64,000 nt of DNA, from assembly GCA_044892505.1 (NCBI GenBank), contig CM097882.1, forward strand, positions 527,000,001 through 527,064,000, in the 5' to 3' direction. The stretch is from Schmidtea nova. Its lineage: Eukaryota. Of this stretch, positions 1-64,000 are shown one piece after another. Every line of letters starts with the position of its first letter. Positions within the stretch are counted from its first letter, which is position 1. A program made the translations under genes and the position numbers. Under the pieces are notes generated by a model, which ran no database searches, was not told where the DNA came from, and saw only the letters and a list, made by a program, of their open reading frames with translations.

Positions 1-123
1 TACACTCACCCGCAGGACAATAGCATACAACCTACATAATATCTTAAACATCGGACCGGTTCAACACTGAACCACCAACTGCAACCTACAGAGTTTCACC
101 CTTGAGTCGAGTAGGTCGACGGT

Positions 124-129
124 TATAAA
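124..129 (+). promoter_or_regulatory. Candidate LTR TATA box (copy at 26352-26357)
   Basis: TATAAA about 60 nt upstream of the LTR ORF-A start. Motif only. Confidence 0.35.
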
Positions 130-184
130 TAATTGCGCGCACCTGACAAATTCACCACAATAACATATTCTTGTCTTCAGCAAT

Positions 185-820
185 ATGATAAAGACCGAAG
201 AATACCAAAGAAGTCTGAGCACCTCTCGACAGATGAAAGTGGAAGATTATGTCATCCGGAAACCACGACGCATCCGTTCCGTCGTCCGGCCAAGGAGGAT
301 CCCTACCATCGATGGAGAAATGGAAGCCCCACGCAGAATTAGCGAAACTGCGCGTCGACATCTACGTCGGTGGACAAGACACCATATGAGTGCAGCCGCA
401 GGTATTCCGGCTTGCGCCTTCACGATACAATTACGATGGGAAGGAGACCCCGATTGGATGTCCACTATGGACCCTGCCGAACCAAGGACCGATAGGTGGT
501 TCTTTCAATTCCTCGACGGACAGAGACGACCCCGCTGGGTGTTGAGCAATGAAATGATGACGGGAAGGGCTCTATATCAATTAGGGTACATGCTGCTAGA
601 CAGGCCTCGGTGTCGCTACACTGAGGAAGTCTTCGCTTATTCCAACGCGCCAGGAAGTGTTTCCGTGGAACAACACCCCGAGCCCAAGGAGCTTCGCCTC
701 TGGGAGGTGTTTATCTACAAAGATAAGCTGAGTTGGGACCCAGCCCCAGAAATGTATTGGGAGAATGGAATTCGTCGCGACGAGCATCCTGCCGATCAGG
801 AATTGAGGACATTCAGTTGA
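185..820 (+). CDS. LTR-encoded ORF-A, 211 aa, unknown function
   Basis: Intact in both LTRs. Diverged homologues at 33216-33500 and 54426-54755 share MLL..E(V/I)F, EPK and D(K/R)(L/I)xWxxxxE. Confidence 0.75.
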   Translation: MIKTEEYQRSLSTSRQMKVEDYVIRKPRRIRSVVRPRRIPTIDGEMEAPRRISETARRHLRRWTRHHMSAAAGIPACAFTIQLRWEGDPDWMSTMDPAEPRTDRWFFQFLDGQRRPRWVLSNEMMTGRALYQLGYMLLDRPRCRYTEEVFAYSNAPGSVSVEQHPEPKELRLWEVFIYKDKLSWDPAPEMYWENGIRRDEHPADQELRTFS

Positions 821-970
821 TTGATGCAGCCGAGAAAGAATGATTGTCGTAGATATAAAAATATATGTATTTGTGTGAGAACGGTCTGGTTTTGTTTTGA
901 GTGCATGAGAACAACCTAAGGATAAGGTAGAGTTGTTTAATGACGATAGGATGACCGAAAGATCAGACAC

Positions 971-1570
971 ATGACAGATACTACCATTAATGATATATTT
1001 ACAGACATGACGGAAACCAAGGGCAGAGATTTCAAGTCAGAGGCGCGAGAACATAAGGCGCGCTCGCGAGTTCTGGAGAATCGGTTAAGGCAGCTGAATG
1101 AGGAGCATCAGCGGATTAAAACGACCTGGTTTAACCCAGAGCGGGTTAAGTCCATCCTGCAGGCTAGGTACAGGGCAGAACGAGTAGCTGAGGAACATGC
1201 CAGAGAGATTGCAGCCCTGAAGTTGGAGTTGGCGAATTATTTGAAGGTGTCGACCCGAGACTTCATCACCGAACAATTGCGCCCCGTGATCAGAGCGAGC
1301 ACCTTTAATCGATGGATAGACACGATAGCGGTGACTACGAGCACCCAAACAGAGAATGCATCGACCGTAGCCACGGCTACTACCGTGACGAATACAATTC
1401 CCGCAGGCACACAACGCACAAAGAGAAGGAATCGCCTCGGCGCGAAGAAGCGGAGGGAAAGACGCGCGTATGCAGATCGTCTCGGAATAGAAGTAGACTT
1501 GCTCAGCGGTCTATCTGAACAAGAACTTCTGAATGTTATCAGACCCTCTGTATTATTAAATCATAAATAA
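971..1570 (+). CDS. LTR-encoded ORF-B, 199 aa, coiled coil plus Arg-rich motif
   Basis: Intact in both LTRs. N-terminal coiled coil and basic tract RTKRRNRLGAKKRRERR. Homologues at 53505-53770 and 35860-35990. Confidence 0.78.
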   Translation: MTDTTINDIFTDMTETKGRDFKSEAREHKARSRVLENRLRQLNEEHQRIKTTWFNPERVKSILQARYRAERVAEEHAREIAALKLELANYLKVSTRDFITEQLRPVIRASTFNRWIDTIAVTTSTQTENASTVATATTVTNTIPAGTQRTKRRNRLGAKKRRERRAYADRLGIEVDLLSGLSEQELLNVIRPSVLLNHK

Positions 1571-1966
1571 ATGTATAAAACGAATGACTTGACTTGTTTT
1601 GTTTGATTGTGGAATGTTTGAGAATCGAATGTAACAAAAACCCGGGTTCATTTAAAGCTGCAGATATCTAAAGAGTAAATTACCCTAGAACAAAGGAAAG
1701 AGCGCATTAGAAGTGGGACCGAAAGAAAGCCACAGACACCTTCTAACGGTAGTGGTGGACCCGTGAATAAACAAGGGAATAGTAGCCGAAAGGTTGCTCA
1801 CCTGCCTTGTCATTTCACAACGTTGACACAGTACCAACATGATGAGTAGTTAGGGATACATCATGGGTGTCAGCGGGGGAATGTTTTTATGTTGGCGAGA
1901 TTCACCCTAACGTATAAAATCATAAGGATCTCAGTTGTCACTCCAACCAACACACCAGCATAAATT

Positions 1967-1985
1967 TGGGGGCTCAGCCGGGATT
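1967..1985 (+). promoter_or_regulatory. Primer binding site complementary to the tRNA-Pro 3' end
   Basis: TGGGGGCTCAGCCGGGATT vs canonical tRNA-Pro PBS TGGGGGCTCGTCCGGGATT (17/19), 3 nt after the LTR end. Confidence 0.88.
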
Positions 1986-2520
1986 AAATCGATCTTTGTG
2001 GGAAAAAAATGAATTCGATATCTGCGGACAGTCTAGAGCGCCTGAACCGGGATGGAATTGAATTTAGCGAGTAAAAGTAAAGTAAATAATAGAGGGTTTG
2101 AGGGTCCTGAAGCAAGAATGAATCGGGTTGAAAAATAATAAATAAAAGTATGAGTGTAAAATAATGAGATTGATGAACGTGATGAAAGTATGCATGAGAA
2201 TGAAAGTATGAATGATAATGGAATGTAAGTATGGGGATGAACGAAGTATGATGAATAGTATGTGGAATAACAGTATGAAAAGTGATGAAAAGTATGCATG
2301 ACGTAAGGTAAAAGTATGCTGAAAAGTGTGCATGAAAATGGTATGAGCGTGAGCAACTAACAATGATCATGTCGGGGCGACATTCAAGAACACGGGGGGA
2401 TACGCAAGTAACGACGTAAAACAGAACAACAGAAAGCGAACAGTAGGGCTACCATAGAATAGGAATGATAAATAAATAAATAAAAATCGATAACAAAATT
2501 AATGAGAATTCATTCAGGGG

Positions 2521-2979
2521 ATGGAGAACAAAATAAAAGAAATGCAAACGTTTTTCGAAACAAACAACGAAACAGTGGAGACAGTAATGAGAAAGTTAAA
2601 ACAACTCGAGGTAGGAGGATATCACGAACCGACAAACAACACAGAAAGAGCCGAAATGATAATGAGCATAAGCGAGAATAGGAACACAGTGGATACAGCA
2701 ACGAGATATAAATGGTACAGAGAAAGATTAAACAACCCTGAAATGAATATCGAGTGCCACAGGCTAGAGCAACAGTTAACAACAAAACACGATGAGTGGA
2801 TAAGAATAACAACAGAACATACGAGACAATATCTGACGTGTTATATCTGTGAAATGAACCAAATACAGATAATGTTGTTGCCATGTGGGCATTTTCGATT
2901 CTGTAATGAATGTAAAATAAATGAACGATGTCCTATGTGCAACCTTCCCGTATCCGAGAAAATAACAGTGTACTTGTAA
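2521..2979 (+). CDS. Element cargo: 152-aa protein with a C-terminal IAP-type RING finger (putative E3 ligase), no BIR
   Basis: CYIC...LLPCGHFRFCNEC...CPMC..PVSEKITVYL-stop matches the IAP/MDM2-type C-terminal RING pattern. Confidence 0.85.
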   Translation: MENKIKEMQTFFETNNETVETVMRKLKQLEVGGYHEPTNNTERAEMIMSISENRNTVDTATRYKWYRERLNNPEMNIECHRLEQQLTTKHDEWIRITTEHTRQYLTCYICEMNQIQIMLLPCGHFRFCNECKINERCPMCNLPVSEKITVYL

Positions 2980-3678
2980 TAGAAATAAAGTTTTGAACAA
3001 GTGCAGTTGTGTTTGAAATTATGAGGGTTTAAAAATGATTTGGTAAAAATGACCTAAGTAATTATGAGCTACTCACGAGTAGTCCGATAAGCACCCATTG
3101 GGGGGAACCAACTGATCAACCTACCCGAAATGTGTAGAAAGGGATCCAATCGCGGATATTGGAAAACTCTTGTGATGTGACTGATCACCACATCGTGCAT
3201 CAGTGGACCAATGCGATCTTTTTATATATTTTGCTTGGGGCGAAAGGTAGGGACAACTCAATGAGGTTTAGGCGCGCGCAGAAAAACTATAAAAATAGGA
3301 TGTTAAAACTGATCAGTAAAGAGAAAGAGAAAGCAATGAAATGAGTAAGATGAACAGCGAAACGGAGTATATGATGAAAGGCACGTAATCAGCTCGCATA
3401 AGGTAAAATCAAGTAGAAAGGTTGACGAATCGATAATAGAATAAAGGGGTATAACAGAGGAACCGAGTAAATGGAAAACTCGAGGTTAAAGGAAATCCTT
3501 GAAAGAAAGGAAATGATAAAAGGGGTCCTGGAGAGAAAGGATTTACCCATAGTTCTTGAAAGATAGAACTTAACGAAACGCGACAATAGATTCTCCGAAG
3601 AAGCATAAGTGACCACTGGGAGGAACATCCCGAAGCAACACATGCAACCACTGAGAGATGATATTTCGAGTTTTCGTT

Positions 3679-4298
3679 CGTGAGCATAGGTCTCATAGTG
3701 AGCATAGGTCTCGTCATAAAACATAACATCCTAGTGAGCATAGGTCTCGTCATAAAACATAACATCCTAGTGAGCGTAGGTCTCGTCATAAAACACAACA
3801 CCGTAGTGAGCATAGTTCTCGTCCGTAAATGTAAATCTTGTAGTGAGCAGAGTTCTCATCAATAAACGTAAGTTCTAACAGCGAACATAGTCCTCATCAG
3901 TGAGCGTAGTTCTCATCAACAAACATAGTCATCGTAGTGAGCGTAGTTCTCATCAGGAAGCATAATTCCTGTAGTCACCATCAGTGAGCATAGTTCTCAT
4001 CGGGGAACATAATCCCCGGAGCAAAGAGTTTCCATCAGTAAGCAAAACCCTCATAACAACCATGTTTTGCCAGTGAGCATAGTTCTCGTCAGTGAGCATA
4101 GTTCTCGTCAGTGAGCATAGTTCTCGTTAGTGAGCATAGTTCTCGTCATTGAGCATAGTTCTCGTCAGTGCGCATAGTTCTCGTTAGTGAGCATAGTTCT
4201 CGTCATTGAGCATAGTTCTCGTCATTGAGCATAGTTCTCGTCATTGAGCATAGTTCTCGTTAGTGAGCATAGTTCTCAGCAGTGAGCATAGTTCTCGT
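3679..4298 (+). repeat. Leader tandem array: 36-bp units (3695-3830), then 12 x 19-bp CAGTGAGCATAGTTCTCGT (4071-4298)
   Basis: Direct reading. All units share the core GTGAGCATAG(G/T)TCTC. Confidence 0.95.
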
Positions 4299-4625
4299 TC
4301 GAAATAAAATATTGAGTAAAAGCCCACGAGAAAGACGACGAAGTGAGGCAGATGAGGACTAAATTACGTATAAAACTATCCGGATAGTGAAGATCAATAA
4401 GCGATAATGGAGATGAATAAATGATATTGAGGATAAATGATGAATAGTGAAAATGAATAGCGAATAATGAGGAATAAGGGTTGAAAGAAACCGAATTAAT
4501 AACGAAAGAGTTAAAGGTGCGCACCTGGGTATTGATAAATGCGAGTAAAGCTGATTATGTGGCCTAATGATGTTAAAGTATGCATACAAGGAGGAGTAGC
4601 AAAGTAAAGTGAATAAGTGGAGGGT

Positions 4626-5088
4626 GCTGACTGGAAAACCCAGCAGACCATGAGATTCGATGAGAATAAAATGAAACCGGTTTGTTAAGACAGGTAAAGT
4701 GGTAAAGACGCTAGCTGGAAAACCCAGCAGGTCAATGATAACGATCAGGAAAGATCGAGAGAATAAAAGGGAGTAACAATAAAGTGGTGAAATTGAGGAC
4801 GCTGACTGGAAGACCCAGCAGGTCAAAAGTGATGATCATCGGAGCAAAGAACAGGTAAAAGTCGACAGTGAAGAGATAAAGGGTGGAGAATAAGAGCGCT
4901 GACTGGAAAAACCCAGCAGGCTAATGAAACGACAATTGAGGTCGAGAATAATGAAGCAGAAGTAAAAGGTGAGATTAAGAGCGCTGACTGGAAAATCCAG
5001 CAGGCTAATGAGATAATGAGTGATGTTGAGAGTAATCAAGTCGAGATAAAAGGTGAGATTAAAGGCGCTGACTGGAAAACCCAGCAGG
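4626..5088 (+). repeat. Six dispersed copies of a hairpin motif GCTGACTGG-AAAAC-CCAGCAG
   Basis: Copies at 4626, 4710, 4801, 4898, 4983 and 5067, spaced ~85-97 nt. Confidence 0.92.
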
Positions 5089-5964
5089 CCAACGAGAGAT
5101 GTCAGTGGAATTAAAGGTGAGTAGAGATGAGAATTGAAATGAAGTAGTAAACGCAGTATGAATAGGAAATAAAGCGAATAGTTGAGAAACAGAGTAATCG
5201 ATAGATAAGGGGAAATTTGAACTCAGAGCCAGAGAAGCCTGAGAAAAGTAAAGGGAATAATAAGAGCGCTGAGCGACAAAGTAATTGGGGAACTGGGGAA
5301 AAGTAATTGGTGTATTTGATAAAGAATAGATAATTGATGCGACTGCATAGATAATTTAAATAGACTTAAAATCAAGGGAAATGGGAAAAATGGGGATCTT
5401 CAGGAATTATGACTACACCCGTGAGAGGGACGAGAAACACGATAACGGGGACGTATCGTGTAAGTGATTATTTGTTTTAAGGAAACAAATCAATCAAGCA
5501 ATTCAAAGCAATCTAGCAGTCAGAGCAATCAAAGGAAACAAAGCAAAGAAGAAGCAAAGCAAAAGCGGAGTAGAAAATCAATTGAGAATATAAGAAGTTG
5601 AGGAATAGACAAAATTGAGGGACGAGAAACAAGATCAGGTATAATACCAATCTTAACGGAAGCAGAAAGAAAAGCAGCGAAAAGGACAAGAACAGGTAAC
5701 AAGCCTAAGCAACAAAAGAACAAACAAGTAGAGATCAGCGATAATTCGAGTAATAAAGAGAATCAAGAAGAAAACCCAGAAGATCTAGAAGTACAAAACG
5801 AAGTAGAGACGATAGACAGTGAACTAGTCAGGGAAAACAGAACAAGAAGCGAATCAAGAGATAACGAAACAGAGAGTAGTGAAGAAGAAGAGTCGAATCC
5901 GGAAACAAGTGGTGAACTAGAAGCAAAGAAAACTAGTACAGTATTCCAAGACAGTGGAATCGGG

Positions 5965-8900
5965 ATGAGTGAACACAGAGAGGATCTGAGAGAAAAATTC
6001 AAGGGCGAACCATTCAATGGAGACGCCAGTAGATTGGACACGTTCCTAAAGGAATTTGGCATATTTGTGGATATATGCGGATGGAGTGCAGAAACGTTAG
6101 CAAATCGAATCCCGCTATACTTGAAAGATAGCGCATTGGATCTGTATATTGAAAAGAGATCGGGAAGTAGTCCACCCAGAACGTGGGAAGCAATCAAGGA
6201 GTTCTTCCAACAGACGTTTGGGATAAATAAAGTGTTGAACGAAGCGTTCGATGAGTTCTCAGCAAGAAAACAAAGGAGAAATGAGTCAAATGCAGTGTAC
6301 GCAAGCGAATTAAGAAAGTTGGCGAAACTGGCGTTCAAAAGAGGAAGCCCGGTAGATGAGGAATTGATGACAGCGTTATTCGTACGAGGTCTCAGGAGAC
6401 CTGACATCAGAGCACAAGTGGGATGCAAAGGATGTAAAACAGTAGATGAAGCGTTGGAAGCAGCCAACCTATTCGAATTGCATATGGCAATGAATGACAT
6501 GAGAATTACGGCGGTAATGGGAAAAACGACAGAAGATGAAGAACAAGGAAAAAGAAACATGAATCAAAGTATTCCCCATTCGCAGAGATTGTTCAAAGAA
6601 CCGCCAGCGAGGAAGAATAACGGATATATTACGGTGAATACGAATGGAGGAAATAGTTACAATGACAGGCAGAATAGGCAATGTCAGACGTGTGGGAAAA
6701 ACGGACATTGGCAACAAGACTGTTTTCAGAATGTAGCCTGTAAACTGTGTGGACAAAAAGGTCACTCAGAAAATCGATGTTATGGGAAAACGTGTTACAC
6801 ATGTGGAAAAACCGGACACATGTCAAGAGACTGTAATCAACAGAGAAGTTGGTCAAACAGTGGAAATAGACCGAATTACGGGAATCGACCAAGCCATGGG
6901 AATCAAGGTCAACAACGGAACAACCCAAACAGCAGTGCAAACGAAGCTAGTATGAAAGAAGCTAAGTTGAGACAGGAAGTATCCAGATTACACGAGATAA
7001 TCGAAAGCATGGCAAAGGGAAGCCAACAAGCTGCTCAACCAAAGATAAACATGATCCAGTTAATAGAAGCTGAGGCCGAAAGAGAAAACAGAGAGAGTCA
7101 ACAGAAACATAATCAAGAATGGGCTAGAGTACGACGAGAAGAAGAACAAGTCAGGCAACAACGATTACAACAGTTAAAAAAGGGAAATCCAAGGATCAAC
7201 ATGATGCGAGCAATGATGGAAGAGAAGCAACAGGATGAGTCAGACGAGTTAGAAGTTAAAGAGAAAAGAAACGAAGAGCAGAAACAAGAAGAAGTGAGAC
7301 AGGAAGTAGAAACTACAGAGCAGAATCAAAAAGTGGAAGAAGTAGAAAAAGAAACAGAAACAGAAAAAGAAACAGAAAAAGAAACGAATCAAGAAGAGGA
7401 AGTGAGAATCAAACAAAGAGGAATGTTGGTGATCATGCCGAATGATCACGTGTGGCGATTCAAATACGATGTAAAAGAAGAAGTGGGAAGATTGTTCAAT
7501 AAAGTAAATGAGATGATGCCGGGAGTGACGAAACTGCCCAGAGAAGCATTCCTACAAACAGAGGATCTACCAGAAGTGAAGTTAAAGATGACTGATATAT
7601 GGGAAGATATGGGAGTAACGGAGACGAAAATAAACGTGATGATCATCAGAGAGGTGGAACCGGAGAAAATCCCACCACCAGTGAAACATCAAACTCGGAT
7701 CAGTCGAATATTTAAAGGAAAAATAAGACGGAGACGGTTGGAAGAAATAGATGAATTAGGGAAAAGGATGGGAAAAGCTGAAATAATGGGAGACGAGAGT
7801 GAAATAACACAGGAAGTTAGCAAAAACGAAGCGAGACCAATCGCGCATATTGGGATGCTGAGACACCCAAGACAAGAGTTGTCAGATGAGGAAGACGACA
7901 GCGAAGTTAGCAGTCTGGCAGGAGACATGCTAAAGGAACCAGAAAACGAGGACAAAAAGATGGAAGTAGTCGAGACAATAGAAACATTGTCAGTAACGGA
8001 AGACGAAATTCAGAAGCTGATGGATAACGCGTTGGAAGTAATCCATAACGAGGAGTTTATCGACGGGAACCGATATAGAAAGTTTATACGAGCAGTATGG
8101 CAGATGAAGTATAAAAAGTGGTTACAAGAAAGAGAAGTGAGAGTAATACAAGAGTTCATAGAGAGGTTATTGAAAGAACCACTCAACGAATACATAATAC
8201 AGATATGGATAAACGAGTGTTCACCGAGAATCTGGATAAGGAACCCAATGACGGATGGAATTTACCGATGGGTTGAAGACAGATTGGGAAGCTCGTACAA
8301 AGACAAATTCATATATTCGGAAAACGGATTGGTGAGAAAAGGAACGCATATGATAGACACAGGCATATGGCCAGGAGAAATAACAACGCTATCTATATGC
8401 AACACCAAAAAGGAAGAGAACTTACAAGGAATCGTCAAAGAAGCGAATACGTGTTACGAGATGAGAATAAAACCTCAGTTGCTAGAGGCAAAAGAAAGAA
8501 TCTTGGCAGAGAACTTAAATACGATGATAGAGCAGATCATCCAGCAAATCAAGAAACATCGAAAGGAATTGACGAAAAACGAGTATGAGAATTTGAAACA
8601 GTGTATCGAGAACATACGAGATACAAGTCAAACGAGACATTCGAATTTCAAAACGGACAAGCTAATTGCAAAGATGGGAAAAGAAATGTTTAAACGAGGA
8701 GAGGTATCAGACCTGAAGATTACCGTGAGATTGCCGAACGAAGAGACAAGACAAATTGAGGTAATACCAGATAGTAAAGTGGGAGAAATAGTAGATGTCA
8801 TCAATGAGACGATATTACAACGAGAACGAGAAGACGAATTCGAGAATGACATTGCGATAAAATACAAAGAACACCTACTAAACGAACGTGACGAAAGACG

Positions 8901-11900
8901 AGCGTATAAAATCGGCATATGGGATAATTATCAGACAATACATGTCATCAGAATGGATGATGTGCAAAGAGCAACACCAAGAGATGAGGAAAGGAAAAAG
9001 AAACGACAAGAGGACGTTATGCGTAAGTTGAGGCAGATAGTAGAAATCTATCGGAACTGGCAGATGAAGCCAGAATGGGAGACAATATTAGGAGAATTGG
9101 ATCTTAACAGACGACGATTGACGCCAGTAGAGAAGCAATGGGATAACAAAGAGAAATGTTGGAAAGTGAAAAGAGGCGTGTATGAAGAAGATCCAGAAGG
9201 AGAAGACAGATATGAACGGAATACGAAACGGATATGTATGGTAACAAGGAGGTTATTACCAACGGACTTAGACGGACCAGAAACTGCAGTAATATGGGCA
9301 GAATTGGAGAAACAGAAAACAAGTGAATTGATCGAGCTGTTGAGAGGAAATACTCGGGGAAAAAGACAAACAATAAAAGGCTTAGCACAATTCATAATCT
9401 CAAATGGGGAAGACATGACGAACTTGAGAAAAGTAGCTAAAGCGATAGCAGAATACAAGAGAGTAAATGAGTGGTGTCCGGAGCAACTAGACGATGTAAT
9501 AAAAAAGTGGAGAAACAAAGAGTTTGCGGAGGAAACGCCACAGAAAATACATTTGAGGATAATGTATCCAAATCAGAGAAAAGAAGAGTTTTGGGTGATG
9601 CTAACGGAAAAAGTGAAAAGTGTTAAAGAGAAACTGATGTACGAACTACCATTCCACCTGCAACATCAAGGACGATCGTTGGATAACAATTTGGAAATCT
9701 GGCTGACACCAGTGCAATTGGATCTAATGAATACGCTAACAGTGGCACAGATAGTGGGTCAACCACTGAAGTTTAAAGAGGAAAAGAAACCGAAAGGAAG
9801 CATGAGTACACCGAGTCCGATGAAGTCAACAATGACCCCAGGAACAAGTTCGGGACAAGCAAGGACAACACCAATAAAAACGAGAGAAAGAACACCGCCA
9901 GAAGCGTATGACGTCGATGAGATACTAACAGACAGTGACGAAGCGATAGAAGAATTAACGAAACTGACTCAAAAACCAACGGCGAATATTTTTGACAGAA
10001 TAATAGAGATGCCAATAACGTCACCAGCAGAAATCGACGATCAAGGAGTGGAACAGGAGGTAGTCATAGAAATGATAAACGATTCGGAGGACGAACAAGA
10101 ACAACCACAGTTTACCCAAGAAATGGAAAGATGGTTAGAACAACGAGCGAACGAAGGAAGAGATGTTACAGAAGAAACCGGAAGAGCAACGAGATTTGTA
10201 GAAACCGGAACTGGAATGGAAAAACGACCAAGAGGGAGACCAAAGATAGATCCAGCAACAACAATTCCAAAGACAAGAGAAGAAAGGAGACAAGAGCAAT
10301 GGGAGATTTGCTTGAAGAAACTGGATAAAATCGCAGAAATCAGAGGAAAAGAGGAGAATCAAGTCTGCCAAGAAGAATGGCTCACCAAAACGATAATGGA
10401 TGTGTTAGCGATAATTGACCCAGAATTAAAGAATTTGTGGCGGATAAACGAACCCAGTACAAAGGCAAAAATGCTACATAATGCAATAGCACCGATTATG
10501 CCAGAATTGATAAAGGCAAAAACAAAATCGAATCATCTAGATTGGCAAGGAACCACGATGTTGATAAAAAGGCTACTGAACGGAGCAGAAACGGACAGCA
10601 AATATCTAGTAGCAATCTCGTATACGATATACAATTTACTAACGCTAAGCCGAGGAAGTCCGAAGTCAAGTCCGATGGGAAGACATATCAAGAATACGGC
10701 GATGATTATCGAGAAAGAAATTGAACCATATATCCTCAGAAAAGGAGGATGGGAAAAGTTCATAAAAGAGAATCAGACAAAAGAAGGTTCTAACGTGATG
10801 AGAAAGAAACTCGAAGGAGTATTGAGAGAAATGGAGAATAGACAAACGATGCAAGGAAACGGAAGATCGACGTTGAATCTAAACTCGATAATCATGATGA
10901 TGCTAGTATGTTTGTTAAGCACAGAAGGTGTAACAACGTTCGAAGTATTTGATTGCGATCAAATGAAATTGGGAGAAAAGTACTCATTGAGAGGTACGGA
11001 GCAATGCAAAGACGCAACTCCAGTAGAATTGAAAGAGATTAAAAAAGAACAATGGTATCACGTGTATCAAGAGGCAGAACTAATAAAGACAATGGTGAAT
11101 GAATGCAAGGTACAGAAGACGAGATTCGCATTCTATTGTGGGAGAGGACATTATTCAGCAATTGTCATGCCAGGAACAGAAAGAGAACCAATCATATTAC
11201 AAGGGGAAGACTGCGAAGCATTATTTAAACATGGAGAAGTAACAACGAGAGATAAAATCAAGATAAAAGGAAAACCAGGAATGATGTTGCAGCAGACGTA
11301 TTATGTAGCAGGACGGATTACGGGAGGAGAAGGATATTGTCAAGGAGAAACCTACCCAATATTTGGAGCACCTGCAACCAACTTAGTGGTAATGGATACG
11401 TACATAGTCGAACTAAAAAGCTACGAAGCATTCTTCGAACCAACAACGGGAGAAATGAAAACGTTATCCATGTGTAAAATTGACAGAAGCATGTGTCAAA
11501 CGGGAATGTCAACATTGGTGTACAAACCAAAAGTGAACGAATGTCAATTACAACTGCTACAAGGAGCAAAGTTCGACGAAATTCAAGGAAAAACGTTCCA
11601 AGAAGAGGACGATGATGACAAGGCTAGAGCAAAACATCTCAAAGAAGCTTTAGAGAACAAAAGACAACTGAAATCAGAGCAGAGAGAAAAACGGATAGAG
11701 ATGAGAACCACACCAACAGTGTTGATAACCACCAATCAGGATGTGGGAATGAGATTCATAAAAGGGAAAGCAACCCTTAAGTGCAGTACAACAGTATACG
11801 AAACAAACTATCCAGGAATATACGTGTCGAAACAAGAAGTGCCGAATGCGAAACCAAAAATTGACACAATGGATATCAAGCTACACTTGTATGTGAATAA

Positions 11901-14900
11901 TAAAATGGATTTCTTATTCCATAGAGGACAAGCCTCATTACAAAAAGTGTACTACGATCTGATAAATAACGATTGTATACTGAATCGGGAAATATTGAAG
12001 ACAAAGTTGGCCGTAGCGATTACGAATCCAGATAGCGCGATGCCGTTATTACCACTGAGAGAAGGACATTTCGGAAGAGTGGTTGGAGAGGCAATGTATG
12101 TATACATTTGCGAAAAGACACACGCATCGCTAGCAGCAACAACGCAGTTGAAACCTGGACAATGTACAAACGAACTAGAAATCGATTATAAAGGAAAAGT
12201 ACGATACGTTCAACCGGTGACGAGAATCATCAATCCACCAGGATTTGAACCAAATCCATTCAACTGTAGTAACGCGTACGGACCGCTTTATCAGAAGCCA
12301 GATGGCAAATGGGTAATGTTCCCAGGAAGAACCGAAGTATTAGCACCAAGAGAATTCGAGCTAATGCAGTTATCGAAGGATAGACAGTTCAGCGACGTAG
12401 ATGTCTCAAACAACGGAATCTATAGTCCAAAGGATTTAGAAGCAGCAAGGCAGAATATATTATTCCCGGCAAGAAGAGAAGCATTACTGTCAAATATCGT
12501 AACGATAACGGGAGGAACGGAGTATCGAGAAGGACCGAATTACGAACTGCTGTTGTCACCGGCACATTTCAAAAAAGCCACGGAAAATATGATGAAGGCA
12601 ATGTGGGGAAGATTCCTGATATTCGGACAAATGATGGCTGGAATACTGGGTGTCATATTGATAATACAAATTGTCAGAGTGATAATAACGCAAATGTTAG
12701 CGTGTTTCGATATCTACAAGAGAGAAAAGAAAGTGAATTGGAAGATGGTAGTAGGATTTTTACCATTCCTTGCGAAAACGATGGTGTTGCACGGACACTC
12801 AAAAGACATACATCGAATAAAGAGGTTATTGAAGATACTTGCAAAAATGAAAGGAACAAACGAAGATGTCGGAAGGAAATTCAAAAAGATAATGCAAGAC
12901 GAACAAGCAAGGCGACAACTCAAGAAAGAAAGGAAAGGATTATGGGAAAGAGTGAGAGGATATCGAACACAAGATGATTCAAGTAATGATGAGGATGACG
13001 ATGACGATCGAGGAGGACAAGCGAATATAAACCAGATTCCACAGTATAACGAAAAGAGTGCAGTTGAGAATTGGAGATACAGCGCTCCACCTCAGTCAAT
13101 GTACAACGAACCGATATACAAAGCGAAGCCGAATATGATGCAGATGATGCCGATGACAAGTATATACCCGATAATTCCAGAAGGATGCAAAGTAAAACGA
13201 GGTAGTAGCGTAAACTCGTTGGAAGACACGCACACGATAGCAGTTATGTCCACAAATATGGGACCCATCTTAACAACAACCGTAGAAATAAACGGAAGAG
13301 AAATCGAAGCTATGATCGATACAGGCGCGAATATTTCGGCGATCGACATTAATTATATACCAGAGAAAAATCAAGGAGAAATCGAGAAGACGAATGTACA
13401 TGTAATCGCGTGCAGTCAAGAGACAGTAGAAGTAGCCGGAAGATGGTTTGTAAAAATTAAGCATCGAGGTGCAGAGATCAACACGTACATCGCTGTAATA
13501 CCATCGCTGAGTGTACCATGTATTATTGGAACTGACCTGATGCCAGACCTGTTCAAGGAAATCGTAATTGATCTAGGAGCAATGAAGCTAAAAGATAGAA
13601 CAGGAAAAATCTGCAGAATGAAAGTTAAAGTAGCAAGCGCGGAACAAATAGTAGTGCCAGCGAGACATGAAATGATGTGTTATGTCAAGATCGATTCGAC
13701 AATCAAAGGAGACATGATATTCGAACCAAATAAGAAGTTCGAAGCAAAGAAAGAATTACCAATGGCAAGAGAATTGGTTACGATAAATCAACAAGGAGAA
13801 ATACCGATTAATCTGGTAAACTTCGACGAAGAGGACAAGATAATATACGAGAATGAGAATTTGGGTAAATTGACACCCATGTCCGAAATCGAAATACCAG
13901 ACAAGAATGAGAAAAGCAAAGGCGAATTACCATGGAAAATCGACAGTGTGTTGTTAGACGAACGACAAAAAGAACAGTTACAGAAACTGTTGATGGAATA
14001 TAAAGATATATTCGCAGCATCAGATTTAGATCTAGGAACATGTGATGTAACATTACACACGATACCGTTGACGGACGAAACGCCAATCGCATTACGACCA
14101 TATAAATTGGCAGAAGCTCAAAAAGCAGTGGCAGAAGAAGAGGTACAAAAGATGTTAGATGCAGAGGTCATCGAACCCAGTTGCTCACCCTGGCAATTCC
14201 CGGTGGTGATGGTGAAAAAGAAGGATGGAACTCAGAGATTCTGTATCGATTACAGACGATTGAACGCAGTTACGAAAAGAGATACGTACCCACTGCCAGA
14301 CATAAACGAAATGCTGTTGACACTACAAGGAGCAGCTTATTTCACGTCACTGGATTTAAAAAGCGGATATAGGCAGATCAAAATGAAAGACGAGGATAAA
14401 GAAAAGACAGCATTTACAATCGGACGAGATCTGTACCAATTCAAGAAAATGCCGTTTGGGTTAACAAACGCGCCAGCATCATTCCAGAGATGCATGAATT
14501 TCGTAACACATGGCATAAAACAATGCATGGTGTATATCGACGATCTATTGATCTACTCCGCAACATTTGAAGATCATTTACAAGACATCAGAAATGTGTT
14601 CGTGAAATTAAGGCAGTGGAAACTGAAATTGAAGCCGTCAAAGTGCGATTGGGCAAAAGAGAAAGTGACATTCTTAGGTCACATTGTATCAGCAAAAGGA
14701 AAAGAACCCGATCCAAGGAATATCGAAAAAGTCAAAGAATGTCCACCACCCAAGACAGTGACTCAAATACAAGAATTTCTGGGATTGTGTGGATATTATC
14801 GAAAATTCATCAAGGACTATGCAGGAATATCAAAACCAATGCAAGAATTGGTAAGACAAGATGTGTCGTTTGTATGGGGAATAGAACAGCAAGCAGCATT

Positions 14901-17900
14901 TGAAACATTACGAGATAAGCTGATTACAGCACCAATACTGGTCCATCCAGATTTTAAGAAGCCATTTCTGTTGGCAACAGATGCAAGTGGATACGCAGCA
15001 GGAGCAGTACTAGGCCAATTTGATGAAGAAGGCAAAGAGAGAGTAATCGGATATTACAGTCGAACGTTCAGGAAGCATGAAAGGAATTACTCAGTCACGG
15101 AAAGAGAAGCCTATGCGATAATATTGGCAATCAAGCATTTCAAATACCTATTGTGGGGTCATGAAATATATATCACAACGGATCATCAACCGCTAGTATG
15201 GTTAGGTCAACATAAAGAATCGTCAAGTAGATTGATGCGTTGGGCGATGCAGTTACAGGAATACTCGCCGTTCATAAAGTTTAAAGCAGGAAAAGCAAAT
15301 GCAAACGCGGATTGCATGTCAAGGTTTACATTTCCAGAATTGGTGAACCTGAATGCTCTAAAAATATGTGCATTAATAGCGGAAGATTTGGATTTCAGCG
15401 AACTAAGGAAAGATCAACTCGAAGATGAGGAGTTGGGATTGATCAGCAAGTATTTGAAAGAAAGGGAAATAGAAATATTCGGCAAGAACCAAACGTTGCG
15501 CGAACATATGCAGAAATATCAGCACCGATACGTGATGGAAAAAGGATGGTTATTGATACAAGATGGAGAACGAAGATTAATGTGCTTACCTGCGAATAGA
15601 CGAAAGGAAATCATGACTCAATATCATGACGGAAAATTAGGTGGACATATGTCAGCAAAAAAGACAATCGGGAGATTGAGACAAAAGTATTTTTGGCCAA
15701 CCATGGAAGATGATGTGAAAGAATGGATAAAGAACTGCTTAACCTGTGCGACAAGAAAGAACGTCGGAACGAAGTGGAAAACACCACTAAAACCAATGCC
15801 AATACCTGCAGAACCTATGGCGACGATAGCAATGGATGTAGTTGGGCCATTGCCGGAAAGTTTAAAAGGAAATCAGTACATATTAGTAGTCACGGACTAT
15901 CTAACAAAGTTCCCAGAAGCATTCGCAATACCGGATCAAAAGGCGAAAACAGTCGCAAGAATATTGGTGGAAGAGATATGCTGCAGATACGGAACACCAA
16001 AGAAAATCCTAACGGATCAAGGAACAAATTTCATGAGTGAAATATTGGACGAAGTTACGAATTACTTCAGAATTGCGAAATTACGAACATCCCCATACCA
16101 TCCACAAACGAACGGACAAACAGAAAGATTCAATGGAACATTGATACGCATGTTGTCAAATTACGTCAGCAAACATCAAACTGACTGGGACGAGTATATC
16201 AACTTGTGTTTAATGGCATACAGAATGTCAATACATGCGGCAACAAAGCTAAGTCCATTCCAACTGATGTACGGAAGAGATTGCAACTTACCGATCGATT
16301 TAGAATACCAACCACCATTATCACAGTATATGGAGGTTGACGATTACGTTACAAAGTTCAAAGAAAGAATGCAAGAAATCTGGAAAACGGCGGAACTGAA
16401 CATCAAGTTCTATCAAGAAAGTTATAAGGATCTACATGATCAGAAAAGGAACGTGAAAGCACATGATTTAAAAGTTGGAGATTGGGTGATAATCGAAACA
16501 CCAGAGATAATACCCGGTACGGTCAAGAAACTCCAACGACCAGGCAAAGGGCCATACGAAATAACAACCGTAAACGAAAATAATGTGCGAGTACGATTGG
16601 TGAACAATCCATTGGTAAGACCGATATACGTGAATGCATGTCGATGCAGGAAAATACCAAAGACAGCAACTCTATCACCAGAGAAACGGGTGATGACAAG
16701 ATCACAGACGGCGAGAATTAATATGTTGCGAGTACAACAAAAGCCGCAAACAAGTCTAGAAGACAACCGAAGAGAAGTAATAGACCTCAAAGAACTGGCA
16801 AAGAGGACCAGAGAAATTATACCAGAATGGAAATGGTGGTTCGATTTCAATATACTGTCAGAAGTACGGAAGAATGTAATGGAGTATGCGAAAGACAGGA
16901 CAGCGCATCCAATAACAAGAACGCTGCTAGAGGAGATCCCTCAGACATTGAATCTACAAGACAAAGATGGAAACACAGCGTTGCACAATGCAATCAAGCA
17001 CGGTGGAAACGAAAAAGTGAAAGAGATTGTGGAGATGATACTCGAAGGTGGAGGAGAAATTGACAAAGTGAACTGGGAAGGAATTACTCCACTGATGATG
17101 ATGACCATTCACGGAAGAAACGATGAGATAATCAAGCTATTCGGAAACACCAGATCGAATTGGATGACAAAAGATAAAGAAGGACGAACATTCTTGAATC
17201 ATGCAATTGATAGAGCGAATCACCGAATACTGAAGTATATTACGGAAAATGCCACGTGGGAAATCGACGAACTAACCAGAGGATCAATCATGAAACAAGC
17301 AATCGGGGTAAGGAACAGTAAAACCTGGAGAATATTGCTGAAGTGGAAACGACCAGAAGGAGATTCATGGGTCGTAAATTGTAATGAAGTATTCACAAGG
17401 GGAGAAAATGCGTTACTGAAACATCTACTAGAGGTAACATACGATCCAAAAACACTTGCAGTATTGATAGCGAGAGATACGCTACGGGTTAGTGAGAACC
17501 CAAGAGAATACAAGCTGGAAGACAGAAAGAAAGAATTATTCGGATTAATCAAGAGATGGTGTGATAAACAATGGAATCCGGATATGAGCTTCGAACATTT
17601 CTATGACATCCAAAAGCAGCACAAAGAAATAAGCAAGCAATATAAAGAGCTGATAGAAGCATTGAAATATGGACAGTTCTTCAGACAAGCAGTGTATCAA
17701 GACCAACGAATGAAACAGATGCAAACGCGAATAAGAAGCAAAGCAGTGTTGTTCAATGCAAAAGCTGATTATCAAGAGAGATTAGACGCAATCGTAGCAA
17801 AAGCACAAGAAAAACTATCGGACTTCAAAGGGAATAAAAACTCGTTGGAGATACTAGGAGCGATTAAAGAAAAAGTGCACAGATACGCACAAGGAGATTA

Positions 17901-20862
17901 TAACGAGAATGACATAGAAACGATCAAAAATCAAATGCCAGTGGCATTCCTATTATCGAAGGATTGGAGATTGCCGATACACTGGGCATTACGTCGAAAG
18001 AAAGAAAACGAAGTGTTAGAAATAACGAAAACAATGGTCAAGTGCGAAGCAGATATGAATACGGTTGATGATAATGGAGATACAATCATGATAATCGCAG
18101 CAAGGAAGAAGACGAACTGCAAAGTGCTAAGTGAATTATACGAAGCAGGAGCAAAAATCGAAGGGAAAAATGGAAAGAATAATTCCATCATAGATATCGC
18201 AATACAGTGGAACAACTTCGAGATGATCAAGTTCATGAAGTCCATCAAGAAACAAGATGATATCGAATACCTGGCAAATAACGTAAAGAATTTCAGTCTG
18301 ACAGTAATGATACACGACATAGAGAAAACAAGAGCATTACTAACATGGGTGAATCCGATCACCAAGGAACCGGCATTCAAGATCAATGACCATATGGAAC
18401 AGAATCAGAATTGGTGTATCAGAAGCGCGTTGTTAAGACACAAAAAGCCAGAGATAGTAGAAGAATTCTTAAAGAGAAGAGATTTGAAGTTCACGAACAA
18501 TCCAAAGGAACAGGAACGAATGGGAAGATGGAAAGACTTGTTCAGAAAATATGTGAATGAATGGGCAAATGCCAAAGAAGCGATCAAGCAAAGTAGACTA
18601 AAGGACATAGAACCATCCAAGGATATGGAAATACGTGAATTCGAGTCTAGCACACTCGCGGTTCAAGCGTATGAAAGATTAATCGAAGAAATTAATGTCG
18701 AGGACGACATTTTTAAAGGACCAGGGGGTGGTTCCAAAGATCACAACGATAAAGGAGACGATGAAGAGAAGAACAACGAAGACAATGACAACAAAAGAAC
18801 GGAGGATAATGAAAAAGAAAGACAAGAAGAACCGAAGCCAACGAGAAACGACAAGAAAAGAGAAGCAGAAGAACGAGAAAACAGTGGAACAAAAGACGAA
18901 CGTACAAACTATGGAAAACGAACAGGAAGTCTACTTTTGAGACCGGAAATGTTGTGTATCGCGATATTGATAACAATCATAGGACAAGGAGAAGCCAAGA
19001 AACAATACGTCACGCTGGAAATAATCAGAGGAAACGAAGTATACGAAAGAATATGCTGGAAAGAAAACCTGAAGAAAAACGACACGCTGAAGTGTATATT
19101 GTCAGATCTGAAGCGAGACGTCATCCAAATCAAAGGATTGGAGAAAGAAAAGTCATACATAATATGCGCAATAAAGCAGAGAGGAGAACCAAAAGCACCT
19201 CAAGTAACTGCATGTCAATTATATAAAGCAACAGAAGCGCTGAAAATACAGAAATGGATTGGGAAAAGAAGCGAAGAGACAACGAGAAGAACAGAAGTGG
19301 AACCAGAGAAAGGAAAAAATCAAACCGAAGCAGAAGAGGGAATCAGAAACCGAACAGAGAAAGAAAGAACAACCAAAAATTCAGCGGGCAAATTAACATT
19401 CCAACCAGAATTGATATGTGTAGCATTAATATTAATCCTCATTAAGAGAATCATGGAGGACATAGATATCAGCGTGATGACGTTAGTAAACATCCAAGAT
19501 CAACGAACAACGAATGGAAGATGTTGGGGACGAAACAATGAGGTAATTGGAATCAGCGAAACAAGAGAAAGTCGAGAAGCAGAGACAAACGAAGAAATTG
19601 AGATAACCGAAATGGAGACAGATAGAAAATGTGAACTATGTCTCATGGAAAAAGCAGCAAACGGAAACAAACCAGGAACAAGCGAGTGTAAAGTGTTCCA
19701 AACAAAGGAGATAATTGAGTTCCCAAAAAGAAAGAAACAAGACCAAGAAACGATTGCGAAAGAAATAGTAACCGTGGAGATAAAAAACATTGGTCGGAGA
19801 ACAATTGGGATGTGTTGGAGAAAATACATCGGACTATCGACCAACAACATAATACCGCAATGTAAAACGAGAGAACGAGGAATCCCGTTTCAACTAAATG
19901 GATTCGAAGTCGGACAAGCTTACGAAATTTGCGTAATCCGAAGAATAAGAGAAGTAATACAAAGAAGCCTGGAGTGCAGACTGTACAAGACGCCAGAGCA
20001 AATTAACGGAACGAGAACGATTGAAATGGGAAGAAGTCAACCGAGGAAAAGAAAGTCAAGAAGAACCACAACAACCAACAGTCAAGGATTTCAACAGGCA
20101 ACAACAGAAAGGACGACAATAGAAAACGAACCAGAATCAACGACTCTGATAATATGGAAGATCCATAAAAAGGTCCTAGAAATCTGTTGGACATTAATGC
20201 CAAACAGTATGGGAAAGTCCCCACGAAACTGTCAAAAGACATCAAATGATAAAGGAGAAATAATCGAAGTAGAAATGAGGAAGTTGGAAATAAACGCAGA
20301 ATACGAAGTATGTGCAATTGAAGAAGTGGGTACACAAGGAAATCCACAAGAAAGGTGCGAAACCTACTACACACCAATAAAGAGGAGAATCAAAAAGTTA
20401 GAATTCCGAGAATTGAGTCAGAAAAGAGAACAAACAGAGACGGAGGAAATACTACAAAATCAACAAGAAAGATGGGAACCAGAGAAAGTGATCGAAGAAG
20501 TCAGACGGAGACAACAACAATACGAACAATGGGAAGCAGAATGGAAAGGTCAATATGGCGTGATGATAAACCAAAGTGAAACTCCGAAGATGAGCATTGG
20601 GAAAACAATAATGGGATTAATCAGCATGGGAGTATTCATAGGGTGTATACCGCTGATAACGATCATGATAGTATGTTGGAGATATGGCATGAGAAATAAG
20701 ACCATAGCAGTAAAATGGCCGGACGTAAAGGTCACGAACTACAACATAAAACTACCAAAAGAAGTACGAGAAGAGCTAAAAAGACGATCAAAACACGAAG
20801 AGATGTGGGTACAGATCGAGGACGAGGAACTGTACGAAGGAAAACCAGTAATAGTTGTATAG
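5965..20862 (+). CDS. 4965-aa Gag-accessory-Env-Pol-accessory polyprotein
   Basis: Single open frame containing CCHC knuckles, glycoprotein, PR, RT, RNase H, integrase, ankyrin repeats and a C-terminal membrane module. Confidence 0.97.
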   Translation: MSEHREDLREKFKGEPFNGDASRLDTFLKEFGIFVDICGWSAETLANRIPLYLKDSALDLYIEKRSGSSPPRTWEAIKEFFQQTFGINKVLNEAFDEFSARKQRRNESNAVYASELRKLAKLAFKRGSPVDEELMTALFVRGLRRPDIRAQVGCKGCKTVDEALEAANLFELHMAMNDMRITAVMGKTTEDEEQGKRNMNQSIPHSQRLFKEPPARKNNGYITVNTNGGNSYNDRQNRQCQTCGKNGHWQQDCFQNVACKLCGQKGHSENRCYGKTCYTCGKTGHMSRDCNQQRSWSNSGNRPNYGNRPSHGNQGQQRNNPNSSANEASMKEAKLRQEVSRLHEIIESMAKGSQQAAQPKINMIQLIEAEAERENRESQQKHNQEWARVRREEEQVRQQRLQQLKKGNPRINMMRAMMEEKQQDESDELEVKEKRNEEQKQEEVRQEVETTEQNQKVEEVEKETETEKETEKETNQEEEVRIKQRGMLVIMPNDHVWRFKYDVKEEVGRLFNKVNEMMPGVTKLPREAFLQTEDLPEVKLKMTDIWEDMGVTETKINVMIIREVEPEKIPPPVKHQTRISRIFKGKIRRRRLEEIDELGKRMGKAEIMGDESEITQEVSKNEARPIAHIGMLRHPRQELSDEEDDSEVSSLAGDMLKEPENEDKKMEVVETIETLSVTEDEIQKLMDNALEVIHNEEFIDGNRYRKFIRAVWQMKYKKWLQEREVRVIQEFIERLLKEPLNEYIIQIWINECSPRIWIRNPMTDGIYRWVEDRLGSSYKDKFIYSENGLVRKGTHMIDTGIWPGEITTLSICNTKKEENLQGIVKEANTCYEMRIKPQLLEAKERILAENLNTMIEQIIQQIKKHRKELTKNEYENLKQCIENIRDTSQTRHSNFKTDKLIAKMGKEMFKRGEVSDLKITVRLPNEETRQIEVIPDSKVGEIVDVINETILQREREDEFENDIAIKYKEHLLNERDERRAYKIGIWDNYQTIHVIRMDDVQRATPRDEERKKKRQEDVMRKLRQIVEIYRNWQMKPEWETILGELDLNRRRLTPVEKQWDNKEKCWKVKRGVYEEDPEGEDRYERNTKRICMVTRRLLPTDLDGPETAVIWAELEKQKTSELIELLRGNTRGKRQTIKGLAQFIISNGEDMTNLRKVAKAIAEYKRVNEWCPEQLDDVIKKWRNKEFAEETPQKIHLRIMYPNQRKEEFWVMLTEKVKSVKEKLMYELPFHLQHQGRSLDNNLEIWLTPVQLDLMNTLTVAQIVGQPLKFKEEKKPKGSMSTPSPMKSTMTPGTSSGQARTTPIKTRERTPPEAYDVDEILTDSDEAIEELTKLTQKPTANIFDRIIEMPITSPAEIDDQGVEQEVVIEMINDSEDEQEQPQFTQEMERWLEQRANEGRDVTEETGRATRFVETGTGMEKRPRGRPKIDPATTIPKTREERRQEQWEICLKKLDKIAEIRGKEENQVCQEEWLTKTIMDVLAIIDPELKNLWRINEPSTKAKMLHNAIAPIMPELIKAKTKSNHLDWQGTTMLIKRLLNGAETDSKYLVAISYTIYNLLTLSRGSPKSSPMGRHIKNTAMIIEKEIEPYILRKGGWEKFIKENQTKEGSNVMRKKLEGVLREMENRQTMQGNGRSTLNLNSIIMMMLVCLLSTEGVTTFEVFDCDQMKLGEKYSLRGTEQCKDATPVELKEIKKEQWYHVYQEAELIKTMVNECKVQKTRFAFYCGRGHYSAIVMPGTEREPIILQGEDCEALFKHGEVTTRDKIKIKGKPGMMLQQTYYVAGRITGGEGYCQGETYPIFGAPATNLVVMDTYIVELKSYEAFFEPTTGEMKTLSMCKIDRSMCQTGMSTLVYKPKVNECQLQLLQGAKFDEIQGKTFQEEDDDDKARAKHLKEALENKRQLKSEQREKRIEMRTTPTVLITTNQDVGMRFIKGKATLKCSTTVYETNYPGIYVSKQEVPNAKPKIDTMDIKLHLYVNNKMDFLFHRGQASLQKVYYDLINNDCILNREILKTKLAVAITNPDSAMPLLPLREGHFGRVVGEAMYVYICEKTHASLAATTQLKPGQCTNELEIDYKGKVRYVQPVTRIINPPGFEPNPFNCSNAYGPLYQKPDGKWVMFPGRTEVLAPREFELMQLSKDRQFSDVDVSNNGIYSPKDLEAARQNILFPARREALLSNIVTITGGTEYREGPNYELLLSPAHFKKATENMMKAMWGRFLIFGQMMAGILGVILIIQIVRVIITQMLACFDIYKREKKVNWKMVVGFLPFLAKTMVLHGHSKDIHRIKRLLKILAKMKGTNEDVGRKFKKIMQDEQARRQLKKERKGLWERVRGYRTQDDSSNDEDDDDDRGGQANINQIPQYNEKSAVENWRYSAPPQSMYNEPIYKAKPNMMQMMPMTSIYPIIPEGCKVKRGSSVNSLEDTHTIAVMSTNMGPILTTTVEINGREIEAMIDTGANISAIDINYIPEKNQGEIEKTNVHVIACSQETVEVAGRWFVKIKHRGAEINTYIAVIPSLSVPCIIGTDLMPDLFKEIVIDLGAMKLKDRTGKICRMKVKVASAEQIVVPARHEMMCYVKIDSTIKGDMIFEPNKKFEAKKELPMARELVTINQQGEIPINLVNFDEEDKIIYENENLGKLTPMSEIEIPDKNEKSKGELPWKIDSVLLDERQKEQLQKLLMEYKDIFAASDLDLGTCDVTLHTIPLTDETPIALRPYKLAEAQKAVAEEEVQKMLDAEVIEPSCSPWQFPVVMVKKKDGTQRFCIDYRRLNAVTKRDTYPLPDINEMLLTLQGAAYFTSLDLKSGYRQIKMKDEDKEKTAFTIGRDLYQFKKMPFGLTNAPASFQRCMNFVTHGIKQCMVYIDDLLIYSATFEDHLQDIRNVFVKLRQWKLKLKPSKCDWAKEKVTFLGHIVSAKGKEPDPRNIEKVKECPPPKTVTQIQEFLGLCGYYRKFIKDYAGISKPMQELVRQDVSFVWGIEQQAAFETLRDKLITAPILVHPDFKKPFLLATDASGYAAGAVLGQFDEEGKERVIGYYSRTFRKHERNYSVTEREAYAIILAIKHFKYLLWGHEIYITTDHQPLVWLGQHKESSSRLMRWAMQLQEYSPFIKFKAGKANANADCMSRFTFPELVNLNALKICALIAEDLDFSELRKDQLEDEELGLISKYLKEREIEIFGKNQTLREHMQKYQHRYVMEKGWLLIQDGERRLMCLPANRRKEIMTQYHDGKLGGHMSAKKTIGRLRQKYFWPTMEDDVKEWIKNCLTCATRKNVGTKWKTPLKPMPIPAEPMATIAMDVVGPLPESLKGNQYILVVTDYLTKFPEAFAIPDQKAKTVARILVEEICCRYGTPKKILTDQGTNFMSEILDEVTNYFRIAKLRTSPYHPQTNGQTERFNGTLIRMLSNYVSKHQTDWDEYINLCLMAYRMSIHAATKLSPFQLMYGRDCNLPIDLEYQPPLSQYMEVDDYVTKFKERMQEIWKTAELNIKFYQESYKDLHDQKRNVKAHDLKVGDWVIIETPEIIPGTVKKLQRPGKGPYEITTVNENNVRVRLVNNPLVRPIYVNACRCRKIPKTATLSPEKRVMTRSQTARINMLRVQQKPQTSLEDNRREVIDLKELAKRTREIIPEWKWWFDFNILSEVRKNVMEYAKDRTAHPITRTLLEEIPQTLNLQDKDGNTALHNAIKHGGNEKVKEIVEMILEGGGEIDKVNWEGITPLMMMTIHGRNDEIIKLFGNTRSNWMTKDKEGRTFLNHAIDRANHRILKYITENATWEIDELTRGSIMKQAIGVRNSKTWRILLKWKRPEGDSWVVNCNEVFTRGENALLKHLLEVTYDPKTLAVLIARDTLRVSENPREYKLEDRKKELFGLIKRWCDKQWNPDMSFEHFYDIQKQHKEISKQYKELIEALKYGQFFRQAVYQDQRMKQMQTRIRSKAVLFNAKADYQERLDAIVAKAQEKLSDFKGNKNSLEILGAIKEKVHRYAQGDYNENDIETIKNQMPVAFLLSKDWRLPIHWALRRKKENEVLEITKTMVKCEADMNTVDDNGDTIMIIAARKKTNCKVLSELYEAGAKIEGKNGKNNSIIDIAIQWNNFEMIKFMKSIKKQDDIEYLANNVKNFSLTVMIHDIEKTRALLTWVNPITKEPAFKINDHMEQNQNWCIRSALLRHKKPEIVEEFLKRRDLKFTNNPKEQERMGRWKDLFRKYVNEWANAKEAIKQSRLKDIEPSKDMEIREFESSTLAVQAYERLIEEINVEDDIFKGPGGGSKDHNDKGDDEEKNNEDNDNKRTEDNEKERQEEPKPTRNDKKREAEERENSGTKDERTNYGKRTGSLLLRPEMLCIAILITIIGQGEAKKQYVTLEIIRGNEVYERICWKENLKKNDTLKCILSDLKRDVIQIKGLEKEKSYIICAIKQRGEPKAPQVTACQLYKATEALKIQKWIGKRSEETTRRTEVEPEKGKNQTEAEEGIRNRTEKERTTKNSAGKLTFQPELICVALILILIKRIMEDIDISVMTLVNIQDQRTTNGRCWGRNNEVIGISETRESREAETNEEIEITEMETDRKCELCLMEKAANGNKPGTSECKVFQTKEIIEFPKRKKQDQETIAKEIVTVEIKNIGRRTIGMCWRKYIGLSTNNIIPQCKTRERGIPFQLNGFEVGQAYEICVIRRIREVIQRSLECRLYKTPEQINGTRTIEMGRSQPRKRKSRRTTTTNSQGFQQATTERTTIENEPESTTLIIWKIHKKVLEICWTLMPNSMGKSPRNCQKTSNDKGEIIEVEMRKLEINAEYEVCAIEEVGTQGNPQERCETYYTPIKRRIKKLEFRELSQKREQTETEEILQNQQERWEPEKVIEEVRRRQQQYEQWEAEWKGQYGVMINQSETPKMSIGKTIMGLISMGVFIGCIPLITIMIVCWRYGMRNKTIAVKWPDVKVTNYNIKLPKEVREELKRRSKHEEMWVQIEDEELYEGKPVIVV
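6682..6834 (+). other. Gag nucleocapsid: three CCHC zinc knuckles
   Basis: CQTCGKNGHWQQDC, CKLCGQKGHSENRC, CYTCGKTGHMSRDC. Confidence 0.95.
10873..12790 (+). other. Envelope-like glycoprotein domain (signal-like helix, Cys-rich ectodomain, TM)
   Basis: Hydrophobic LNSIIMMMLVCLLSTEG; FDC..SL..C and CKVQKTRFAFYCG Cys pattern as in chuvirus-type G proteins; TM MWGRFLIFGQMMAGILGVILIIQIV. Confidence 0.75.
13260..16730 (+). other. Pol core: aspartic protease, RT, RNase H, integrase
   Basis: DTG 13318, YIDD 14533, ATDAS ~14974, H-x(6)-H...CxxC ~15623-15750, integrase core D(MDV)-D(DQG)-E(TERFN). All catalytic residues present. Confidence 0.97.
16945..18245 (+). other. Ankyrin-repeat region fused after integrase (two clusters)
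   Basis: NLQDKDGNTALHNAI, KVNWEGITPLMM, TKDKEGRTFLNHAI, NTVDDNGDTIMIIAA, GKNGKNNSIIDIAI. Confidence 0.9.
18931..20862 (+). other. C-terminal type I membrane module with three Cys-bearing FN3-like repeats
   Basis: Signal-like LLLRPEMLCIAILITIIGQGEA; three repeats with xICW..C..(I/L)xGLExxxxYx(I/V)C..C (19009, 19768, 20140); TM 20596-20680. Confidence 0.65.
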
Positions 20863-20986
20863 AGGGTGGAATATGAGTGTAAATAATAGTGTAAAAACCA
20901 ATGCATAACCGTATACGTATGGGTATAAATATTATAAAACATAAAAACAGAAAAAAGAGAATGATGTATATAATCTAGAAAAAACG

Positions 20987-21337
20987 ATGAACCAAGAAAA
21001 TATCGAGATGTCAATGATGACGAGATGGAAAGTACAATGCGACCTGCTAGCCAGAACAGTAAATGAATTACAGAGCCAGTTGACGGCAAAAACGCAATTA
21101 TTAACCGAGAGTTATAACGGTAATTTCGAAGCAATGAACAAAATCGAGATCCAACAAATACAGATAAACGAATTACAGAACGAGAACCGAACATTAAATG
21201 AAGTGAACAACTGGCAAGCAGAGGAAATTGATCGATTAACGAGACATGAAGAGGAGGAGATACCGGATAGTTGGACGAGCTGGATTGTAAATGAGATAGA
21301 CGTGTATCCAGAGCCAGATTCAACTGAGGATGTGTAG
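20987..21337 (+). CDS. Element cargo: 116-aa coiled-coil protein
   Basis: Intact ORF with the element's codon bias and heptad pattern. Ends EPDSTEDV. Confidence 0.7.
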   Translation: MNQENIEMSMMTRWKVQCDLLARTVNELQSQLTAKTQLLTESYNGNFEAMNKIEIQQIQINELQNENRTLNEVNNWQAEEIDRLTRHEEEEIPDSWTSWIVNEIDVYPEPDSTEDV

Positions 21338-21427
21338 TGAATAAGCGGAAAATTGTGTAAATACGTGTAAATAAAGAACCAGAAAAAATCAAAAATATGG
21401 GGAAATTGATGTAAATATTGTTGTAGA

Positions 21428-22840
21428 ATGAGAGCAGAAAGTGAAGCAGATTACCAAACGATCGAGATTCTAAGAAGAGAAAATCGACAATGGGGAGTAA
21501 ATGTGACGTGTGTAAAGTGTAAAAATCTACTGTTAAAACCGAGGCAAACGGAATGTGGATGCAGGATGTGCACCAAGTGTATATTGCAAATAATCAGTGA
21601 AAGTGAGACAAGAAAGTGTCCAGAGTGTGACGATAAACTACTAATCAACGAGACGAAACCAGACAAAGCAATCCAAAAGGAGATCTGGAAGATAAGAACA
21701 GAATGTATAAACCAACCTTGTGAATGGAAAGGACAAATAATCGAGCTAAGACAACATCTGGAAAAATGTGAAAACAAGAAAGCGATATGTGAAAAGTGTC
21801 AACAGACGATAACCATCAAGCAGTCGAAAAAGCACAAGGATGAGTGCAAAGCAGAGATAGTAGAGTGTCAATACTGCAAACAAAGAGAGACGAGAGAAGT
21901 AATCGAAACAGAACATCTCAACGTAGCAGAAGAGAAAGTGTGCAGAAAATTCAGAGGAATTTGTCCAAGTAATTGCGGAACCGGAGAAGAAGTGATGTTG
22001 AGAGAACATTGGGAACAGTGCGAATCCAGACCAAGAAAGTGCGTATGGAGTAAACAAGGATGTGCAGTACAGATAACGAGCAAAGAGATGAAAGAGCATT
22101 TGGAAACGGAAACGGTACAACACGCCGAGATGTTAACAGCAAATTTGAACGGAATGGAACAAACCATACAGAAACTGGGAAAAGAAATCGAATCTCAGAG
22201 GATAATGACGGAGTTATTACTAGAAACAAGAGAGCAATTCGAGCTCACCAGAGAGAAAATGATGGAGAAAATCAAAGTCATAGAGACGCTAGTAAAGGAA
22301 GTAAATGTACGACATCAAATGTGGATACGAGATACAGAGGATATCGAGAATTTACCTGTTGCACCATATATATGGAAAATCAAGAATTTCAACGAAAAGT
22401 TCGCAGCAGCAAGAGCAGGAAGCCAAGTGTCGGTAACAAGTCCACCATTTTATCTGTGGAAAAATGGATACAAAGTTCGAATGAGAATTTATCCAAATGG
22501 AGATGGATCAGGAAAGGAAACGCATGTGTCATTATTCTTTGCGTTGTGTAAAGGTGGTTACGACGACATATTAGAATGGCCACTAGAGACAAAGGCGATA
22601 ATGAGAGTGAGAAACTCGAAAGAAACAATAGCGAGAGTATTCAAAATTGATGGTAAGCACGAAGCTTACAAAAGACCGACCACAGAATGTTCATTAGCGA
22701 CTGGAGAACCAAAATTCATACCACACCAAACAATGTGGGAAATGTTGTATGACGACAACTTATATGTAGAGTTGGAGATCGAAAAGAAAGCAAGTACAAC
22801 AGTGACGAACACGAAGTCAACGAAAGGATGGTTGGAGTAG
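21428..22840 (+). CDS. Element cargo: full-length TRAF-family protein (RING, TRAF zinc fingers, coiled coil, MATH), intronless
   Basis: RING CVKC..PRQTECGCRMCTKC..CPEC; zinc fingers C.N..CEWKG..L.QHL..C; MATH YIWKIKNF..SPPFY..GYKVRMRIYPNGDGSGKETHVSLFF..DDILEWP. Confidence 0.95.
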   Translation: MRAESEADYQTIEILRRENRQWGVNVTCVKCKNLLLKPRQTECGCRMCTKCILQIISESETRKCPECDDKLLINETKPDKAIQKEIWKIRTECINQPCEWKGQIIELRQHLEKCENKKAICEKCQQTITIKQSKKHKDECKAEIVECQYCKQRETREVIETEHLNVAEEKVCRKFRGICPSNCGTGEEVMLREHWEQCESRPRKCVWSKQGCAVQITSKEMKEHLETETVQHAEMLTANLNGMEQTIQKLGKEIESQRIMTELLLETREQFELTREKMMEKIKVIETLVKEVNVRHQMWIRDTEDIENLPVAPYIWKIKNFNEKFAAARAGSQVSVTSPPFYLWKNGYKVRMRIYPNGDGSGKETHVSLFFALCKGGYDDILEWPLETKAIMRVRNSKETIARVFKIDGKHEAYKRPTTECSLATGEPKFIPHQTMWEMLYDDNLYVELEIEKKASTTVTNTKSTKGWLE

Positions 22841-22929
22841 TCAGAGTGAACGACCCTGTAAATAAAGTGTAAAAATCGACAACAACCATAAACGTATAGT
22901 ATAACCAGTGAAAATTTGTAAATTGCAGA

Positions 22930-24090
22930 ATGGAAAACGCAAATGAACACGTAATCGAAGATGAAACGAGAAACGAGATGTCGAACGAACGAGAAGAAAT
23001 AGAAAGGGAGATCGAAAGGAGATGTAAAGTGGAAGTGGAACAAAAAACCAGAGAACTGCGCGAAGTGATGACAAATAATTTCTACGAAAAACTGAAATGC
23101 GAGAGACGAATGGAGTTATATCAACTGGAACTCGAGGAAGTGAATAAAGAGATGATACAACTGACAACACAAATAGAGAAGCTAAAAGGAACGAATGTAC
23201 GAAGTCGACAGAAGATAGAAGAGGTATATCAGTTGATGAGGAAACAAGCAGAACATTATAAAAATATGATGAAAACGCGAAGGGAAGAGAGGGAGAAACA
23301 AGAGGAAAAGATGGAGGGAAAAATACTAGCAATCAAGGCTCAAGCGAGACATTGGAAAATGGAGTCGAAACGAGTGTATAAAGAAGCCAAAGAGATAATC
23401 AGAAAGACAGCATACAGCGAAGATTGGAAACTGTATCAAGAGATAGACGAATTAAAAGAGGAATTAGAACAGAGAAAGCGACAAGAACAGACCAACAAAG
23501 AATGGAGTCGAAAACGGCAACGATTTATTCGAGAGCAAGCAAAGGAACTAAAGAAAACGCAATGGCAAATACAGATGATAAATGGAGAAATGCGAGGTAT
23601 CAGACAGAAAGAGGAAGCGGAAAGACAAAAGTTGATCAGGGAAAAAGAAAGTCTGGAAAGAGATGTAAATGGTTATCAAGGGGTGGTGACCCAAAAGAAA
23701 ATGGAGTTGAAAGCAGTGAAAGAAAGACATGCGGAATCAAACCGAGCTTACGAGGAAAACATAACGAACTTGACGAAAGAAAATGAGGAGCTGAAACAAC
23801 AAATAATAACCCTGAAAGCAGAGAAAGAAACCATAGAAGTAGAAACCGAACCAACAGAAGTAGAAGCCCTGAAGAGAAAAGTGGAAGAGATGGAAAGACA
23901 AATGGAAACTCTGAGCGAACAATCAGACTATATGGAGTATCTGTTAGATGAAGAGATACAAATCTCTCGAACGTATCAAGATGAAATTGCAATGTGGCGA
24001 AGCAGAGTGGTGTGGTTACCGTTTATACCACCACCACCAATGGAGCTCCAAGATGAAGGGTTTCATGAACCAGAGGAGACGGATGTGTAA
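22930..24090 (+). CDS. Element cargo: 386-aa long coiled-coil protein ending ETDV
   Basis: Intact ORF, E/K/R/Q-rich heptads, PPPP near the C terminus. Confidence 0.8.
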   Translation: MENANEHVIEDETRNEMSNEREEIEREIERRCKVEVEQKTRELREVMTNNFYEKLKCERRMELYQLELEEVNKEMIQLTTQIEKLKGTNVRSRQKIEEVYQLMRKQAEHYKNMMKTRREEREKQEEKMEGKILAIKAQARHWKMESKRVYKEAKEIIRKTAYSEDWKLYQEIDELKEELEQRKRQEQTNKEWSRKRQRFIREQAKELKKTQWQIQMINGEMRGIRQKEEAERQKLIREKESLERDVNGYQGVVTQKKMELKAVKERHAESNRAYEENITNLTKENEELKQQIITLKAEKETIEVETEPTEVEALKRKVEEMERQMETLSEQSDYMEYLLDEEIQISRTYQDEIAMWRSRVVWLPFIPPPPMELQDEGFHEPEETDV

Positions 24091-24163
24091 AAAGAGGCGA
24101 AAAATCCGTGTGTAAAAATGTACAAATCGATGTAACAGGTATTAATCAGTAGAATAATCAGAA

Positions 24164-24688
24164 ATGAACTGGCTCAAAACCCTACCAATCCTAACGATTA
24201 TGTTAACTGCAACAATAATGAACTGTTCAACAACCGAAATACAAAGAACCCTGTCAAACGAGATATCCCAAGAGATCGAAAAACAACTAAACGAAGTCAG
24301 AGAAGACTTGAAACAATTAATCCGGCAAATGCGAATCAGTCATGATCATCGCAAACCCTTACAAACCCTATTCAATCAAATCGAGAAGATCCGAGAAATC
24401 CATAAAACCTTCCAAGATCACCTAAAGCCAATCAAAGGTCAAACCCAAATCGAATCCGAAATCCGAAACAGATGGATCATCGTTGGAATAGTCACAATGA
24501 CAATATTAACAATCATCTTGATCATCGTGATTACGTATACCCTATATCGAATCAGAAGCCTCAAACAACAACAAACGATAATGTGTAGATGCGCCAAAAG
24601 AGAAGCAAAAACCCAACAAAGAATGAGAAGCCATCTACGACAAATTCAAGCCCGATACGAAATGCAGTCAACAAGTGAAAGGACCTGA
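24164..24688 (+). CDS. Element cargo: 174-aa predicted type I membrane protein
   Basis: Signal peptide MNWLKTLPILTIMLTATIMNCS, short helical ectodomain, TM WIIVGIVTMTILTIILIIVITYTLY, basic tail. Confidence 0.78.
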   Translation: MNWLKTLPILTIMLTATIMNCSTTEIQRTLSNEISQEIEKQLNEVREDLKQLIRQMRISHDHRKPLQTLFNQIEKIREIHKTFQDHLKPIKGQTQIESEIRNRWIIVGIVTMTILTIILIIVITYTLYRIRSLKQQQTIMCRCAKREAKTQQRMRSHLRQIQARYEMQSTSERT

Positions 24689-24877
24689 AAATCAACCCCT
24701 ATGAGCCAGAAACATTGAACTGTGTATAAACAATAAAAACATGACAATGACAATGTGTGACTTTGTATAAAGGGGTATGAAAGCTACCACCTTATGTGGT
24801 TTTGCATGTAAGTTCTGTCACGAACTTTTTATGTATGTTGATGTAGGTATATGCATGTAATTGCGGGACGCAATTTT

Positions 24878-24891
24878 AAGGGGACCCCGAG
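24878..24891 (+). promoter_or_regulatory. Putative polypurine tract
   Basis: AAGGGGACCCCGAG immediately before the inferred 3' LTR start. Short and interrupted by CCCC. Confidence 0.5.
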
Positions 24892-26412
24892 TGATGTTGG
24901 GCCAGCCAAATCGAGCAGCATCTGAAAATAATATACAATCAACAAAATAAATTAAATACAGAATAACAACAAAATAAATTACCAACACCAAAGCGTAACA
25001 AAATAGGCGGCAACATCTAAAAGAAATAAAATATTAATCAAAACAACAAAAATCTTCAAAACTCACTCATGCGAAGCAGATAAAATTGGAATATGACAGC
25101 GCGTGGGCGGATGTCACCAAAGACCTAAAACAAAAATAAAATAAAATAAATTGATGACTAAGAAAAACTTACCGCATGATTAACCAAACAAATCGGCAAG
25201 TTAAGTTAGGCAGCAAAAAGCCGACAACATGAAAAAATGAAGCAAACATACACACATACTCGATGCTGATTGGGTAACCAACAACACCGGTTCAGTATAA
25301 ATACTGAAGTCAAATCAGTATTTGACAATGTCATTTTTTCCGAGTGCAAGTTGTAACTGATAACTTGTAATAACCTTGTATCGGAAACCAGTTGGAAATA
25401 AAAGGTATGTTGGAGTTATGTTTTGTATCATTCATATAAACCCTCATAATTATAATTGTTAATCGTATTAAAATCCATAAGGTTTTCCGGAGGCCTAACA
25501 GCCTGACGGATTCTTGGGGCCTCTCAGCGCAACACAATCTTTCGGTTGTGAGGTGCTGATGCGGCGGGACCATAGGTGTTCTAAATATTTAACAAGCGGA
25601 AGGGGGAAGTGCACATAGGATATCTCATGCCATCGTAACATCAGTATGGGTAGAAACAATTGATGGGCGTATCATCTGTCACGACAACATCGAGTACATG
25701 GGTATACATAAAAGACGTGTTGATAGACAAAAAGTGTCCAGCGTTCGTGAAGTCAAGTAGAGTAACGACAGCTTTGTGCAGAGGGTAAGTATCATGATAA
25801 ATTGAGCACTGACGATGATAGAGATATATAACGCATGAGTCATGTGAGTCAGAGGCCGACAGTGCTAGCATCAGAGGTAAACCATGAATCCACAGGATAT
25901 CCCAACATATATATACGCCTCTCGAAGGGTACGAAGGATAGACCCACGAAATGTAATGCAAGTACAATCTGTACCCAATTAATCTGAGTAAGGGGTCGAT
26001 CATGTTCCCCGGATGATGTGACCCTTGATAGTTGAAAATGAGGTATGGAGATAACACCTGAGGAGTGATTGAGTATGATTGCTGTAGATACAAACCAAAA
26101 TGGTCTCTGAAATGATGATATTCAAACATAATAAATGGTCAAGTGATCATCGTAGATGAAAACGGATTGTCATAAGCGGCACTGAATTTTTGCGTGGCCA
26201 AATCATATAAGCAACTTGATATAGTGAATACACTCACCCGCAGGACAATAGCATACAACCTACATAATATCTTAAACATCGGACCGGTTCAACACTGAAC
26301 CACCAACTGCAACCTACAGAGTTTCACCCTTGAGTCGAGTAGGTCGACGGTTATAAATAATTGCGCGCACCTGACAAATTCACCACAATAACATATTCTT
26401 GTCTTCAGCAAT

Positions 26413-27048
26413 ATGATAAAGACCGAAGAATACCAAAGAAGTCTGAGCACCTCTCGACAGATGAAAGTGGAAGATTATGTCATCCGGAAACCACGACGCA
26501 TCCGTTCCGTCGTCCGGCCAAGGAGGATCCCTACCATCGATGGAGAAATGGAAGCCCCACGCAGAATTAGCGAAACTGCGCGTCGACATCTACGTCGGTG
26601 GACAAGACACCATATGAGTGCAGCCGCAGGTATTCCGGCTTGCGCCTTCACGATACAATTACGATGGGAAGGAGACCCCGATTGGATGTCCACTATGGAC
26701 CCTGCCGAACCAAGGACCGATAGGTGGTTCTTTCAATTCCTCGACGGACAGAGACGACCCCGCTGGGTGTTGAGCAATGAAATGATGACGGGAAGGGCTC
26801 TATATCAATTAGGGTACATGCTGCTAGACAGGCCTCGGTGTCGCTACACTGAGGAAGTCTTCGCTTATTCCAACGCGCCAGGAAGTGTTTCCGTGGAACA
26901 ACACCCCGAGCCCAAGGAGCTTCGCCTCTGGGAGGTGTTTATCTACAAAGATAAGCTGAGTTGGGACCCAGCCCCAGAAATGTATTTGGAGAATGGAATT
27001 CGTCGCGACGAGCATCCTGCCGATCAGGAATTGAGGACATTCAGTTGA
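26413..27048 (+). CDS. ORF-A copy in the 3' LTR
   Basis: Identical to 185-820 except W->L. Confidence 0.75.
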   Translation: MIKTEEYQRSLSTSRQMKVEDYVIRKPRRIRSVVRPRRIPTIDGEMEAPRRISETARRHLRRWTRHHMSAAAGIPACAFTIQLRWEGDPDWMSTMDPAEPRTDRWFFQFLDGQRRPRWVLSNEMMTGRALYQLGYMLLDRPRCRYTEEVFAYSNAPGSVSVEQHPEPKELRLWEVFIYKDKLSWDPAPEMYLENGIRRDEHPADQELRTFS

Positions 27049-27198
27049 TTGATGCAGCCGAGAAAGAATGATTGTCGTAGATATAAAAATATATGTATTT
27101 GTGTGAGAACGGTCTGGTTTTGTTTTGAGTGCATGAGAACAACCTAAGGATAAGGTAGAGTTGTTTAATGACGATAGGATGACCGAAAGATCAGACAC

Positions 27199-27798
27199 AT
27201 GACAGATACTACCATTAATGATATATTTACAGACATGACGGAAACCAAGGGCAGAGATTTCAAGTCAGAGGCGCGAGAACATAAGGCGCGCTCGCGAGTT
27301 CTGGAGAATCGGTTAAGGCAGCTGAATGAGGAGCATCAGCGGATTAAAACGACCTGGTTTAACCCAGAGCGGGTTAAGTCCATCCTGCAGGCTAGGTACA
27401 GGGCAGAACGAGTAGCTGAGGAACATGCCAGAGAGATTGCAGCCCTGAAGTTGGAGTTGGCGAATTATTTGAAGGTGTCGACCCGAGACTTCATCACCGA
27501 ACAATTGCGCCCCGTGATCAGAGCGAGCACCTTTAATCGATGGATAGACACGATAGCGGTGACTACGAGCACCCAAACAGAGAATGCATCGACCGTAGCC
27601 ACGGCTACTACCGTGACGAATACAATTCCCGCAGGCACACAACGCACAAAGAGAAGGAATCGCCTCGGCGCGAAGAAGCGGAGGGAAAGACGCGCGTATG
27701 CAGATCGTCTCGGAATAGAAGTAGACTTGCTCAGCGGTCTATCTGAACAAGAACTTCTGAATGTTATCAGACCCTCTGTATTATTAAATCATAAATAA
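27199..27798 (+). CDS. ORF-B copy in the 3' LTR
   Basis: Translation identical to 971-1570. Confidence 0.78.
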   Translation: MTDTTINDIFTDMTETKGRDFKSEAREHKARSRVLENRLRQLNEEHQRIKTTWFNPERVKSILQARYRAERVAEEHAREIAALKLELANYLKVSTRDFITEQLRPVIRASTFNRWIDTIAVTTSTQTENASTVATATTVTNTIPAGTQRTKRRNRLGAKKRRERRAYADRLGIEVDLLSGLSEQELLNVIRPSVLLNHK

Positions 27799-28192
27799 AT
27801 GTATAAAACGAATGACTTGACTTGTTTTGTTTGATTGTGGAATGTTTGAGAATCGAATGTAACAAAAACCCGGGTTCATTTAAAGATGCAGATATCTAAA
27901 GAGTAAATTACCCTAGAACAAAGGAAAGAGCGCATTAGAAGTGGGACCGAAAGAAAGCCACAGACACCTTCTAACGGTAGTGGTGGACCCGTGAATAAAC
28001 AAGGGAATAGTAGCCGAAAGGTTGCTCACCTGCCTTGTCATTTCACAACGTTGACACAGTACCAACATGATGAGTAGTTAGGGATACATCATGGGTGTCA
28101 GCGGGGGAATGTTTTTATGTTGGCGAGATTCACCCTAACGTATAAAATCATAAGGATCTCAGTTGTCACTCCAACCAACACACCAGCATAAG

Positions 28193-28374
28193 TGTTATAA
28201 TAAGCACTGTATAATTGTTTCATATTATTGATTGATTGTACCAGTGTAAATGTGAAACCAATTGTGATATCAATAAAGACTCCTGTTGTAATTGTTATTC
28301 TATTGATTAATAAAGCACGCATTTGGAGTCAGATGTTTAATAGGTAACTTTTAAATTTCACCAACAACCCAACA
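28193..28374 (+). repeat. Short (~182 bp) TG..CA LTR-like dispersed repeat
   Basis: TGTTATAATAAGC...AATAAAGCACGCATTTGGAGTCAGA...CCCAACA. Related copies at 60339-60536 (-) and 61330-61510 (+). Confidence 0.7.
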
Positions 28375-28546
28375 AAATTGTATAATCTTTATTAATAATT
28401 TTTGTTGTTTGATATAAATTTTAAACAGAAAAACTGCATGTTGAGAATCTCAAAAAAAAATATATATATATATATATACCTCAACACATGAAAAACATAT
28501 TTGATATAGATAAGTAAGAATTTACAAAAAGAAATCTAAAATTTTA

Positions 28547-28613
28547 TTATAAAATAAATGGAACAACGGCCTTCCTATTTCTTGGATAATTCTCAAATTT
28601 TCCCAAGTACCAC
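28547..28613 (-). CDS. SRD5A1: Steroid 5-alpha-reductase family gene (SRD5A1/2-like), exon 4 (last)
   Basis: TTGTAG acceptor; (R)WYLGKFENYPRNRKAVVPFIL-stop; 48-nt intron 3. Confidence 0.9.
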
Positions 28614-28661
28614 CTACAATTGATAATTAGAAATAAAATCAAGAATGACAATCCTTATTAC

Positions 28662-28920
28662 CTATGATGACTAAGAGCTCTAGGAAGCAAATTAAAAACC
28701 GTGAACATAGCAAAAGCTATTGAAGCTAAAGATTGCATGGCTAGTGCATAACTGAACCACTCAACAATTTCACCGAAATAATTGGCACAAGATACATATT
28801 CGAAAAAAAATCCCTTTGGAATTTTATATTGTCGTGAATCTGCGCTAAATTCCCTGAGGTTTCTTAATTGCCAATCTGATACAATATTGATAAACATTCC
28901 AATGACGAATCCGAGAATTC
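28662..28920 (-). CDS. SRD5A1: SRD5A1/2-like, exon 3
   Basis: TTTCAAG acceptor; GILGFVIGMFINIVSDWQLRNLR..YKIPKGFFFEYVSCANYFGEIVEW..RALSHH; GT donor. Confidence 0.93.
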
Positions 28921-29465
28921 CTTGAAATAACCAAGTTTTAATTAACTAAAAAAACTTCACATTTGCTTAATTTTTTTAAATTAAAAATTAATGAGAACCA
29001 AAAGTACATTTTAATAAATTATTCCGAAACAAGCTAAATTACGTAATTAAATAATTTAAATTTACTCTGAGAAAATCAAGCTTATAGTAAATTGGCAACA
29101 ATTAATCACTTAAAGGGTAAAAGATTAATGACAGTTGGATTACGTAAAATGAAGGCTTTTATCTAGAAATATTATTACGACCTGTTATACTTCTTAATAA
29201 AATTAAAAAGACAGCAACCAGCTAAATATCAATGAAAACTTCTATTTAGAAAGAAGACAGTGTGTAATGTAGGAAATCAAAATAAAACTTATTTTTAGCA
29301 ACAACTACCAATGACAAAGACAATTTTTTCTCAAGTGACATCACTCAAACTCCTACAAATGTCAAGTTCGACAAATTGATAGTTGGAATCTGTTTTACAG
29401 ATAAAGAAATGTCTACGCTTTTATTTAGACATAACCAAAAAACAAGAAATAAGATGATTGTCAAC

Positions 29466-30110
29466 ACAGGGTTTCCCGGGCTCCTTTGACATCGTTTCAT
29501 GCTCGTTTGTAATCGTACAAGTTAACTTTGACAAATAAAAAATGATATAAATAACATGAAAATTTCCTATGTTATGATGACATGCGAGGTGGCTACGCTT
29601 AATACTATCATAAAAATTTTATTTTAGACCAGCAAACTAAAACAAAAATTTTACTTTAAATACAATGGAATATTCATTTTCATGAAGCACTTCGGCTTAG
29701 TCAACAAATATATAATACAGACAAACCAATATGTGTCACAACAGTATTTATCCTGTATAAAAACTAAAATATGGATTATAACAAAACATGTTTTACTAAA
29801 TTAAAAAACAATGACGATTAAAACGTTTAAACTGATTAAACAATGGTAATTTATATATATTTAAGATTTAAATTTTATAATAAACACTGATAAAAACATT
29901 ATAAAAATAAAAGTCGCATATTCAAGTATATTATAATTTAAGTACACTAAAATAAGATTAAAATGTTAAGATAAAACGATGTCAAACGAGCATAAAACAA
30001 TTACAAACGAGCGTTAAACGAATACAAACGAGCATAAAACAATTACAAACGAGCGTTAAACGAATACAAACGAGCATGAGACGATGTCAAACGAGCTCGG
30101 GAAACCCTGT
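29466..30110. mobile_element. Non-autonomous TIR element (MITE, hAT-like termini)
   Basis: ~45-bp imperfect TIRs ACAGGGTTTCCC.../...GGGAAACCCTGT and AAACGAGC subterminal repeats. No TSD found. Confidence 0.75.
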
Positions 30111-31364
30111 ATTATAAATATATTTTTTGTATTTTCAATTAAATTATTTCCATCAATGGTCATGGTTTCACTCGGAGACATAATTCATTTGGATTTTTAA
30201 CAAAATTATTAATTTTGGGTTAACTAAGTCCGATCAACATTGTTACATGTTGTGGTGACGTTTTATCTGCTAAATCTTAATTATTAATTATTGAAAATTG
30301 ATTAGATAAAATTATTAAAATATATTTATAATTAATCGTGCATTACCAACATTGAAAAAGAACTAACTTTGTTTAAATATTCTAGATTGGAAAAGATGGA
30401 GGAAAATAAAATTGTAGTAAAAATAAATATTGTTCAATTTCAATTTTCAGTTCTATCTTTTATTAAACAAAAACTCAACACATGTCAAGTATGCAAATGT
30501 GGTTTCTAAATTCTGTCGAAGTACCCGATTTATGTATTTATTGTTATATTTTAAAACAACCGGAATAAGAATTGAATTTTTTAAATAAACTTTTTGTAAA
30601 ATCATAATTTTTATCATCCATCATAACTGACAATTCAAAATTGATACTCAACAATTTTATGGCATTGAATCATGGCAATTTGTTCTGAAGAGAAATAATG
30701 AAGCAAGTCTATTTGATCTTTTGTGGATCAAATCGTAGCATGTAAATTGTTCTTAAGGCAATCACGGAGCGTTAATTGATAATGAAGTATCATTATAGGA
30801 CGTCATAAAAATTATTTTATCAACCTTTCCATAGTAATAAGCAATTTTACTAATAATTGTTTTTGAACATCATAATTATTTTTGTATTTATTATTTGATC
30901 ATCCTTATTATAAATATAATCTTAATAATAATTCGTTATTTAAAGTTTATTGTTTTCATGTCGTTATAACAATTTTCTTATCATTATTTTACTTAATGTT
31001 CTTAGCACCCTTTGCGAAATTCAATGAGCATGTAGTATCTTATCTTTATTATTATTATGGCAAAAATTATCATCTTTATTTTTAATTTATTTTTATCATT
31101 GCACTATTTTTGTATATGATATTATAATCATACGTATTCTTAAGTGTTGAATCATTGTATTATTCAATCACTTTTATTGTATTATTGTAAATGTGGGAAA
31201 TATCAATAACATAAGGAATTGCTCATTGACCAGAAACGTAATAATTATTTATAAATAATTGTGTAATAATAATAATTAAATTAGTAATAAATATATAATA
31301 AAAAGCAGCATGTCTGTTTGACATCAGTATTGATATCAACGATAACAACAATAATAATAATAAA

Positions 31365-32195
31365 GGTGCTTTTGATTTTCTGAACCCTTTCATAGCGTTC
31401 AGTGTCAGCTGTCATCTCTGGAATGTCACCTCTCAGTGGCAATGAACCGTTTCCTTCCGATTTTATGAAATCTTTCAAGGCCGCAACGAGAATCCAGAAA
31501 GAATTTGACTCACAGTTGATTTCAATACGACGAGGATCTTCTAAAAGTGTCCTGACGTTGATTAGAATCTCAGAAATGGTCTTCGCGATCTCATATACAT
31601 CATGTAGGCAAATTGAAAAGAGTATAGTTTCAGGAACGATAAACAGAATCAACGAATCCAATTCATTGCCTCCAGCTACGAGAGTTTTCCAAGCATTTCC
31701 AGACATTTTTTTCTGAATACTAAAATCATCAGGAATTGTAATATTTTTTCCAAAATTGTATAATATCTTGCAAACTTCTGGCACTCGATTGCATCAAAAA
31801 TGTTTTACATTCATCATAATCAATTGACATATTATGATCCAAATCAACACGAGATAACAATTTTTCGGCTTCATTAATTCCAATTTTTATACCTAAATCT
31901 GCCATTGTTTCTTGAATTTCTTTTGCATCAATTTTATTATCATGATTTCGATCCATTTGTTTAAATGCCAATTTTAATTGAGTCTCTTGACATTTAATAA
32001 ATTCCAAAAACTTCTCTGATTTGTCATAATTATCACCAGATTGATTAGATTTCGTCTGGAATCATCAGATTTATTTTTCAATGCTTCTTTCAATGTTTGA
32101 ACGGATATAATTGTATTTTGTTTCTTGTCTGCTTCTTTATCATTGTTAGTTTCATTATTTTCACTTTTTAACTGTTTATCGATGTTATCAATCAT
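31365..32195 (-). pseudogene. Chimeric pseudogene: SCaMC (SLC25A23/24/25-type) EF-hand N terminus joined to an NAE1/APP-BP1 fragment
   Basis: KLAFKQMDRNHDNKIDAKEI..IIQFWK and ITIPDDFS..WKTLVAGG (SCaMC, two frameshifts), then SFWILVAALKDF..EGNGSLPLRGDIPEMTADTERY (NAE1). Confidence 0.8.
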
Positions 32196-32807
32196 GTTAA
32201 TATAAAATTATATATCAAAATGTATCAGAAATCAAAATATCATTTGAAATATTAGATAAAGATCATTGCAAGTTACGAAGATTAAAATTAAAAACTTTGA
32301 AATAGCTTCAATCAAATATTCCAGGAGGTTGTGACCATCCAATTGCTGATTTTTAGGACGGAATATATTTAAAAATTCTTCAATTCGTGAATTGAATTTG
32401 TGATTGATTTACAATTTAAATCTTAAGAAAATTATATTTGATTATTATATAAAAAATTGATTTTCACAAAATTTTCAATAATTACCAAGTTTTTTGTGTT
32501 GTTTGTAAAATTATATTTTTTGGTAATTAAAAAGGAAAAAATTAAGATTGTTTTAATAATAATGAGTTTTTGAAGTAAAGGTAGAGGATTTAAATTTTGA
32601 TTTGTGTGATTTTTAATGTAAAACGTTTAAAAATGTATTGGTAATTGTGAATAAATATGTGGAAAAATTGTGTTTAAATTTGTCAATTATTCGTACACAA
32701 CCTCCTGGAATATTTGATTGAAATTATTTCAAATTTTTTAATCTTAATCTTCGTAACTTGCAATGATCTTTATCTAATATTTCATATGATCTTTTTATTT
32801 CTGATAC

Positions 32808-32980
32808 ATCCTCGTCATATTGAAATCAACTGTGAGTCAAATTCTTTCTGGATTCTCGTTGCGGCCTTGAAAGAATTCATAAAATCGGAAGGAAACGGTT
32901 CATTGCCACTGATAGGTGACATTCCAGAGATGACAGCTGACACTGAACGCTATGAAAGGATTCAGAAATCAAAAGCACCT
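32808..32980 (+). pseudogene. Inverted duplicate of the NAE1 fragment
   Basis: Near-identical reverse complement of 31365-31537. Confidence 0.85.
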
Positions 32981-33215
32981 GGCTGGAGTCAACCAGAATA
33001 TATTTCGTTTTAATTTACAACGAACCGGAGAAATTTGAACTGCGTTTCCGACCGAAATTATTTCCCACAATTGCGATATTAGAGAAATCTTTTCCTCAAA
33101 ATTTTACTGTAAGATAATCGTATAACCAGGACTAACCAACCACTGAATACCAGTAAAATTGAAATTCCGTAACATTGAATTTTTAAATTTTGTAATTATA
33201 CTTTAGATAAAATCC

Positions 33216-33500
33216 GTGTTTTGCTATGATCATCGAATAACTTCGGGAGCAGAGAGAGGAGAGAATCAACGTTTGTCATCAACGGGAAATAGCAAAATAG
33301 AACCGGAATATAATAATCATTTGTACATCACCATGCTATTAAAAACCATTCCAACTTCGCTGGTGCGTGAAATTTTCGAAAAACATCAACAAGATTTTGT
33401 ACGGGGCGAAGAACCAAAATTTAGTCTTTTTCGCAATAGCCCCGATCGAATAGTGTGGTACGGTAGCGCAGAATGGCCGATAGACGTTGTGATGAATGTG
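33216..33500 (+). mobile_element. Relic of a related giant-element LTR (ORF-A homologue)
   Basis: HLYITMLLKTIP..REIF..EPKFSLFRNSPDRIVWYGSAEWPIDV aligns with 54426-54755 and with LTR ORF-A. Confidence 0.6.
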
Positions 33501-35028
33501 TATAAGAACAATGGTGAACAAGGGCACCACAGTTTATATAATAAATTTGGAACAAAGTTATATCAGAATCTAATTCAATATCCTTTTCATTAAAAGATTC
33601 AGAATCTTCATCATTTTTACTAGAGTTGACTATCATAAGTGTGAAGTTTAACTTAAAACTATTTTGAACACATTCTGGTGTCATATGATTTCATACATCA
33701 AGAATCCAACTGCATGCTTCAACATACGATACACATCTCATTCTTCCTGTTTTTGTAAACGTATGAATTACATTAGTTATCCATTTCTCATATTGTTGAT
33801 GCATTTTGGATTTGAATGTCTTTTTAAAAATCAAATCGAGTAGTTGTTAAATTTTTATTAACCCTTCAGGAATGACCGCAGTTTCAAATAAGAATTGACG
33901 AAAACCGAATTCTTACACGTTGATGAGACTATCGATCTATTTGGCCGTAATTGGCTCGTTCATCAAATCTTTATTTGTGACGCTTACGATCATTTCTTTT
34001 GTAAAGTTATCCTTTGGCAGTTTTCCCTTGAAGATAACCATAAGATTTCCCATCATCTACTTTGCAACATAATGGTACAGTGAATTTTAGTTTTTCTGAA
34101 CAAGCGGTTAAGAGAATGATATGTTTTTCCATTTTCATCGATGGTTTAGTGTTGGTAAAATAAAAAACTGCAACTTAGTTCATATTCCCTATTTAACCTA
34201 ATTTCACGCTAGATTTAAAGCCAAGGAAGTAATTCATGAAATTTCTCTCTTGCCTTCCAATCAAAAAGTACTTGCTATCCAACTGACGTGACTATATGAA
34301 AGGATAAATTGTTCCTCTTCGTGGATTTGTAGTACCTATTGATTCAAATTATAATTCCAGTTATTTCTGGGAAATCATTCGCATTTTTAAATACTCTAAT
34401 TGGAATTTTACTGTCAAAACTTGTTATTGGATCTCTTGACTGCAAAACACAACTTTCAATTAAATGTCTAGTTTTGGCCAAAACGGGTTCCTTTCTCTTT
34501 GAACGCGTTTAACCACTTCCAATACATTTTTCTCTTTTCTCTCGATTTTATATTCACGCGCCGACAATCAATCCCCTATTTATATGGATATTTTATGATT
34601 TCTAGTTTAAATGATGTTGTATATGAATTACGGCTCTTTGTTGGCATTATTAGTTATAATTTATTAAAGTTAATTATTTTATTAAATATTTTCAAAAAAC
34701 ACTCGTAAAATGAAAAAAATTAGAGTAAAAATATTTGTTTACAAAACTTTTAAATTAAAATTTTAACATAAGATAAATAAAAAGTCAACTCTAATAGGAA
34801 GTTGAAATATAAATTTGAACATAAACTTTCAATTTTTCCAGCAGTTATATTATTTATAATACATTTAAGCAACGGGTTATATTTAGATATCTAGTTGAAA
34901 ACAGTAAATTGTCTGATGCGGTTTATACACAGATACGGCTGATATTCGCGAAAGTACGATAAAAAATTTTAATTAGTGTTTTGATAAAGAGTAACAGTAT
35001 TCAACCACTAATATTTAAATCACAATAC

Positions 35029-36290
35029 TGTTGGGCAAGTGCAAGTTATTGGACCTGTGCAGTTAACTAAGAAAATCGTATCAATAATTATCAAAGAATT
35101 AATTGATAATTGTTTGATTAATTTATCGTAGCGTCATTGATTTTCTAAATAGATTATTGGTTATATTGAAAATTACGACCATGTTGTTGAAATATATTTC
35201 ATTTTTATATAAATAATCCGGACAACTAGAATTGCTTCAACAAGTGTACACATAATTTTGGGTTGATTAGGCAAAAATTATAAAACTAAATATTAAACAA
35301 ACCGCGCAGCAACATAAGAATAAATAAAGGAGAAACATAAATAAAATAGACAGGTATAAATAAATAAACAAAAATAAGGAAATAATAAATTAAACCAATT
35401 AAGGTAATCAAAATCAGGTAAAAAGTAAATAAATTATTGTCAGATCAAGAAATTTAGTGTAGTGTGTTGTCTAAATACATGTATATAAGTATAATTTGTA
35501 AATTTTCTTATTAAATAAAAGACAGAGAGAAAGCGGAGATAGAATGTAAGCGTTCTGTGAAAAAAATTCATTTCATGAACGACTGTTGGAATTAAATTGA
35601 GAGTTAAATATAATAGCATGTAAATAGCGATGTCTGATGGTAACCATATTAATTTTTTTCGGGGAGTTGATATGTTCAGGAGCTAATCATGACACCAGAA
35701 ATAAAATGGAAAAGATCAGTGAGCTTTGTACACGAACTACAACAATGACTGATAAAGGTAGACCAAGGAAAGGAGGACCTAAGATTAGAACTATGCGCTA
35801 CCCAACTAGAGTTACAAAATTACAAGAAGGCAATGGAAAAGTCGTTCATGGAGAGAGAACCGATAGAATTCGACCGATAACGTTCCTTGATGGCTCCAGA
35901 GAGACACAAGTCAAAGCAGCTCTCGGAGTGTCAAGACGCAATCGATTGAGCACAAAGTAACGTCGTAAGCTGAAGCGACAACGGAAGGAACAATTTAATT
36001 TTCAGTTTATTTGATATATACAAGAATTAGTGACCAAGATTGGCGTTAGGAGAGAAAATGTAAAGTCTTCTATCGACCAAGGTGAACCCTTAAAGAAGAG
36101 ATTAGTATGGATTAGTCATGGTAATATAGCTCACCACCTATTAACACTCACCAGTCGCGGTGTATATAACAAACACAATTGTCTGAAAATAATTCTGGTT
36201 ACGCTTGCGATGGATTAGAATGTCATGTGCTTAAAGATTAAATTGGATAAGATATAAACCCTAGATCGATACACGAACACGCCAACAATA
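35029..36290 (+). mobile_element. Decayed solo LTR of a related giant-element family
   Basis: TGTTGG...CCAACA termini, A-rich U3-like start, ORF-B-like IRPITF..RRNRLSTK*RRKLKR, U5-like motifs CTTCTATCG and GCTCACC. Confidence 0.6.
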
Positions 36291-36889
36291 TACATTATAA
36301 AAAAATCTATTTTGGTAGATTGGAAAACTGGACCCAATTTTTTTCATTCATTTTGTATCAAAATATACAGTTTTTTCTTTTTGTATAATTTCGAATTACA
36401 TTTCTTATTGTTCAATGGGATTAAATTTAATTAATTTGTTTGGGATAATTATATATTTCTATAAATAATTTACTTGCTGGCAATTTTTGTAAGATGAGAA
36501 TATTTTATATTTTTGTGGTTGTGGTTGTAATTTTCTAATGTAATTTTTATGTATATTTATATAATTTATTTGATTTGTTTTTAGATACCTTGAAAAAGAC
36601 AAAATAGTCAAGATATTTGAGATCGTTTTGAAAACATTACCAATTTAGATGATGAAGAACTAGCGAATGATAACTTTAGTCATTTTTTGATTGCGAAGAA
36701 GGAATTTGGAAATACACCCAAAATAAAAAGTACAAAAGAAGTTAATTACGCCATATATTAATAAAGAGCGAAAATTTTTACAACATGTCCTTTAGTCGAA
36801 CAGGTGCTACATAAAAAACAAACAATAATCTAAACAAATCTCTCAAATAAACAAGATATTCCTAAATAATTTACGAACAAGAGCAAAAT

Positions 36890-37170
36890 AAAAGAGACAT
36901 AAATTCTTTAAAGTTTTGCTTCGATAATCATCTTAATTCGGTAATTTATGTTACTAAGACAAAAAAGAATATACCATATCACTCTACACTGTGATAATAG
37001 TGTTGACCTGGCTTCAAACTAGCCCAACATCATATTGGCATATAATAAAACGAAGGAAGGAGTTGAAACATTTGATAATTTAGTTCAAAAATGTACCTGT
37101 AAAAGAAAGACCAAGCCATGACCCATGGTTTTATTTTTCAACATGATTCATATCAAAGCTGTCAGTTTAT
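36890..37170 (+). mobile_element. piggyBac transposase relic
   Basis: STLHC..PNIILAYNKTKEGVETFDNLVQKCTCKRKTKP*PMVLFFNMI matches the piggyBac YNxTKGGVD..RRWP motif, with stops. Confidence 0.8.
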
Positions 37171-40100
37171 AACTTGTACAAATGTACTTATGCAGAACTA
37201 TTTATTCAGCGGAAAGGCTCAGTTCGTAAAATGTTTTTGAAGGATGACTACGCGATTTGTAAGGTATTTTATGTTGAACCGATTATTAAAACCGCGGACG
37301 ATGAAAAAATGCAAAAAATCGCTACTCGTCAAATAGGACATGTAATAATCTTGTGACACATTTCAATATGACTCGTTCGAAGATGAAGGCAACAAAACTG
37401 TTAGACGATGATTCTGGTTAATATTTTATATAATATATTTTAAATTAATTTATGACTTGAATAAAGTAACTATGTTTTATGAATTAATGAAAATAAAATA
37501 AAAGCGACTTTCACTAAATCTGACAAAATATAGGAAAATATCTATGGATCCAAAATTACCTAAGCACAGATAATTCGAACATTATGAACAACAGATTCTT
37601 CATCTTGATTTCATATTTACTTTTAATATCATCTAAACCAACGGTTACCACCTCTTTATGGGCGTTAAATTAAATTTAAAGGGTTGCTGGATGCTAGTCA
37701 ATCCCAGATCCAACTCGAGTGTTCTGATCAACAAACAAACTATTTGCATGTTTTTCAGACCTTTTTAGTTGTTACCCATGTAATTTTTCTTGATCGTTAA
37801 CGCCTTAGCTTTGCTTGCCTTTGTTTCTCTTAACTCGTCATTTAGCTCAACATAAATTCATAATATAAAAAAGGACAATCTCATCGAGTTAAAAAATTGA
37901 TGAAGACAATCTTTTTTTCGGTGAGTTCAATTTTATTCTAATACTCTACTAAAAAAAATGTGATTCAGGTTATTGTGTTTAAATACTTGGAACCAAGGGG
38001 GTTGTGAATCCATGTGTTTGAATCGCTGGTCTGAACCAATGCTTTCCATGCTTTTTTGTTGACCTCATAGCTTTTATAGGCCCCATTTGGAAAACTCTGA
38101 TTTAGATTTTCTATGGGAAGAAATTTTTTTGTGTCTTCTAAGGTTTAAGAAAATACGAATATCTACTGCGAATTTTCGGACTTTTATATGATATTAGATT
38201 TTATTATTATTTATTTTTATTTAACAAATTATTTTATTTAAAATTCTTTATATTATGGGTTCCCAAAATGTAATTTCTTTATAGTATACACCCTCAAAGC
38301 TTCTATTGATCCCGGTTTAGAAACGCTCGTCTAAACAGTCATGTAGAAATGTAGAATAATAACAATATGGTATTTCTAATACAGTAATCACGGACTATAA
38401 ATTAATTACATTTAAATAGACGCTGTATTTCATGTAAAGAGAGACGCAGAACAAAGGAGGGGCATATTAATGAAAAAAATTAGCTTTAGAACTAGCGTAA
38501 GGTACTTACTATCATAAAATTACTTTGTTATAAGTATATTGGAACTTTCAACTGGAAGCATCCCAAGACAAACAATGTGAGATCTTCAATTTGCAGAACA
38601 GACATATTCACCAAATGAAAAAGGTTACAATCAACAGTATAGAAAATTTAACGAACTCGTTGTCAGATTAAAGGGTATTTGCAAGTAACGCTTCTGCTTT
38701 ATAGAAATATACCCATAGATACATTTTAACAAGCTCTTTTTCGCAATAACATTAAATAGTCCTTCACAAAATTAACATAGTAATAATTTTCTATGGTAAC
38801 AAGGAAAATCTCAAGAGATTTCAAAAGCTGAGACATGCGTAGATATAAATAGCTTTTTTAATTTTTACTCTAGAATTACTACAGAAACATTGCCAATTGT
38901 GAGCAAAAAATATTTTAAATAAAAATTTAATAAGTTATATATATATATATATAATTTTATTTTATTAATTTAATTCAGTTATAATAATGGACATCATACA
39001 GATCACGGTTTGCTCATCACTTTTAGCATAATTAACTTTCACTTTCTATTTCAAAAGACGATTAGATTTGTAATGCAAAATTATTACCCATTTGATTCCT
39101 ATACCAAATTTGATTTTCAATTCTGTCAGTGTCTTAATCTTGACAATATATTGGATTTCTAATTTCGACAATAAATCATTCATGTTTAAAAACTATACCA
39201 GTCGTTACCTTTTCTACACACACTATCAGTAATTAAAAGTAAAGTATTATTTCTTAAATTTTAACAAATAAATCAGCCACTTTTTACTTCCATTAAACCT
39301 ATATATTATTTCACCTGATTACCTTGAACAGTAGCGTATACAACTAATTAATGGAAACTTTAGTATCATTAACAAGTCTGAATTTATTGGAAAAAGAGGA
39401 AACATGTAATTCCTGCTCCAGTCGATGAGTTGTGAAATTAAGATGGTTTAGCATGGAGATATCTCAATATTAATTGTATAGATTGTAAAAAATGTTTCGA
39501 TGAGGAAATGTCCATTTTTGTTAGTTTTACTATCAGACTTAATGATATTTTATTAGAGATGATTAAATATTCCACCGAGTAACCTAAATATTGTATAAGT
39601 GTCAATTTATATTCTAGCAAGAACTATTGTTAAAATCTTAAATACCTTAATTGAAAAATACCAGTGACCTATATCGTGGACCTAATGCGGCTGTTCAAAG
39701 TTAAGAATTATAAGTGTATGATGAAGTTAAGTAAAAGGAAGGTTCCTAAGAAATATAATGAATAGCTTATGCATTGTGGAAGTTCAAGTTTTTTTGCTCA
39801 GATAATTACAAATAAAAAACTATTATCGTCATAAAATATATAATCAAATAGCAACTTATTCCATTTTATCCACCGATGATCATACAAGAATTTAAATCAA
39901 TATGATTATATATATACCATACTGTATGTTACAAATATGAATTCTTAAATCATGAAAATAAATTTTAATATACAAGCAATTGAAAGTTTTCATAATGCAT
40001 TGGAACTAAAAATAAAACACATGAAGTATGTAAAAACAGAACCGAAATCAAAATTTTTAAACGATTTTGTTACTATTTTAACACGTTCTGTGCGCATTCT

Positions 40101-42587
40101 GTTTTTCTGCAACCAAAAAATACACTTAGTGCACCATTGGTAGGCACGTCGGACGCAACGTTTTATTAATAGAAATTATTATTTTAGGGCTGTTTTAGAT
40201 TTAATTAAAATAAAATAATTTGAAATTGTATTTTTTTCGACGTTCAAGAATAATTGTTAGTTAGGGAAGTTTTTGTTTTAATTTACACCATTATAAAGGT
40301 AATAATGGTGTTTCATTCGAAACTCATCTATCCCTCAGATAAATAATAATGAAAATTCATTCTAATTCATCTCTGATGGATCGATTGATTTAGAAAAATA
40401 AGATTTATTGAAGCATTATTAAAAGACGAAAATCACCACAAATCAAGGTCAACATTGAAAGCTTATTTTCAGCGCTTTTAAAAATCGAATCTCACTTTCA
40501 AACTATATCAAAAACTATTCAAACATACTCTTAGAGAGAACAAATTCTTAGATAATTTTTATTTAAATATTAATATATCATTGTATAATAACTTCATATC
40601 TTTAATTCATATCTTTAATTCATAAATATAACGGATAAATTTCCGAAAATAAATGACTTTATTCAATAAATGAATTAAATAAATGACTTAATCAAATGTT
40701 TAAGGTAGCTACTTAAGATTCAATGTATTAAAAATCAATATTTTAATTTTTTTCTGTTTTGATCATCTTATTTTTATGTATCTGGTATTATGTAGCCATT
40801 CTATTTATTAAAAAATGTAAAGTTTTGAAGATTGTAAATGTTTAATTTTTGAATAGTCAAAAGTAGCTTATGTTTCCACCAACTCATCCTATCCATAAAA
40901 AAAAGTAAAAAATTTATTAAATACAAATAGATTAATTATTTTAAAAAAATAATAAGTATGAGCATGTATCAGGCCAAAACTTGAGGGTTATTATAAATCA
41001 ATGAGACGGGCAGTGACAATGCAAAATAATGAACTAATTAATTAAAATATTTTTGACATTAATCATTTCAGTAGGAAAATGAAATTTTTAAGTTTGAACG
41101 GCGGAAGTGATTTATATCACTTGACTGCAGAATAATAGAAATTGATATTATTCAGATTGAAGATTGGGAAAATAGTTGATACAGCTTGCAGATGGATGCG
41201 ATTAATGCCAGAAGAGACCTTAATAAATGGAGAGAAACTTGACTTTACACTATTACAGTTGAAGATAAAAGTGAATACACGATTTGTAAAGCTAGAAAGA
41301 GAAAGCTAAGCGAATTAATTCAGTTTGAGAAATAGATATTGCCGATCAGATTTACAAGTGATTTTTAATGTGGTCAAAATATACTACTGTTTGAGATGGT
41401 GATCTTTTGAGGAATCACCAACCTTATCAAACTGTATTGTTTTGTTGATATTGTTTATTTAATTAATCGAGTGAATTATTGAAAAATTGTTTACTTTAAA
41501 AAAACTTTTTGATTAGGTGTTATTATTTTAATATAAGAACACATGGAGTCAGATTGTAACTTTATTCATACCTAAATTAAGTAAACCCAACATAATTAAA
41601 GAAAGTTGTATTTGCGTGTTTCAAGTATTTGTCTATCCTATTTTGAAACCTATAATAATTTCGTCGATCTATCTATTAATTAATTTCCAACATGATAAAA
41701 TTTTGATGATTCGATACTCAAATTTATTCGTCATAAAAGTTTAGCCTTAAACGTAATCGAAATCATGCAGAAAATTAACCTCTACAGATGAAAAATCCAA
41801 AAAATGACTCAATTAAATACCGATAATTTATCATATTTTTACAACAGATTTCATGCCATAGTCAAGTGTAAAATGAAGATATATGTGAATAGTTAAAATA
41901 AAATGACGAACTTCAAGAATTAGCCGATAATGATATAATAAATTTGGTTAATCAGAGATCGATAATGAAAAGATTAAAAAGATGATTTATAATGGTGTTA
42001 AGGTAGCAAGAGAAGACTACTGCAACTTGCTTTATATTATTGAAACGTTGGCACAAATTAATTGTCAAAAAGTTCTAAAAAAATATTAATAACGTTTTAT
42101 TTTAAAATGGTTGAATTAAATTTTCTATAATTAAACTTAAATATTATTTAACTCGGACTTAGATTTAATAAAACATTTGTTGTTATCGAATTTTCAGAGA
42201 TTTTGTATGTCTGGTAGTTCCTAAGTAGTTCCGTTTATGGCGGATGATCAAAATTTTACTATATTTAAAAATTTAACGCAAAAGTGTTTAACTACATTAA
42301 AATTTGAATTTCATATTTAAAAATTAAAAATTTTTGCATTCACACGATTGTTATTTACTTTTGGTCATAGTTTAAATTAAAAAAACATCAAATCCAGGAT
42401 ATGTAAAAATTATTTTAATTTTAAATGTTTCTAAAAATCTTATGGCCACGACTTTAACAAGTTGTTTTTCAAAAATTTCACTTTAGTTTAGTCGATATTT
42501 TTTAAATAAATTTTAATTTGTAACTCAAGATTTGATTATAATATGATCTTTTTTTCAATAAATGATTAGTTTTGAATTTGAAATTAA

Positions 42588-43848
42588 CCCTCTAATACCC
42601 ATATCCGCCTCAAGGCGGGCCTTCCTAAAACTATGATAGCATGTACATCTAAACCGTTATCCATAAAATTTTCTTGCCACATTGTAGTCGAATAGTGGGC
42701 TATGCATTAGTTTTTTATAAATTTATATAACGGTCCGTTATACTGGTGCATCAGTTCGAAGTGCGTTTTTTAAGAGAAAATAGAAAATATATACGTTTTC
42801 ATATAACTCGATTTTAAAATAATAGAAAGAATTAGTTATATTTGTCCGAACAGTTTTAAAAAATATTGGGAAGTAGAAAATTTTATTATCTTTCGAACGG
42901 TACATGAATAAATACAAAAATATTTGTTACTTAGCTAATAATACATTAGCAACTGTAGTAGGGCATAACCGGAAATTGCCTCGGGCATTCGCCTCGGCCG
43001 AATATTGCGTTTTTCGGCAATATTCAGAAGTATTCGCCTCGGCAAATATTACACGCGCAAATAGGTAAAAATTAAAAAAATCGAATTCAATAAATAATTA
43101 AACATCAAACAGCTGGTGAAGAAGAAACTGTAATTTCAGTAGCATTCGACATACTCTCGGCATACAATTTAAAATAGACGTTTTCAATGGAAATATACAA
43201 TGAAAAATTGTTATTTTAAGATTAAAATAAACTTTTATCATATAGCTAATCTCGATATATTTTTCTATGATTTTTGAAACACGTCGTAAATAATAAATTC
43301 ATTCTGCGCTTTCCATTAAAAATTAAATAAATCTACAAAAAATATTTATTAGTAGAAAAAACTAAGATACGTTATTCCTTGCGTTAGAAGTAAAAGAAGC
43401 ACTACATGCCTCCAGACAATCTCAGGTATGATCAGCTAGCACACTTGTGTGTATTTTTGGATAGAACAGGGAAAAATGTGCAAAATGAGACAAGGCAAAT
43501 CAGAAACACAATCTTTTTGTAAAAAATGTAATCTAAACCTCTGTAATTCTACTACCAAGACTTGCTTTTTTGATTTGCATAACATGAAATAGTTTATATG
43601 TACTAATTTTTCATTTAATTCAATAACAAACTAAATTTCAGTTCATAAATATCGTTTTACTTCATATAAAATAAAATATACACCTGAGTTTTCTTTTATA
43701 CCCCACGGCCCAGGCGGGTTTGTTATTTTTACCTGTAGAAGGGGAGTGTTGCATAAAATTGAGATTTTGACATCGGATTTGTGTTTTTTACAAGAATAAA
43801 ACTTTAACTTGTTTTTACCATATCGAAAAAATTTGTGGCATTAGAGGG
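42588..43848 (+). mobile_element. Non-autonomous piggyBac element
   Basis: TTAA flanks at both ends, TIRs CCCTCTAATACC / GGCATTAGAGGG, and a relic C-terminal Cys-rich domain (RYDQLAH..CKKCNLNLC..CF) at ~43400-43590. Confidence 0.85.
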
Positions 43849-46800
43849 TTAAAAGCTGAATTTTGCTCCGCTAATTGTGGTATTCTTTGATTTGGATTTT
43901 AATGAGGAATTATATATATAATGTTTTCTACACTGAAATAGATAGTCCAATGTACATTCACAAAATTCATGAATGGGAAATTGAACATGGGAAAAGTTTT
44001 CTGGTATGAAAAGGTGTTAAAATGATCTAATATTAATTAATATTGAAACCGCCTATGAAAATGTCTAAATTGAAAGAGCAAAACAGAACTAAAAATATAT
44101 GGAAACTGCAAGAAATATAACAAAAAATTGACATTTAGTTAACCTAATTAAAATGGTTAATTTTAGTTTTATTATTGGCGATTTTAAGAGTCTGACGCGT
44201 GTAATTTGTTAGGATACATAAATTCATAATATAATAGGTGGTTTTGACAGCTGCTCCAGCTCTCACAGAATCCATGGTTCCTGGTTCCAAATCTTTACCA
44301 AGTACAACGACTGGATCCAAGGAATCACGATCAGGAATTGCCTGAATCAATTTGATATACTCATCACGATTCACAGCTCAACTACAGAGCATGGAACAAT
44401 TGGGGAATTATATTGCTGCTAATTTGTCAAATTTCATATCAAAATCCAGATTACAAGGAAAACAATCAATGCTAATTTCTCTCAAACGAGTCACTGAGTT
44501 GCCTCAAAATAGGTTTCGAATATATTAATGATGCTGATAATTAGTGATGACAATTAATGATCTTATTCTGATGATAACCCCAATTTACGATAAAGCAAGA
44601 CAAGACATTTCAAAATGCGAGAAATTATTAAACTGGCATAGATTCATAGAACCACTATGAGTCGGCAAATGTAAGTCGGGTAATTTCTGACCAAAAATAG
44701 ATTTAACAAAAATTGTTTCTGTTACTGATGATGTAAAAAAGCCTCTTCGAAAAAAAGCCTAGGAGTACTTATCAAATAGTACGCATTTTGAAAGAGAAAA
44801 ACACTTCAAATTTTTAACAAACTCTACAGCAGAATTTCATATCATTTTTCTGAAAAAGTTTGGTCCTTTAACTTCACTCTAGACCATTTTTCAATTATAG
44901 AAATAATATTTTTTTTTTAAATCTACATTTTTGCTGGGTTAAATAACGTTTCTCATTTTATATAACAGACCTTATATTAAAATTTATTTTCTAGGCGCTA
45001 AATTTCCGAGAGAACTGTTTTCGTGAGCATAATTCACATTTCCCAAAAATTTGCTGAATTGTTCTATAAATTTCTTTAATTAAATAATTTATTAAATTAA
45101 TCTTATTATATAAATAAATTATATAAACATACGAAAATCACCTTAAAAGTACCGAGCAATTCAAGGTAATTATTAGAACCAATTGTTTAATATATTAAAG
45201 TCACAAGGTTTATCATGCAATTCTAAATTTAATGATATTCGTTTTAGTTGCAATCTAATGGATTCTTTCATGTTTTTGTTCAACAACCTATTTATTGGTT
45301 CAATCCTTTCATAATGTAAGTCACCAGAGTCAATTTTTCCTCTGAATTTTACTGATTTATTTTGTCAGTTGATCTTTATGCATGATGAGTCTTTTCATCT
45401 TTTCGAATGATTTCTTGTTGTATTGAATAGATTTGTAATAGTTTGATGAGTGTATCGAAATTAACTATATCATCGTTACACACCATCAATTAAAATAGTT
45501 TCTGATATCGCAATGTTCACAATAATTTCATAAATTCTCATTTTCTTTCAATTTTAAATGTAATAGCTGCACAACAACCCTTCAATTTTCCTATTTTTGA
45601 GGGTCACCAAGCACGGGTAAGCTTAACATCTTTAAATATGGTCATGTTTGCTGTGTAATCATCAATTTTCCGATAGGATAAAACGTTGGACCCAGTATTG
45701 AAGAGTCAATTTTTATGCGTTTTGTTACTAAATACAAAGCACTCAATTGGACTTTCGAGAGGAGTCCTAGACAATAATAAAATAGCCGAACATTGTTATC
45801 GACGGAAAATGCTTAAATTATAGCAGAATAGTGTTCGTTGTAACTGCTTAAATATTCCAATAATAATACCAACTGACATAATAAGAGATTAGGATCTTAA
45901 ATGCGTAGTAAAAAATTTCGAATATTTCAAAAAAAAACATTCAAAACCACAATAAACTGATTGAATTAGAATATAGAAACACCAATCATAATTTAACTAG
46001 TGGGTAAATTTATAAAAAGTACAAATGTAAAAGGCAGCGGTATTGGAGCCGACTGGTCAGAAGAGTACCAGAGCATTTCCATTTGACAAATACATACCAA
46101 GTGAAAAAACGAGATCCACACTGGTATGATACAACTTGGTCAATAATAATAATAATAATAATAAAAAAAATTTATATATTCGTATTTATAAAATAGCGTA
46201 TAAGGTTAAACCGACAATACGCTCTAAATATGAAAATTTATATTTTAATTTTAGAAAATAATATACATTCGAATCAGCCAAAGAGACAATTGACAGCTTA
46301 ACAAAAAACTCAGATAAGCAATTAGAAAACCCAAATAATCAATCCACTTCTCCGTCTACAATATTTACAACCAATCCCAAACAAACATGAATTCAAATCA
46401 CCCTCATTATTACCAATCAAGAACTTACCAGAAATACACATGCTTCATAAACAAACTCAATGTGAGTTTCTATAAAAACCTCCAAAACAAGATATGCACA
46501 GGCGGGACCACAATTACAAATAAATGAAGATATGATCAATTAAAGAATATCCTTTACTCATCAAGATTTATCAACAGAAGAGACATTCGTTAATTGTATT
46601 TGTAGACGTCAAAATAGTCCAAGATATAAACAAAAATCTCAAATTAGTAGAGGCCTATATTATAAATGAAAAAGGGACAACCTTGTACAACAAATTCATT
46701 ACCCCAAGAACAAAGTTGGAAATATTTTATACCGAAAAAAAATAAAAGCTAAAAAAGAGAAAATAATAGGAAACGAAGACGAGTACAAAACACGGAACGA

Positions 46801-48019
46801 AATTATAAATCTTCTTTACGGAAAAGATAACATTATCGGCAAACAAAAATCATAAGCTATGAATCTGAACAACATCAAAACAAAATCGATGAATCCGAAC
46901 ATAGAACTCCATCAATCGTTCACCAATCAATCCGACCAATATACATACAATTAACTCTGTCATAATCATTTATTTTGACTAGTATTAATTAACTGTATAA
47001 ATCTTATTTTATGGAATATGGAATTTTTATTATATAACAAATAAAATTTTATTTTGTAAATATTGAACATTTTGTTTTTATAACAAACATCTGAAGTATT
47101 TTTAAACTGTAAATATTGAATTTATTATTAAGTAGCGATTTGAAGTGATTTAATAACAGCTGAAATAATTTTGTAATTAATTTTCAACGAATAAATATAC
47201 ACAAAAATATTTCTAATATTTTAAATTAACCACTTAAAATAAATGTTTAATTTAACGGGTAAAGAAAATTAGCAAACGAAAAGATTATAAAATTGCCATA
47301 AAAACTAAATTATTGCGTTTCAAACTATTTCGAAGATTAATTCGGAGAAATAATTAAAATCGATTAGACAAAAAGCTCTACATATTTTTGGGTTAATTGC
47401 ATTCACTACACAGCATAAATTACATTGGTTAGCGCAGCTGATAAAAACAGACATTAAATCAAAACTAATGAATTAATATTAAGATAATTAGGAACATAAA
47501 ATAAATATAAAATAATTAAAAGAGAACAAAAGATAATAAATGAGTTAGAAAAATAATATTATCAAAAAAGGAAAATTAAATTGTATAAAAACTAAAAAAC
47601 CCTTGAACAGGTACAGCTGTAAAGAAAAAGATAATAAAATTAGGAAATAAATTAATTATTTCTAAAATTAAATTATAAATATAAATTAACAGGAAAAAGT
47701 AATTAACAAGATAATCCAAATTTATATTAAATTTAATAATTTGACCAATAATAATACGTGAATAAATCTGATTGGTCAATGGAACGTCGAAAGTAATATA
47801 TAAATAAGACATAATCCGTAAGCATCAGCAATTAGACCAAGCATTAGATCAAGTATAAAACTTAGCATCACAATTTAGCTATTTTAATCTTATTGCGTTA
47901 AATAACATTAAACCACCTCTGCGTTTCATCAACTCACCTTGCAATTTGTGGATCATTCGGAAAACCTTTGTAAGCTTAGATAGTTCATTGTAAATAATTG
48001 TTATTTAATAAATATTTGA

Positions 48020-48914
48020 GGTACTATAGGGTTATCCGGGACCAATTTTACAAGTTTTACATTTTCTATCGAATTTTTGTTTGATTTTCATTTATTTTAA
48101 ATTTAATCCATAAATCTCTTTGAACTGCCACGTACTGAAGCTTCCTGCAAGTTAATGGACTCCTGCCTTCGATTCGCTTATGTAAGAACGGCCACGAAAT
48201 GAAGCTAACAATCAGCACTGATATCAAATGGCGATGCCGAAAGCAGGGATGTACTTAGACAATCAAGATGAGAATAGGTAACTTCTTTGAGAGATCGCGT
48301 CTACCATTCGACACGGCCGTTCGCTTCATCTATAGCTGGGCTCTGACGTACTAGTCAGGCAAGTTCTGCAGGCGCGAATGTGGAATGGAGCGTGATGCAT
48401 CTTCTGAAGTTACTGAAGTCACTGCGAAAGATTGGTGGTCCGAGCTTGATCGTCGAGATAGATGAGAGCATGTTCGTGCTATTGGGGAGAATATAGAAGA
48501 TGCCTCTATCATCTACTCAGACAACTGGAGAGTTTACAGGACTTTTGATCTGGAGAAAGCCAACTTCGAGCATTTCAAAGTGAACCATCGATACAACTTC
48601 GTCGATCCGGAAACTGGAGCGCACACACAGGCCGTTGAGCGAATGTGAGATTCCGCGAAATGGAGGAAAAAGAAGCATCGTGGGACTGCTCGTCACCCCC
48701 TGGAGAGCTACCTATCTGAGTTCATGTGTCGCCAAGAAGCCAAAGACGAAGACCCGTTTGATTGGATCCTGAAGCTACTGCGTGAATTTTGGACGCCGGA
48801 AGAGTGACATTTTGCTATTATTCTGTTCTTTCGAACAACAAGAATAAATATTTATCTTTTATCTACTCAATTTTTATAATTTGAAAAATTGGTCCCGGAT
48901 AACACTATAGTACC
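48020..48914 (+). mobile_element. Merlin (IS1595/ISXO2-like) DNA transposon, internally deleted and decayed
   Basis: ~30-bp TIRs GGTACTATAGGGTTATCCGGGACCAATTTT, 8-bp TSD ATATTTGA, motifs EIDESMF, IYSDNWRVY, VNHRYNFVDPETGAHTQAVE, YLSEFM. Confidence 0.92.
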
Positions 48915-49531
48915 ATATTTGAAATTAAAGATGTTTTGGTTTTTAATTATTATGCATATTCATGTTTTGATTCGTACAAAAATTATTTTTTGAAATTGGA
49001 GACGGCTTAGAGAAGAACATCAAAAATTTTTACTACAATTCATTGAACTTCTTATTCCCCTGAAGTTATTCCAATATATGGTACTTATTGGATGACCTTC
49101 AAAGAGGCTTTGCTTGTCATAGACAAGTAGGCCAATCAGAATTACGAAAAATGAATTTCACTATGATTAGAAGGCTGGAGTGGTTCAAGGACATCAAGAT
49201 GAACAGTACAGGTTACAGTTTTGGGATAGGATGTCGAACTTAGTGAGAAAAATGGTTTTTAGCAGGAACTTGTAGAATTATTCGTGATAAGAAATGTTTA
49301 GTTTATTCAAAATTTGATAGTGATAGTTACTGATAATTTGTGTTTTATTGCAAAAAAATAACCTGTCATTTGTATGATGATATTATAATTTAAGAAACGC
49401 ACGGAGTATAATTCAAATCTAACGAAATTAACATATAATTTAGTATTGTAGGAAATTTTACTATTTTAGTTTTTAAAAAAAAATTATCCTACTTTAAATT
49501 TTAACAATAATTCAAAATGAATTTATCTTAC

Positions 49532-49683
49532 CAATTATATTGAAAAATCCAAAAGCTCGATTTATATTGATTGTTGAAATGAGCTGCAAAGAACCGTTAT
49601 ATACATTAAAAACAAAAGCCAAAACGAATGGAAGTAATGGCATAGGTTGACTATTTTTAATCAAATTTGAATAAATAATTGAT
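49532..49683 (-). CDS. SRD5A1: SRD5A1/2-like, exon 2
   Basis: TTTCAG acceptor; RSIIYSNLIKNSQPMPLLPFVLAFVFNVYNGSLQ..; GTAAG donor. Phases match exons 1 and 3. Intron 2 is 20,611 nt. Confidence 0.9.
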
Positions 49684-49734
49684 CTGAAATTAAAAAATTA
49701 TTATTCAATATCAACTGCAAGATAATAAATTAAC

Positions 49735-50036
49735 CTATTAAAATAATGGATAAAATATAATAAATAGAAATAGTTAAATGTTTTCAAATGAAAATAATTT
49801 TTCAGAAAAAGAAAAATAAGAAATATTAAAACAGGAGGAAATTCCATTAAAACCCAAGCTAGTTTTGCAGGTATTTGTGGGCCAAATTTATAATTTGAAT
49901 ACCGGCCGTAAGGCGCATTGTATTTAAGTAATACACAAAATGTAACAAAACCAACAAAGATCATCCAATAACTCAGAAAAAATAAAATAATGTGTTCATA
50001 ATGACTATAAAAATGAAGAAGACTATTAAATTCCAT
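49735..50036 (-). CDS. SRD5A1: SRD5A1/2-like, exon 1 (spliced product 259 aa)
   Basis: APYGRY..IPAKLAWVLME.P..HYFNR motifs; GT donor at 49734. The four exons sum to 780 nt in frame. Confidence 0.93.
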
Positions 50037-50081
50037 TTTTTAAAAAATTAAGTATGGATGTTATAAATAATAAAACAAAGA

Positions 50082-50575
50082 AAATATTATGTAAAATGGA
50101 TAATATTTAGTCTCAAATTTTTATCAAAAATCTGAAGTATATTAAAAGAAAACTTTTAATTATTTCAATATTTGATAATTCAAAACAATCTTATTAATTT
50201 TTCAATCATGTAATTAGAAATTAATATTTATTAACTATTGTTACAAATAATAATAGACAATTACAAGTATATTTAACTAGTATAAATTATGCAATGAAAA
50301 TTTTAAACTTTTTACAAAATAAATTATAATTATCAAGTTTTTAAACTCACTTATTAATCATCTTTCAAAATATAAAAATGAAGGAAATATTATGTAAAAT
50401 GGATAATATTTAGTCTCACATTTTATTAAAAATCTGAAGGCTATTAAAAGAAAACTTTTAATTATTTCAATATTTGATAATTCAAATAAACTTTTTTTTT
50501 AAACTTTTTACAAAATAAATTAAAATTATCAAGTTTTAAACTCGCTTATTAATCATGTTTCAAAATATAAAATGT
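50082..50575. repeat. Local tandem duplication in the divergent SRD5A/TUBGCP4 promoter region
   Basis: 50082-50184 resembles 50385-50486, and 50303-50380 resembles 50499-50574. Confidence 0.8.
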
Positions 50576-50645
50576 TTTAATAATAGTATTTTTCAAAATT
50601 ATTTTTTTTAATTGGTTATATTAATTTATTTATCTTCAATAATAA

Positions 50646-52613
50646 ATGCTCCAAGAATTTCTTACAGCACTCAACGGAATCACTGGCAACATATTTATTG
50701 AAGACAACAATGGAATCATTAAAATTTTCAACGAAATCCCCTTTGTGGTTCCTTCTGAACAAAGTCTCATGAATGATGTCTGCATTTTAGGAACGTATTA
50801 TAAAAGAATGCAAAAATTCATAAATTCATTCTCCAGTCCTTTGATAGAGAAAGAAACCAGTGGATTGTATAAGATATCTCTAGCATATGGTGTGTCAATG
50901 GCTTTAGAAGAATATAGAAATGAATTGATTGCTATTCAACAAGAACTTCTTATAGATCCTTTTCTTTCTGTTTCTTATATAAAAGCTAAACTCTATGATT
51001 ATTTTATCTTGTTTCCTACTCTGTGGAAAATTTTAGATGGGGTTAAGGAAAACAATCGTCGAGGTTGTCAGATTTTAGATGCTGTTTTCAATAATATTCC
51101 AATTGGAAATCCTCACATAAAAGATATTTTAAACACCATACTAAAGCGTTGCAATCACACACTATACAGACAAATATCTTCTTGGATTTTACAGGGAGCA
51201 CTTTTCGATCCTTATGAAGAGTTTTTCATCACAGCAATTGAGAAAACAGATGAACAGCAAAGTAAATCCAATAATGAAACAGAAATTCCTCAATACGACC
51301 AACAACCGATTTTAATTGATAAAATGAACAAACATCAAATATCATCATTAGTTTATCGGTCGAATGAGCGAAAACGAGTGAATGGTTTTAAGATCAATGA
51401 GAAAAATATTCCTTGTTTTATTCCTATTTCTTTGGTGAAAAAAATACTTTTCATTGGAGAATCTGTTCATTTTTTTGATAGAAATCGAACGAGTATTTTG
51501 ATAAACGATTGGACTGATTCCAATGAAGGTAACAAATTAAAGAGTGAATTATCGGAAAATTTTACACAACAGTTAAACAATTTAAAGAAAATCAGTGGAT
51601 TTAACTTGTTGAAAGTTCAAGAAGTTGTGGAAAATGTTGAGAAATACATCCTGAGTCGAATGTGGAGTTTATTGGTTGAAGAAAATGGATTTCTGGAAGA
51701 ATATTTCAATGAAATAAAGGATTATTTGTTGCTCGGTCGAGGGGAATTGTTTATCGTGTTTATTACGAATATGGAGAAGAATTTGATAAATGGTCAGATT
51801 ATGAACTCAACTGAAGCGGCGATAAATAAAGAGTTTCTCGAAGCAGCGAGGTCGGTGTTTCTTGATGACGAAAAAACCCTCAGTAAATTCCGGTTTGTGC
51901 TGAATAAGAACTCGACTGAAACCTCCTTGAAATGGGAAGACATCGAGTTGACATACAGTGTCCGTTGGCCGTTTCATATCGTGTTTACAGCGGACATTAT
52001 GAAGAACTATAACGATTTATTTCAGTTCTTGATCATGATCAAACGAACACAAATGCGATTGAACGGCTTGTCATCTATCAAATCGATCCGCGGACTGTCG
52101 CACACCATCCAGTGGACATTGAAGAATCACATGAGCTTTTTCATCAATCACCTCCAGTATTACATCCAGGTCGATGTTATCGAATCGCAAATGTCGTTAT
52201 TCAAGAAAAAAGTCCTGGAAAATCGCGACATTGAAGTTTTGAAATCGACTCACGAAAGTCATGTCAATACTCTCAAAGCTCATTTGTTCCTGTTCAATTC
52301 GGTAATTCTCCGGGGCTTGTCGGACATTTGTCATGTCTGTGTGGAGTACAGCGACTTGATCGAGCTGAATTCGAGGCTCGACACGAACCAGTTGGCCAAT
52401 ATCAACTCCAAATTGATTATGCTGCAAAATCGGTTTCATTCCTTATCGACAACCCTCTATAATATATTCACAAATGTCGAAGGCAGCATCAGCTCGAATC
52501 CTCACCTGAGGAAGTTATTGCTCCAATTAGATTATAATTTGTTTTTCAGTGCACTTGGATCACAGATCGGATCAATGAAAAAAAATGTACTTGTAAAAAA
52601 ATATACTGTTTAA
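50646..52613 (+). CDS. TUBGCP4: Gamma-tubulin complex component 4, single exon, 655 aa
   Basis: MLQEFLTALNG, YRQISSWILQGALFDPYEEFFI, KILFIGESV, DYLLLGRGELF, LTYSVRWPFHIVFT, YYIQVDVIESQ, LLLQLDYN. Confidence 0.93.
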   Translation: MLQEFLTALNGITGNIFIEDNNGIIKIFNEIPFVVPSEQSLMNDVCILGTYYKRMQKFINSFSSPLIEKETSGLYKISLAYGVSMALEEYRNELIAIQQELLIDPFLSVSYIKAKLYDYFILFPTLWKILDGVKENNRRGCQILDAVFNNIPIGNPHIKDILNTILKRCNHTLYRQISSWILQGALFDPYEEFFITAIEKTDEQQSKSNNETEIPQYDQQPILIDKMNKHQISSLVYRSNERKRVNGFKINEKNIPCFIPISLVKKILFIGESVHFFDRNRTSILINDWTDSNEGNKLKSELSENFTQQLNNLKKISGFNLLKVQEVVENVEKYILSRMWSLLVEENGFLEEYFNEIKDYLLLGRGELFIVFITNMEKNLINGQIMNSTEAAINKEFLEAARSVFLDDEKTLSKFRFVLNKNSTETSLKWEDIELTYSVRWPFHIVFTADIMKNYNDLFQFLIMIKRTQMRLNGLSSIKSIRGLSHTIQWTLKNHMSFFINHLQYYIQVDVIESQMSLFKKKVLENRDIEVLKSTHESHVNTLKAHLFLFNSVILRGLSDICHVCVEYSDLIELNSRLDTNQLANINSKLIMLQNRFHSLSTTLYNIFTNVEGSISSNPHLRKLLLQLDYNLFFSALGSQIGSMKKNVLVKKYTV

Positions 52614-52999
52614 TTTATCTTTGCTTGCTTTATTACATTTTAATTTAATGTCCCTTTACGAAACAGATTTTTACCGATCATTAATAATAGCGTGTGAGAC
52701 ACCGTTTTTTGCATGGTTGCCGTTACTGTGACAATTGAACAAATTCAATGTCCAGCATTCATTGGGATGGACAACTAAATTCAATATACTATTTGAATTA
52801 TTCGTTTTGAGGAGTTTAAAAAGGAAATAAAAACGGCTTTATTATCCAAACTCAAACGCAATTCGAATAAGACTGATCGCGAACCCTGAGAATTGACGTT
52901 TCCCCATTCAGGTACAGGCAGCATCATTTGAGATTAGGTAAATCCAAATAAAGTATTTCAACACCAACAATCGATAAGAAATTGTAAAATATTAAAATG

Positions 53000-55320
53000 T
53001 ATGGGTTATTGTGAAAAAATCAAAACCCAAATCTGTACGCTTACTGGATTTTCTATTTCTGAAATACACTTCCTTGCTCTCTGGGGTCCAACACACACAT
53101 AAAAGCTTTACTGTTCATGCACCCGTGAATTACGCTAATCATTCACGTTGGTAATGTACATAACAGCCGATCGCAAGTCAGCAGGTGAGCTCCTTTACAA
53201 GAACTACTCCTGACTTGTCGCATCGTTCGGGTTCTAGCTTGACCGATAGAAGGTCTCATTCATACTACCCCTCACCCATCGCTGGTCACTCTTTCGGGTG
53301 TTCGCTTACGGTTTCTTACCTCGCTTCTTTATTCCATTATACTACGAGTTCACGTCCGCTGCATTTCTTTTTAATTATTTAGTGGTTTATATTTCCTAAA
53401 ACCCGGTGATTTACAACTATTGTTACTATTATTTAATTATAAGAGGACTTTATTTGAAGAAACAACACGAAATTTCATATACATATATTTTTATCTCTAT
53501 CTTATTACAATCTAATTAACCAGGATTTCTGAGTCTTTCGCGAATTTGGTCGGTTGATGTCCATCCCGGTGGTTACTTTATTCGCCTCGATTCCCAATTT
53601 CAGCTTCATCTGGTGACGCCGTTGCGCATGTGATTTTATTCTCTTCTGTTTTGGCAGCTGGGCTGTCGTTGTCGCCTCTATGGCTGTACTCTCCAGTTGA
53701 TCCGGCTTGGTAAACCATCTCTCTAGTGTTATTGGCCGAATCAAATCCCTCAGATTTTCGAAAAATAACTATTCTCGATGTCGATAATTCTTCTTTTCAA
53801 CTGTCCCGGCGTTTTTTCATTGTTAGCCATAGTTTCCTATGTAATGAAAGAAAATTCTAACTGGATGATTCTATCTAACAGTAATACTGATAATCTTATG
53901 CAACTCCAACTCGGTTTGTATAAAACTACTCTACCTTTTATCAATCACCTTCCACGGCCTTCCTTGGACACCCCTCCCTTGGTCATTTCTGTTTGACTAT
54001 TTCTGACTTAATACCCAACCCGCATTACCTTGTTCATTATTTTTCAAGCTGAATTTTCCTACTTATTATATGTTACGATGTCCTCTGATCTTTAGCGTTC
54101 TAATTAGGTTATCTACGCTTACACTATACTGCAAATTTCGGTAAATAAAAGTTTTATATAGTCATGTTAATACTTAAAAATGATTGATAATAACACATAA
54201 AAGCTGTTTATGTGTTATAGGTATATAATTTAAACATTCAACATAACATAACAATTTAAATTAGTCAATTTCGATAGTTTCTATATCGCTGGAAGTTCTA
54301 TCCTATTCACTCAAGGTCGAAGGGCTGAATGAAGAGTCGGTGGGGCTTGGTGTGGGGGCGGGAGCGAACACGAATCGTCCCGTGCCTAGAAATTCGGCTT
54401 GGAATATCTCACCTTTGAAATATATCTAAAATCTCTCTGGAATTTCAGTGGGAGTTTCTACAAAATATTTTGCTGCATTAGGCCAGAAAGGGTGATCCAC
54501 GTCGATCGGCCACTCCTTGCTGCCATGCCATATGATGTCTGCCGGGCTGTCTCGGAATAAACTAAAAGGAGAGACAGCCCGGTTTGGGATATTTTTGAGC
54601 GGCATATGCATAACCAAATAATTATTGTAAACGTCTGGATTTGCAGTTGATATACTGGTGGTGGCCGACTCTCCTCTGGTACCCCGAACTTGTAATCCAG
54701 TGTGGAACATGCTTGTTACTAAAAATACGAAAATAATGTTATATATAATATACAAACGGGTCCCTCGAATTTCCTTAGTCTAGTATTCACTTGAATCATT
54801 GATAATCGAGAGTGTTAGTTGTTGGTTCAAATTTGGTTTGAAATTCATTATCCTAAATTGATTGTTCAGGTACTTATTTAAGTACGGTATTCTCCTGTTA
54901 GAATTTACATGTTAATTGTCAGGGTTTTTATAACACCATTTCGCCATATGGACGTGGTAAATTTTTGTAATGGTCGGTTTAACTTTATTTGCAGTAAGAT
55001 TGAGCGTTTGACAATGTCGCGATCTATGCATTTCTAGGAATTTTATTCCCTGCGAAATCATTTAATTGTCTGTCGACTTTCCCGGTAATTGTCAGTCTCT
55101 TATCCATTCTATAATTATCATTTCTTATTCTTCCGGTAATTAAATCCCCTTTGTCGGTATCTCTAGTCAGGAAAGTAATACTCTCGGCGGTACTCTCACC
55201 ATGCGCCACTACAATTATCGTTATCGGCCAACTTGGTATTTGATAATTATCTCCGCTCATCGGAAACAAATCGCCAGCACGCTGATAATCCTCCTCCTGT
55301 GTCAATCAACTGTCAACTAA
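53000..55320 (-). mobile_element. Decayed LTR of a related giant-element family carrying ORF-A and ORF-B homologues
   Basis: Minus-strand order: MTQEEDYQR.., FSLFRDSPADIIWHGSKEWPIDV, ENLRDLIRPITLERW..KLGIE, then U5-like motifs (ACCTTCTA, GCTCACCTGC, TACCAAC, TTTTATGT) matching 1737-1895. Boundaries approximate. Confidence 0.65.
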
Positions 55321-55799
55321 GATGAATGTGATAAAGCATATGAAATTTAAATGGGTTTTTAAATTAATGGGAACAAACTCTCTCCGACAAGTTCAACACG
55401 ATAATTTAGAACGGGAATTGGAAAGGCTTTCTCTACAATGGAATAATTGAATGGCATTCCAAAATTTGTGATCATTTATGGAAATACTCCGCGTTCTACG
55501 GCGAAATTTTATTTGTGGTTTAATCATCAACTATTTAACCTCAGGTATGTACACTTCGGTGGGGCTAAGTACAAAAAATCCTGGGGATCGGGTTGTTCAC
55601 CCCCACTCTCTAACCTGATGATGTAAGGTTATTTTAGGGTTTCGGTCGTGCTCGACGTTTTTCGCGATTTTCTGTGCGTTTATTGCTACGTAACAGGATT
55701 TCGGAAGACTACTGCCGCTTTCTGACATTCACCATTTGAACTGACTATACAATAAAAAGGTCTTCACGGAGTAACCTATCTCCGCCCCATGCCGAGACA

Positions 55800-57540
55800 C
55801 GAAACAGGGACAGATCACCCTGGAGAGCTGGCAACCAATGAAATCGCCGCCCAAAATTTGAATTTATGGAATTTAGTTTGAATTACTGAAAAAATGGCAA
55901 AGTTATACAACCAAATATACTTTCAATGTCGTTGTAAAGAATCAAAGATGTATCCGACGACTATTGACAACATCGATCTTCCACGAATACCCAAGAAAAA
56001 TAAAAACAATACTATAAAAGAACAAATCTTAAGAAATTTAATCAGAAGCATGTATGGAGAAGCTCACCGAGAAAGAAAGAAACAAAAAAATGCCACATAA
56101 ACATGTACGCTTTATCATTTAAAAGACTTAATATAGAAGGTACAGAGACTCGCGTTTGTCACAGAAAAAACGCATCATTTTCTCAGACTGAAAAGTAGTT
56201 TCAGAAACCTTTTAAGAAAGAATGAAATGTAAACAGGCTCTAATACGAAAATACATAACTCAGACGAGAATATGTCTACTAATTAAGATTAAAGTGAACT
56301 AGTAATCGATCTCACAAATAACTTCAAAATATTACAATCATTGGGTCCAAAATTCGGTTTGAACAAAAAAATTACTGATGATACCATGCTTTACCCCAAT
56401 GCTGCTCTAGGTCGTATGTCATATCAAATCAAATGACATGACAACCTATCTGAGGTCGATAACCAGACAAAGTTTGCTGTCTTCACGAACACGGATCAAA
56501 TTTATATTCCCTATCGTAATACCTAATTATATTCGATTCTATCAAAAGTTTGCAGCAAGATTTTATGCATCACAAAAAGAGATAAAAATCCATACAATTC
56601 AAACGTATATAACTATAATCAAGCTACTTTGAAATCCTTTAAACTCAAACCAGGCATATATAAATCAAGTGACAAAAGAGACAAATTTTACATATTTAAG
56701 AAAATATGTTATTGTGAAGCAGCCTACGTACAACTCAACAACACAAGTATATATAAAGAGACGAAATGCATGTAAGAAAATATCATTTAAGGGAAAATAA
56801 ACAAAGTATTCAAAAAAATCGAACAAAAAAGAAGTATTAAGGAAAGATCTATCAAAGACTTCATAACAAAAAACTCAGACCTTATTAATTTTTATTCTTT
56901 AATTAAAATTCACAAAATCGATCTATTATCAAGGTTATACTGATTGTTCCCAATACTAAAGATCCAACAAGCAAGGTGAATTGACTTCTCGTCAAAATTC
57001 TAAAACCTCTGTTGAACAATTTCTACGCCATCATCAAAGCAGATCAAATGCTTAGATCAAGATTGAATAAAACAAATAAAATCACTAAAATGAAATTCAA
57101 TTACCCTTTTAGCCTCAATGTGGTGCCCCTATATACTTCTATTCACCTTAAATATAATATAGATTGATTAAAAAGAATTTTAAAAGAATGTAAACTCATA
57201 GAAAAGGAAATATAGACAGAAAATATTATTGAACTTCTACTTAACATTTGAACAGAAAGTATATTAACAAGTGAAATGTGTCATTAAATATATGAGGCAG
57301 AGAATAGCTAATCGGTGTACCAAAGAAGACCACAAATATGAACAACAAACTATATTAAACGAGGCCCAGCATCAAAACGGATACCCTAATAATAATGATA
57401 TTTTTAAAATGATATTCAACCCCAAAAGGCAGAAAGATTTACAAAAGGAAAAACATTTCTACCTTCCAATCCCCTTTATTAATGACCGGATCAATTTTAA
57501 GATCATCATGGAACTTATTCTCGCTAACTTTTTTTAAAAA
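55800..57540 (+). mobile_element. Degenerate Penelope-like retroelement fragments
   Basis: LGPKF, IYIPY, GIYK..CYCEAAYV (GIY-YIG-like), IKIHK, SLNVVPLYT (RT SxDVxSLFT-like), NGYP..LPIPF. Many stops and frameshifts. Confidence 0.65.
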
Positions 57541-59395
57541 GAAAATTTTTTTAGAATTTAAGATATATTTTTCCAAAGGAAAAAGAGAAAATGTATAAAA
57601 AAACCGAAAGTATATTTAAATTTTTGAAATAATTTTTTGTTGTTGTAAATTGAGATAATTTTAAAAAGTAAAATTTAAGTTCAGTTTAAAATTAAGTTTC
57701 GATTTTTTTGTCTGAAAATTTTAAAGAAAATGTTAAACATTATTTTATCAGATTTACATCCAAAAAAAATGAGATAATTCAAGAGAAAGAAACACAATCC
57801 AAACGATGAAGATTTCGGTTATATTAGGAAATAAAAGAAACTGACAATACATACTTGATAAAGGCTGTACCGAAATATCGCGTACCTTACAATAAAAAAA
57901 TTGATCTAGAGTCATACAATTATAAATATGAAAATTATTGATTTATAAGAGAGATCAAAGGTGAAACCAAAAGATAGTTAAGATTGATAAGGATAATTTT
58001 AAAAATCGAATATTTTCCCATAGTAAAACTTTGCAGCAAAGATTTATTTTGTTAATTATTTATTATTATTATTATTTAAAAAATAATTGCGCTGAAAATT
58101 CTTTCAAAAAATTTGCTGACAATAAATTCCACCGAAACAGAATTACAAATATAAATTGTCTGTTAACAAAAGTCTATTTCTATAGAATAATAGATTAATT
58201 TAGCATAAGCGTCACAAGAAAAATTTAAGTAATTATTAAATAATGAAGTGCAAGTAACCAAAGTAACGTTTATGTGAGAGGTCGCTTGCGCTTCATTTGA
58301 AAATTGTAAAGATCAATTATATAGTTTTTGTAAACTTGCTTTGTTGTTTTCCTGGTTATTTTATTATAATTAGCTTCTTTTTTCTTAGTTATACATGACG
58401 AATTTCTAATACAAATTTTCATTAAAATTCATATTATATTGAGATTTTCTGGTAGAAAATATCCAAAATGTCCAAAATACATCTGACTCTATAATATGAA
58501 AAATAAAAAAAAACTTTAAAATTAATTAATTTATTAACACGAACTTTACGATTATTTATTCAATTTAGTCAAGCTTTTCTACAATGACAAGCAAATCTAT
58601 AATTTCATAAAGAAAACTAATCGCTTTTTTGCGATTTTCTATTGTATCAAATAAGGATTTCGTGGAATGTAAAAATATTTTTTTTTGAAAAATAAAATCT
58701 AAAATATATATTTTTCAAATGGGAGAAAGCTATTTGTTCTTATTCGCGCTCGTCTTCGTTTTGTTGTTATTATTATTATTATTATTATTAGGGGAAAAAT
58801 ATAAAGATTTTAATTTTTTTTATAATTTCTATATGACCGCGTATCTCTATTCAAAATAATGTTCTATTTTGTCAAAATAGAGTAATGTATAATATTAAGA
58901 CAAGAAAATTACACGGTTTTTACAAATTTTTTGAAAATTTATTCCACGGTTAAATAGTTAAAGATTTTTAATAATATTTTATTGAATGTATATCCCATTC
59001 CAAAGATAAAGGAAGTAATAACCTTATAATATATCGTTATCAATTCTAATAAAATTGACCAATCAGATCAAAGCATCATTTTTATATTTTATTATAAACA
59101 ATACACACAATTTGAGTTATTTTTCAAGTCACTTTTATTTCGAAAACAATAGAAATTTCTTAGAATTAAAATTTCAGTAAATTTGCACCAAAATACATTC
59201 CTATATATCACGAAATAAATAAAATAATTTATTGATTGATGGTTGGTTCTAATTAAACCGATTTCAGTGCTGTTGTCAGAGATTTCAATGAAATTATATT
59301 CTATTGTTTCAGACAACCAATACAAACAGTGAATTAATATTCATTATAATTGTATATAGATAAAAATTTTCTTCACGATTTTCTTCTGACGAAAA

Positions 59396-59809
59396 ATGTT
59401 GAAATTTAAAATGAACATATCTAAATCCTCAACGAAATTTGTCAACGAGAAAAGTTTCGATTCTCCATCTCTCGCATGGATTTGTGGAGATGATTTGGTA
59501 GTGAAGTCCGATCAAGAAAAACCGTCAAAATTTGCTAAATTCAAAATAAAGAATAAAAAGAATTCCAAAAAGACGATCGAGATAATTAATGGAGAGCTGA
59601 TTGTCGAAACGCCTAGACTTTTGAATGCTTTCACTTCTGACTTTCCGAAATCAACCGAAGAGAATCTAAATCGTGATCCAATTTTTGAAAGTCATCGTAA
59701 AAATATTAGAAAATCCTCTACGAGTGCCAACATTATGCAGCTAAATGAGGAATCAGATGACATAATTACCATCTCTCCCATTGACATACCCATGAATAAA
59801 AAAGAAAAA
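59396..59809 (+). CDS. Probable first coding exon of an unidentified host gene
   Basis: 138 open codons with host-like composition, ending at a GTAGGT donor (59810). No family recognised and downstream exons not found. Confidence 0.5.
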
Positions 59810-60338
59810 GTAGGTTTTTATTAATTGTACTTATTTATTATTTACATATAATAACTTTTAAATAAATAAATTAAAACTGTTATACCTAAATTCTTATCTT
59901 TTTGAAATGGAACAATTATAATCATATAAATTTCTAATTTTATTCACTTTTGATCATAAATTTACGGTTTTGTTTATTTTAATTCTTTCAGTCTATAGAT
60001 CAGAATTTTTACAATTTATCACCAATTTTTGTCATAATCTTTAAACAAGGGTCAAATTTTGCATTTATTGAGTACAATTTTGGTGAAGCATGTTTGTAGG
60101 ATATTTTACCGGCTGAAAATCATTCATAGCACTATTTTATGATTATTTGACTATAAACGAAATTGACAGATGTTTAACCTTGAACCGGAGAGTCTGGTAT
60201 CTGTCTTCTTCGTTCAGGAGAAAAAATTATCCTAACCCTTATATATAGGAATTTTTAAAATGTTTAATATTTATTTATTATAATTCATGTGCCCACTAAT
60301 AATATGTGGTACGAGTTATATAAATTTTATTATAGAAA

Positions 60339-60536
60339 TGTTGTTGGGTTATTGAGTTGTTGGTAAAATTTAAAAGTTATCAATCAAATCTCTGACTCCA
60401 AAGCGTGCTTTATTTGATCAATAAAATAACAATTAATAACGGGAACCTTTATTTATATCACAGCTGGTTTCACAAATTACACTGGTACGATCAATAAAAT
60501 AATATGACAGACAATTATACATTGTTTATTACAACA
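60339..60536 (-). repeat. Short LTR-like repeat, relative of 28193-28374
   Basis: Reverse complement aligns along its length with 28193-28374; TG..CA ends; no TSD seen. Confidence 0.7.
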
Positions 60537-61329
60537 CTGTGAAGAATAACACTAGTGTACAATATCTCCGTCTAACGATCACTAGCTACTGATTTAGATT
60601 CAACAATAGGCTACCGACTAATTGTTTTTTACTGTAACTTGAAAATTAGCTTAATAAACTTTGATTCTTTTATTAAATTATTTTCTTGGTTTGCTAAATT
60701 CACTACAATATTCTCAAGTTTTCCTTTGATTCATATTTTCTAAAAATGCACTTGATTTTTCTCAATTTAAATTTTCTTCGCAGATTTCCTTTGACTACAC
60801 TATATCTTCTCTTAATAAACAAATTCTAATAAAATTTCCGATTCAACTACTGTGACTTTCCATTTTATAGCTCGTCAAATTTGCGGTACTTGAGATAATT
60901 TTGTTTTTTCATTTTTGCTTTTCGCATTCTTTACAACTTCTGCCTCATCTCTGACAGCTGTCGAGATGTGTTCTGCTTTTCCTTTTTTGTTATTCCGACT
61001 TTCTCTCTTACAATCCTGATATCTCTAACAAGCTGTCAAGATATAAATTTCCTTGTTTTTGTTTTTCAATTTCTAAATTCCTTTTGACTTTTTGTACTTC
61101 TTTTTGTACTTCTTTTGTACTTCTTCTGTCTAATTTTTCGATTTATTTTATTTCACTGCCATCTTCTCATTTCTCAATTTTTGCTCTTCCTTCCTCCTTC
61201 GCTGTATTTCAAAACATCACATCATTTACCCGGTCCATATTCCCCCAATCATTTTATTTATTTGTAATAAAAGTAAATAATATCATAAATAAAAATATAA
61301 TTGGGGGAAAAATTAAATTTTTGGTATTA

Positions 61330-61510
61330 TGTAATAGTTATATTCGCCACGAATTGGACATGTCATTGTAATTTGTGTAGCCAACTTTGATAATCAATAA
61401 AGGGTTATAATGTCTGAAAATTGTTATTTTGTGGGTCAAATAAAGTATACTTGGAGTCAGAGAATTAATTGGTAAATTTTAAATTTCCCCAACTACCAAA
61501 TAATTTAACA
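61330..61510 (+). repeat. Short LTR-like repeat, more diverged third copy
   Basis: AATAAAGTATACTTGGAGTCAGAG..TTTTAAATTT..CCAAC..AACA core shared with the other two copies. Confidence 0.55.
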
Positions 61511-64000
61511 GAAAATAAATAAAAAATATTTATGGTGAACAGCTTTCTACAACAAAAAGTTAGCGAACGATTTTATATTGTTTAACAATTAAAATAACAG
61601 TTTTAAACATTATTAAAGCTGATGCATTGAACAGCAAACTATTGAGTCAATGGTATCAAGAAAACTTTGAAGAATTTGAGTGTCTTTTTCTTTATAATTA
61701 TGTATGTTGTCTTTCGAAATGAACCTTCAACTATTTGAAATTGTGGTAGAATTTATCCTATCAGTTGAGAAAAGATGAAAAGAAAAGATAAAGCCTTTGA
61801 AGTTTGATATTGTGTATTTGGCTGATACATTGTATTAAAATTTCCTTAAAAGATGAAAATTTTGATGTAATAAAAATTAAAGCTGCAATATACACATTTA
61901 ATAGGAAGGTAGATTTGTTCAAGCTAAACAAGAGTAGAAATCATAATTATCTTGTTTCACCTTTGATCTTTTTTTATTATTATTATCAATAATTCCCATA
62001 ATGATGATTATAGATCAAAATTTTTTATAAACAATAACACAATATTTCGGCACAGCCTTTATCAAGTGTGTAAATACTTCTGTGCAAATTTTCTGTGGTT
62101 GACTTCTGTCATCTTTAAAAACCGATATGTGACTACACCTGAATTCATTTACTCAGTTTTTCATAGTTGATAAAGATAGAGCATCCTTCTGATTGATAGA
62201 CTGCAACAACTGATAAATTTCAATGCTGTTTTTCTTTTGCAAAACAAAAAATTTCATCACACTTTGATATTCGATCTGTAAAATTATGACTTAGATCATT
62301 TTTCAAAATTCTGGCGTAACTATGACAATGAACAAAAGTAGAGTTAATCACATTTCCTTTTCTTCATCTATACTTATATGGCTACTTTAAAATTAAAAAT
62401 GATTTAGTTATTATTTTAAATTTTATATTAGGCCAAGAACTCATTGAGCCTTGTACGTAATTTCAAGTCTACAAATCTCAACAAATTTTTTTTATTAAAA
62501 AAATTTCAATTTTTGTTTAAAAATTTTTAATAATTTATCGCAAATATTGAAAGAGATATTTGAGCCATGAGCATAGTTTCACCTAAAGACATCAAACGAT
62601 CCGAACTTTGAAATTCTAGAAGCCTTATCCAATTAACATATTAATGAAACACAGATTTTCTCTAAATTAAACTTAAAAGGTTGTAATTACCAAAAGTGTC
62701 AAAATAGAGAAAATCTCTGCTTTCATTTAAATAATTAAATTCTGAATAAACGAAAGAAACCCTTTTTGGAATACCTCTTAAATATCGCTTGACAATTTTC
62801 TATAAATTTTGATCATAATTCAACTTTATTATAGCTTGTTAAATATTTTGAATTTTTAAATCGGATTAGATTAGTTTGTTTGTTGAAATTGTTAAAATAG
62901 ATTATTTAAACATCATTTTAATAATAACATCATTAATAATAATAACATCATTAATAATAATATAGTTATTGACATTCTGTACATAATAAGTAAGAGCTAA
63001 CGCATTAATATTTGACAGTAATGATGAATGTTAAAAGTGTTTAACCTAAGGGTGTTTAAACTGCAGCTTGCGCATGGTATAACAAATATGAATCATTTCA
63101 ATTTTGATGTTGTGCTTTACCATTTTTTTAATCTTAATGCAATTAAAATTAATTCAATAGTTATTTGGAGCAAATTTGTTAGACGAACATCATTATTTAC
63201 GAAAGATTTTTGAAGAGCACACATTTAAATCATTTAGAGCACACTTTTTTATGCGGCCCGCTTGCCTTCAAAAAATTTACCATGTGGTCCAGATGCTGCA
63301 AAAGGTTAAACATTCATGGTTTAATCCCTTAAAGTTTTACTTATTTAAATAAATTATGTGTCTGAAATGATTATTTAAAAGAATTTTCATGACACCAAAA
63401 TAAATAATTTCATTTATTTTAAATGCTCAAGTGAAAAAATATAAAAATTATACGAGCCAGACTCGTGATTGTATCACAAAACAAATTTAAGTTTATACTA
63501 GTCAGATTCGCGTTTACTGCACAAAGAGGTATATAAAAAAATTTGGTTTTTTATTGGAAAACAGTCTTTAGTTAATAATTTTTTTTATAAAATCTTATAT
63601 TCAATAAAAATAACCTGCAATATGTAAAATATATTCCTTCCCATCTGTGTTACAAAATTTTAGTTAATAGCCAAATTCATCATAACTTGGTGCTATGAGA
63701 ATCTACTTTCCATATAATCCAAAACGAATCGTTCTGATTTAAATATTTCTTTTCTTATTTGCAAGATTCACTTGACGTGGTGATGAGAATAATTAAATAG
63801 AAATAGTATTTAATTTTCAGTTTTAAATAAATTTAAATACTTTAATAAAATTAGATAATAAAATAGCATAATAAATTAAATATAAATATGGAAGTTATCA
63901 ATGTGCTTGACTGTAAATTTCATATTTAAGAATGATTGAAAATTAAAATATAAAATATTATTAACTTATGCTTGCAAAAATATTCTCAAAGATAAAAAAG

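Follow-up and report, generated by a model that had tools for sequence, protein, structure and literature searches.

Two open reading frames, ORF-A and ORF-B, lie whole within both long terminal repeats (LTRs) of a large retrotransposon in Schmidtea nova and look like genuine accessory genes. From the signals that surround them, we judge it probable on balance that they are the last genes in a cassette of processed accessory mRNAs.

The element and the genes in its LTRs

Bases 1-28188 of the window (the whole stretch of 64,000 nucleotides that was analysed) form one large LTR element, 28.8-29.5 kb in length depending on the LTR edge chosen. Its features are:

1..1960 (+): 5' LTR, left part outside the window, ending in CA at 1960
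185..820 (+): ORF-A, 211 aa, 5' LTR copy, intact
971..1570 (+): ORF-B, 199 aa, 5' LTR copy, intact
1715..1960 (+): right-end block of the LTR, non-coding and conserved, common to the relics described below and to many genomic copies
1967..1984 (+): primer-binding site
2521..2979 (+): accessory ORF, C3HC4 RING, 152 aa (Pfam)
5965-20862 (+): 4965-aa polyprotein (ORF list and Pfam)
20987..24688 (+): four tandem accessory ORFs (ORF list, Pfam)
24896..28188 (+): 3' LTR, left edge uncertain, CA right edge at 28188
26413..27048 (+): ORF-A, 3' LTR copy, intact, one residue different
27199..27798 (+): ORF-B, 3' LTR copy, intact, identical to the 5' copy

A Ty3/gypsy pol (PR-RT-RH-IN) was found between the long LTRs, and the best match of the RT among solved structures is Ty3 RT (E 6e-79). 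Within the ~5000-aa ORF, env lies between gag and pol in the same frame. The polyprotein comprises Gag and CCHC knuckles, a fusion glycoprotein of mononegavirus type, protease, RT, RNase H and integrase, as well as ankyrin repeats; ankyrin and MATH/TRAF domains were detected in the element by Pfam. The four tandem ORFs encode proteins of 116 aa, 470 aa (TRAF-like), 386 aa (coiled-coil) and 174 aa (with one hydrophobic segment), and the gaps around them are 124, 90, 89 and 73 nt. Classified by its sequence, the element is a Burro-like giant Ty3/gypsy element. Burro/GYPSM1 is a planarian giant Ty3/gypsy element whose ~5000-aa polyprotein has env in frame between gag and pol (PMC6431247), and GAG-ENV-POL elements are known from nematodes, bryozoans and flatworms (excerpt of PMC13524379). 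Burro shares with the present element this polyprotein and env arrangement, the mononegavirus-like glycoprotein, ankyrin repeats, MATH/TRAF, accessory ORFs, tandem repeats and a size of ~30 kb (PMC6431247). The two differ in that TRAF is here a separate downstream ORF and that BIR, BCL2 and dUTPase were not detected here by Pfam. Neither Pfam nor PDB gave a match for BIR, BCL2-like, dUTPase-like or ubiquitin-like motifs, and the Burro paper had used HHpred. By eye, stretches at 8700-10800 and 13550-13950 look ubiquitin-like, BCL2-like and dUTPase-like without Pfam or PDB support, and they fall at positions reported for Burro.

The polyprotein frame is open for ~120 codons ahead of its first ATG (5599-5964), so 5965 is a provisional start for gag. 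The leader between the RING ORF and gag contains tandem repeats of 36-38, 19 and 84 nt (3696-4298; 4872-5097). We take the primer-binding site to be tRNA-Pro-like; Rfam and ARAGORN gave no match.

Over 1963 positions the two LTR copies show 2 differences (99.9% identity), and the one difference inside ORF-A is non-synonymous. For the left edge of the 3' LTR we favour 24896, where the first 8 letters are as in the relic R35 and read depth rises in the bin (depth being a hint for LTR edges only, not for copy number); the alternative is 25610, after a purine tract. ORF-A and ORF-B are within the LTR under either edge, and the stretch that holds them is probably U3. The block at 1715..1960 is probable R/U5 or core promoter. 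Folding of the LTR right end is only slightly better than that of shuffles (z -1.8). Read depth is very high at 27943-28191, and 21-27 contigs of unlike sequence join at 27943. It seems that many LTR types have this end block in common but differ in what lies upstream of it. The 3' LTR adjoins a short repeat (28192-28375) that is related to 60349-60538 and 61364-61503.

As the original prediction stated, both ORFs are intact in both LTRs and were present at all four sites. Two ORFs of at least 199 aa were obtained in 0 of 1000 dinucleotide shuffles. The N-terminal third of ORF-A is Arg-rich and the remainder Trp-rich. Both genes are richer in GC, and their codon usage departs from that of the rest of the element. 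Variants came from four DNA contig sets of one study, which cover many element copies and may be the window's own source. Among the 40 of 700 variants listed, 6 of the 8 that lie in the two genes are synonymous (3/3 in ORF-A and 3/5 in ORF-B), and none of the 12 indels listed (of 84) falls in either gene. In a loose-end read inside ORF-A, 9 of 30 letters differ, 7 of them at third codon positions by hand count; three residues are replaced conservatively and the frame stays free of stops. Another loose-end version inside ORF-A has 6 of 9 differences at third positions (hand count). Because the variants are biased toward synonymous changes, selection on the LTR genes in this young family is supported, the samples being small.

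An antisense ORF of 162 aa lies upstream of ORF-A at 25641-26129 (-); 1 of its 3 listed variants is synonymous, and it therefore gives no sign of coding. Over 22500-28200, G>A places (102-120) exceed C>T places (61-71) in all four runs, and many sites have A in nearly all contig depth where the window has G. This strand-biased change may be editing of this lineage.

Related LTR relics in the window

The window contains two decayed LTRs and a separate open frame that were compared with the LTR genes:

33207..33593 (+): F33, open frame of 128 codons, homologous to the gene in the A slot of R53
35029..36290 (+): R35, decayed solo-LTR-like relic with TGTTGG...CCAACA ends
~35690-36010 (+): broken ORF-B homologue of R35
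52999..55320 (-): R53, decayed LTR relic, left edge approximate
53768-53508 (-): best piece of the broken ORF-B homologue of R53
54710-54300 (-): R53 A-slot gene, with one internal stop

The proposal that R53 and R35 are related LTRs was borne out by alignments of the right-end block and by a motif search. The block, which R53 also carries, aligned with z 6.8 between the LTR and R53 and z 6.3 between R53 and R35, but only z 1.8 between the LTR and R35. A gapped motif from the block, derived from these same copies, matched the LTR pair, R53 and R35 and nothing else, versus matches in 0 of 100 shuffles. The 5' LTR end resembles the R35 end. DNA alignments of the left parts of the LTRs to the relics were not significant (z <=1.8), and no clear target-site duplications were seen at the relics. 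The relic genes are disrupted by stops and frame changes. All three LTR lineages retain the heptamer GCTCACC (1796-1802, 28024-28030, 36129-36135 and 53184-53190), which reads on the opposite strand as a splice-donor-like site; a further donor-like site lies on the minus strand near position 9.

Motifs of both proteins had been predicted to persist in the relics. For ORF-B this stood as a weak homology, with z 5.0 against R53 (1 of 2000 shuffles) and z 5.8 for the N-terminal part against R35 (0 of 2000 shuffles), but the tblastn E values, 0.027 and 0.11, were modest, the relics being the top 2 of 15 matches. The basic part gave z 2.1 against R35, the homologues of R53 and R35 aligned with each other with z 4.1, and a short N-terminal piece of R53 gave no signal against ORF-B in the shuffle test. 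One unrelated host window among 1584 windows ties with R53 for similarity to ORF-B, a similarity that owes part to coiled-coil or basic composition. In both relics the homologue sits directly ahead of the homologous LTR-end block, and we accept the homology because of score plus position. The presence of ORF-B homologues in the same slot of both relics is weak but supported at the sequence level.

The predicted homologues of ORF-A found no support. ORF-A gave z 1.9 against the R53 A-slot protein (106 of 2000 shuffles) and z -0.06 against F33. Three other, softer matrix settings gave z <=1.8 against the relic A-slot. Profile comparison found no link either: hhalign returned a probability of 0.2%, and a profile built from the pair of relic A-slot proteins missed ORF-A among 606 six-frame ORFs. 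We rejected the C-terminal 'DKLSW' motif that had been offered as evidence, its register being different from that of the best local alignment of ORF-A, which uses W85-W91. No A-slot ORF is present in R35.

The relic A-slot proteins of R53 and F33 match each other with E 2e-11 and z 22 (32 of 62 residues identical). Differences between their genes number 43 at third positions and 20 at second positions; pS is 0.83 and pN 0.36, values biased by their computation on alignments chosen by amino-acid score. Because they are homologous and differ mainly at third rather than second positions, their sequences mark the two as a selected gene family. F33, described earlier as a relic fragment of the LTR genes, is thus homologous to the R53 A-slot gene but has no significant match to ORF-A. 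The order predicted for R53 is correct for the ORF-B homologue followed by the right-end block with its U5-like motifs, but the gene in its A slot has no significant link to ORF-A. Likewise, of the ancient selected pair that had been proposed, ORF-B across three LTR lineages and selection in the young family are supported, but an ancient pair is not.

It is possible, though we would not call it probable, that A and B are nevertheless one ancient conserved pair and that the A-slot proteins of R53 and F33 are true, very diverged homologues of ORF-A. The slot, order and signals are alike in R53, all three proteins contain W-x-G-x-x-[DE]-W, and the R53-A windows rank 8-10 of 1584. A pair of this kind has to be reconciled with z values of at most 1.9 in all tests, the hhalign result, the change of register and the absence of A from R35. 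A distant homology between ORF-A and the relic A-slot may exist through the W-x-G-x-x-[DE]-W motif, in the other register. Because ORF-A has no significant relic link and R35 has B alone, a changing cargo slot fits as well as a fixed pair. The A slot may hold exchangeable or very fast-evolving cargo.

Processing signals of the accessory genes

A CAG or TAG stands 1-8 nt before the ATG of all seven small ORFs (A, B, RING, 116 aa, TRAF-like, 386 aa and 174 aa). Splicing at these acceptor-like sites would place the junctions at 180/181, 966/967, 2517, 20978, 21426, 22928 and 24161. YAG within 8 nt of the ATG was found in 7/7 small ORFs versus 140/648 other ATGs (P 2e-5); the P values for this signal pattern are somewhat flattering because the test of the YAG rule came only after it had been spotted. 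The polyprotein ATG has no preceding YAG, and none of 3 host gene starts has one. T occurs at -5 in 5 of the 7 small ORFs (background 0.17, P 0.002), and the 22 nt upstream are T-enriched (48/154, P 4e-4). The two sites in the LTR are:

178..180 (+): acceptor-like CAG 4 nt before the ATG of ORF-A, after a pyrimidine-rich tract; putative role
964..966 (+): acceptor-like CAG 4 nt before the ATG of ORF-B; weak, purine-rich context

A TATA-like element lies at 124, ahead of ORF-A. The RING ORF has a CAG 3 nt before its ATG and AATAAA 5 nt after its stop; in ORF-B, AATAAA overlaps the stop and is followed by a GT-rich tract. Counted near the 8 stops, TGTA reaches 17 occurrences, where 2.4 are expected and shuffles give 4.3; for AATAAA the count is 5 against 1.7 in shuffles (P 0.026). 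We take TGTA to be readable also as a CFIm, Pumilio or forkhead site. Six of the 7 element copies of TGTANATA sit in three short gaps. Internal gaps measure 73-150 nt in 5 of 7 cases; those around the RING ORF are 950 and 2985 nt, and the 174-aa ORF is 1.7 kb from ORF-A. By eye, T-rich AG tracts and TGTA also precede the A-slot frames of R53 and F33. The YAG and TGTA signals shared by the small ORFs were missed in the original prediction. In order, they appear to form a 3' end signal, then a short spacer, a splice acceptor and the ATG.

The YAG and TGTA signals and the short gaps suggest that A and B are the last two cistrons of an operon-like accessory-gene cassette. Each accessory mRNA would start at the 3' splice acceptor just before its ATG and end at its own polyadenylation signal, and one long transcript would thereby be cut into monocistronic mRNAs. 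Because the A/B stretch falls inside the LTR, it would be copied to both ends by reverse transcription and left in solo LTRs. With whole genes inside LTRs, every solo LTR therefore leaves coding sequence in the host.

Release of the accessory mRNAs by host spliced-leader trans-splicing is a tentative possibility. Cis-splicing from a donor in the leader, where candidates lie at 2225, 2303 and 2349, is likewise tentative; together with alternative polyadenylation it would fit the signals as well. Operon spacing in Macrostomum peaks at about 100 bp (excerpt of PMC8629364), and operons of parasitic flatworms have genes <=300 bp apart and UUNYAG acceptors (excerpt of PMC12582326). As far as these excerpts go, spliced-leader operons of flatworms and nematodes resemble the cassette in their co-oriented genes ~100 nt apart and in a 3' end signal followed by an acceptor; unlike the cassette, which is known from DNA signals alone, they are described for host genes. 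Only 2 of the 7 acceptor-like sites match this UUNYAG consensus in full.

Role of ORF-B, other explanations and known systems

No homologue of ORF-A or ORF-B was found among 5.8 billion proteins (near lengths only), or of ORF-B by phmmer among 1.84 billion representatives. The best match of the two in the ESM atlas, 0.82, is at chance level. The proteins had no match in Pfam (above cut-off), PHROGs, PDB, viral contigs, metagenome contigs or exact look-up, and the best match of the ORF-B model in BFVD had E 2.5. The fold model of ORF-A was uninformative (pLDDT 34). The single-sequence model of ORF-B (pLDDT 70, pTM 0.26) predicts long helices over residues 6-129 with confidence, a low-confidence Thr-rich linker and a basic helix at 156-171. 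ORF-B has an Arg-rich motif at residues 147-167, a motif of low specificity that ORF-A has too. The role in RNA export or transactivation put forward in the original prediction has this basic stretch as its basis, and the processing signals add an indirect argument for export. A loose leucine-rich export-signal pattern, counted without a chance control, matches 4 times in B and once in A.

More speculatively, ORF-B could act in the nucleus as a coiled-coil oligomer and bind nucleic acid through its basic helix. The genomic RNA contains at least 7 acceptor-like sites as well as several internal polyadenylation-like 3' end signals, and would need a way out unprocessed. Acting like Rev or CERV, ORF-B would enable the ~27 kb genomic RNA to avoid processing at these signals and to exit the nucleus; it is the best export-factor candidate because it is the sole gene kept in all three LTR lineages. 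In our analysis such a Rev/CERV-like role in escape and export is the single most likely one for ORF-B, and a tentative one. No sequence or fold similarity was found between ORF-B and known Rev/Rex/CERV-type members. CERV of the C. elegans element Cer1 is an orphan nuclear protein, made from a spliced mRNA and needed for the export of unspliced RNA (excerpt of PMC10309623). Judged by the same excerpt, the two cases are alike in the Ty3/gypsy element and the coiled-coil/zipper protein, ORF-B being known from sequence alone; CERV differs in its 517 aa, its shared gag exons, its use of a Cys loop and its location outside the LTR. We likened ORF-B to CERV by description, not by sequence comparison.

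The basic stretch of ORF-B resembles a bZIP basic region as much as a Rev motif. ORF-B might be a bZIP-like DNA-binding LTR transactivator, functionally like foamy Tas, and not an RNA factor. Its basic region has N-x7-R at 154-162, also visible in R35 but missing from R53-B, and Pfam bZIP_1 matched residues 148-181 with E 0.04, although the score of 14.5 is below the cut-off of 27.6. A basic helix is predicted, but the model contains no contiguous leucine zipper helix after the basic region, and the coiled coil of ORF-B is N-terminal. We consider a transactivator doubtful and rank the Rev/CERV-like role ahead of it; roles other than these two make up the remaining probability.

A fuller version of the operon-like reading, also doubtful, would make the element a host-style operon in which spliced-leader trans-splicing and internal polyadenylation free seven accessory mRNAs from a single transcript. 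ORF-B, LTR-encoded, kept across lineages and spread in solo LTRs, would switch the RNA between cutting and whole export, and the middle of the LTR would be a swappable cargo slot.

Alternatively, each accessory gene, A and B included, might have its own small promoter and polyadenylation site in the manner of a DNA virus. YAG would then be start-codon context, and A and B could be transcribed from solo LTRs. Separate promoters are possible because TATAAATA lies ~62 nt before the ATG of both ORF-A and the 116-aa ORF; TATATAA ahead of R53-A and the polyadenylation-like signals after most stops would also suit them, and the TGTAAATA repeats would presumably be DNA elements, TATA- or forkhead-like. 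However, gaps of 73-90 nt would have to hold a 3' end plus a promoter, and the AG-to-ATG distance of 1-8 nt and the T at -5 fit an acceptor better. We regard separate promoters as improbable. A last alternative, that A and B are functionless captured DNA which the element carries along passively and which owes its intactness to the youth of the family alone, is very improbable. A GC content and codon usage that depart from those of the remaining element, the lack of homologues and the mere 2 differences between the LTRs would agree with it, but the variation of A and B is synonymous-biased, B-like coding sequence occurs in two much older LTR lineages, and their processing signals are common to recognisable accessory genes.

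Genes inside or overlapping an LTR include MMTV sag, HIV nef and foamy bel2, which are expressed from subgenomic RNA. These belong to vertebrate Retroviridae and are single ORFs, whereas here two whole ORFs lie in a Metaviridae-type LTR; no sequence similarity was found between them and A or B. LTR retrotransposons with additional ORFs usually have one or two of them, often expressed from spliced messages; they are located in the internal region, for the most part downstream of pol and ahead of the 3' LTR (excerpts of PMC7264820 and PMC5408684). The present element has seven, two of them within the LTR. The Burro text (PMC6431247, section 7) makes no mention of ORFs inside LTRs or of operon-like signals, its figure aside. 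The parts of the literature covered hold no report of whole ORFs in Burro-type LTRs, some of which figures or supplements may show, and listings and the openings of abstracts hold none of operon-like processing in an LTR element. The element type is already known, and it is the operon-like reading that most merits experimental work. For Burro-type elements it is an open question how a ~27 kb RNA expresses many accessory genes yet exits whole, and this locus offers exact sites, namely seven acceptor-like positions, 3' end signals and one conserved LTR-encoded protein. If spliced-leader processing is true, a retroelement would express its genes as a host-style operon. If the signals are those of ordinary cis-splicing, an invertebrate Ty3/gypsy element would have a complex-retrovirus-like organisation.

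Elsewhere in the window, one host gene had two matches at 88% and 68% identity and seven more at 25-32%. Pfam identified an intronless gamma-tubulin complex gene at 50646-52613. The pieces at 49512-50036 and 28658-28945 presumably resemble steroid 5-alpha reductase, and at 31377-32968 an NAE1-like exon is, as we take it, duplicated in inverted orientation on either side of an EF-hand carrier-like piece. At 48020-48914, 40-nt inverted repeats flank a decayed DDE transposase-like sequence, which we assume to be Merlin/IS1595-like.

What the first reader, a model, noticed from the sequence alone, without database searches (positions are those of the whole stretch)
10873..12790. Chuvirus-type envelope glycoprotein placed in frame between Gag and protease
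Seen: a signal-like helix, a ~550-aa Cys-rich ectodomain beginning FEVFDC..SL..C with CKVQKTRFAFYCG, and a TM region, all upstream of the protease DTG in the same frame. Known: errantiviruses and retroviruses carry env as a separate 3' ORF, while chuvirus G and herpes gB-like class III fusogens have been captured by BEL/Pao elements. Inference: an independent fusogen capture by a Gypsy lineage with an unusual gag-env-pol order. The polyprotein must thread the ER membrane mid-translation, with Pol re-emerging in the cytosol.
Basis: partly seen in the sequence, partly recalled or inferred. Interest (0 to 1): 0.82.

Follow-up and report, generated by a model that had tools for sequence, protein, structure and literature searches.

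The report
Giant retroelement with built-in fusion envelope
This is a 29.5-kb Burro-type jumping gene whose single 5,000-residue protein carries a predicted herpes-gB/chuvirus-like fusion protein between its capsid and its enzymes, an arrangement already published; the protein likely threads the ER membrane twice and likely also releases a second, apparently undescribed surface protein built of fibronectin-like repeats.

Summary
The glycoprotein (Pfam PF24664, E 2e-73; the AlphaFold model matches chu-like G and herpes gB) sits in frame between Gag–Bcl-2 and protease. It lies in a 5,086-codon ORF of a young 29.5-kb Ty3/Gypsy element with thousands of candidate copies. This is the anatomy of planarian Burro elements, where in-frame gag-env-pol was described in 2019. 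gB-type GAG-ENV-POL elements of flatworms, nematodes and bryozoans were catalogued in 2026. The scan met a gypsy element with a chuvirus-type envelope before in another genome (e1-9887218). 'Independent capture by this lineage' is not supported: all 20 in-frame Env rows form one old clade.

Added here: (1) The internal helix looks like a conserved, cleavable signal peptide, so Pol would stay tied to the Env tail rather than to Gag. (2) In this element that helix also sits where a Bcl-2 tail anchor would. (3) After integrase and ankyrins come a second signal, four fibronectin-III-fold repeats and a transmembrane helix, a likely second surface protein that I did not find described. Env is under strong purifying selection. 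Verdict: new member of a known kind, with an untested but testable topology.

The parts
1..1960 (+). 5' LTR, right-hand part (3,294 nt in all; begins 1,334 nt before the window; TG...CA; 4-bp target-site duplication TAAG)
   Evidence: 3 mismatches to the 3' LTR over 3,294 nt
1967..1983 (+). primer-binding-site-like stretch just inside the 5' LTR (likeness to a tRNA-Pro site is recalled, not tested)
5602..20862 (+). ORF1: single polyprotein frame, 5,086 codons stop to stop (first Met at 5965)
5965..6834 (+). Gag: Retrotrans_gag capsid plus three CCHC knuckles
   Evidence: PF03732, E 5e-6; zf-CCHC, E 8e-10
10324..10779 (+). Bcl-2-like domain ending in a BH2-type GGW motif (10744-10752)
   Evidence: profile of 8 rows hits Bcl-xL, E 3e-4; Pfam Bcl-2 in 5 of 8 rows; the window's row alone has no hit
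10885..10938 (+). internal signal 1: predicted cleavable signal peptide, in the position of a Bcl-2 tail anchor
10939..12606 (+). Env ectodomain, 556 aa, class III (gB / chu-like G) fold
12613..12789 (+). Env transmembrane helix and membrane-proximal amphipathic segment; 92-97% identical between families
12790..13248 (+). Env cytoplasmic tail/linker ending in TIAVM, a candidate site for the element's own protease
   Evidence: motif recurrence; inferred
13276..13548 (+). aspartic protease (DTG at 13318)
   Evidence: RVP, E 6e-9
14212..16557 (+). RT (YIDD 14533), RNase H, integrase (H2C2, core, GPY 16549), in Gypsy order
16939..18240 (+). ankyrin repeats
   Evidence: Ank_2, E 3e-20
18931..18996 (+). 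internal signal 2 (predicted), present in all six frames aligned
18994..20379 (+). four Cys-bearing fibronectin-III-like repeats (18994-19236, 19462-19710, 19753-19998, 20125-20379) with Thr-rich linkers and a short conserved hydrophobic segment H3 (19408-19449)
   Evidence: fold predicted and searched for repeat 4 only
20617..20862 (+). C-terminal transmembrane helix (20617-20679) and short tail
21410..22840 (+). accessory ORF: full-length TRAF-like protein (RING-like, TRAF zinc finger, MATH)
   Evidence: MATH_2, E 1e-27
22912..24090 (+). accessory ORF: charged, coiled-coil-like protein
24158..24688 (+). accessory ORF: small protein with a signal-like start, a helical middle, a TM helix and a basic tail
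   Evidence: no significant family
24895..28188 (+). 3' LTR

Best explanation
This is a young, high-copy Burro-type Ty3/Gypsy endogenous retrovirus-like element whose one ORF encodes Gag, a Bcl-2-like domain, a gB/chuvirus-type Env, Pol, ankyrins and four fibronectin-III-like repeats, and the polyprotein is likely processed like a flavivirus or alphavirus polyprotein by crossing the ER membrane twice. Shown: the single frame, the domain order, the predicted folds, the conservation and the purifying selection. Inferred steps: (1) Gag to Bcl-2 is made in the cytosol; the helix after Bcl-2 acts as an internal signal and is cut by signal peptidase before F-E-V-F-D-C, leaving the Gag-side product anchored by it. 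(2) The Env ectodomain folds in the lumen and its TM helix stops transfer. (3) PR-RT-RH-IN-ankyrin emerge in the cytosol attached to the Env tail, not to Gag. Pol would then reach budding particles through Env and be freed by the element's own protease near TIAVM. (4) A second internal signal sends the Fn3 repeats into the lumen as a separate type I membrane protein, likely an attachment or host-modulating partner of the fusogen.
For: Fusogen: PF24664 at E 2e-73. An HMM of 113 homologues hits only herpesvirus gB in the PDB, 33 of 33 sequences at E up to 1, best E 0.004. The AF2 model has pLDDT 90.5, matches gB at E 1e-13 and chu-like G at E 2e-36, TM up to 0.75. Signal 1: in 13 of 13 polyprotein-type relatives and 6 of 6 G000 frames checked, a hydrophobic stretch lies directly before xx[AGV][YF]DC, mostly ending in small residues. 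That motif lies within the first 90 residues of 74 of 87 stand-alone homologues, after a signal-like stretch in most of the 45 rows printed. Best-11 hydropathy is 2.5-2.9 in G000 against a median of 2.61 for 63 stand-alone N-terminal signals. Selection: synonymous sites are saturated between families (pS 0.76-0.78 in the ectodomain) while the ectodomain stays 65-79% and the TM region 92-97% identical, like RT at 93-95%. Second module: signal 2 and the final TM are kept in all six frames aligned. Repeat 4 folds at pLDDT 84.9, and the 50 best VIA rows are Fn3 domains or Fn3-containing chains by their titles, best Z 8.0, rmsd 2.8 over 76 residues. Three more distant relatives (P0007, P0009, P0153) also end in signal...TM...tail after integrase.
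Against: No topology predictor (SignalP, DeepTMHMM) and no experiment was available; cleavage, orientation and Pol packaging are inferred. The conserved hydrophobic segment H3 between repeats 1 and 2 (best-11 hydropathy 3.0-3.8, followed by KR) would flip repeats 2-4 into the cytosol if it stops transfer, which the simple model does not explain. The Bcl-2/GGW motif precedes the signal in only 4 of 17 relatives, so the double role of signal 1 is lineage-specific. The Fn3 call rests on one repeat: Foldseek E-values are 0.02-0.08, Z 8 is in the range the tool calls common, Pfam is weak (fn3 E 0.14), and the repeat profile has no PDB sequence hit. The repeats are not detectably homologous to the relatives' C-terminal modules (hhalign probability 0.3%). 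Nothing here shows particles, fusion or infection.
Confidence: 0.68

Rival explanations
1. Splicing solves the topology: an Env-skipping RNA makes ordinary Gag-Pol, and/or a subgenomic RNA makes Env from a Met near signal 1, so the single ORF is only the unspliced form.
For: Retroviruses and errantiviruses make Env from spliced RNA (established knowledge). The signal holds two to three Met residues in G000 frames.
Against: No strong pyrimidine-tract acceptor was found on the + strand between 1960 and 24900, and no Met upstream of signal 1 is conserved across all six frames (a crude scan of an A-rich sequence). Both Env junctions stay in frame in every family examined, which a splice model does not need.
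Confidence: 0.12
2. Signal 1 is leaky: part of the chains miss it and stay cytosolic as Gag-Env-Pol, which supplies Pol to capsids, while the rest supply membrane Env.
For: An internal signal after 1,640 cytosolic residues may be used inefficiently (inference). This would keep the usual Gag-linked packaging of Pol.
Against: Signal 1 is as hydrophobic as ordinary N-terminal signals of stand-alone homologues. A cytosolic form would still carry the Env TM helix and signal 2.
Confidence: 0.12
3. The topology is as proposed, but Env is not used to enter other cells. It serves intracellular budding or fusion (ER, nuclear envelope) or receptor interference, and the element spreads within one cell lineage.
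For: No call shows extracellular particles. The 2026 survey says the entry mechanism of gB-type errantiviruses is unknown. Accessory genes point to host-cell manipulation (Bcl-2, TRAF, ankyrin).
Against: An intact class III fold with conserved Cys columns, strong selection and a second surface-type protein fit an entry apparatus more simply.
Confidence: 0.2
4. The glycoprotein is a passenger: a chance viral insertion or an assembly chimera.
For: None found.
Against: 78 of 78 scored copies are 98-100% identical. The same order holds in other families, and Env precedes a protease in one ORF in 9 of 14 outside proteins scanned. Purifying selection is strong.
Confidence: 0.01

Closest known systems
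Burro (GYPSM1, Burro1-4) giant Gypsy elements of dugesiid planarians (PMC6431247, section 7 read)
   Same: About 30 kb; one ORF of about 5,000 aa; Gag with three CCHC; Bcl-2-like domain, then Env in frame, then PR-RT-RH-IN; ankyrin repeats; TRAF/MATH; thousands of copies; Env hits to mononegavirus glycoproteins.
   Different: Here TRAF is a full-length separate ORF downstream of ORF1 (inside ORF1 in Burro1, upstream in the Dugesia tigrina element). No BIR hit here. That paper linked Env to gypsy Env and F-type proteins, whereas the fold here is class III gB. It does not mention internal signals, topology or a C-terminal Fn3/TM module in the text read; its Fig. 2A could not be seen.
HSV/gB-type GAG-ENV-POL 'ancient errantiviruses', Platyhelminthes group C1a: Smed_errantivirus_1-6 (PMC13524379)
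   Same: Same order and Env class. By eye, the window's domain I matches Smed_errantivirus_5 at 66 of 157 ungapped positions (42%), with shared PGTERE and GMRFIKG.
   Different: A distinct family (pairs among the six published ones shown are 31-64% identical). The paper's main text has no occurrence of 'polyprotein', 'in-frame' or 'Burro' and does not treat processing.
Chuviridae and related Monjiviricetes glycoprotein G
   Same: Same Pfam family; best structural matches; same xx[AG]YDC mature start after a signal peptide.
   Different: Stand-alone about 650-aa proteins with an N-terminal signal; about 22% identity. The two named chuvirus rows lie outside the in-frame clade.
Mosquito BEL/Pao elements with chuvirus-like G (Dezordi 2020; search listing and citation only)
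   Same: Same glycoprotein family captured by an LTR element.
   Different: Different superfamily, and G lies after integrase. The one DUF5641-linked row here (P0055; Pao label recalled) falls far from the in-frame clade.
Flavivirus and alphavirus structural polyproteins (recalled)
   Same: Works like them in the model proposed: capsid, internal signal, glycoprotein, TM, further domains, cut by signal peptidase and a viral protease.
   Different: No homology; analogy only.

Membership tests
Ty3/Gypsy (Metaviridae) | Paired LTRs with TG...CA ends and a short target-site duplication | tested here: met
   3,294-nt LTRs, TSD TAAG
Ty3/Gypsy (Metaviridae) | PR-RT-RH-IN order with integrase GPY/F module | tested here: met
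Ty3/Gypsy (Metaviridae) | RT nearest to Ty3-type enzymes | tested here: met
   the Ty3 RT entries lead at E 9e-89 and 3e-88; no RT tree with reference clades was built
BEL/Pao (Belpaoviridae) with chuvirus G | Pao-type protease and C-terminal domains, G after integrase | tested here: not met
   retroviral RVP-type protease, no Pao-type family at E up to 0.1; G before PR
Burro | About 30 kb with a single ORF of about 5,000 aa | tested here: met
   29.5 kb, 5,086 codons
Burro | Gag with 2-3 CCHC, then Bcl-2-like domain, Env in frame, PR | tested here: met
Burro | Ankyrin repeats and MATH/TRAF cargo | tested here: met
   (TRAF in a separate downstream ORF)
Burro | Ubiquitin/SUMO-like and dUTPase-like segments (found by HHpred in the paper) | tested here: inconclusive
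   no Pfam hit for two Ubl-like candidates or for the PR-RT spacer; HHpred libraries not available
Burro1 specifically | BIR domain, and MATH inside ORF1 | tested here: not met
   no BIR at E up to 0.1 in the ORF1 segments or the two accessory ORFs scanned; so Burro-type but not Burro1
Burro | Sequence kinship to named Burro1-4 / GYPSM1 | not testable with these tools
   reference sequences not held; Grohme 2018 not held
Burro | Planarian host | tested here: inconclusive
   a flanking host gene has unnamed close hits and named hits only at 26% (rotifers); planarian host inferred from element kinship
HSV/gB-type ENV (class III fusogen) | gB-like fold with long central helix and conserved disulfides | tested here: met
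HSV/gB-type ENV (class III fusogen) | Trimer formation and membrane-fusion activity | not testable with these tools
   a trimer exceeds the size limit of the complex tool; no assay
Chuviridae G | Nested inside the chuvirus G clade | tested here: inconclusive
   in-frame rows form their own clade (SH-like 99), apart from two named chuvirus G rows; tree unrooted, FastTree only, most stand-alone rows unnamed
Fibronectin type III domain (C-terminal repeats) | Fn3 beta-sandwich fold | tested here: met
   for repeat 4 (best Z 8.0, rmsd 2.8, 76 aligned); the other repeats by alignment only

The most novel reading that the evidence does not exclude
A retrovirus-like element built on RNA-virus polyprotein logic: one ORF, cut twice by signal peptidase, yields a membrane-anchored Gag-Bcl-2 product, an Env-Pol fusion that packages the enzymes through the envelope tail instead of through Gag, and a second, Fn3-repeat surface glycoprotein that supplies the attachment or trigger function that gB-type fusogens usually borrow from partners such as gD and gH/gL.
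Probability: 0.4. Interest if true: 0.72.

Novelty: new member of a known kind. Interest (0 to 1): 0.42.

Why it matters
The headline arrangement is known, so it is not a discovery. The element is still a good handle on an open question that the 2026 survey names: how gB-type errantiviruses enter cells without the herpesvirus partner glycoproteins. If the topology holds, Pol cannot be packaged as Gag-Pol, the rule for most LTR elements and orthoretroviruses (recalled), and would ride on Env instead. The second Fn3 membrane protein is a concrete candidate for the missing partner. With thousands of candidate copies and recent insertions, native RNA, proteins and particles should be easy to look for in the host.

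Tried and rejected
RNA evidence: no RNA holder listed. Four contig runs of unrecorded kind from one study cover the whole stretch. Among the 15 of 44 joints shown, none has GT..AG ends skipping Env. A joint 10388>13988 with 17 other letters, in three runs, removes Env and protease alike and may be a deleted copy. Depth is about twofold higher over Env but cannot be interpreted. ESM Atlas gave no usable hit for Fn3 repeat 1 or the Bcl-2 region. A single-sequence PDB search with the Bcl-2 region found nothing. A search for longer homologues of the C-terminal module found none of 3,707 candidates (weak evidence). The IQ-TREE run did not finish, so only FastTree was used: 104 of 113 alignment rows with at least 70% coverage plus 8 added rows. 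The host gene did not name the host group. Within-family variant counts give pN/pS 0.05 for shared variants in the flanks and 0.01 in Env, but those 30 copies were chosen as best Env matches, so the Env value is biased low and is not relied on. A YPx[I/L] motif before the protease in all six G000 frames resembles an ALIX late domain (recalled), but such 4-mers are common; kept as a lead only. Grohme 2018 and Sacco 2022 are not held. No complex prediction was sent.
Full report
1. Observation. The stretch lies inside one stop-free frame, 5602-20862, of 5,086 codons. Pfam assigns the domain to Monjiviricetes_fusion, E 2e-73.

2. The element. Window 1-28188 is the larger part of a 29.5-kb LTR element. 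The LTRs are 3,294 nt, end TG...CA, differ at 3 places, and are flanked by a TAAG duplication, so the insertion is recent. ORF1 reads Gag (capsid, three CCHC), about 1,150 unassigned residues, Bcl-2-like domain, signal, Env, TM, PR, RT, RH, IN, ankyrins, second signal, four repeats, TM, tail. Three accessory ORFs follow, one a full TRAF-like protein. The RT is nearest to Ty3. In G000 the Env query gave 3,587 first-look candidates. All 78 scored are 98-100% identical, and 23 of them, the window included, keep stop-free frames of 5,076-5,091 aa. Five further G000 elements, in about three families 59-65% identical, keep Env before the protease.

3. The glycoprotein. A profile of 113 homologues hits only herpesvirus gB among solved structures (33 of 33 rows). 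The AF2 model (pLDDT 90.5) matches gB in the PDB (E 1e-13, TM about 0.4) and chu-like virus G in BFVD (E 2e-36, TM up to 0.75). Between families, synonymous sites are saturated while the ectodomain keeps 65-79% identity and the TM region 92-97%, as high as RT. It is a maintained class III fusogen-type protein; activity is untested.

4. Origin. A whole-library search found 943 relatives at E up to 0.001. The closest are embedded in polyproteins: 9 of 14 scanned have Env before a protease in one ORF, and 5 of these also hold RT. In a FastTree of 112 rows, all 20 rows labelled in-frame or fragment form one clade (SH-like 99, with one further fragment). That clade is apart from two named chuvirus G proteins and a DUF5641-linked G. 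The tree is unrooted and the labels partly follow similarity, so it shows an old shared lineage, not a donor. It gives no support to a capture special to this lineage.

5. Topology (inferred). In stand-alone homologues the motif xx[AG][YF]DC lies near the N-terminus (74 of 87), after a signal peptide in most rows printed. In 13 of 13 polyprotein relatives and 6 of 6 G000 frames the same motif follows an internal hydrophobic stretch as hydrophobic as true signals. The simplest reading is that the ancestral signal was kept and is still cut. Two consequences follow. The Gag-side product stays anchored by the signal, which here also sits where a Bcl-2 tail anchor would; this is lineage-specific, since only 4 of 17 relatives have the GGW motif there. 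And Pol is separated from Gag and stays on the Env tail until the element's protease cuts, perhaps at TIAVM, a motif that recurs at other domain borders. A crude scan found no sign of a spliced alternative.

6. A second membrane module. After the ankyrins, all six frames aligned have a second signal-like segment, repeats with three invariant Cys and a Trp, and a final TM with a tail. Repeat 4 folds as a beta-sandwich (pLDDT 84.9) whose neighbours are Fn3 domains in both Foldseek (E 0.02-0.08) and VIA (best Z 8.0). Three distant relatives also end in signal...TM...tail, but homology to these repeats is not detectable. The short conserved segment H3 is unexplained and could change the orientation of repeats 2-4.

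7. Literature. [quoted passage not shown] PMC13524379 (abstract, first parts of sections 5, 6 and 9, passages, and rows of two supplementary files) lists gB-type GAG-ENV-POL Gypsy elements in Nematoda, Bryozoa and Platyhelminthes, including six Schmidtea families. The window's Env matches Smed_errantivirus_5 at 66 of 157 positions counted by eye. PMC8532177 (passages) shows that BURRO1 is transcribed and PIWI-controlled. Grohme 2018 and Sacco 2022 could not be opened; Dezordi 2020 was seen as a listing only. Searches and the sections read turned up no account of the topology or of the Fn3 module. Figures, Grohme's extended data and subscription papers were not visible and may hold it.

8. Verdict. 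Observation confirmed; interpretation partly supported; new member of a known kind. Identity as a Burro-type Gypsy element with an in-frame gB-type Env is about 0.95 likely, and the two-pass processing model about 0.68. Interest 0.42, rising to about 0.72 if Env-linked Pol packaging and a second surface protein are shown.

Noticed in passing
window 21410-22840: The element carries a full-length TRAF-like gene (RING-like, zinc finger, coiled coil, MATH) as a separate ORF; published Burro elements have MATH inside or upstream of ORF1.
   Followed up: partly
window 24158-24688: Small ORF just before the 3' LTR with a signal-like start, helical middle, TM helix and basic tail: a possible third membrane protein. 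No significant Pfam family.
   Followed up: partly
window 22912-24090: 392-codon charged coiled-coil-like ORF, perhaps the 'Smc-like' motif noted for GYPSM1.
   Followed up: no
window 19408-19449: H3 resembles a copy of signal 2 without its cleavage region, suggesting duplication of a signal+Fn3 unit; conserved in all families aligned and unexplained.
   Followed up: partly
window 8692-8970 and 9532-9780: Two segments look ubiquitin-like by eye, in the place where Ubi/SUMO-like motifs were reported for Burro; Pfam gave no such hit.
   Followed up: partly
window 3693-5092: The 5' leader holds 19-nt and 36-nt tandem arrays and six copies of a 41-nt motif spaced 84-97 nt apart.
   Followed up: no
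P0153 (4,844 aa), also P0004, P0005, P0007: Related polyproteins hold several protease-like domains (seven stretches in P0153), some after integrase.
   Followed up: no
P0009: A 2,627-aa Env-Pol polyprotein of this clade is filed in NCBI as a Flavobacteriaceae MAG protein, probably a eukaryotic contig binned by mistake.
   Followed up: no
window 2001-25000: Strong purine, A-rich skew on the coding strand (AT skew 0.22-0.47) that ends at the 3' LTR.
   Followed up: no
window 50646-52613: Host gamma-tubulin complex component encoded in one 655-codon frame.
   Followed up: partly
window 31377-32968, 29463-30113, 48020-48914: Inverted-repeat pairs (161 nt at 98%, 54 nt, 40 nt) that look like MITEs or DNA-transposon remnants.
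   Followed up: no

Follow-up and report, generated by a model that had tools for sequence, protein, structure and literature searches.

How a single retrotransposon could express seven accessory genes in addition to its polyprotein is the question raised by this 64,000-nucleotide stretch of Schmidtea nova DNA (the window), which carries a young, Burro-like gypsy LTR retrotransposon of 29.5 kb. Summed from the limits of the LTRs and the element, the total length is 29,522 bp, just short of the figure of >30 kb given in the section of PMC6431247 on such elements. The two LTRs differ at 3 positions over 3294 bp, and a 4-bp target duplication, TAAG, flanks the element. Two further, diverged subfamilies are present in the same genome, with cargo proteins that are 26 to 55% identical. 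The element is laid out as follows.

1..1960, +, in-window part of the 5' LTR, whose first 1334 nt lie ahead of window position 1
185..820, +, LTR-ORF1, 211 aa; 3' LTR copy at 26413-27048
971..1570, +, LTR-ORF2, 199 aa; 3' LTR copy at 27199-27798
1967..1984, +, PBS-like site directly after the 5' LTR, read from the sequence and presumably akin to a tRNA-Pro PBS
2515..2979, +, RING-finger ORF (2521-2979, 152 aa) with its predicted acceptor, 2517
5965..20862, +, polyprotein, 4965 aa, with Gag CCHC, chuvirus-type fusion glycoprotein, protease, RT, RNase H, integrase, and ankyrins
20863..21337, +, spacer 1 (124 nt, TGTAAATA at 20878, predicted acceptor 20978) and 116-aa ORF (20987-21337)
21338..22840, +, spacer 2 (90 nt, three copies of TGTAAATA, AATAAA at 21370, predicted acceptor 21426) and TRAF-like ORF (21428-22840, 470 aa)
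22841..24090, +, spacer 3 (89 nt, TGTAAATA at 22857 overlapping AATAAA at 22861, predicted acceptor 22928) and 386-aa ORF (22930-24090), likely a coiled coil
24091..24688, +, spacer 4 (73 nt, predicted acceptor 24161) and 174-aa ORF (24164-24688) with a hydrophobic stretch
24895..28188, +, 3' LTR, 3294 bp, TG...CA, with copies of the promoter, leader, donor, ORF1, and ORF2

A Pfam search placed the fusion glycoprotein (PF24664) at polyprotein residues 1911-2252, upstream of the protease at 2438, and matched no family in LTR-ORF1 or LTR-ORF2. Searches with families PF24664 and PF22486 mostly retrieved smaller elements and host TRAF-like genes. A homologue search with the host gene that flanks the element matched no named planarian protein. 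The likeness to Burro1-4/GYPSM1 of dugesiid planarians is by published description and not by sequence: as described in the section of PMC6431247 on these elements, they are likewise about 30 kb long, with a polyprotein of about 5000 aa (4965 aa here, within 4,900-5,100 aa), common Gag, PR, RT, RH, and IN domains, env in frame between gag and pol, ankyrin repeats, and a MATH/TRAF domain. According to that section, the MATH/TRAF domain of Burro elements may be part of the polyprotein or of an accessory ORF. In the window the TRAF ORF stands apart, 3' of the polyprotein, whereas in the Dugesia tigrina element described there it lies upstream. BIR, BCL2-like, and dUTPase-like motifs had no Pfam match at E 0.01 here; the review relied on HHpred for them. 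The same section is silent on the expression of accessory ORFs, ORFs inside the LTR, and splicing, and we found no account of how Burro cargo is expressed in the searchable literature.

The initial annotation had noticed a YAG just ahead of nearly all cargo start codons. We found one at all seven, ending at 180, 966, 2517, 20978, 21426, 22928, and 24161, with distances to the ATG of 4, 4, 3, 8, 1, 1, and 2 nt, respectively. A YAG within 8 nt precedes 7/7 cargo ATGs compared with 159/695 of all ATGs in the element, and within 4 nt the counts are 6/7 and 106/695. Over three subfamilies, all 12 of the 3' spacers end in a YAG no more than 8 nt from the start, compared with 1.9 in shuffled spacers (n = 1000, maximum 6). 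Among fetched loci, YAG was present at 338 of 358 cargo starts or, as some copies were fetched repeatedly, in 159 of 171 distinct contexts. For the 3' cargo, a YAG lies no more than 8 nt ahead of 226 of 229 starts, whereas the spacing from AG to ATG varies freely among subfamilies; because the subfamilies are related, these conservation counts are not independent. The pyrimidine tract is weak at some window acceptors (966 and 24161), and UUNYAG, the flatworm SL-acceptor word in the SL material of PMC12582326, fits two of the seven (21426 and 22928).

All LTRs examined share a conserved TATA promoter, a leader nearly free of AUG, and a GT donor (25405 in the window). The limits of the promoter and leader given here are predictions.

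25268..25306, +, predicted core promoter of the LTR, made up of a GATTGG box (CCAAT in reverse) and the TATA box CAGTATAAATACTG; the equivalent site in the 5' LTR would be the working copy
25333..25404, +, leader exon, predicted to be non-coding, with its start placed approximately, at 25317-25333
25405..25410, +, shared splice donor AAG|GTATGT; the 5' LTR copy lies 823 nt before the window
178..180, +, LTR-ORF1 acceptor (copy at 26406-26408), its use seen in intron-less relatives L134, L135, and L132/L133
964..966, +, LTR-ORF2 acceptor, its use seen in one intron-less relative, L184/L185, with ORF1 skipped

The promoter pattern gave 77 matches, in loci of all three subfamilies, and in a scan of the window GATTGG with CAGTATAAATAC occurred in the LTR only. 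TATA-like words are also present upstream of ORF1 and of the 116-aa ORF. Fifty-five distinct leaders, 6196 nt in total, contain 2 ATGs compared with 118 expected and 159 in an equal length downstream. The donor GT was kept in 242 matches, and the sole two matches without its G are exact joins of leader to ORF1. No match in the donor-pattern search had G followed by a base other than T.

Four independent genomic copies lack an exact GT..AG stretch starting at the leader donor, three of them joining the leader to the ORF1 acceptor and one to the ORF2 acceptor. L132/L133, the two LTRs of one element, lacks a 798-nt stretch present in L142, with 0 mismatches on both sides and 4 nt of microhomology at the joint. 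In L184/L185, again both LTRs of an element, 1562 nt are missing relative to L147 and the leader is joined to ORF2. The joint of L135 coincides with a CAG acceptor present in L012, and that of L134 with one present in L228/L230. At the ORF1 site of the D subfamily, GG replaces AG in 6 of the 7 unspliced relatives listed, and a CAG lies 15 nt upstream. As a control, none of 8 other internal deletions ended at a listed acceptor, and 6 of the 8 had a 4- to 21-nt alignment overlap at their ends. These 8 were flagged in a survey of shortened copies (20 loci, one copy of which, L202-L204, had no match to the internal region); 2 further deletions, read from the match list, likewise did not end at a listed acceptor. 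The exact GT..AG losses in the four copies show, at the level of genomic copies from relatives, that the two LTR genes are cis-spliced from the leader donor with alternative acceptors. Nested alternative splicing, one of two routes suggested earlier, thus gains direct examples, the leader donor being joined to the orthologues of the acceptors at 180 and 966.

The six acceptors farther downstream, those of RING, gag, and the four 3' cargo ORFs, are likely used from the same leader donor, with predicted introns of 3.3 to 25 kb. Junction searches of genomic copies found no joint of the leader to any of them. One search gave 30 matches compared with 43 in its control, and, judged from the letters matched, the known ORF1 copy was the sole relevant one. 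A second returned 3 matches (the two known joins and one G-to-C point change), a third 4 (L184/L185 and one element with a G-to-C change), a fourth 17 (L132/L133, one G-to-T change, and 14 unrelated), and a fifth 0. This outcome is expected and carries little weight, since such RNAs would lack the PBS. Contigs of unstated kind from runs X1-X4 cover the element throughout and, among the matches listed, have no joint or loose end at the acceptors; they are uninformative.

The gag start adds to this picture.

5466..5481, +, predicted gag acceptor, TTTTAAG here and TTTTAG in both other subfamilies; the 483 nt between it and the gag ATG contain no ATG

The site in the subfamily of the window is thus AAG and not YAG. 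On unspliced RNA, 162 ATGs would precede the gag ATG, whereas the stretch from the predicted acceptor to the gag ATG has 0 ATGs in 7/7 copies compared with 6.7-9.0 expected in each. The upstream ATGs and the conserved acceptor-like site argue against translation of Gag from unspliced RNA, and Gag is likely made from a spliced message. Such a Gag-Env-Pol message would lack the primer site and would therefore not be the packaged genome.

Our preferred reading, which we consider probable, is that a single LTR leader with its donor is cis-spliced to the first and second LTR genes, as in the relatives, and likely also to the acceptors of the RING gene, gag, and the four 3' cargo genes. With the leader joined at each acceptor, each message would begin translation at the first AUG past the joint.

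The spacers of the 3' genes bear on the other proposed route, an SL-resolved operon punctuated by AATAAA. They are as short as described earlier (124, 90, 89, and 73 nt) and contain nine TGTAAA words. AATAAA itself is not enriched: 10 occur in 12 spacers of three subfamilies compared with 11.4 in shuffles, and 220 of 300 shuffles reach 10. It is present in two of the four 3' spacers of the window, and its positions do not match among the three subfamilies. The copy listed at 21369 is really at 21370; the one at 1566 stands but overlaps a stop codon. Besides AATAAA, the count of poly(A) signals covered ATTAAA, one of the one-mismatch variants that planarians also use (PMC5068929). What is enriched in the spacers is the Pumilio-type site TGTAAATA, copies of which may act as control sites of that type in 3'UTRs. 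A role for TGTA as a CFIm poly(A) element is less likely, since UGUA reportedly does not occur upstream of planarian poly(A) signals (PMC5068929).

It is unlikely, in our judgement, that the two LTR genes are cis-spliced while host SL trans-splicing resolves an operon of the four 3' cargo genes, with or without some cis-splicing at those sites as well. SL trans-splicing is described in Schmidtea mediterranea and, in parasitic flatworms, acceptors are often common to cis and trans (SL material of PMC12582326). In the operon material of PMC8629364 and PMC12582326, same-strand genes lie about 100 nt apart, each with an acceptor before it, as here; the spacers of 73-124 nt match the peak at ~100 nt for flatworm operons and lie within the limit of 300 nt between same-strand genes. 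In addition, the acceptors at 21426 and 22928 fit UUNYAG, and the 3' acceptors are 22-25 kb from the donor. However, a working cis donor lies upstream, and AATAAA is unenriched and at non-matching places in the three subfamilies. The SLs of the parasitic species in PMC12582326 end in ATG, which would be in frame for one of the seven window distances. The same source describes cis-splicing as strongly prevented at operon-resolving SL sites of parasitic flatworms, whereas cis joints occur at both testable acceptors, those of ORF1 and ORF2. Because of these joints and the unenriched AATAAA, the proposed operon is unsupported. Similarly improbable is a combination in which the leader is cis-spliced to the nearby genes and gag, the Gag-Env-Pol message differs from the packaged genome, the 3' four-gene cassette is a host SL operon, and Pumilio sites tie each message to stem-cell or germline control.

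Foamy viruses, with their internal promoter, provide a model for a different arrangement, in which the 3' cassette is transcribed from a promoter located towards the end of the polyprotein gene and short local splices reach the same acceptors. Spacer 1 is the best-conserved spacer, and in all three subfamilies it has TATTATAAAA about 53 nt upstream of the 116-aa ORF; a donor-like AG|GTAAT is present at 19543 (window copy). We regard this arrangement as quite unlikely, given that the GATTGG and CAGTATAAATAC pair was confined to the LTR in the window scan and that spacer 1 has 4 to 5 ATGs that splicing would remove. That the YAGs in the 3' cassette are inherited remnants or translation-start context, with the ORFs read by reinitiation on a long RNA or silent, is very improbable: YAG persists at 226 of 229 starts although the bases around it and the distances vary, and two sites that look homologous are proven acceptors. 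In the alignment, a short upstream ORF in the spacer of the 116-aa ORF does stop at a TAG that is the YAG itself.

The preferred reading, cis-splicing from one LTR leader, resembles that of complex retroviruses, where a 5' major donor and alternative acceptors generate accessory-protein messages; here one major donor lies near the RNA start, two acceptors are seen in use, and six more are predicted. In contrast to those viruses, this element is of gypsy type, two of its accessory genes lie within the LTR, a third precedes gag, and its predicted introns span up to 25 kb. Retroviral Gag is, according to a review, always made from unspliced RNA, whereas here it would likely come from spliced RNA. 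Among gypsy-type elements, the ORF3/env of bdelloid Vesta and Juno (as covered in PMC5408684) is similarly an extra ORF typically expressed from a spliced message, but those elements have one extra ORF against seven here, and each of the seven, like gag, has an acceptor to itself.

Burro elements, which abound in planarian genomes, have cargo of the apoptosis and ubiquitin types. The present analysis gives exact coordinates of candidate splice sites, with genomic proof for two. It suggests a gypsy element that follows the multi-acceptor plan of complex retroviruses on a larger scale, with eight acceptors over 25 kb and genes in the LTR, and with a probably spliced gag message. If this is true, solo LTRs would be small two-gene expression units, and their donor could splice into host sequence.

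A single LTR retrotransposon, 29,522 bp in total by summation, spans window positions 1 to 28188. Its LTRs differ at 3 positions, and a TAAG duplication is present on both flanks. Seven cargo ORFs are arranged around the polyprotein.

Features of the element (window positions, forward strand)
Starting 1334 nt ahead of the window, ending at 1960: 5' LTR, 3294 bp
ATG at 185 and at 971: LTR-internal cargo ORFs (ORF1 and ORF2)
ATG at 2521: RING ORF upstream of gag
Between the RING ORF and the 3' cargo: polyprotein of 4965 aa with Gag zinc knuckles, chuvirus-type fusion glycoprotein, protease, RT, RNase H, integrase and ankyrins
ATG at 20987, 21428 (TRAF-like), 22930 and 24164: 3' cargo ORFs
24895-28188: 3' LTR, 3294 bp

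The published description of planarian Burro/GYPSM1 elements agrees with this one (PMC6431247), which by its described features is probably a Burro member; on this resemblance the host would be a planarian. Tandem 19-nt and 36-nt repeats and a spaced family of 84 to 91 nt lie before gag (3690-4340 and 4620-5105) and are possible packaging signals. Directly upstream, in the opposite orientation, is a D-like-family LTR (526992347-526992922 of contig G000:C1, and locus L013) that the element apparently interrupted. The window also holds a host gamma-tubulin complex component gene (50646-52613; 655 aa, single open frame).

The LTRs of the window subfamily and of two others from the same genome, D and E, all retain a GATTGG box together with the TATA word CAGTATAAATAC(T/C)G (77 matches; window 25293). 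About 110 to 260 nt downstream of the TATA word, a GTA(A/T/C)T resembling a donor leads into T-rich sequence (its GT is at 25405 in the window). With donor patterns derived from sequences seen in the promoter-match set, the GT was present in 242 window-subfamily matches, the G was absent in 2, and no match in this subfamily had the G followed by a base other than T. Measured from 40 nt past the TATA word up to the donor, the 6196 nt of 55 distinct leaders contained 2 ATGs, compared to 118 expected by composition and 159 in an equal length downstream. The window ATG at 25328 lies before the 40-nt mark, and the RNA would include it only with a start site further upstream. In the window subfamily, AATAAA adjoins the donor (25397-25404), resembling U1 poly(A) suppression at the major donor of HIV-1 and foamy viruses (PMC12789967); it is absent from D and E leaders. 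In one D element (L112/L093 and L186/L187), both LTRs carry a C in place of the donor G.

The YAG reported in the initial annotation before cargo ATGs was present at all seven, 1 to 8 nt upstream, against a background of 159 of 695 ATGs across the whole element with a YAG within 8 nt. Subfamilies D and E carry the same cargo at 26 to 55% amino acid identity, and their ORF1 analogues had no significant match to the window ORF1. With one copy per subfamily, every one of the 12 3' spacers ended in a YAG no more than 8 nt before the ATG, where 1000 shuffles gave a mean of 1.9. Over the fetched loci, where some copies were entered repeatedly, YAG preceded 338 of 358 cargo starts (159/171 distinct contexts; 226/229 for the four 3' cargo genes). 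The 20 exceptions include 5 that are the spliced genomic copies described below, 2 RING starts of E that were placed too far upstream (a CAG lies 3 nt ahead of the homologous Met), and 9 D ORF1 starts, with GG replacing AG in the contexts shown. T-rich tracts are clear in several relatives at sites where those of the window are weak. In all three subfamilies the 3' cargo acceptors also have a TGTA(A/T)A word 8 to 13 nt ahead of their AG (window 20960-20978, 21410-21426, and 22917-22928), which could serve as a branch site or in splicing control.

Four independent genomic copies have the donor joined to a downstream acceptor. In L135, the 3' LTR of a window-type copy, the donor meets the ORF1 exon at the precise position of CATTTCAG in L012, skipping an 836-nt stretch of L012; in L134 the joint falls exactly at the TATTCAG of L228 and L230. 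Compared with L142, a 798-nt GT-to-AG stretch is missing from both LTRs of one D element (L132/L133), and the 25 nt on each side align with no mismatches. Both LTRs of another D element (L184/L185) are missing a GT-to-AG stretch of 1562 nt that is present in L147; ORF1 is lost with it, and the leader is left joined to ORF2. Reverse transcription of a spliced genome would be expected to leave such a loss in both LTRs. At the joints the two ends have 2 nt (AG) in common, and in L132/L133 4 nt; among control shortened copies, 8 ordinary internal deletions, none ending at a listed acceptor, had alignment overlaps of 4 to 21 nt at the ends in 6 cases. Since all four joints use one donor and an AG 4 to 9 nt before an ATG, at two different acceptors, they show that the LTR genes are cis-spliced with alternative acceptors. 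Compared with copies L128, L129, and L130, the LTR genes (185-1570) are 61 to 66% (ORF1) and 75 to 81% (ORF2) identical in amino acids, and gag (95%) and RING (90 to 93%) are far less variable, a pattern suggesting that the LTR cassette evolves fast or is swapped.

The nested alternative splicing proposed initially is thus borne out for ORF1 and ORF2, but genomic pattern searches for donor-acceptor joins found no leader joint at 2517, 20978, 21426, 22928, or 24161, and four sequence runs of unstated type gave nothing at these sites among the matches listed. Absence of genomic joints is expected here, because such RNAs would be without the primer site (about 1967) and could not be copied in the normal way. 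The RING and four 3' cargo acceptors are probably used like those of the LTR genes, as they share the placing before the ATG, the conservation, and the free drift of 1 to 8 nt between AG and ATG expected downstream of a non-coding leader. At the gag site, the three subfamilies align on a T-rich TTTTAG (the window has AAG, at 5481), and the next 483 to 652 nt are free of ATG in 7 of 7 copies (6.7 to 9.0 expected in each); unspliced RNA has 162 ATGs upstream of the gag ATG. By its sequence, gag appears to follow the same splicing logic. The LTR leader would then be cis-spliced from one donor to alternative acceptors of the cargo genes and gag, with implied introns of 1.0 to 25 kb. We regard this as likely for the whole element and as nearly certain for the two LTR genes alone. 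Before its first ATG, the gag frame stays open for 121 codons in the window (5602-5964) and 153 to 197 in the other subfamilies, with a common K-I-E/D start; initiation at a non-AUG codon could explain this, as could chance in a region poor in T.

Resolution of the 3' cassette by spliced-leader (SL) trans-splicing, a process described in Schmidtea mediterranea, would suit the spacer lengths, which match flatworm operon spacing (PMC8629364, PMC12582326), and acceptors are often common to cis- and trans-splicing. However, the spacers show no AATAAA enrichment, UUNYAG fits 2 of 7 window sites, the terminal ATG of the SL would be in frame at 1 of 7, and cis-splicing, strongly prevented at operon-resolving sites of parasitic flatworms, is present at both acceptors testable here. 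We consider SL resolution unlikely, and an internal promoter, for which the well-conserved first spacer would be the place, slightly less likely still. The element was not classed as an SL operon, because one defining feature failed where testable.

AATAAA, taken initially as punctuation, numbers 10 in the 12 spacers versus 11.4 in shuffles, and its positions differ among subfamilies. The enriched words are TGTAAATA (15 versus 0.5) and TGTAHATA (20 versus 0.9), and none of 300 shuffles came up to these counts, the shuffles being a simple dinucleotide walk and the three subfamilies being related to one another. Because UGUAHAUA is the Pumilio motif (PMC5580656) and UGUA is reported absent upstream of planarian poly(A) signals (PMC5068929), a Pumilio role seems plausible for these words.

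Smaller elements (L015:327-1775 and relatives) have LTRs of about 400 bp, the same kind of fusion glycoprotein, and a single 3' ORF of 468 to 482 aa, with TTTTAG 3 to 6 nt before its ATG and no Pfam family in the one scanned. MATH-domain matches, separate from many element-borne copies, cluster densely at about 405 to 455 Mb of contig G000:C2, apparently as host TRAF-like genes.

BURRO1 RNA has been shown in tissues (PMC8532177), and looking in that article for trans-splicing or a spliced leader gave no hit. Among the papers searched, we found none on Burro cargo expression. In its plan the element works like complex retroviruses, which combine a major donor with many acceptors (PMC12789967), and extends that of gypsy-type elements with a spliced ORF3 (PMC5408684).
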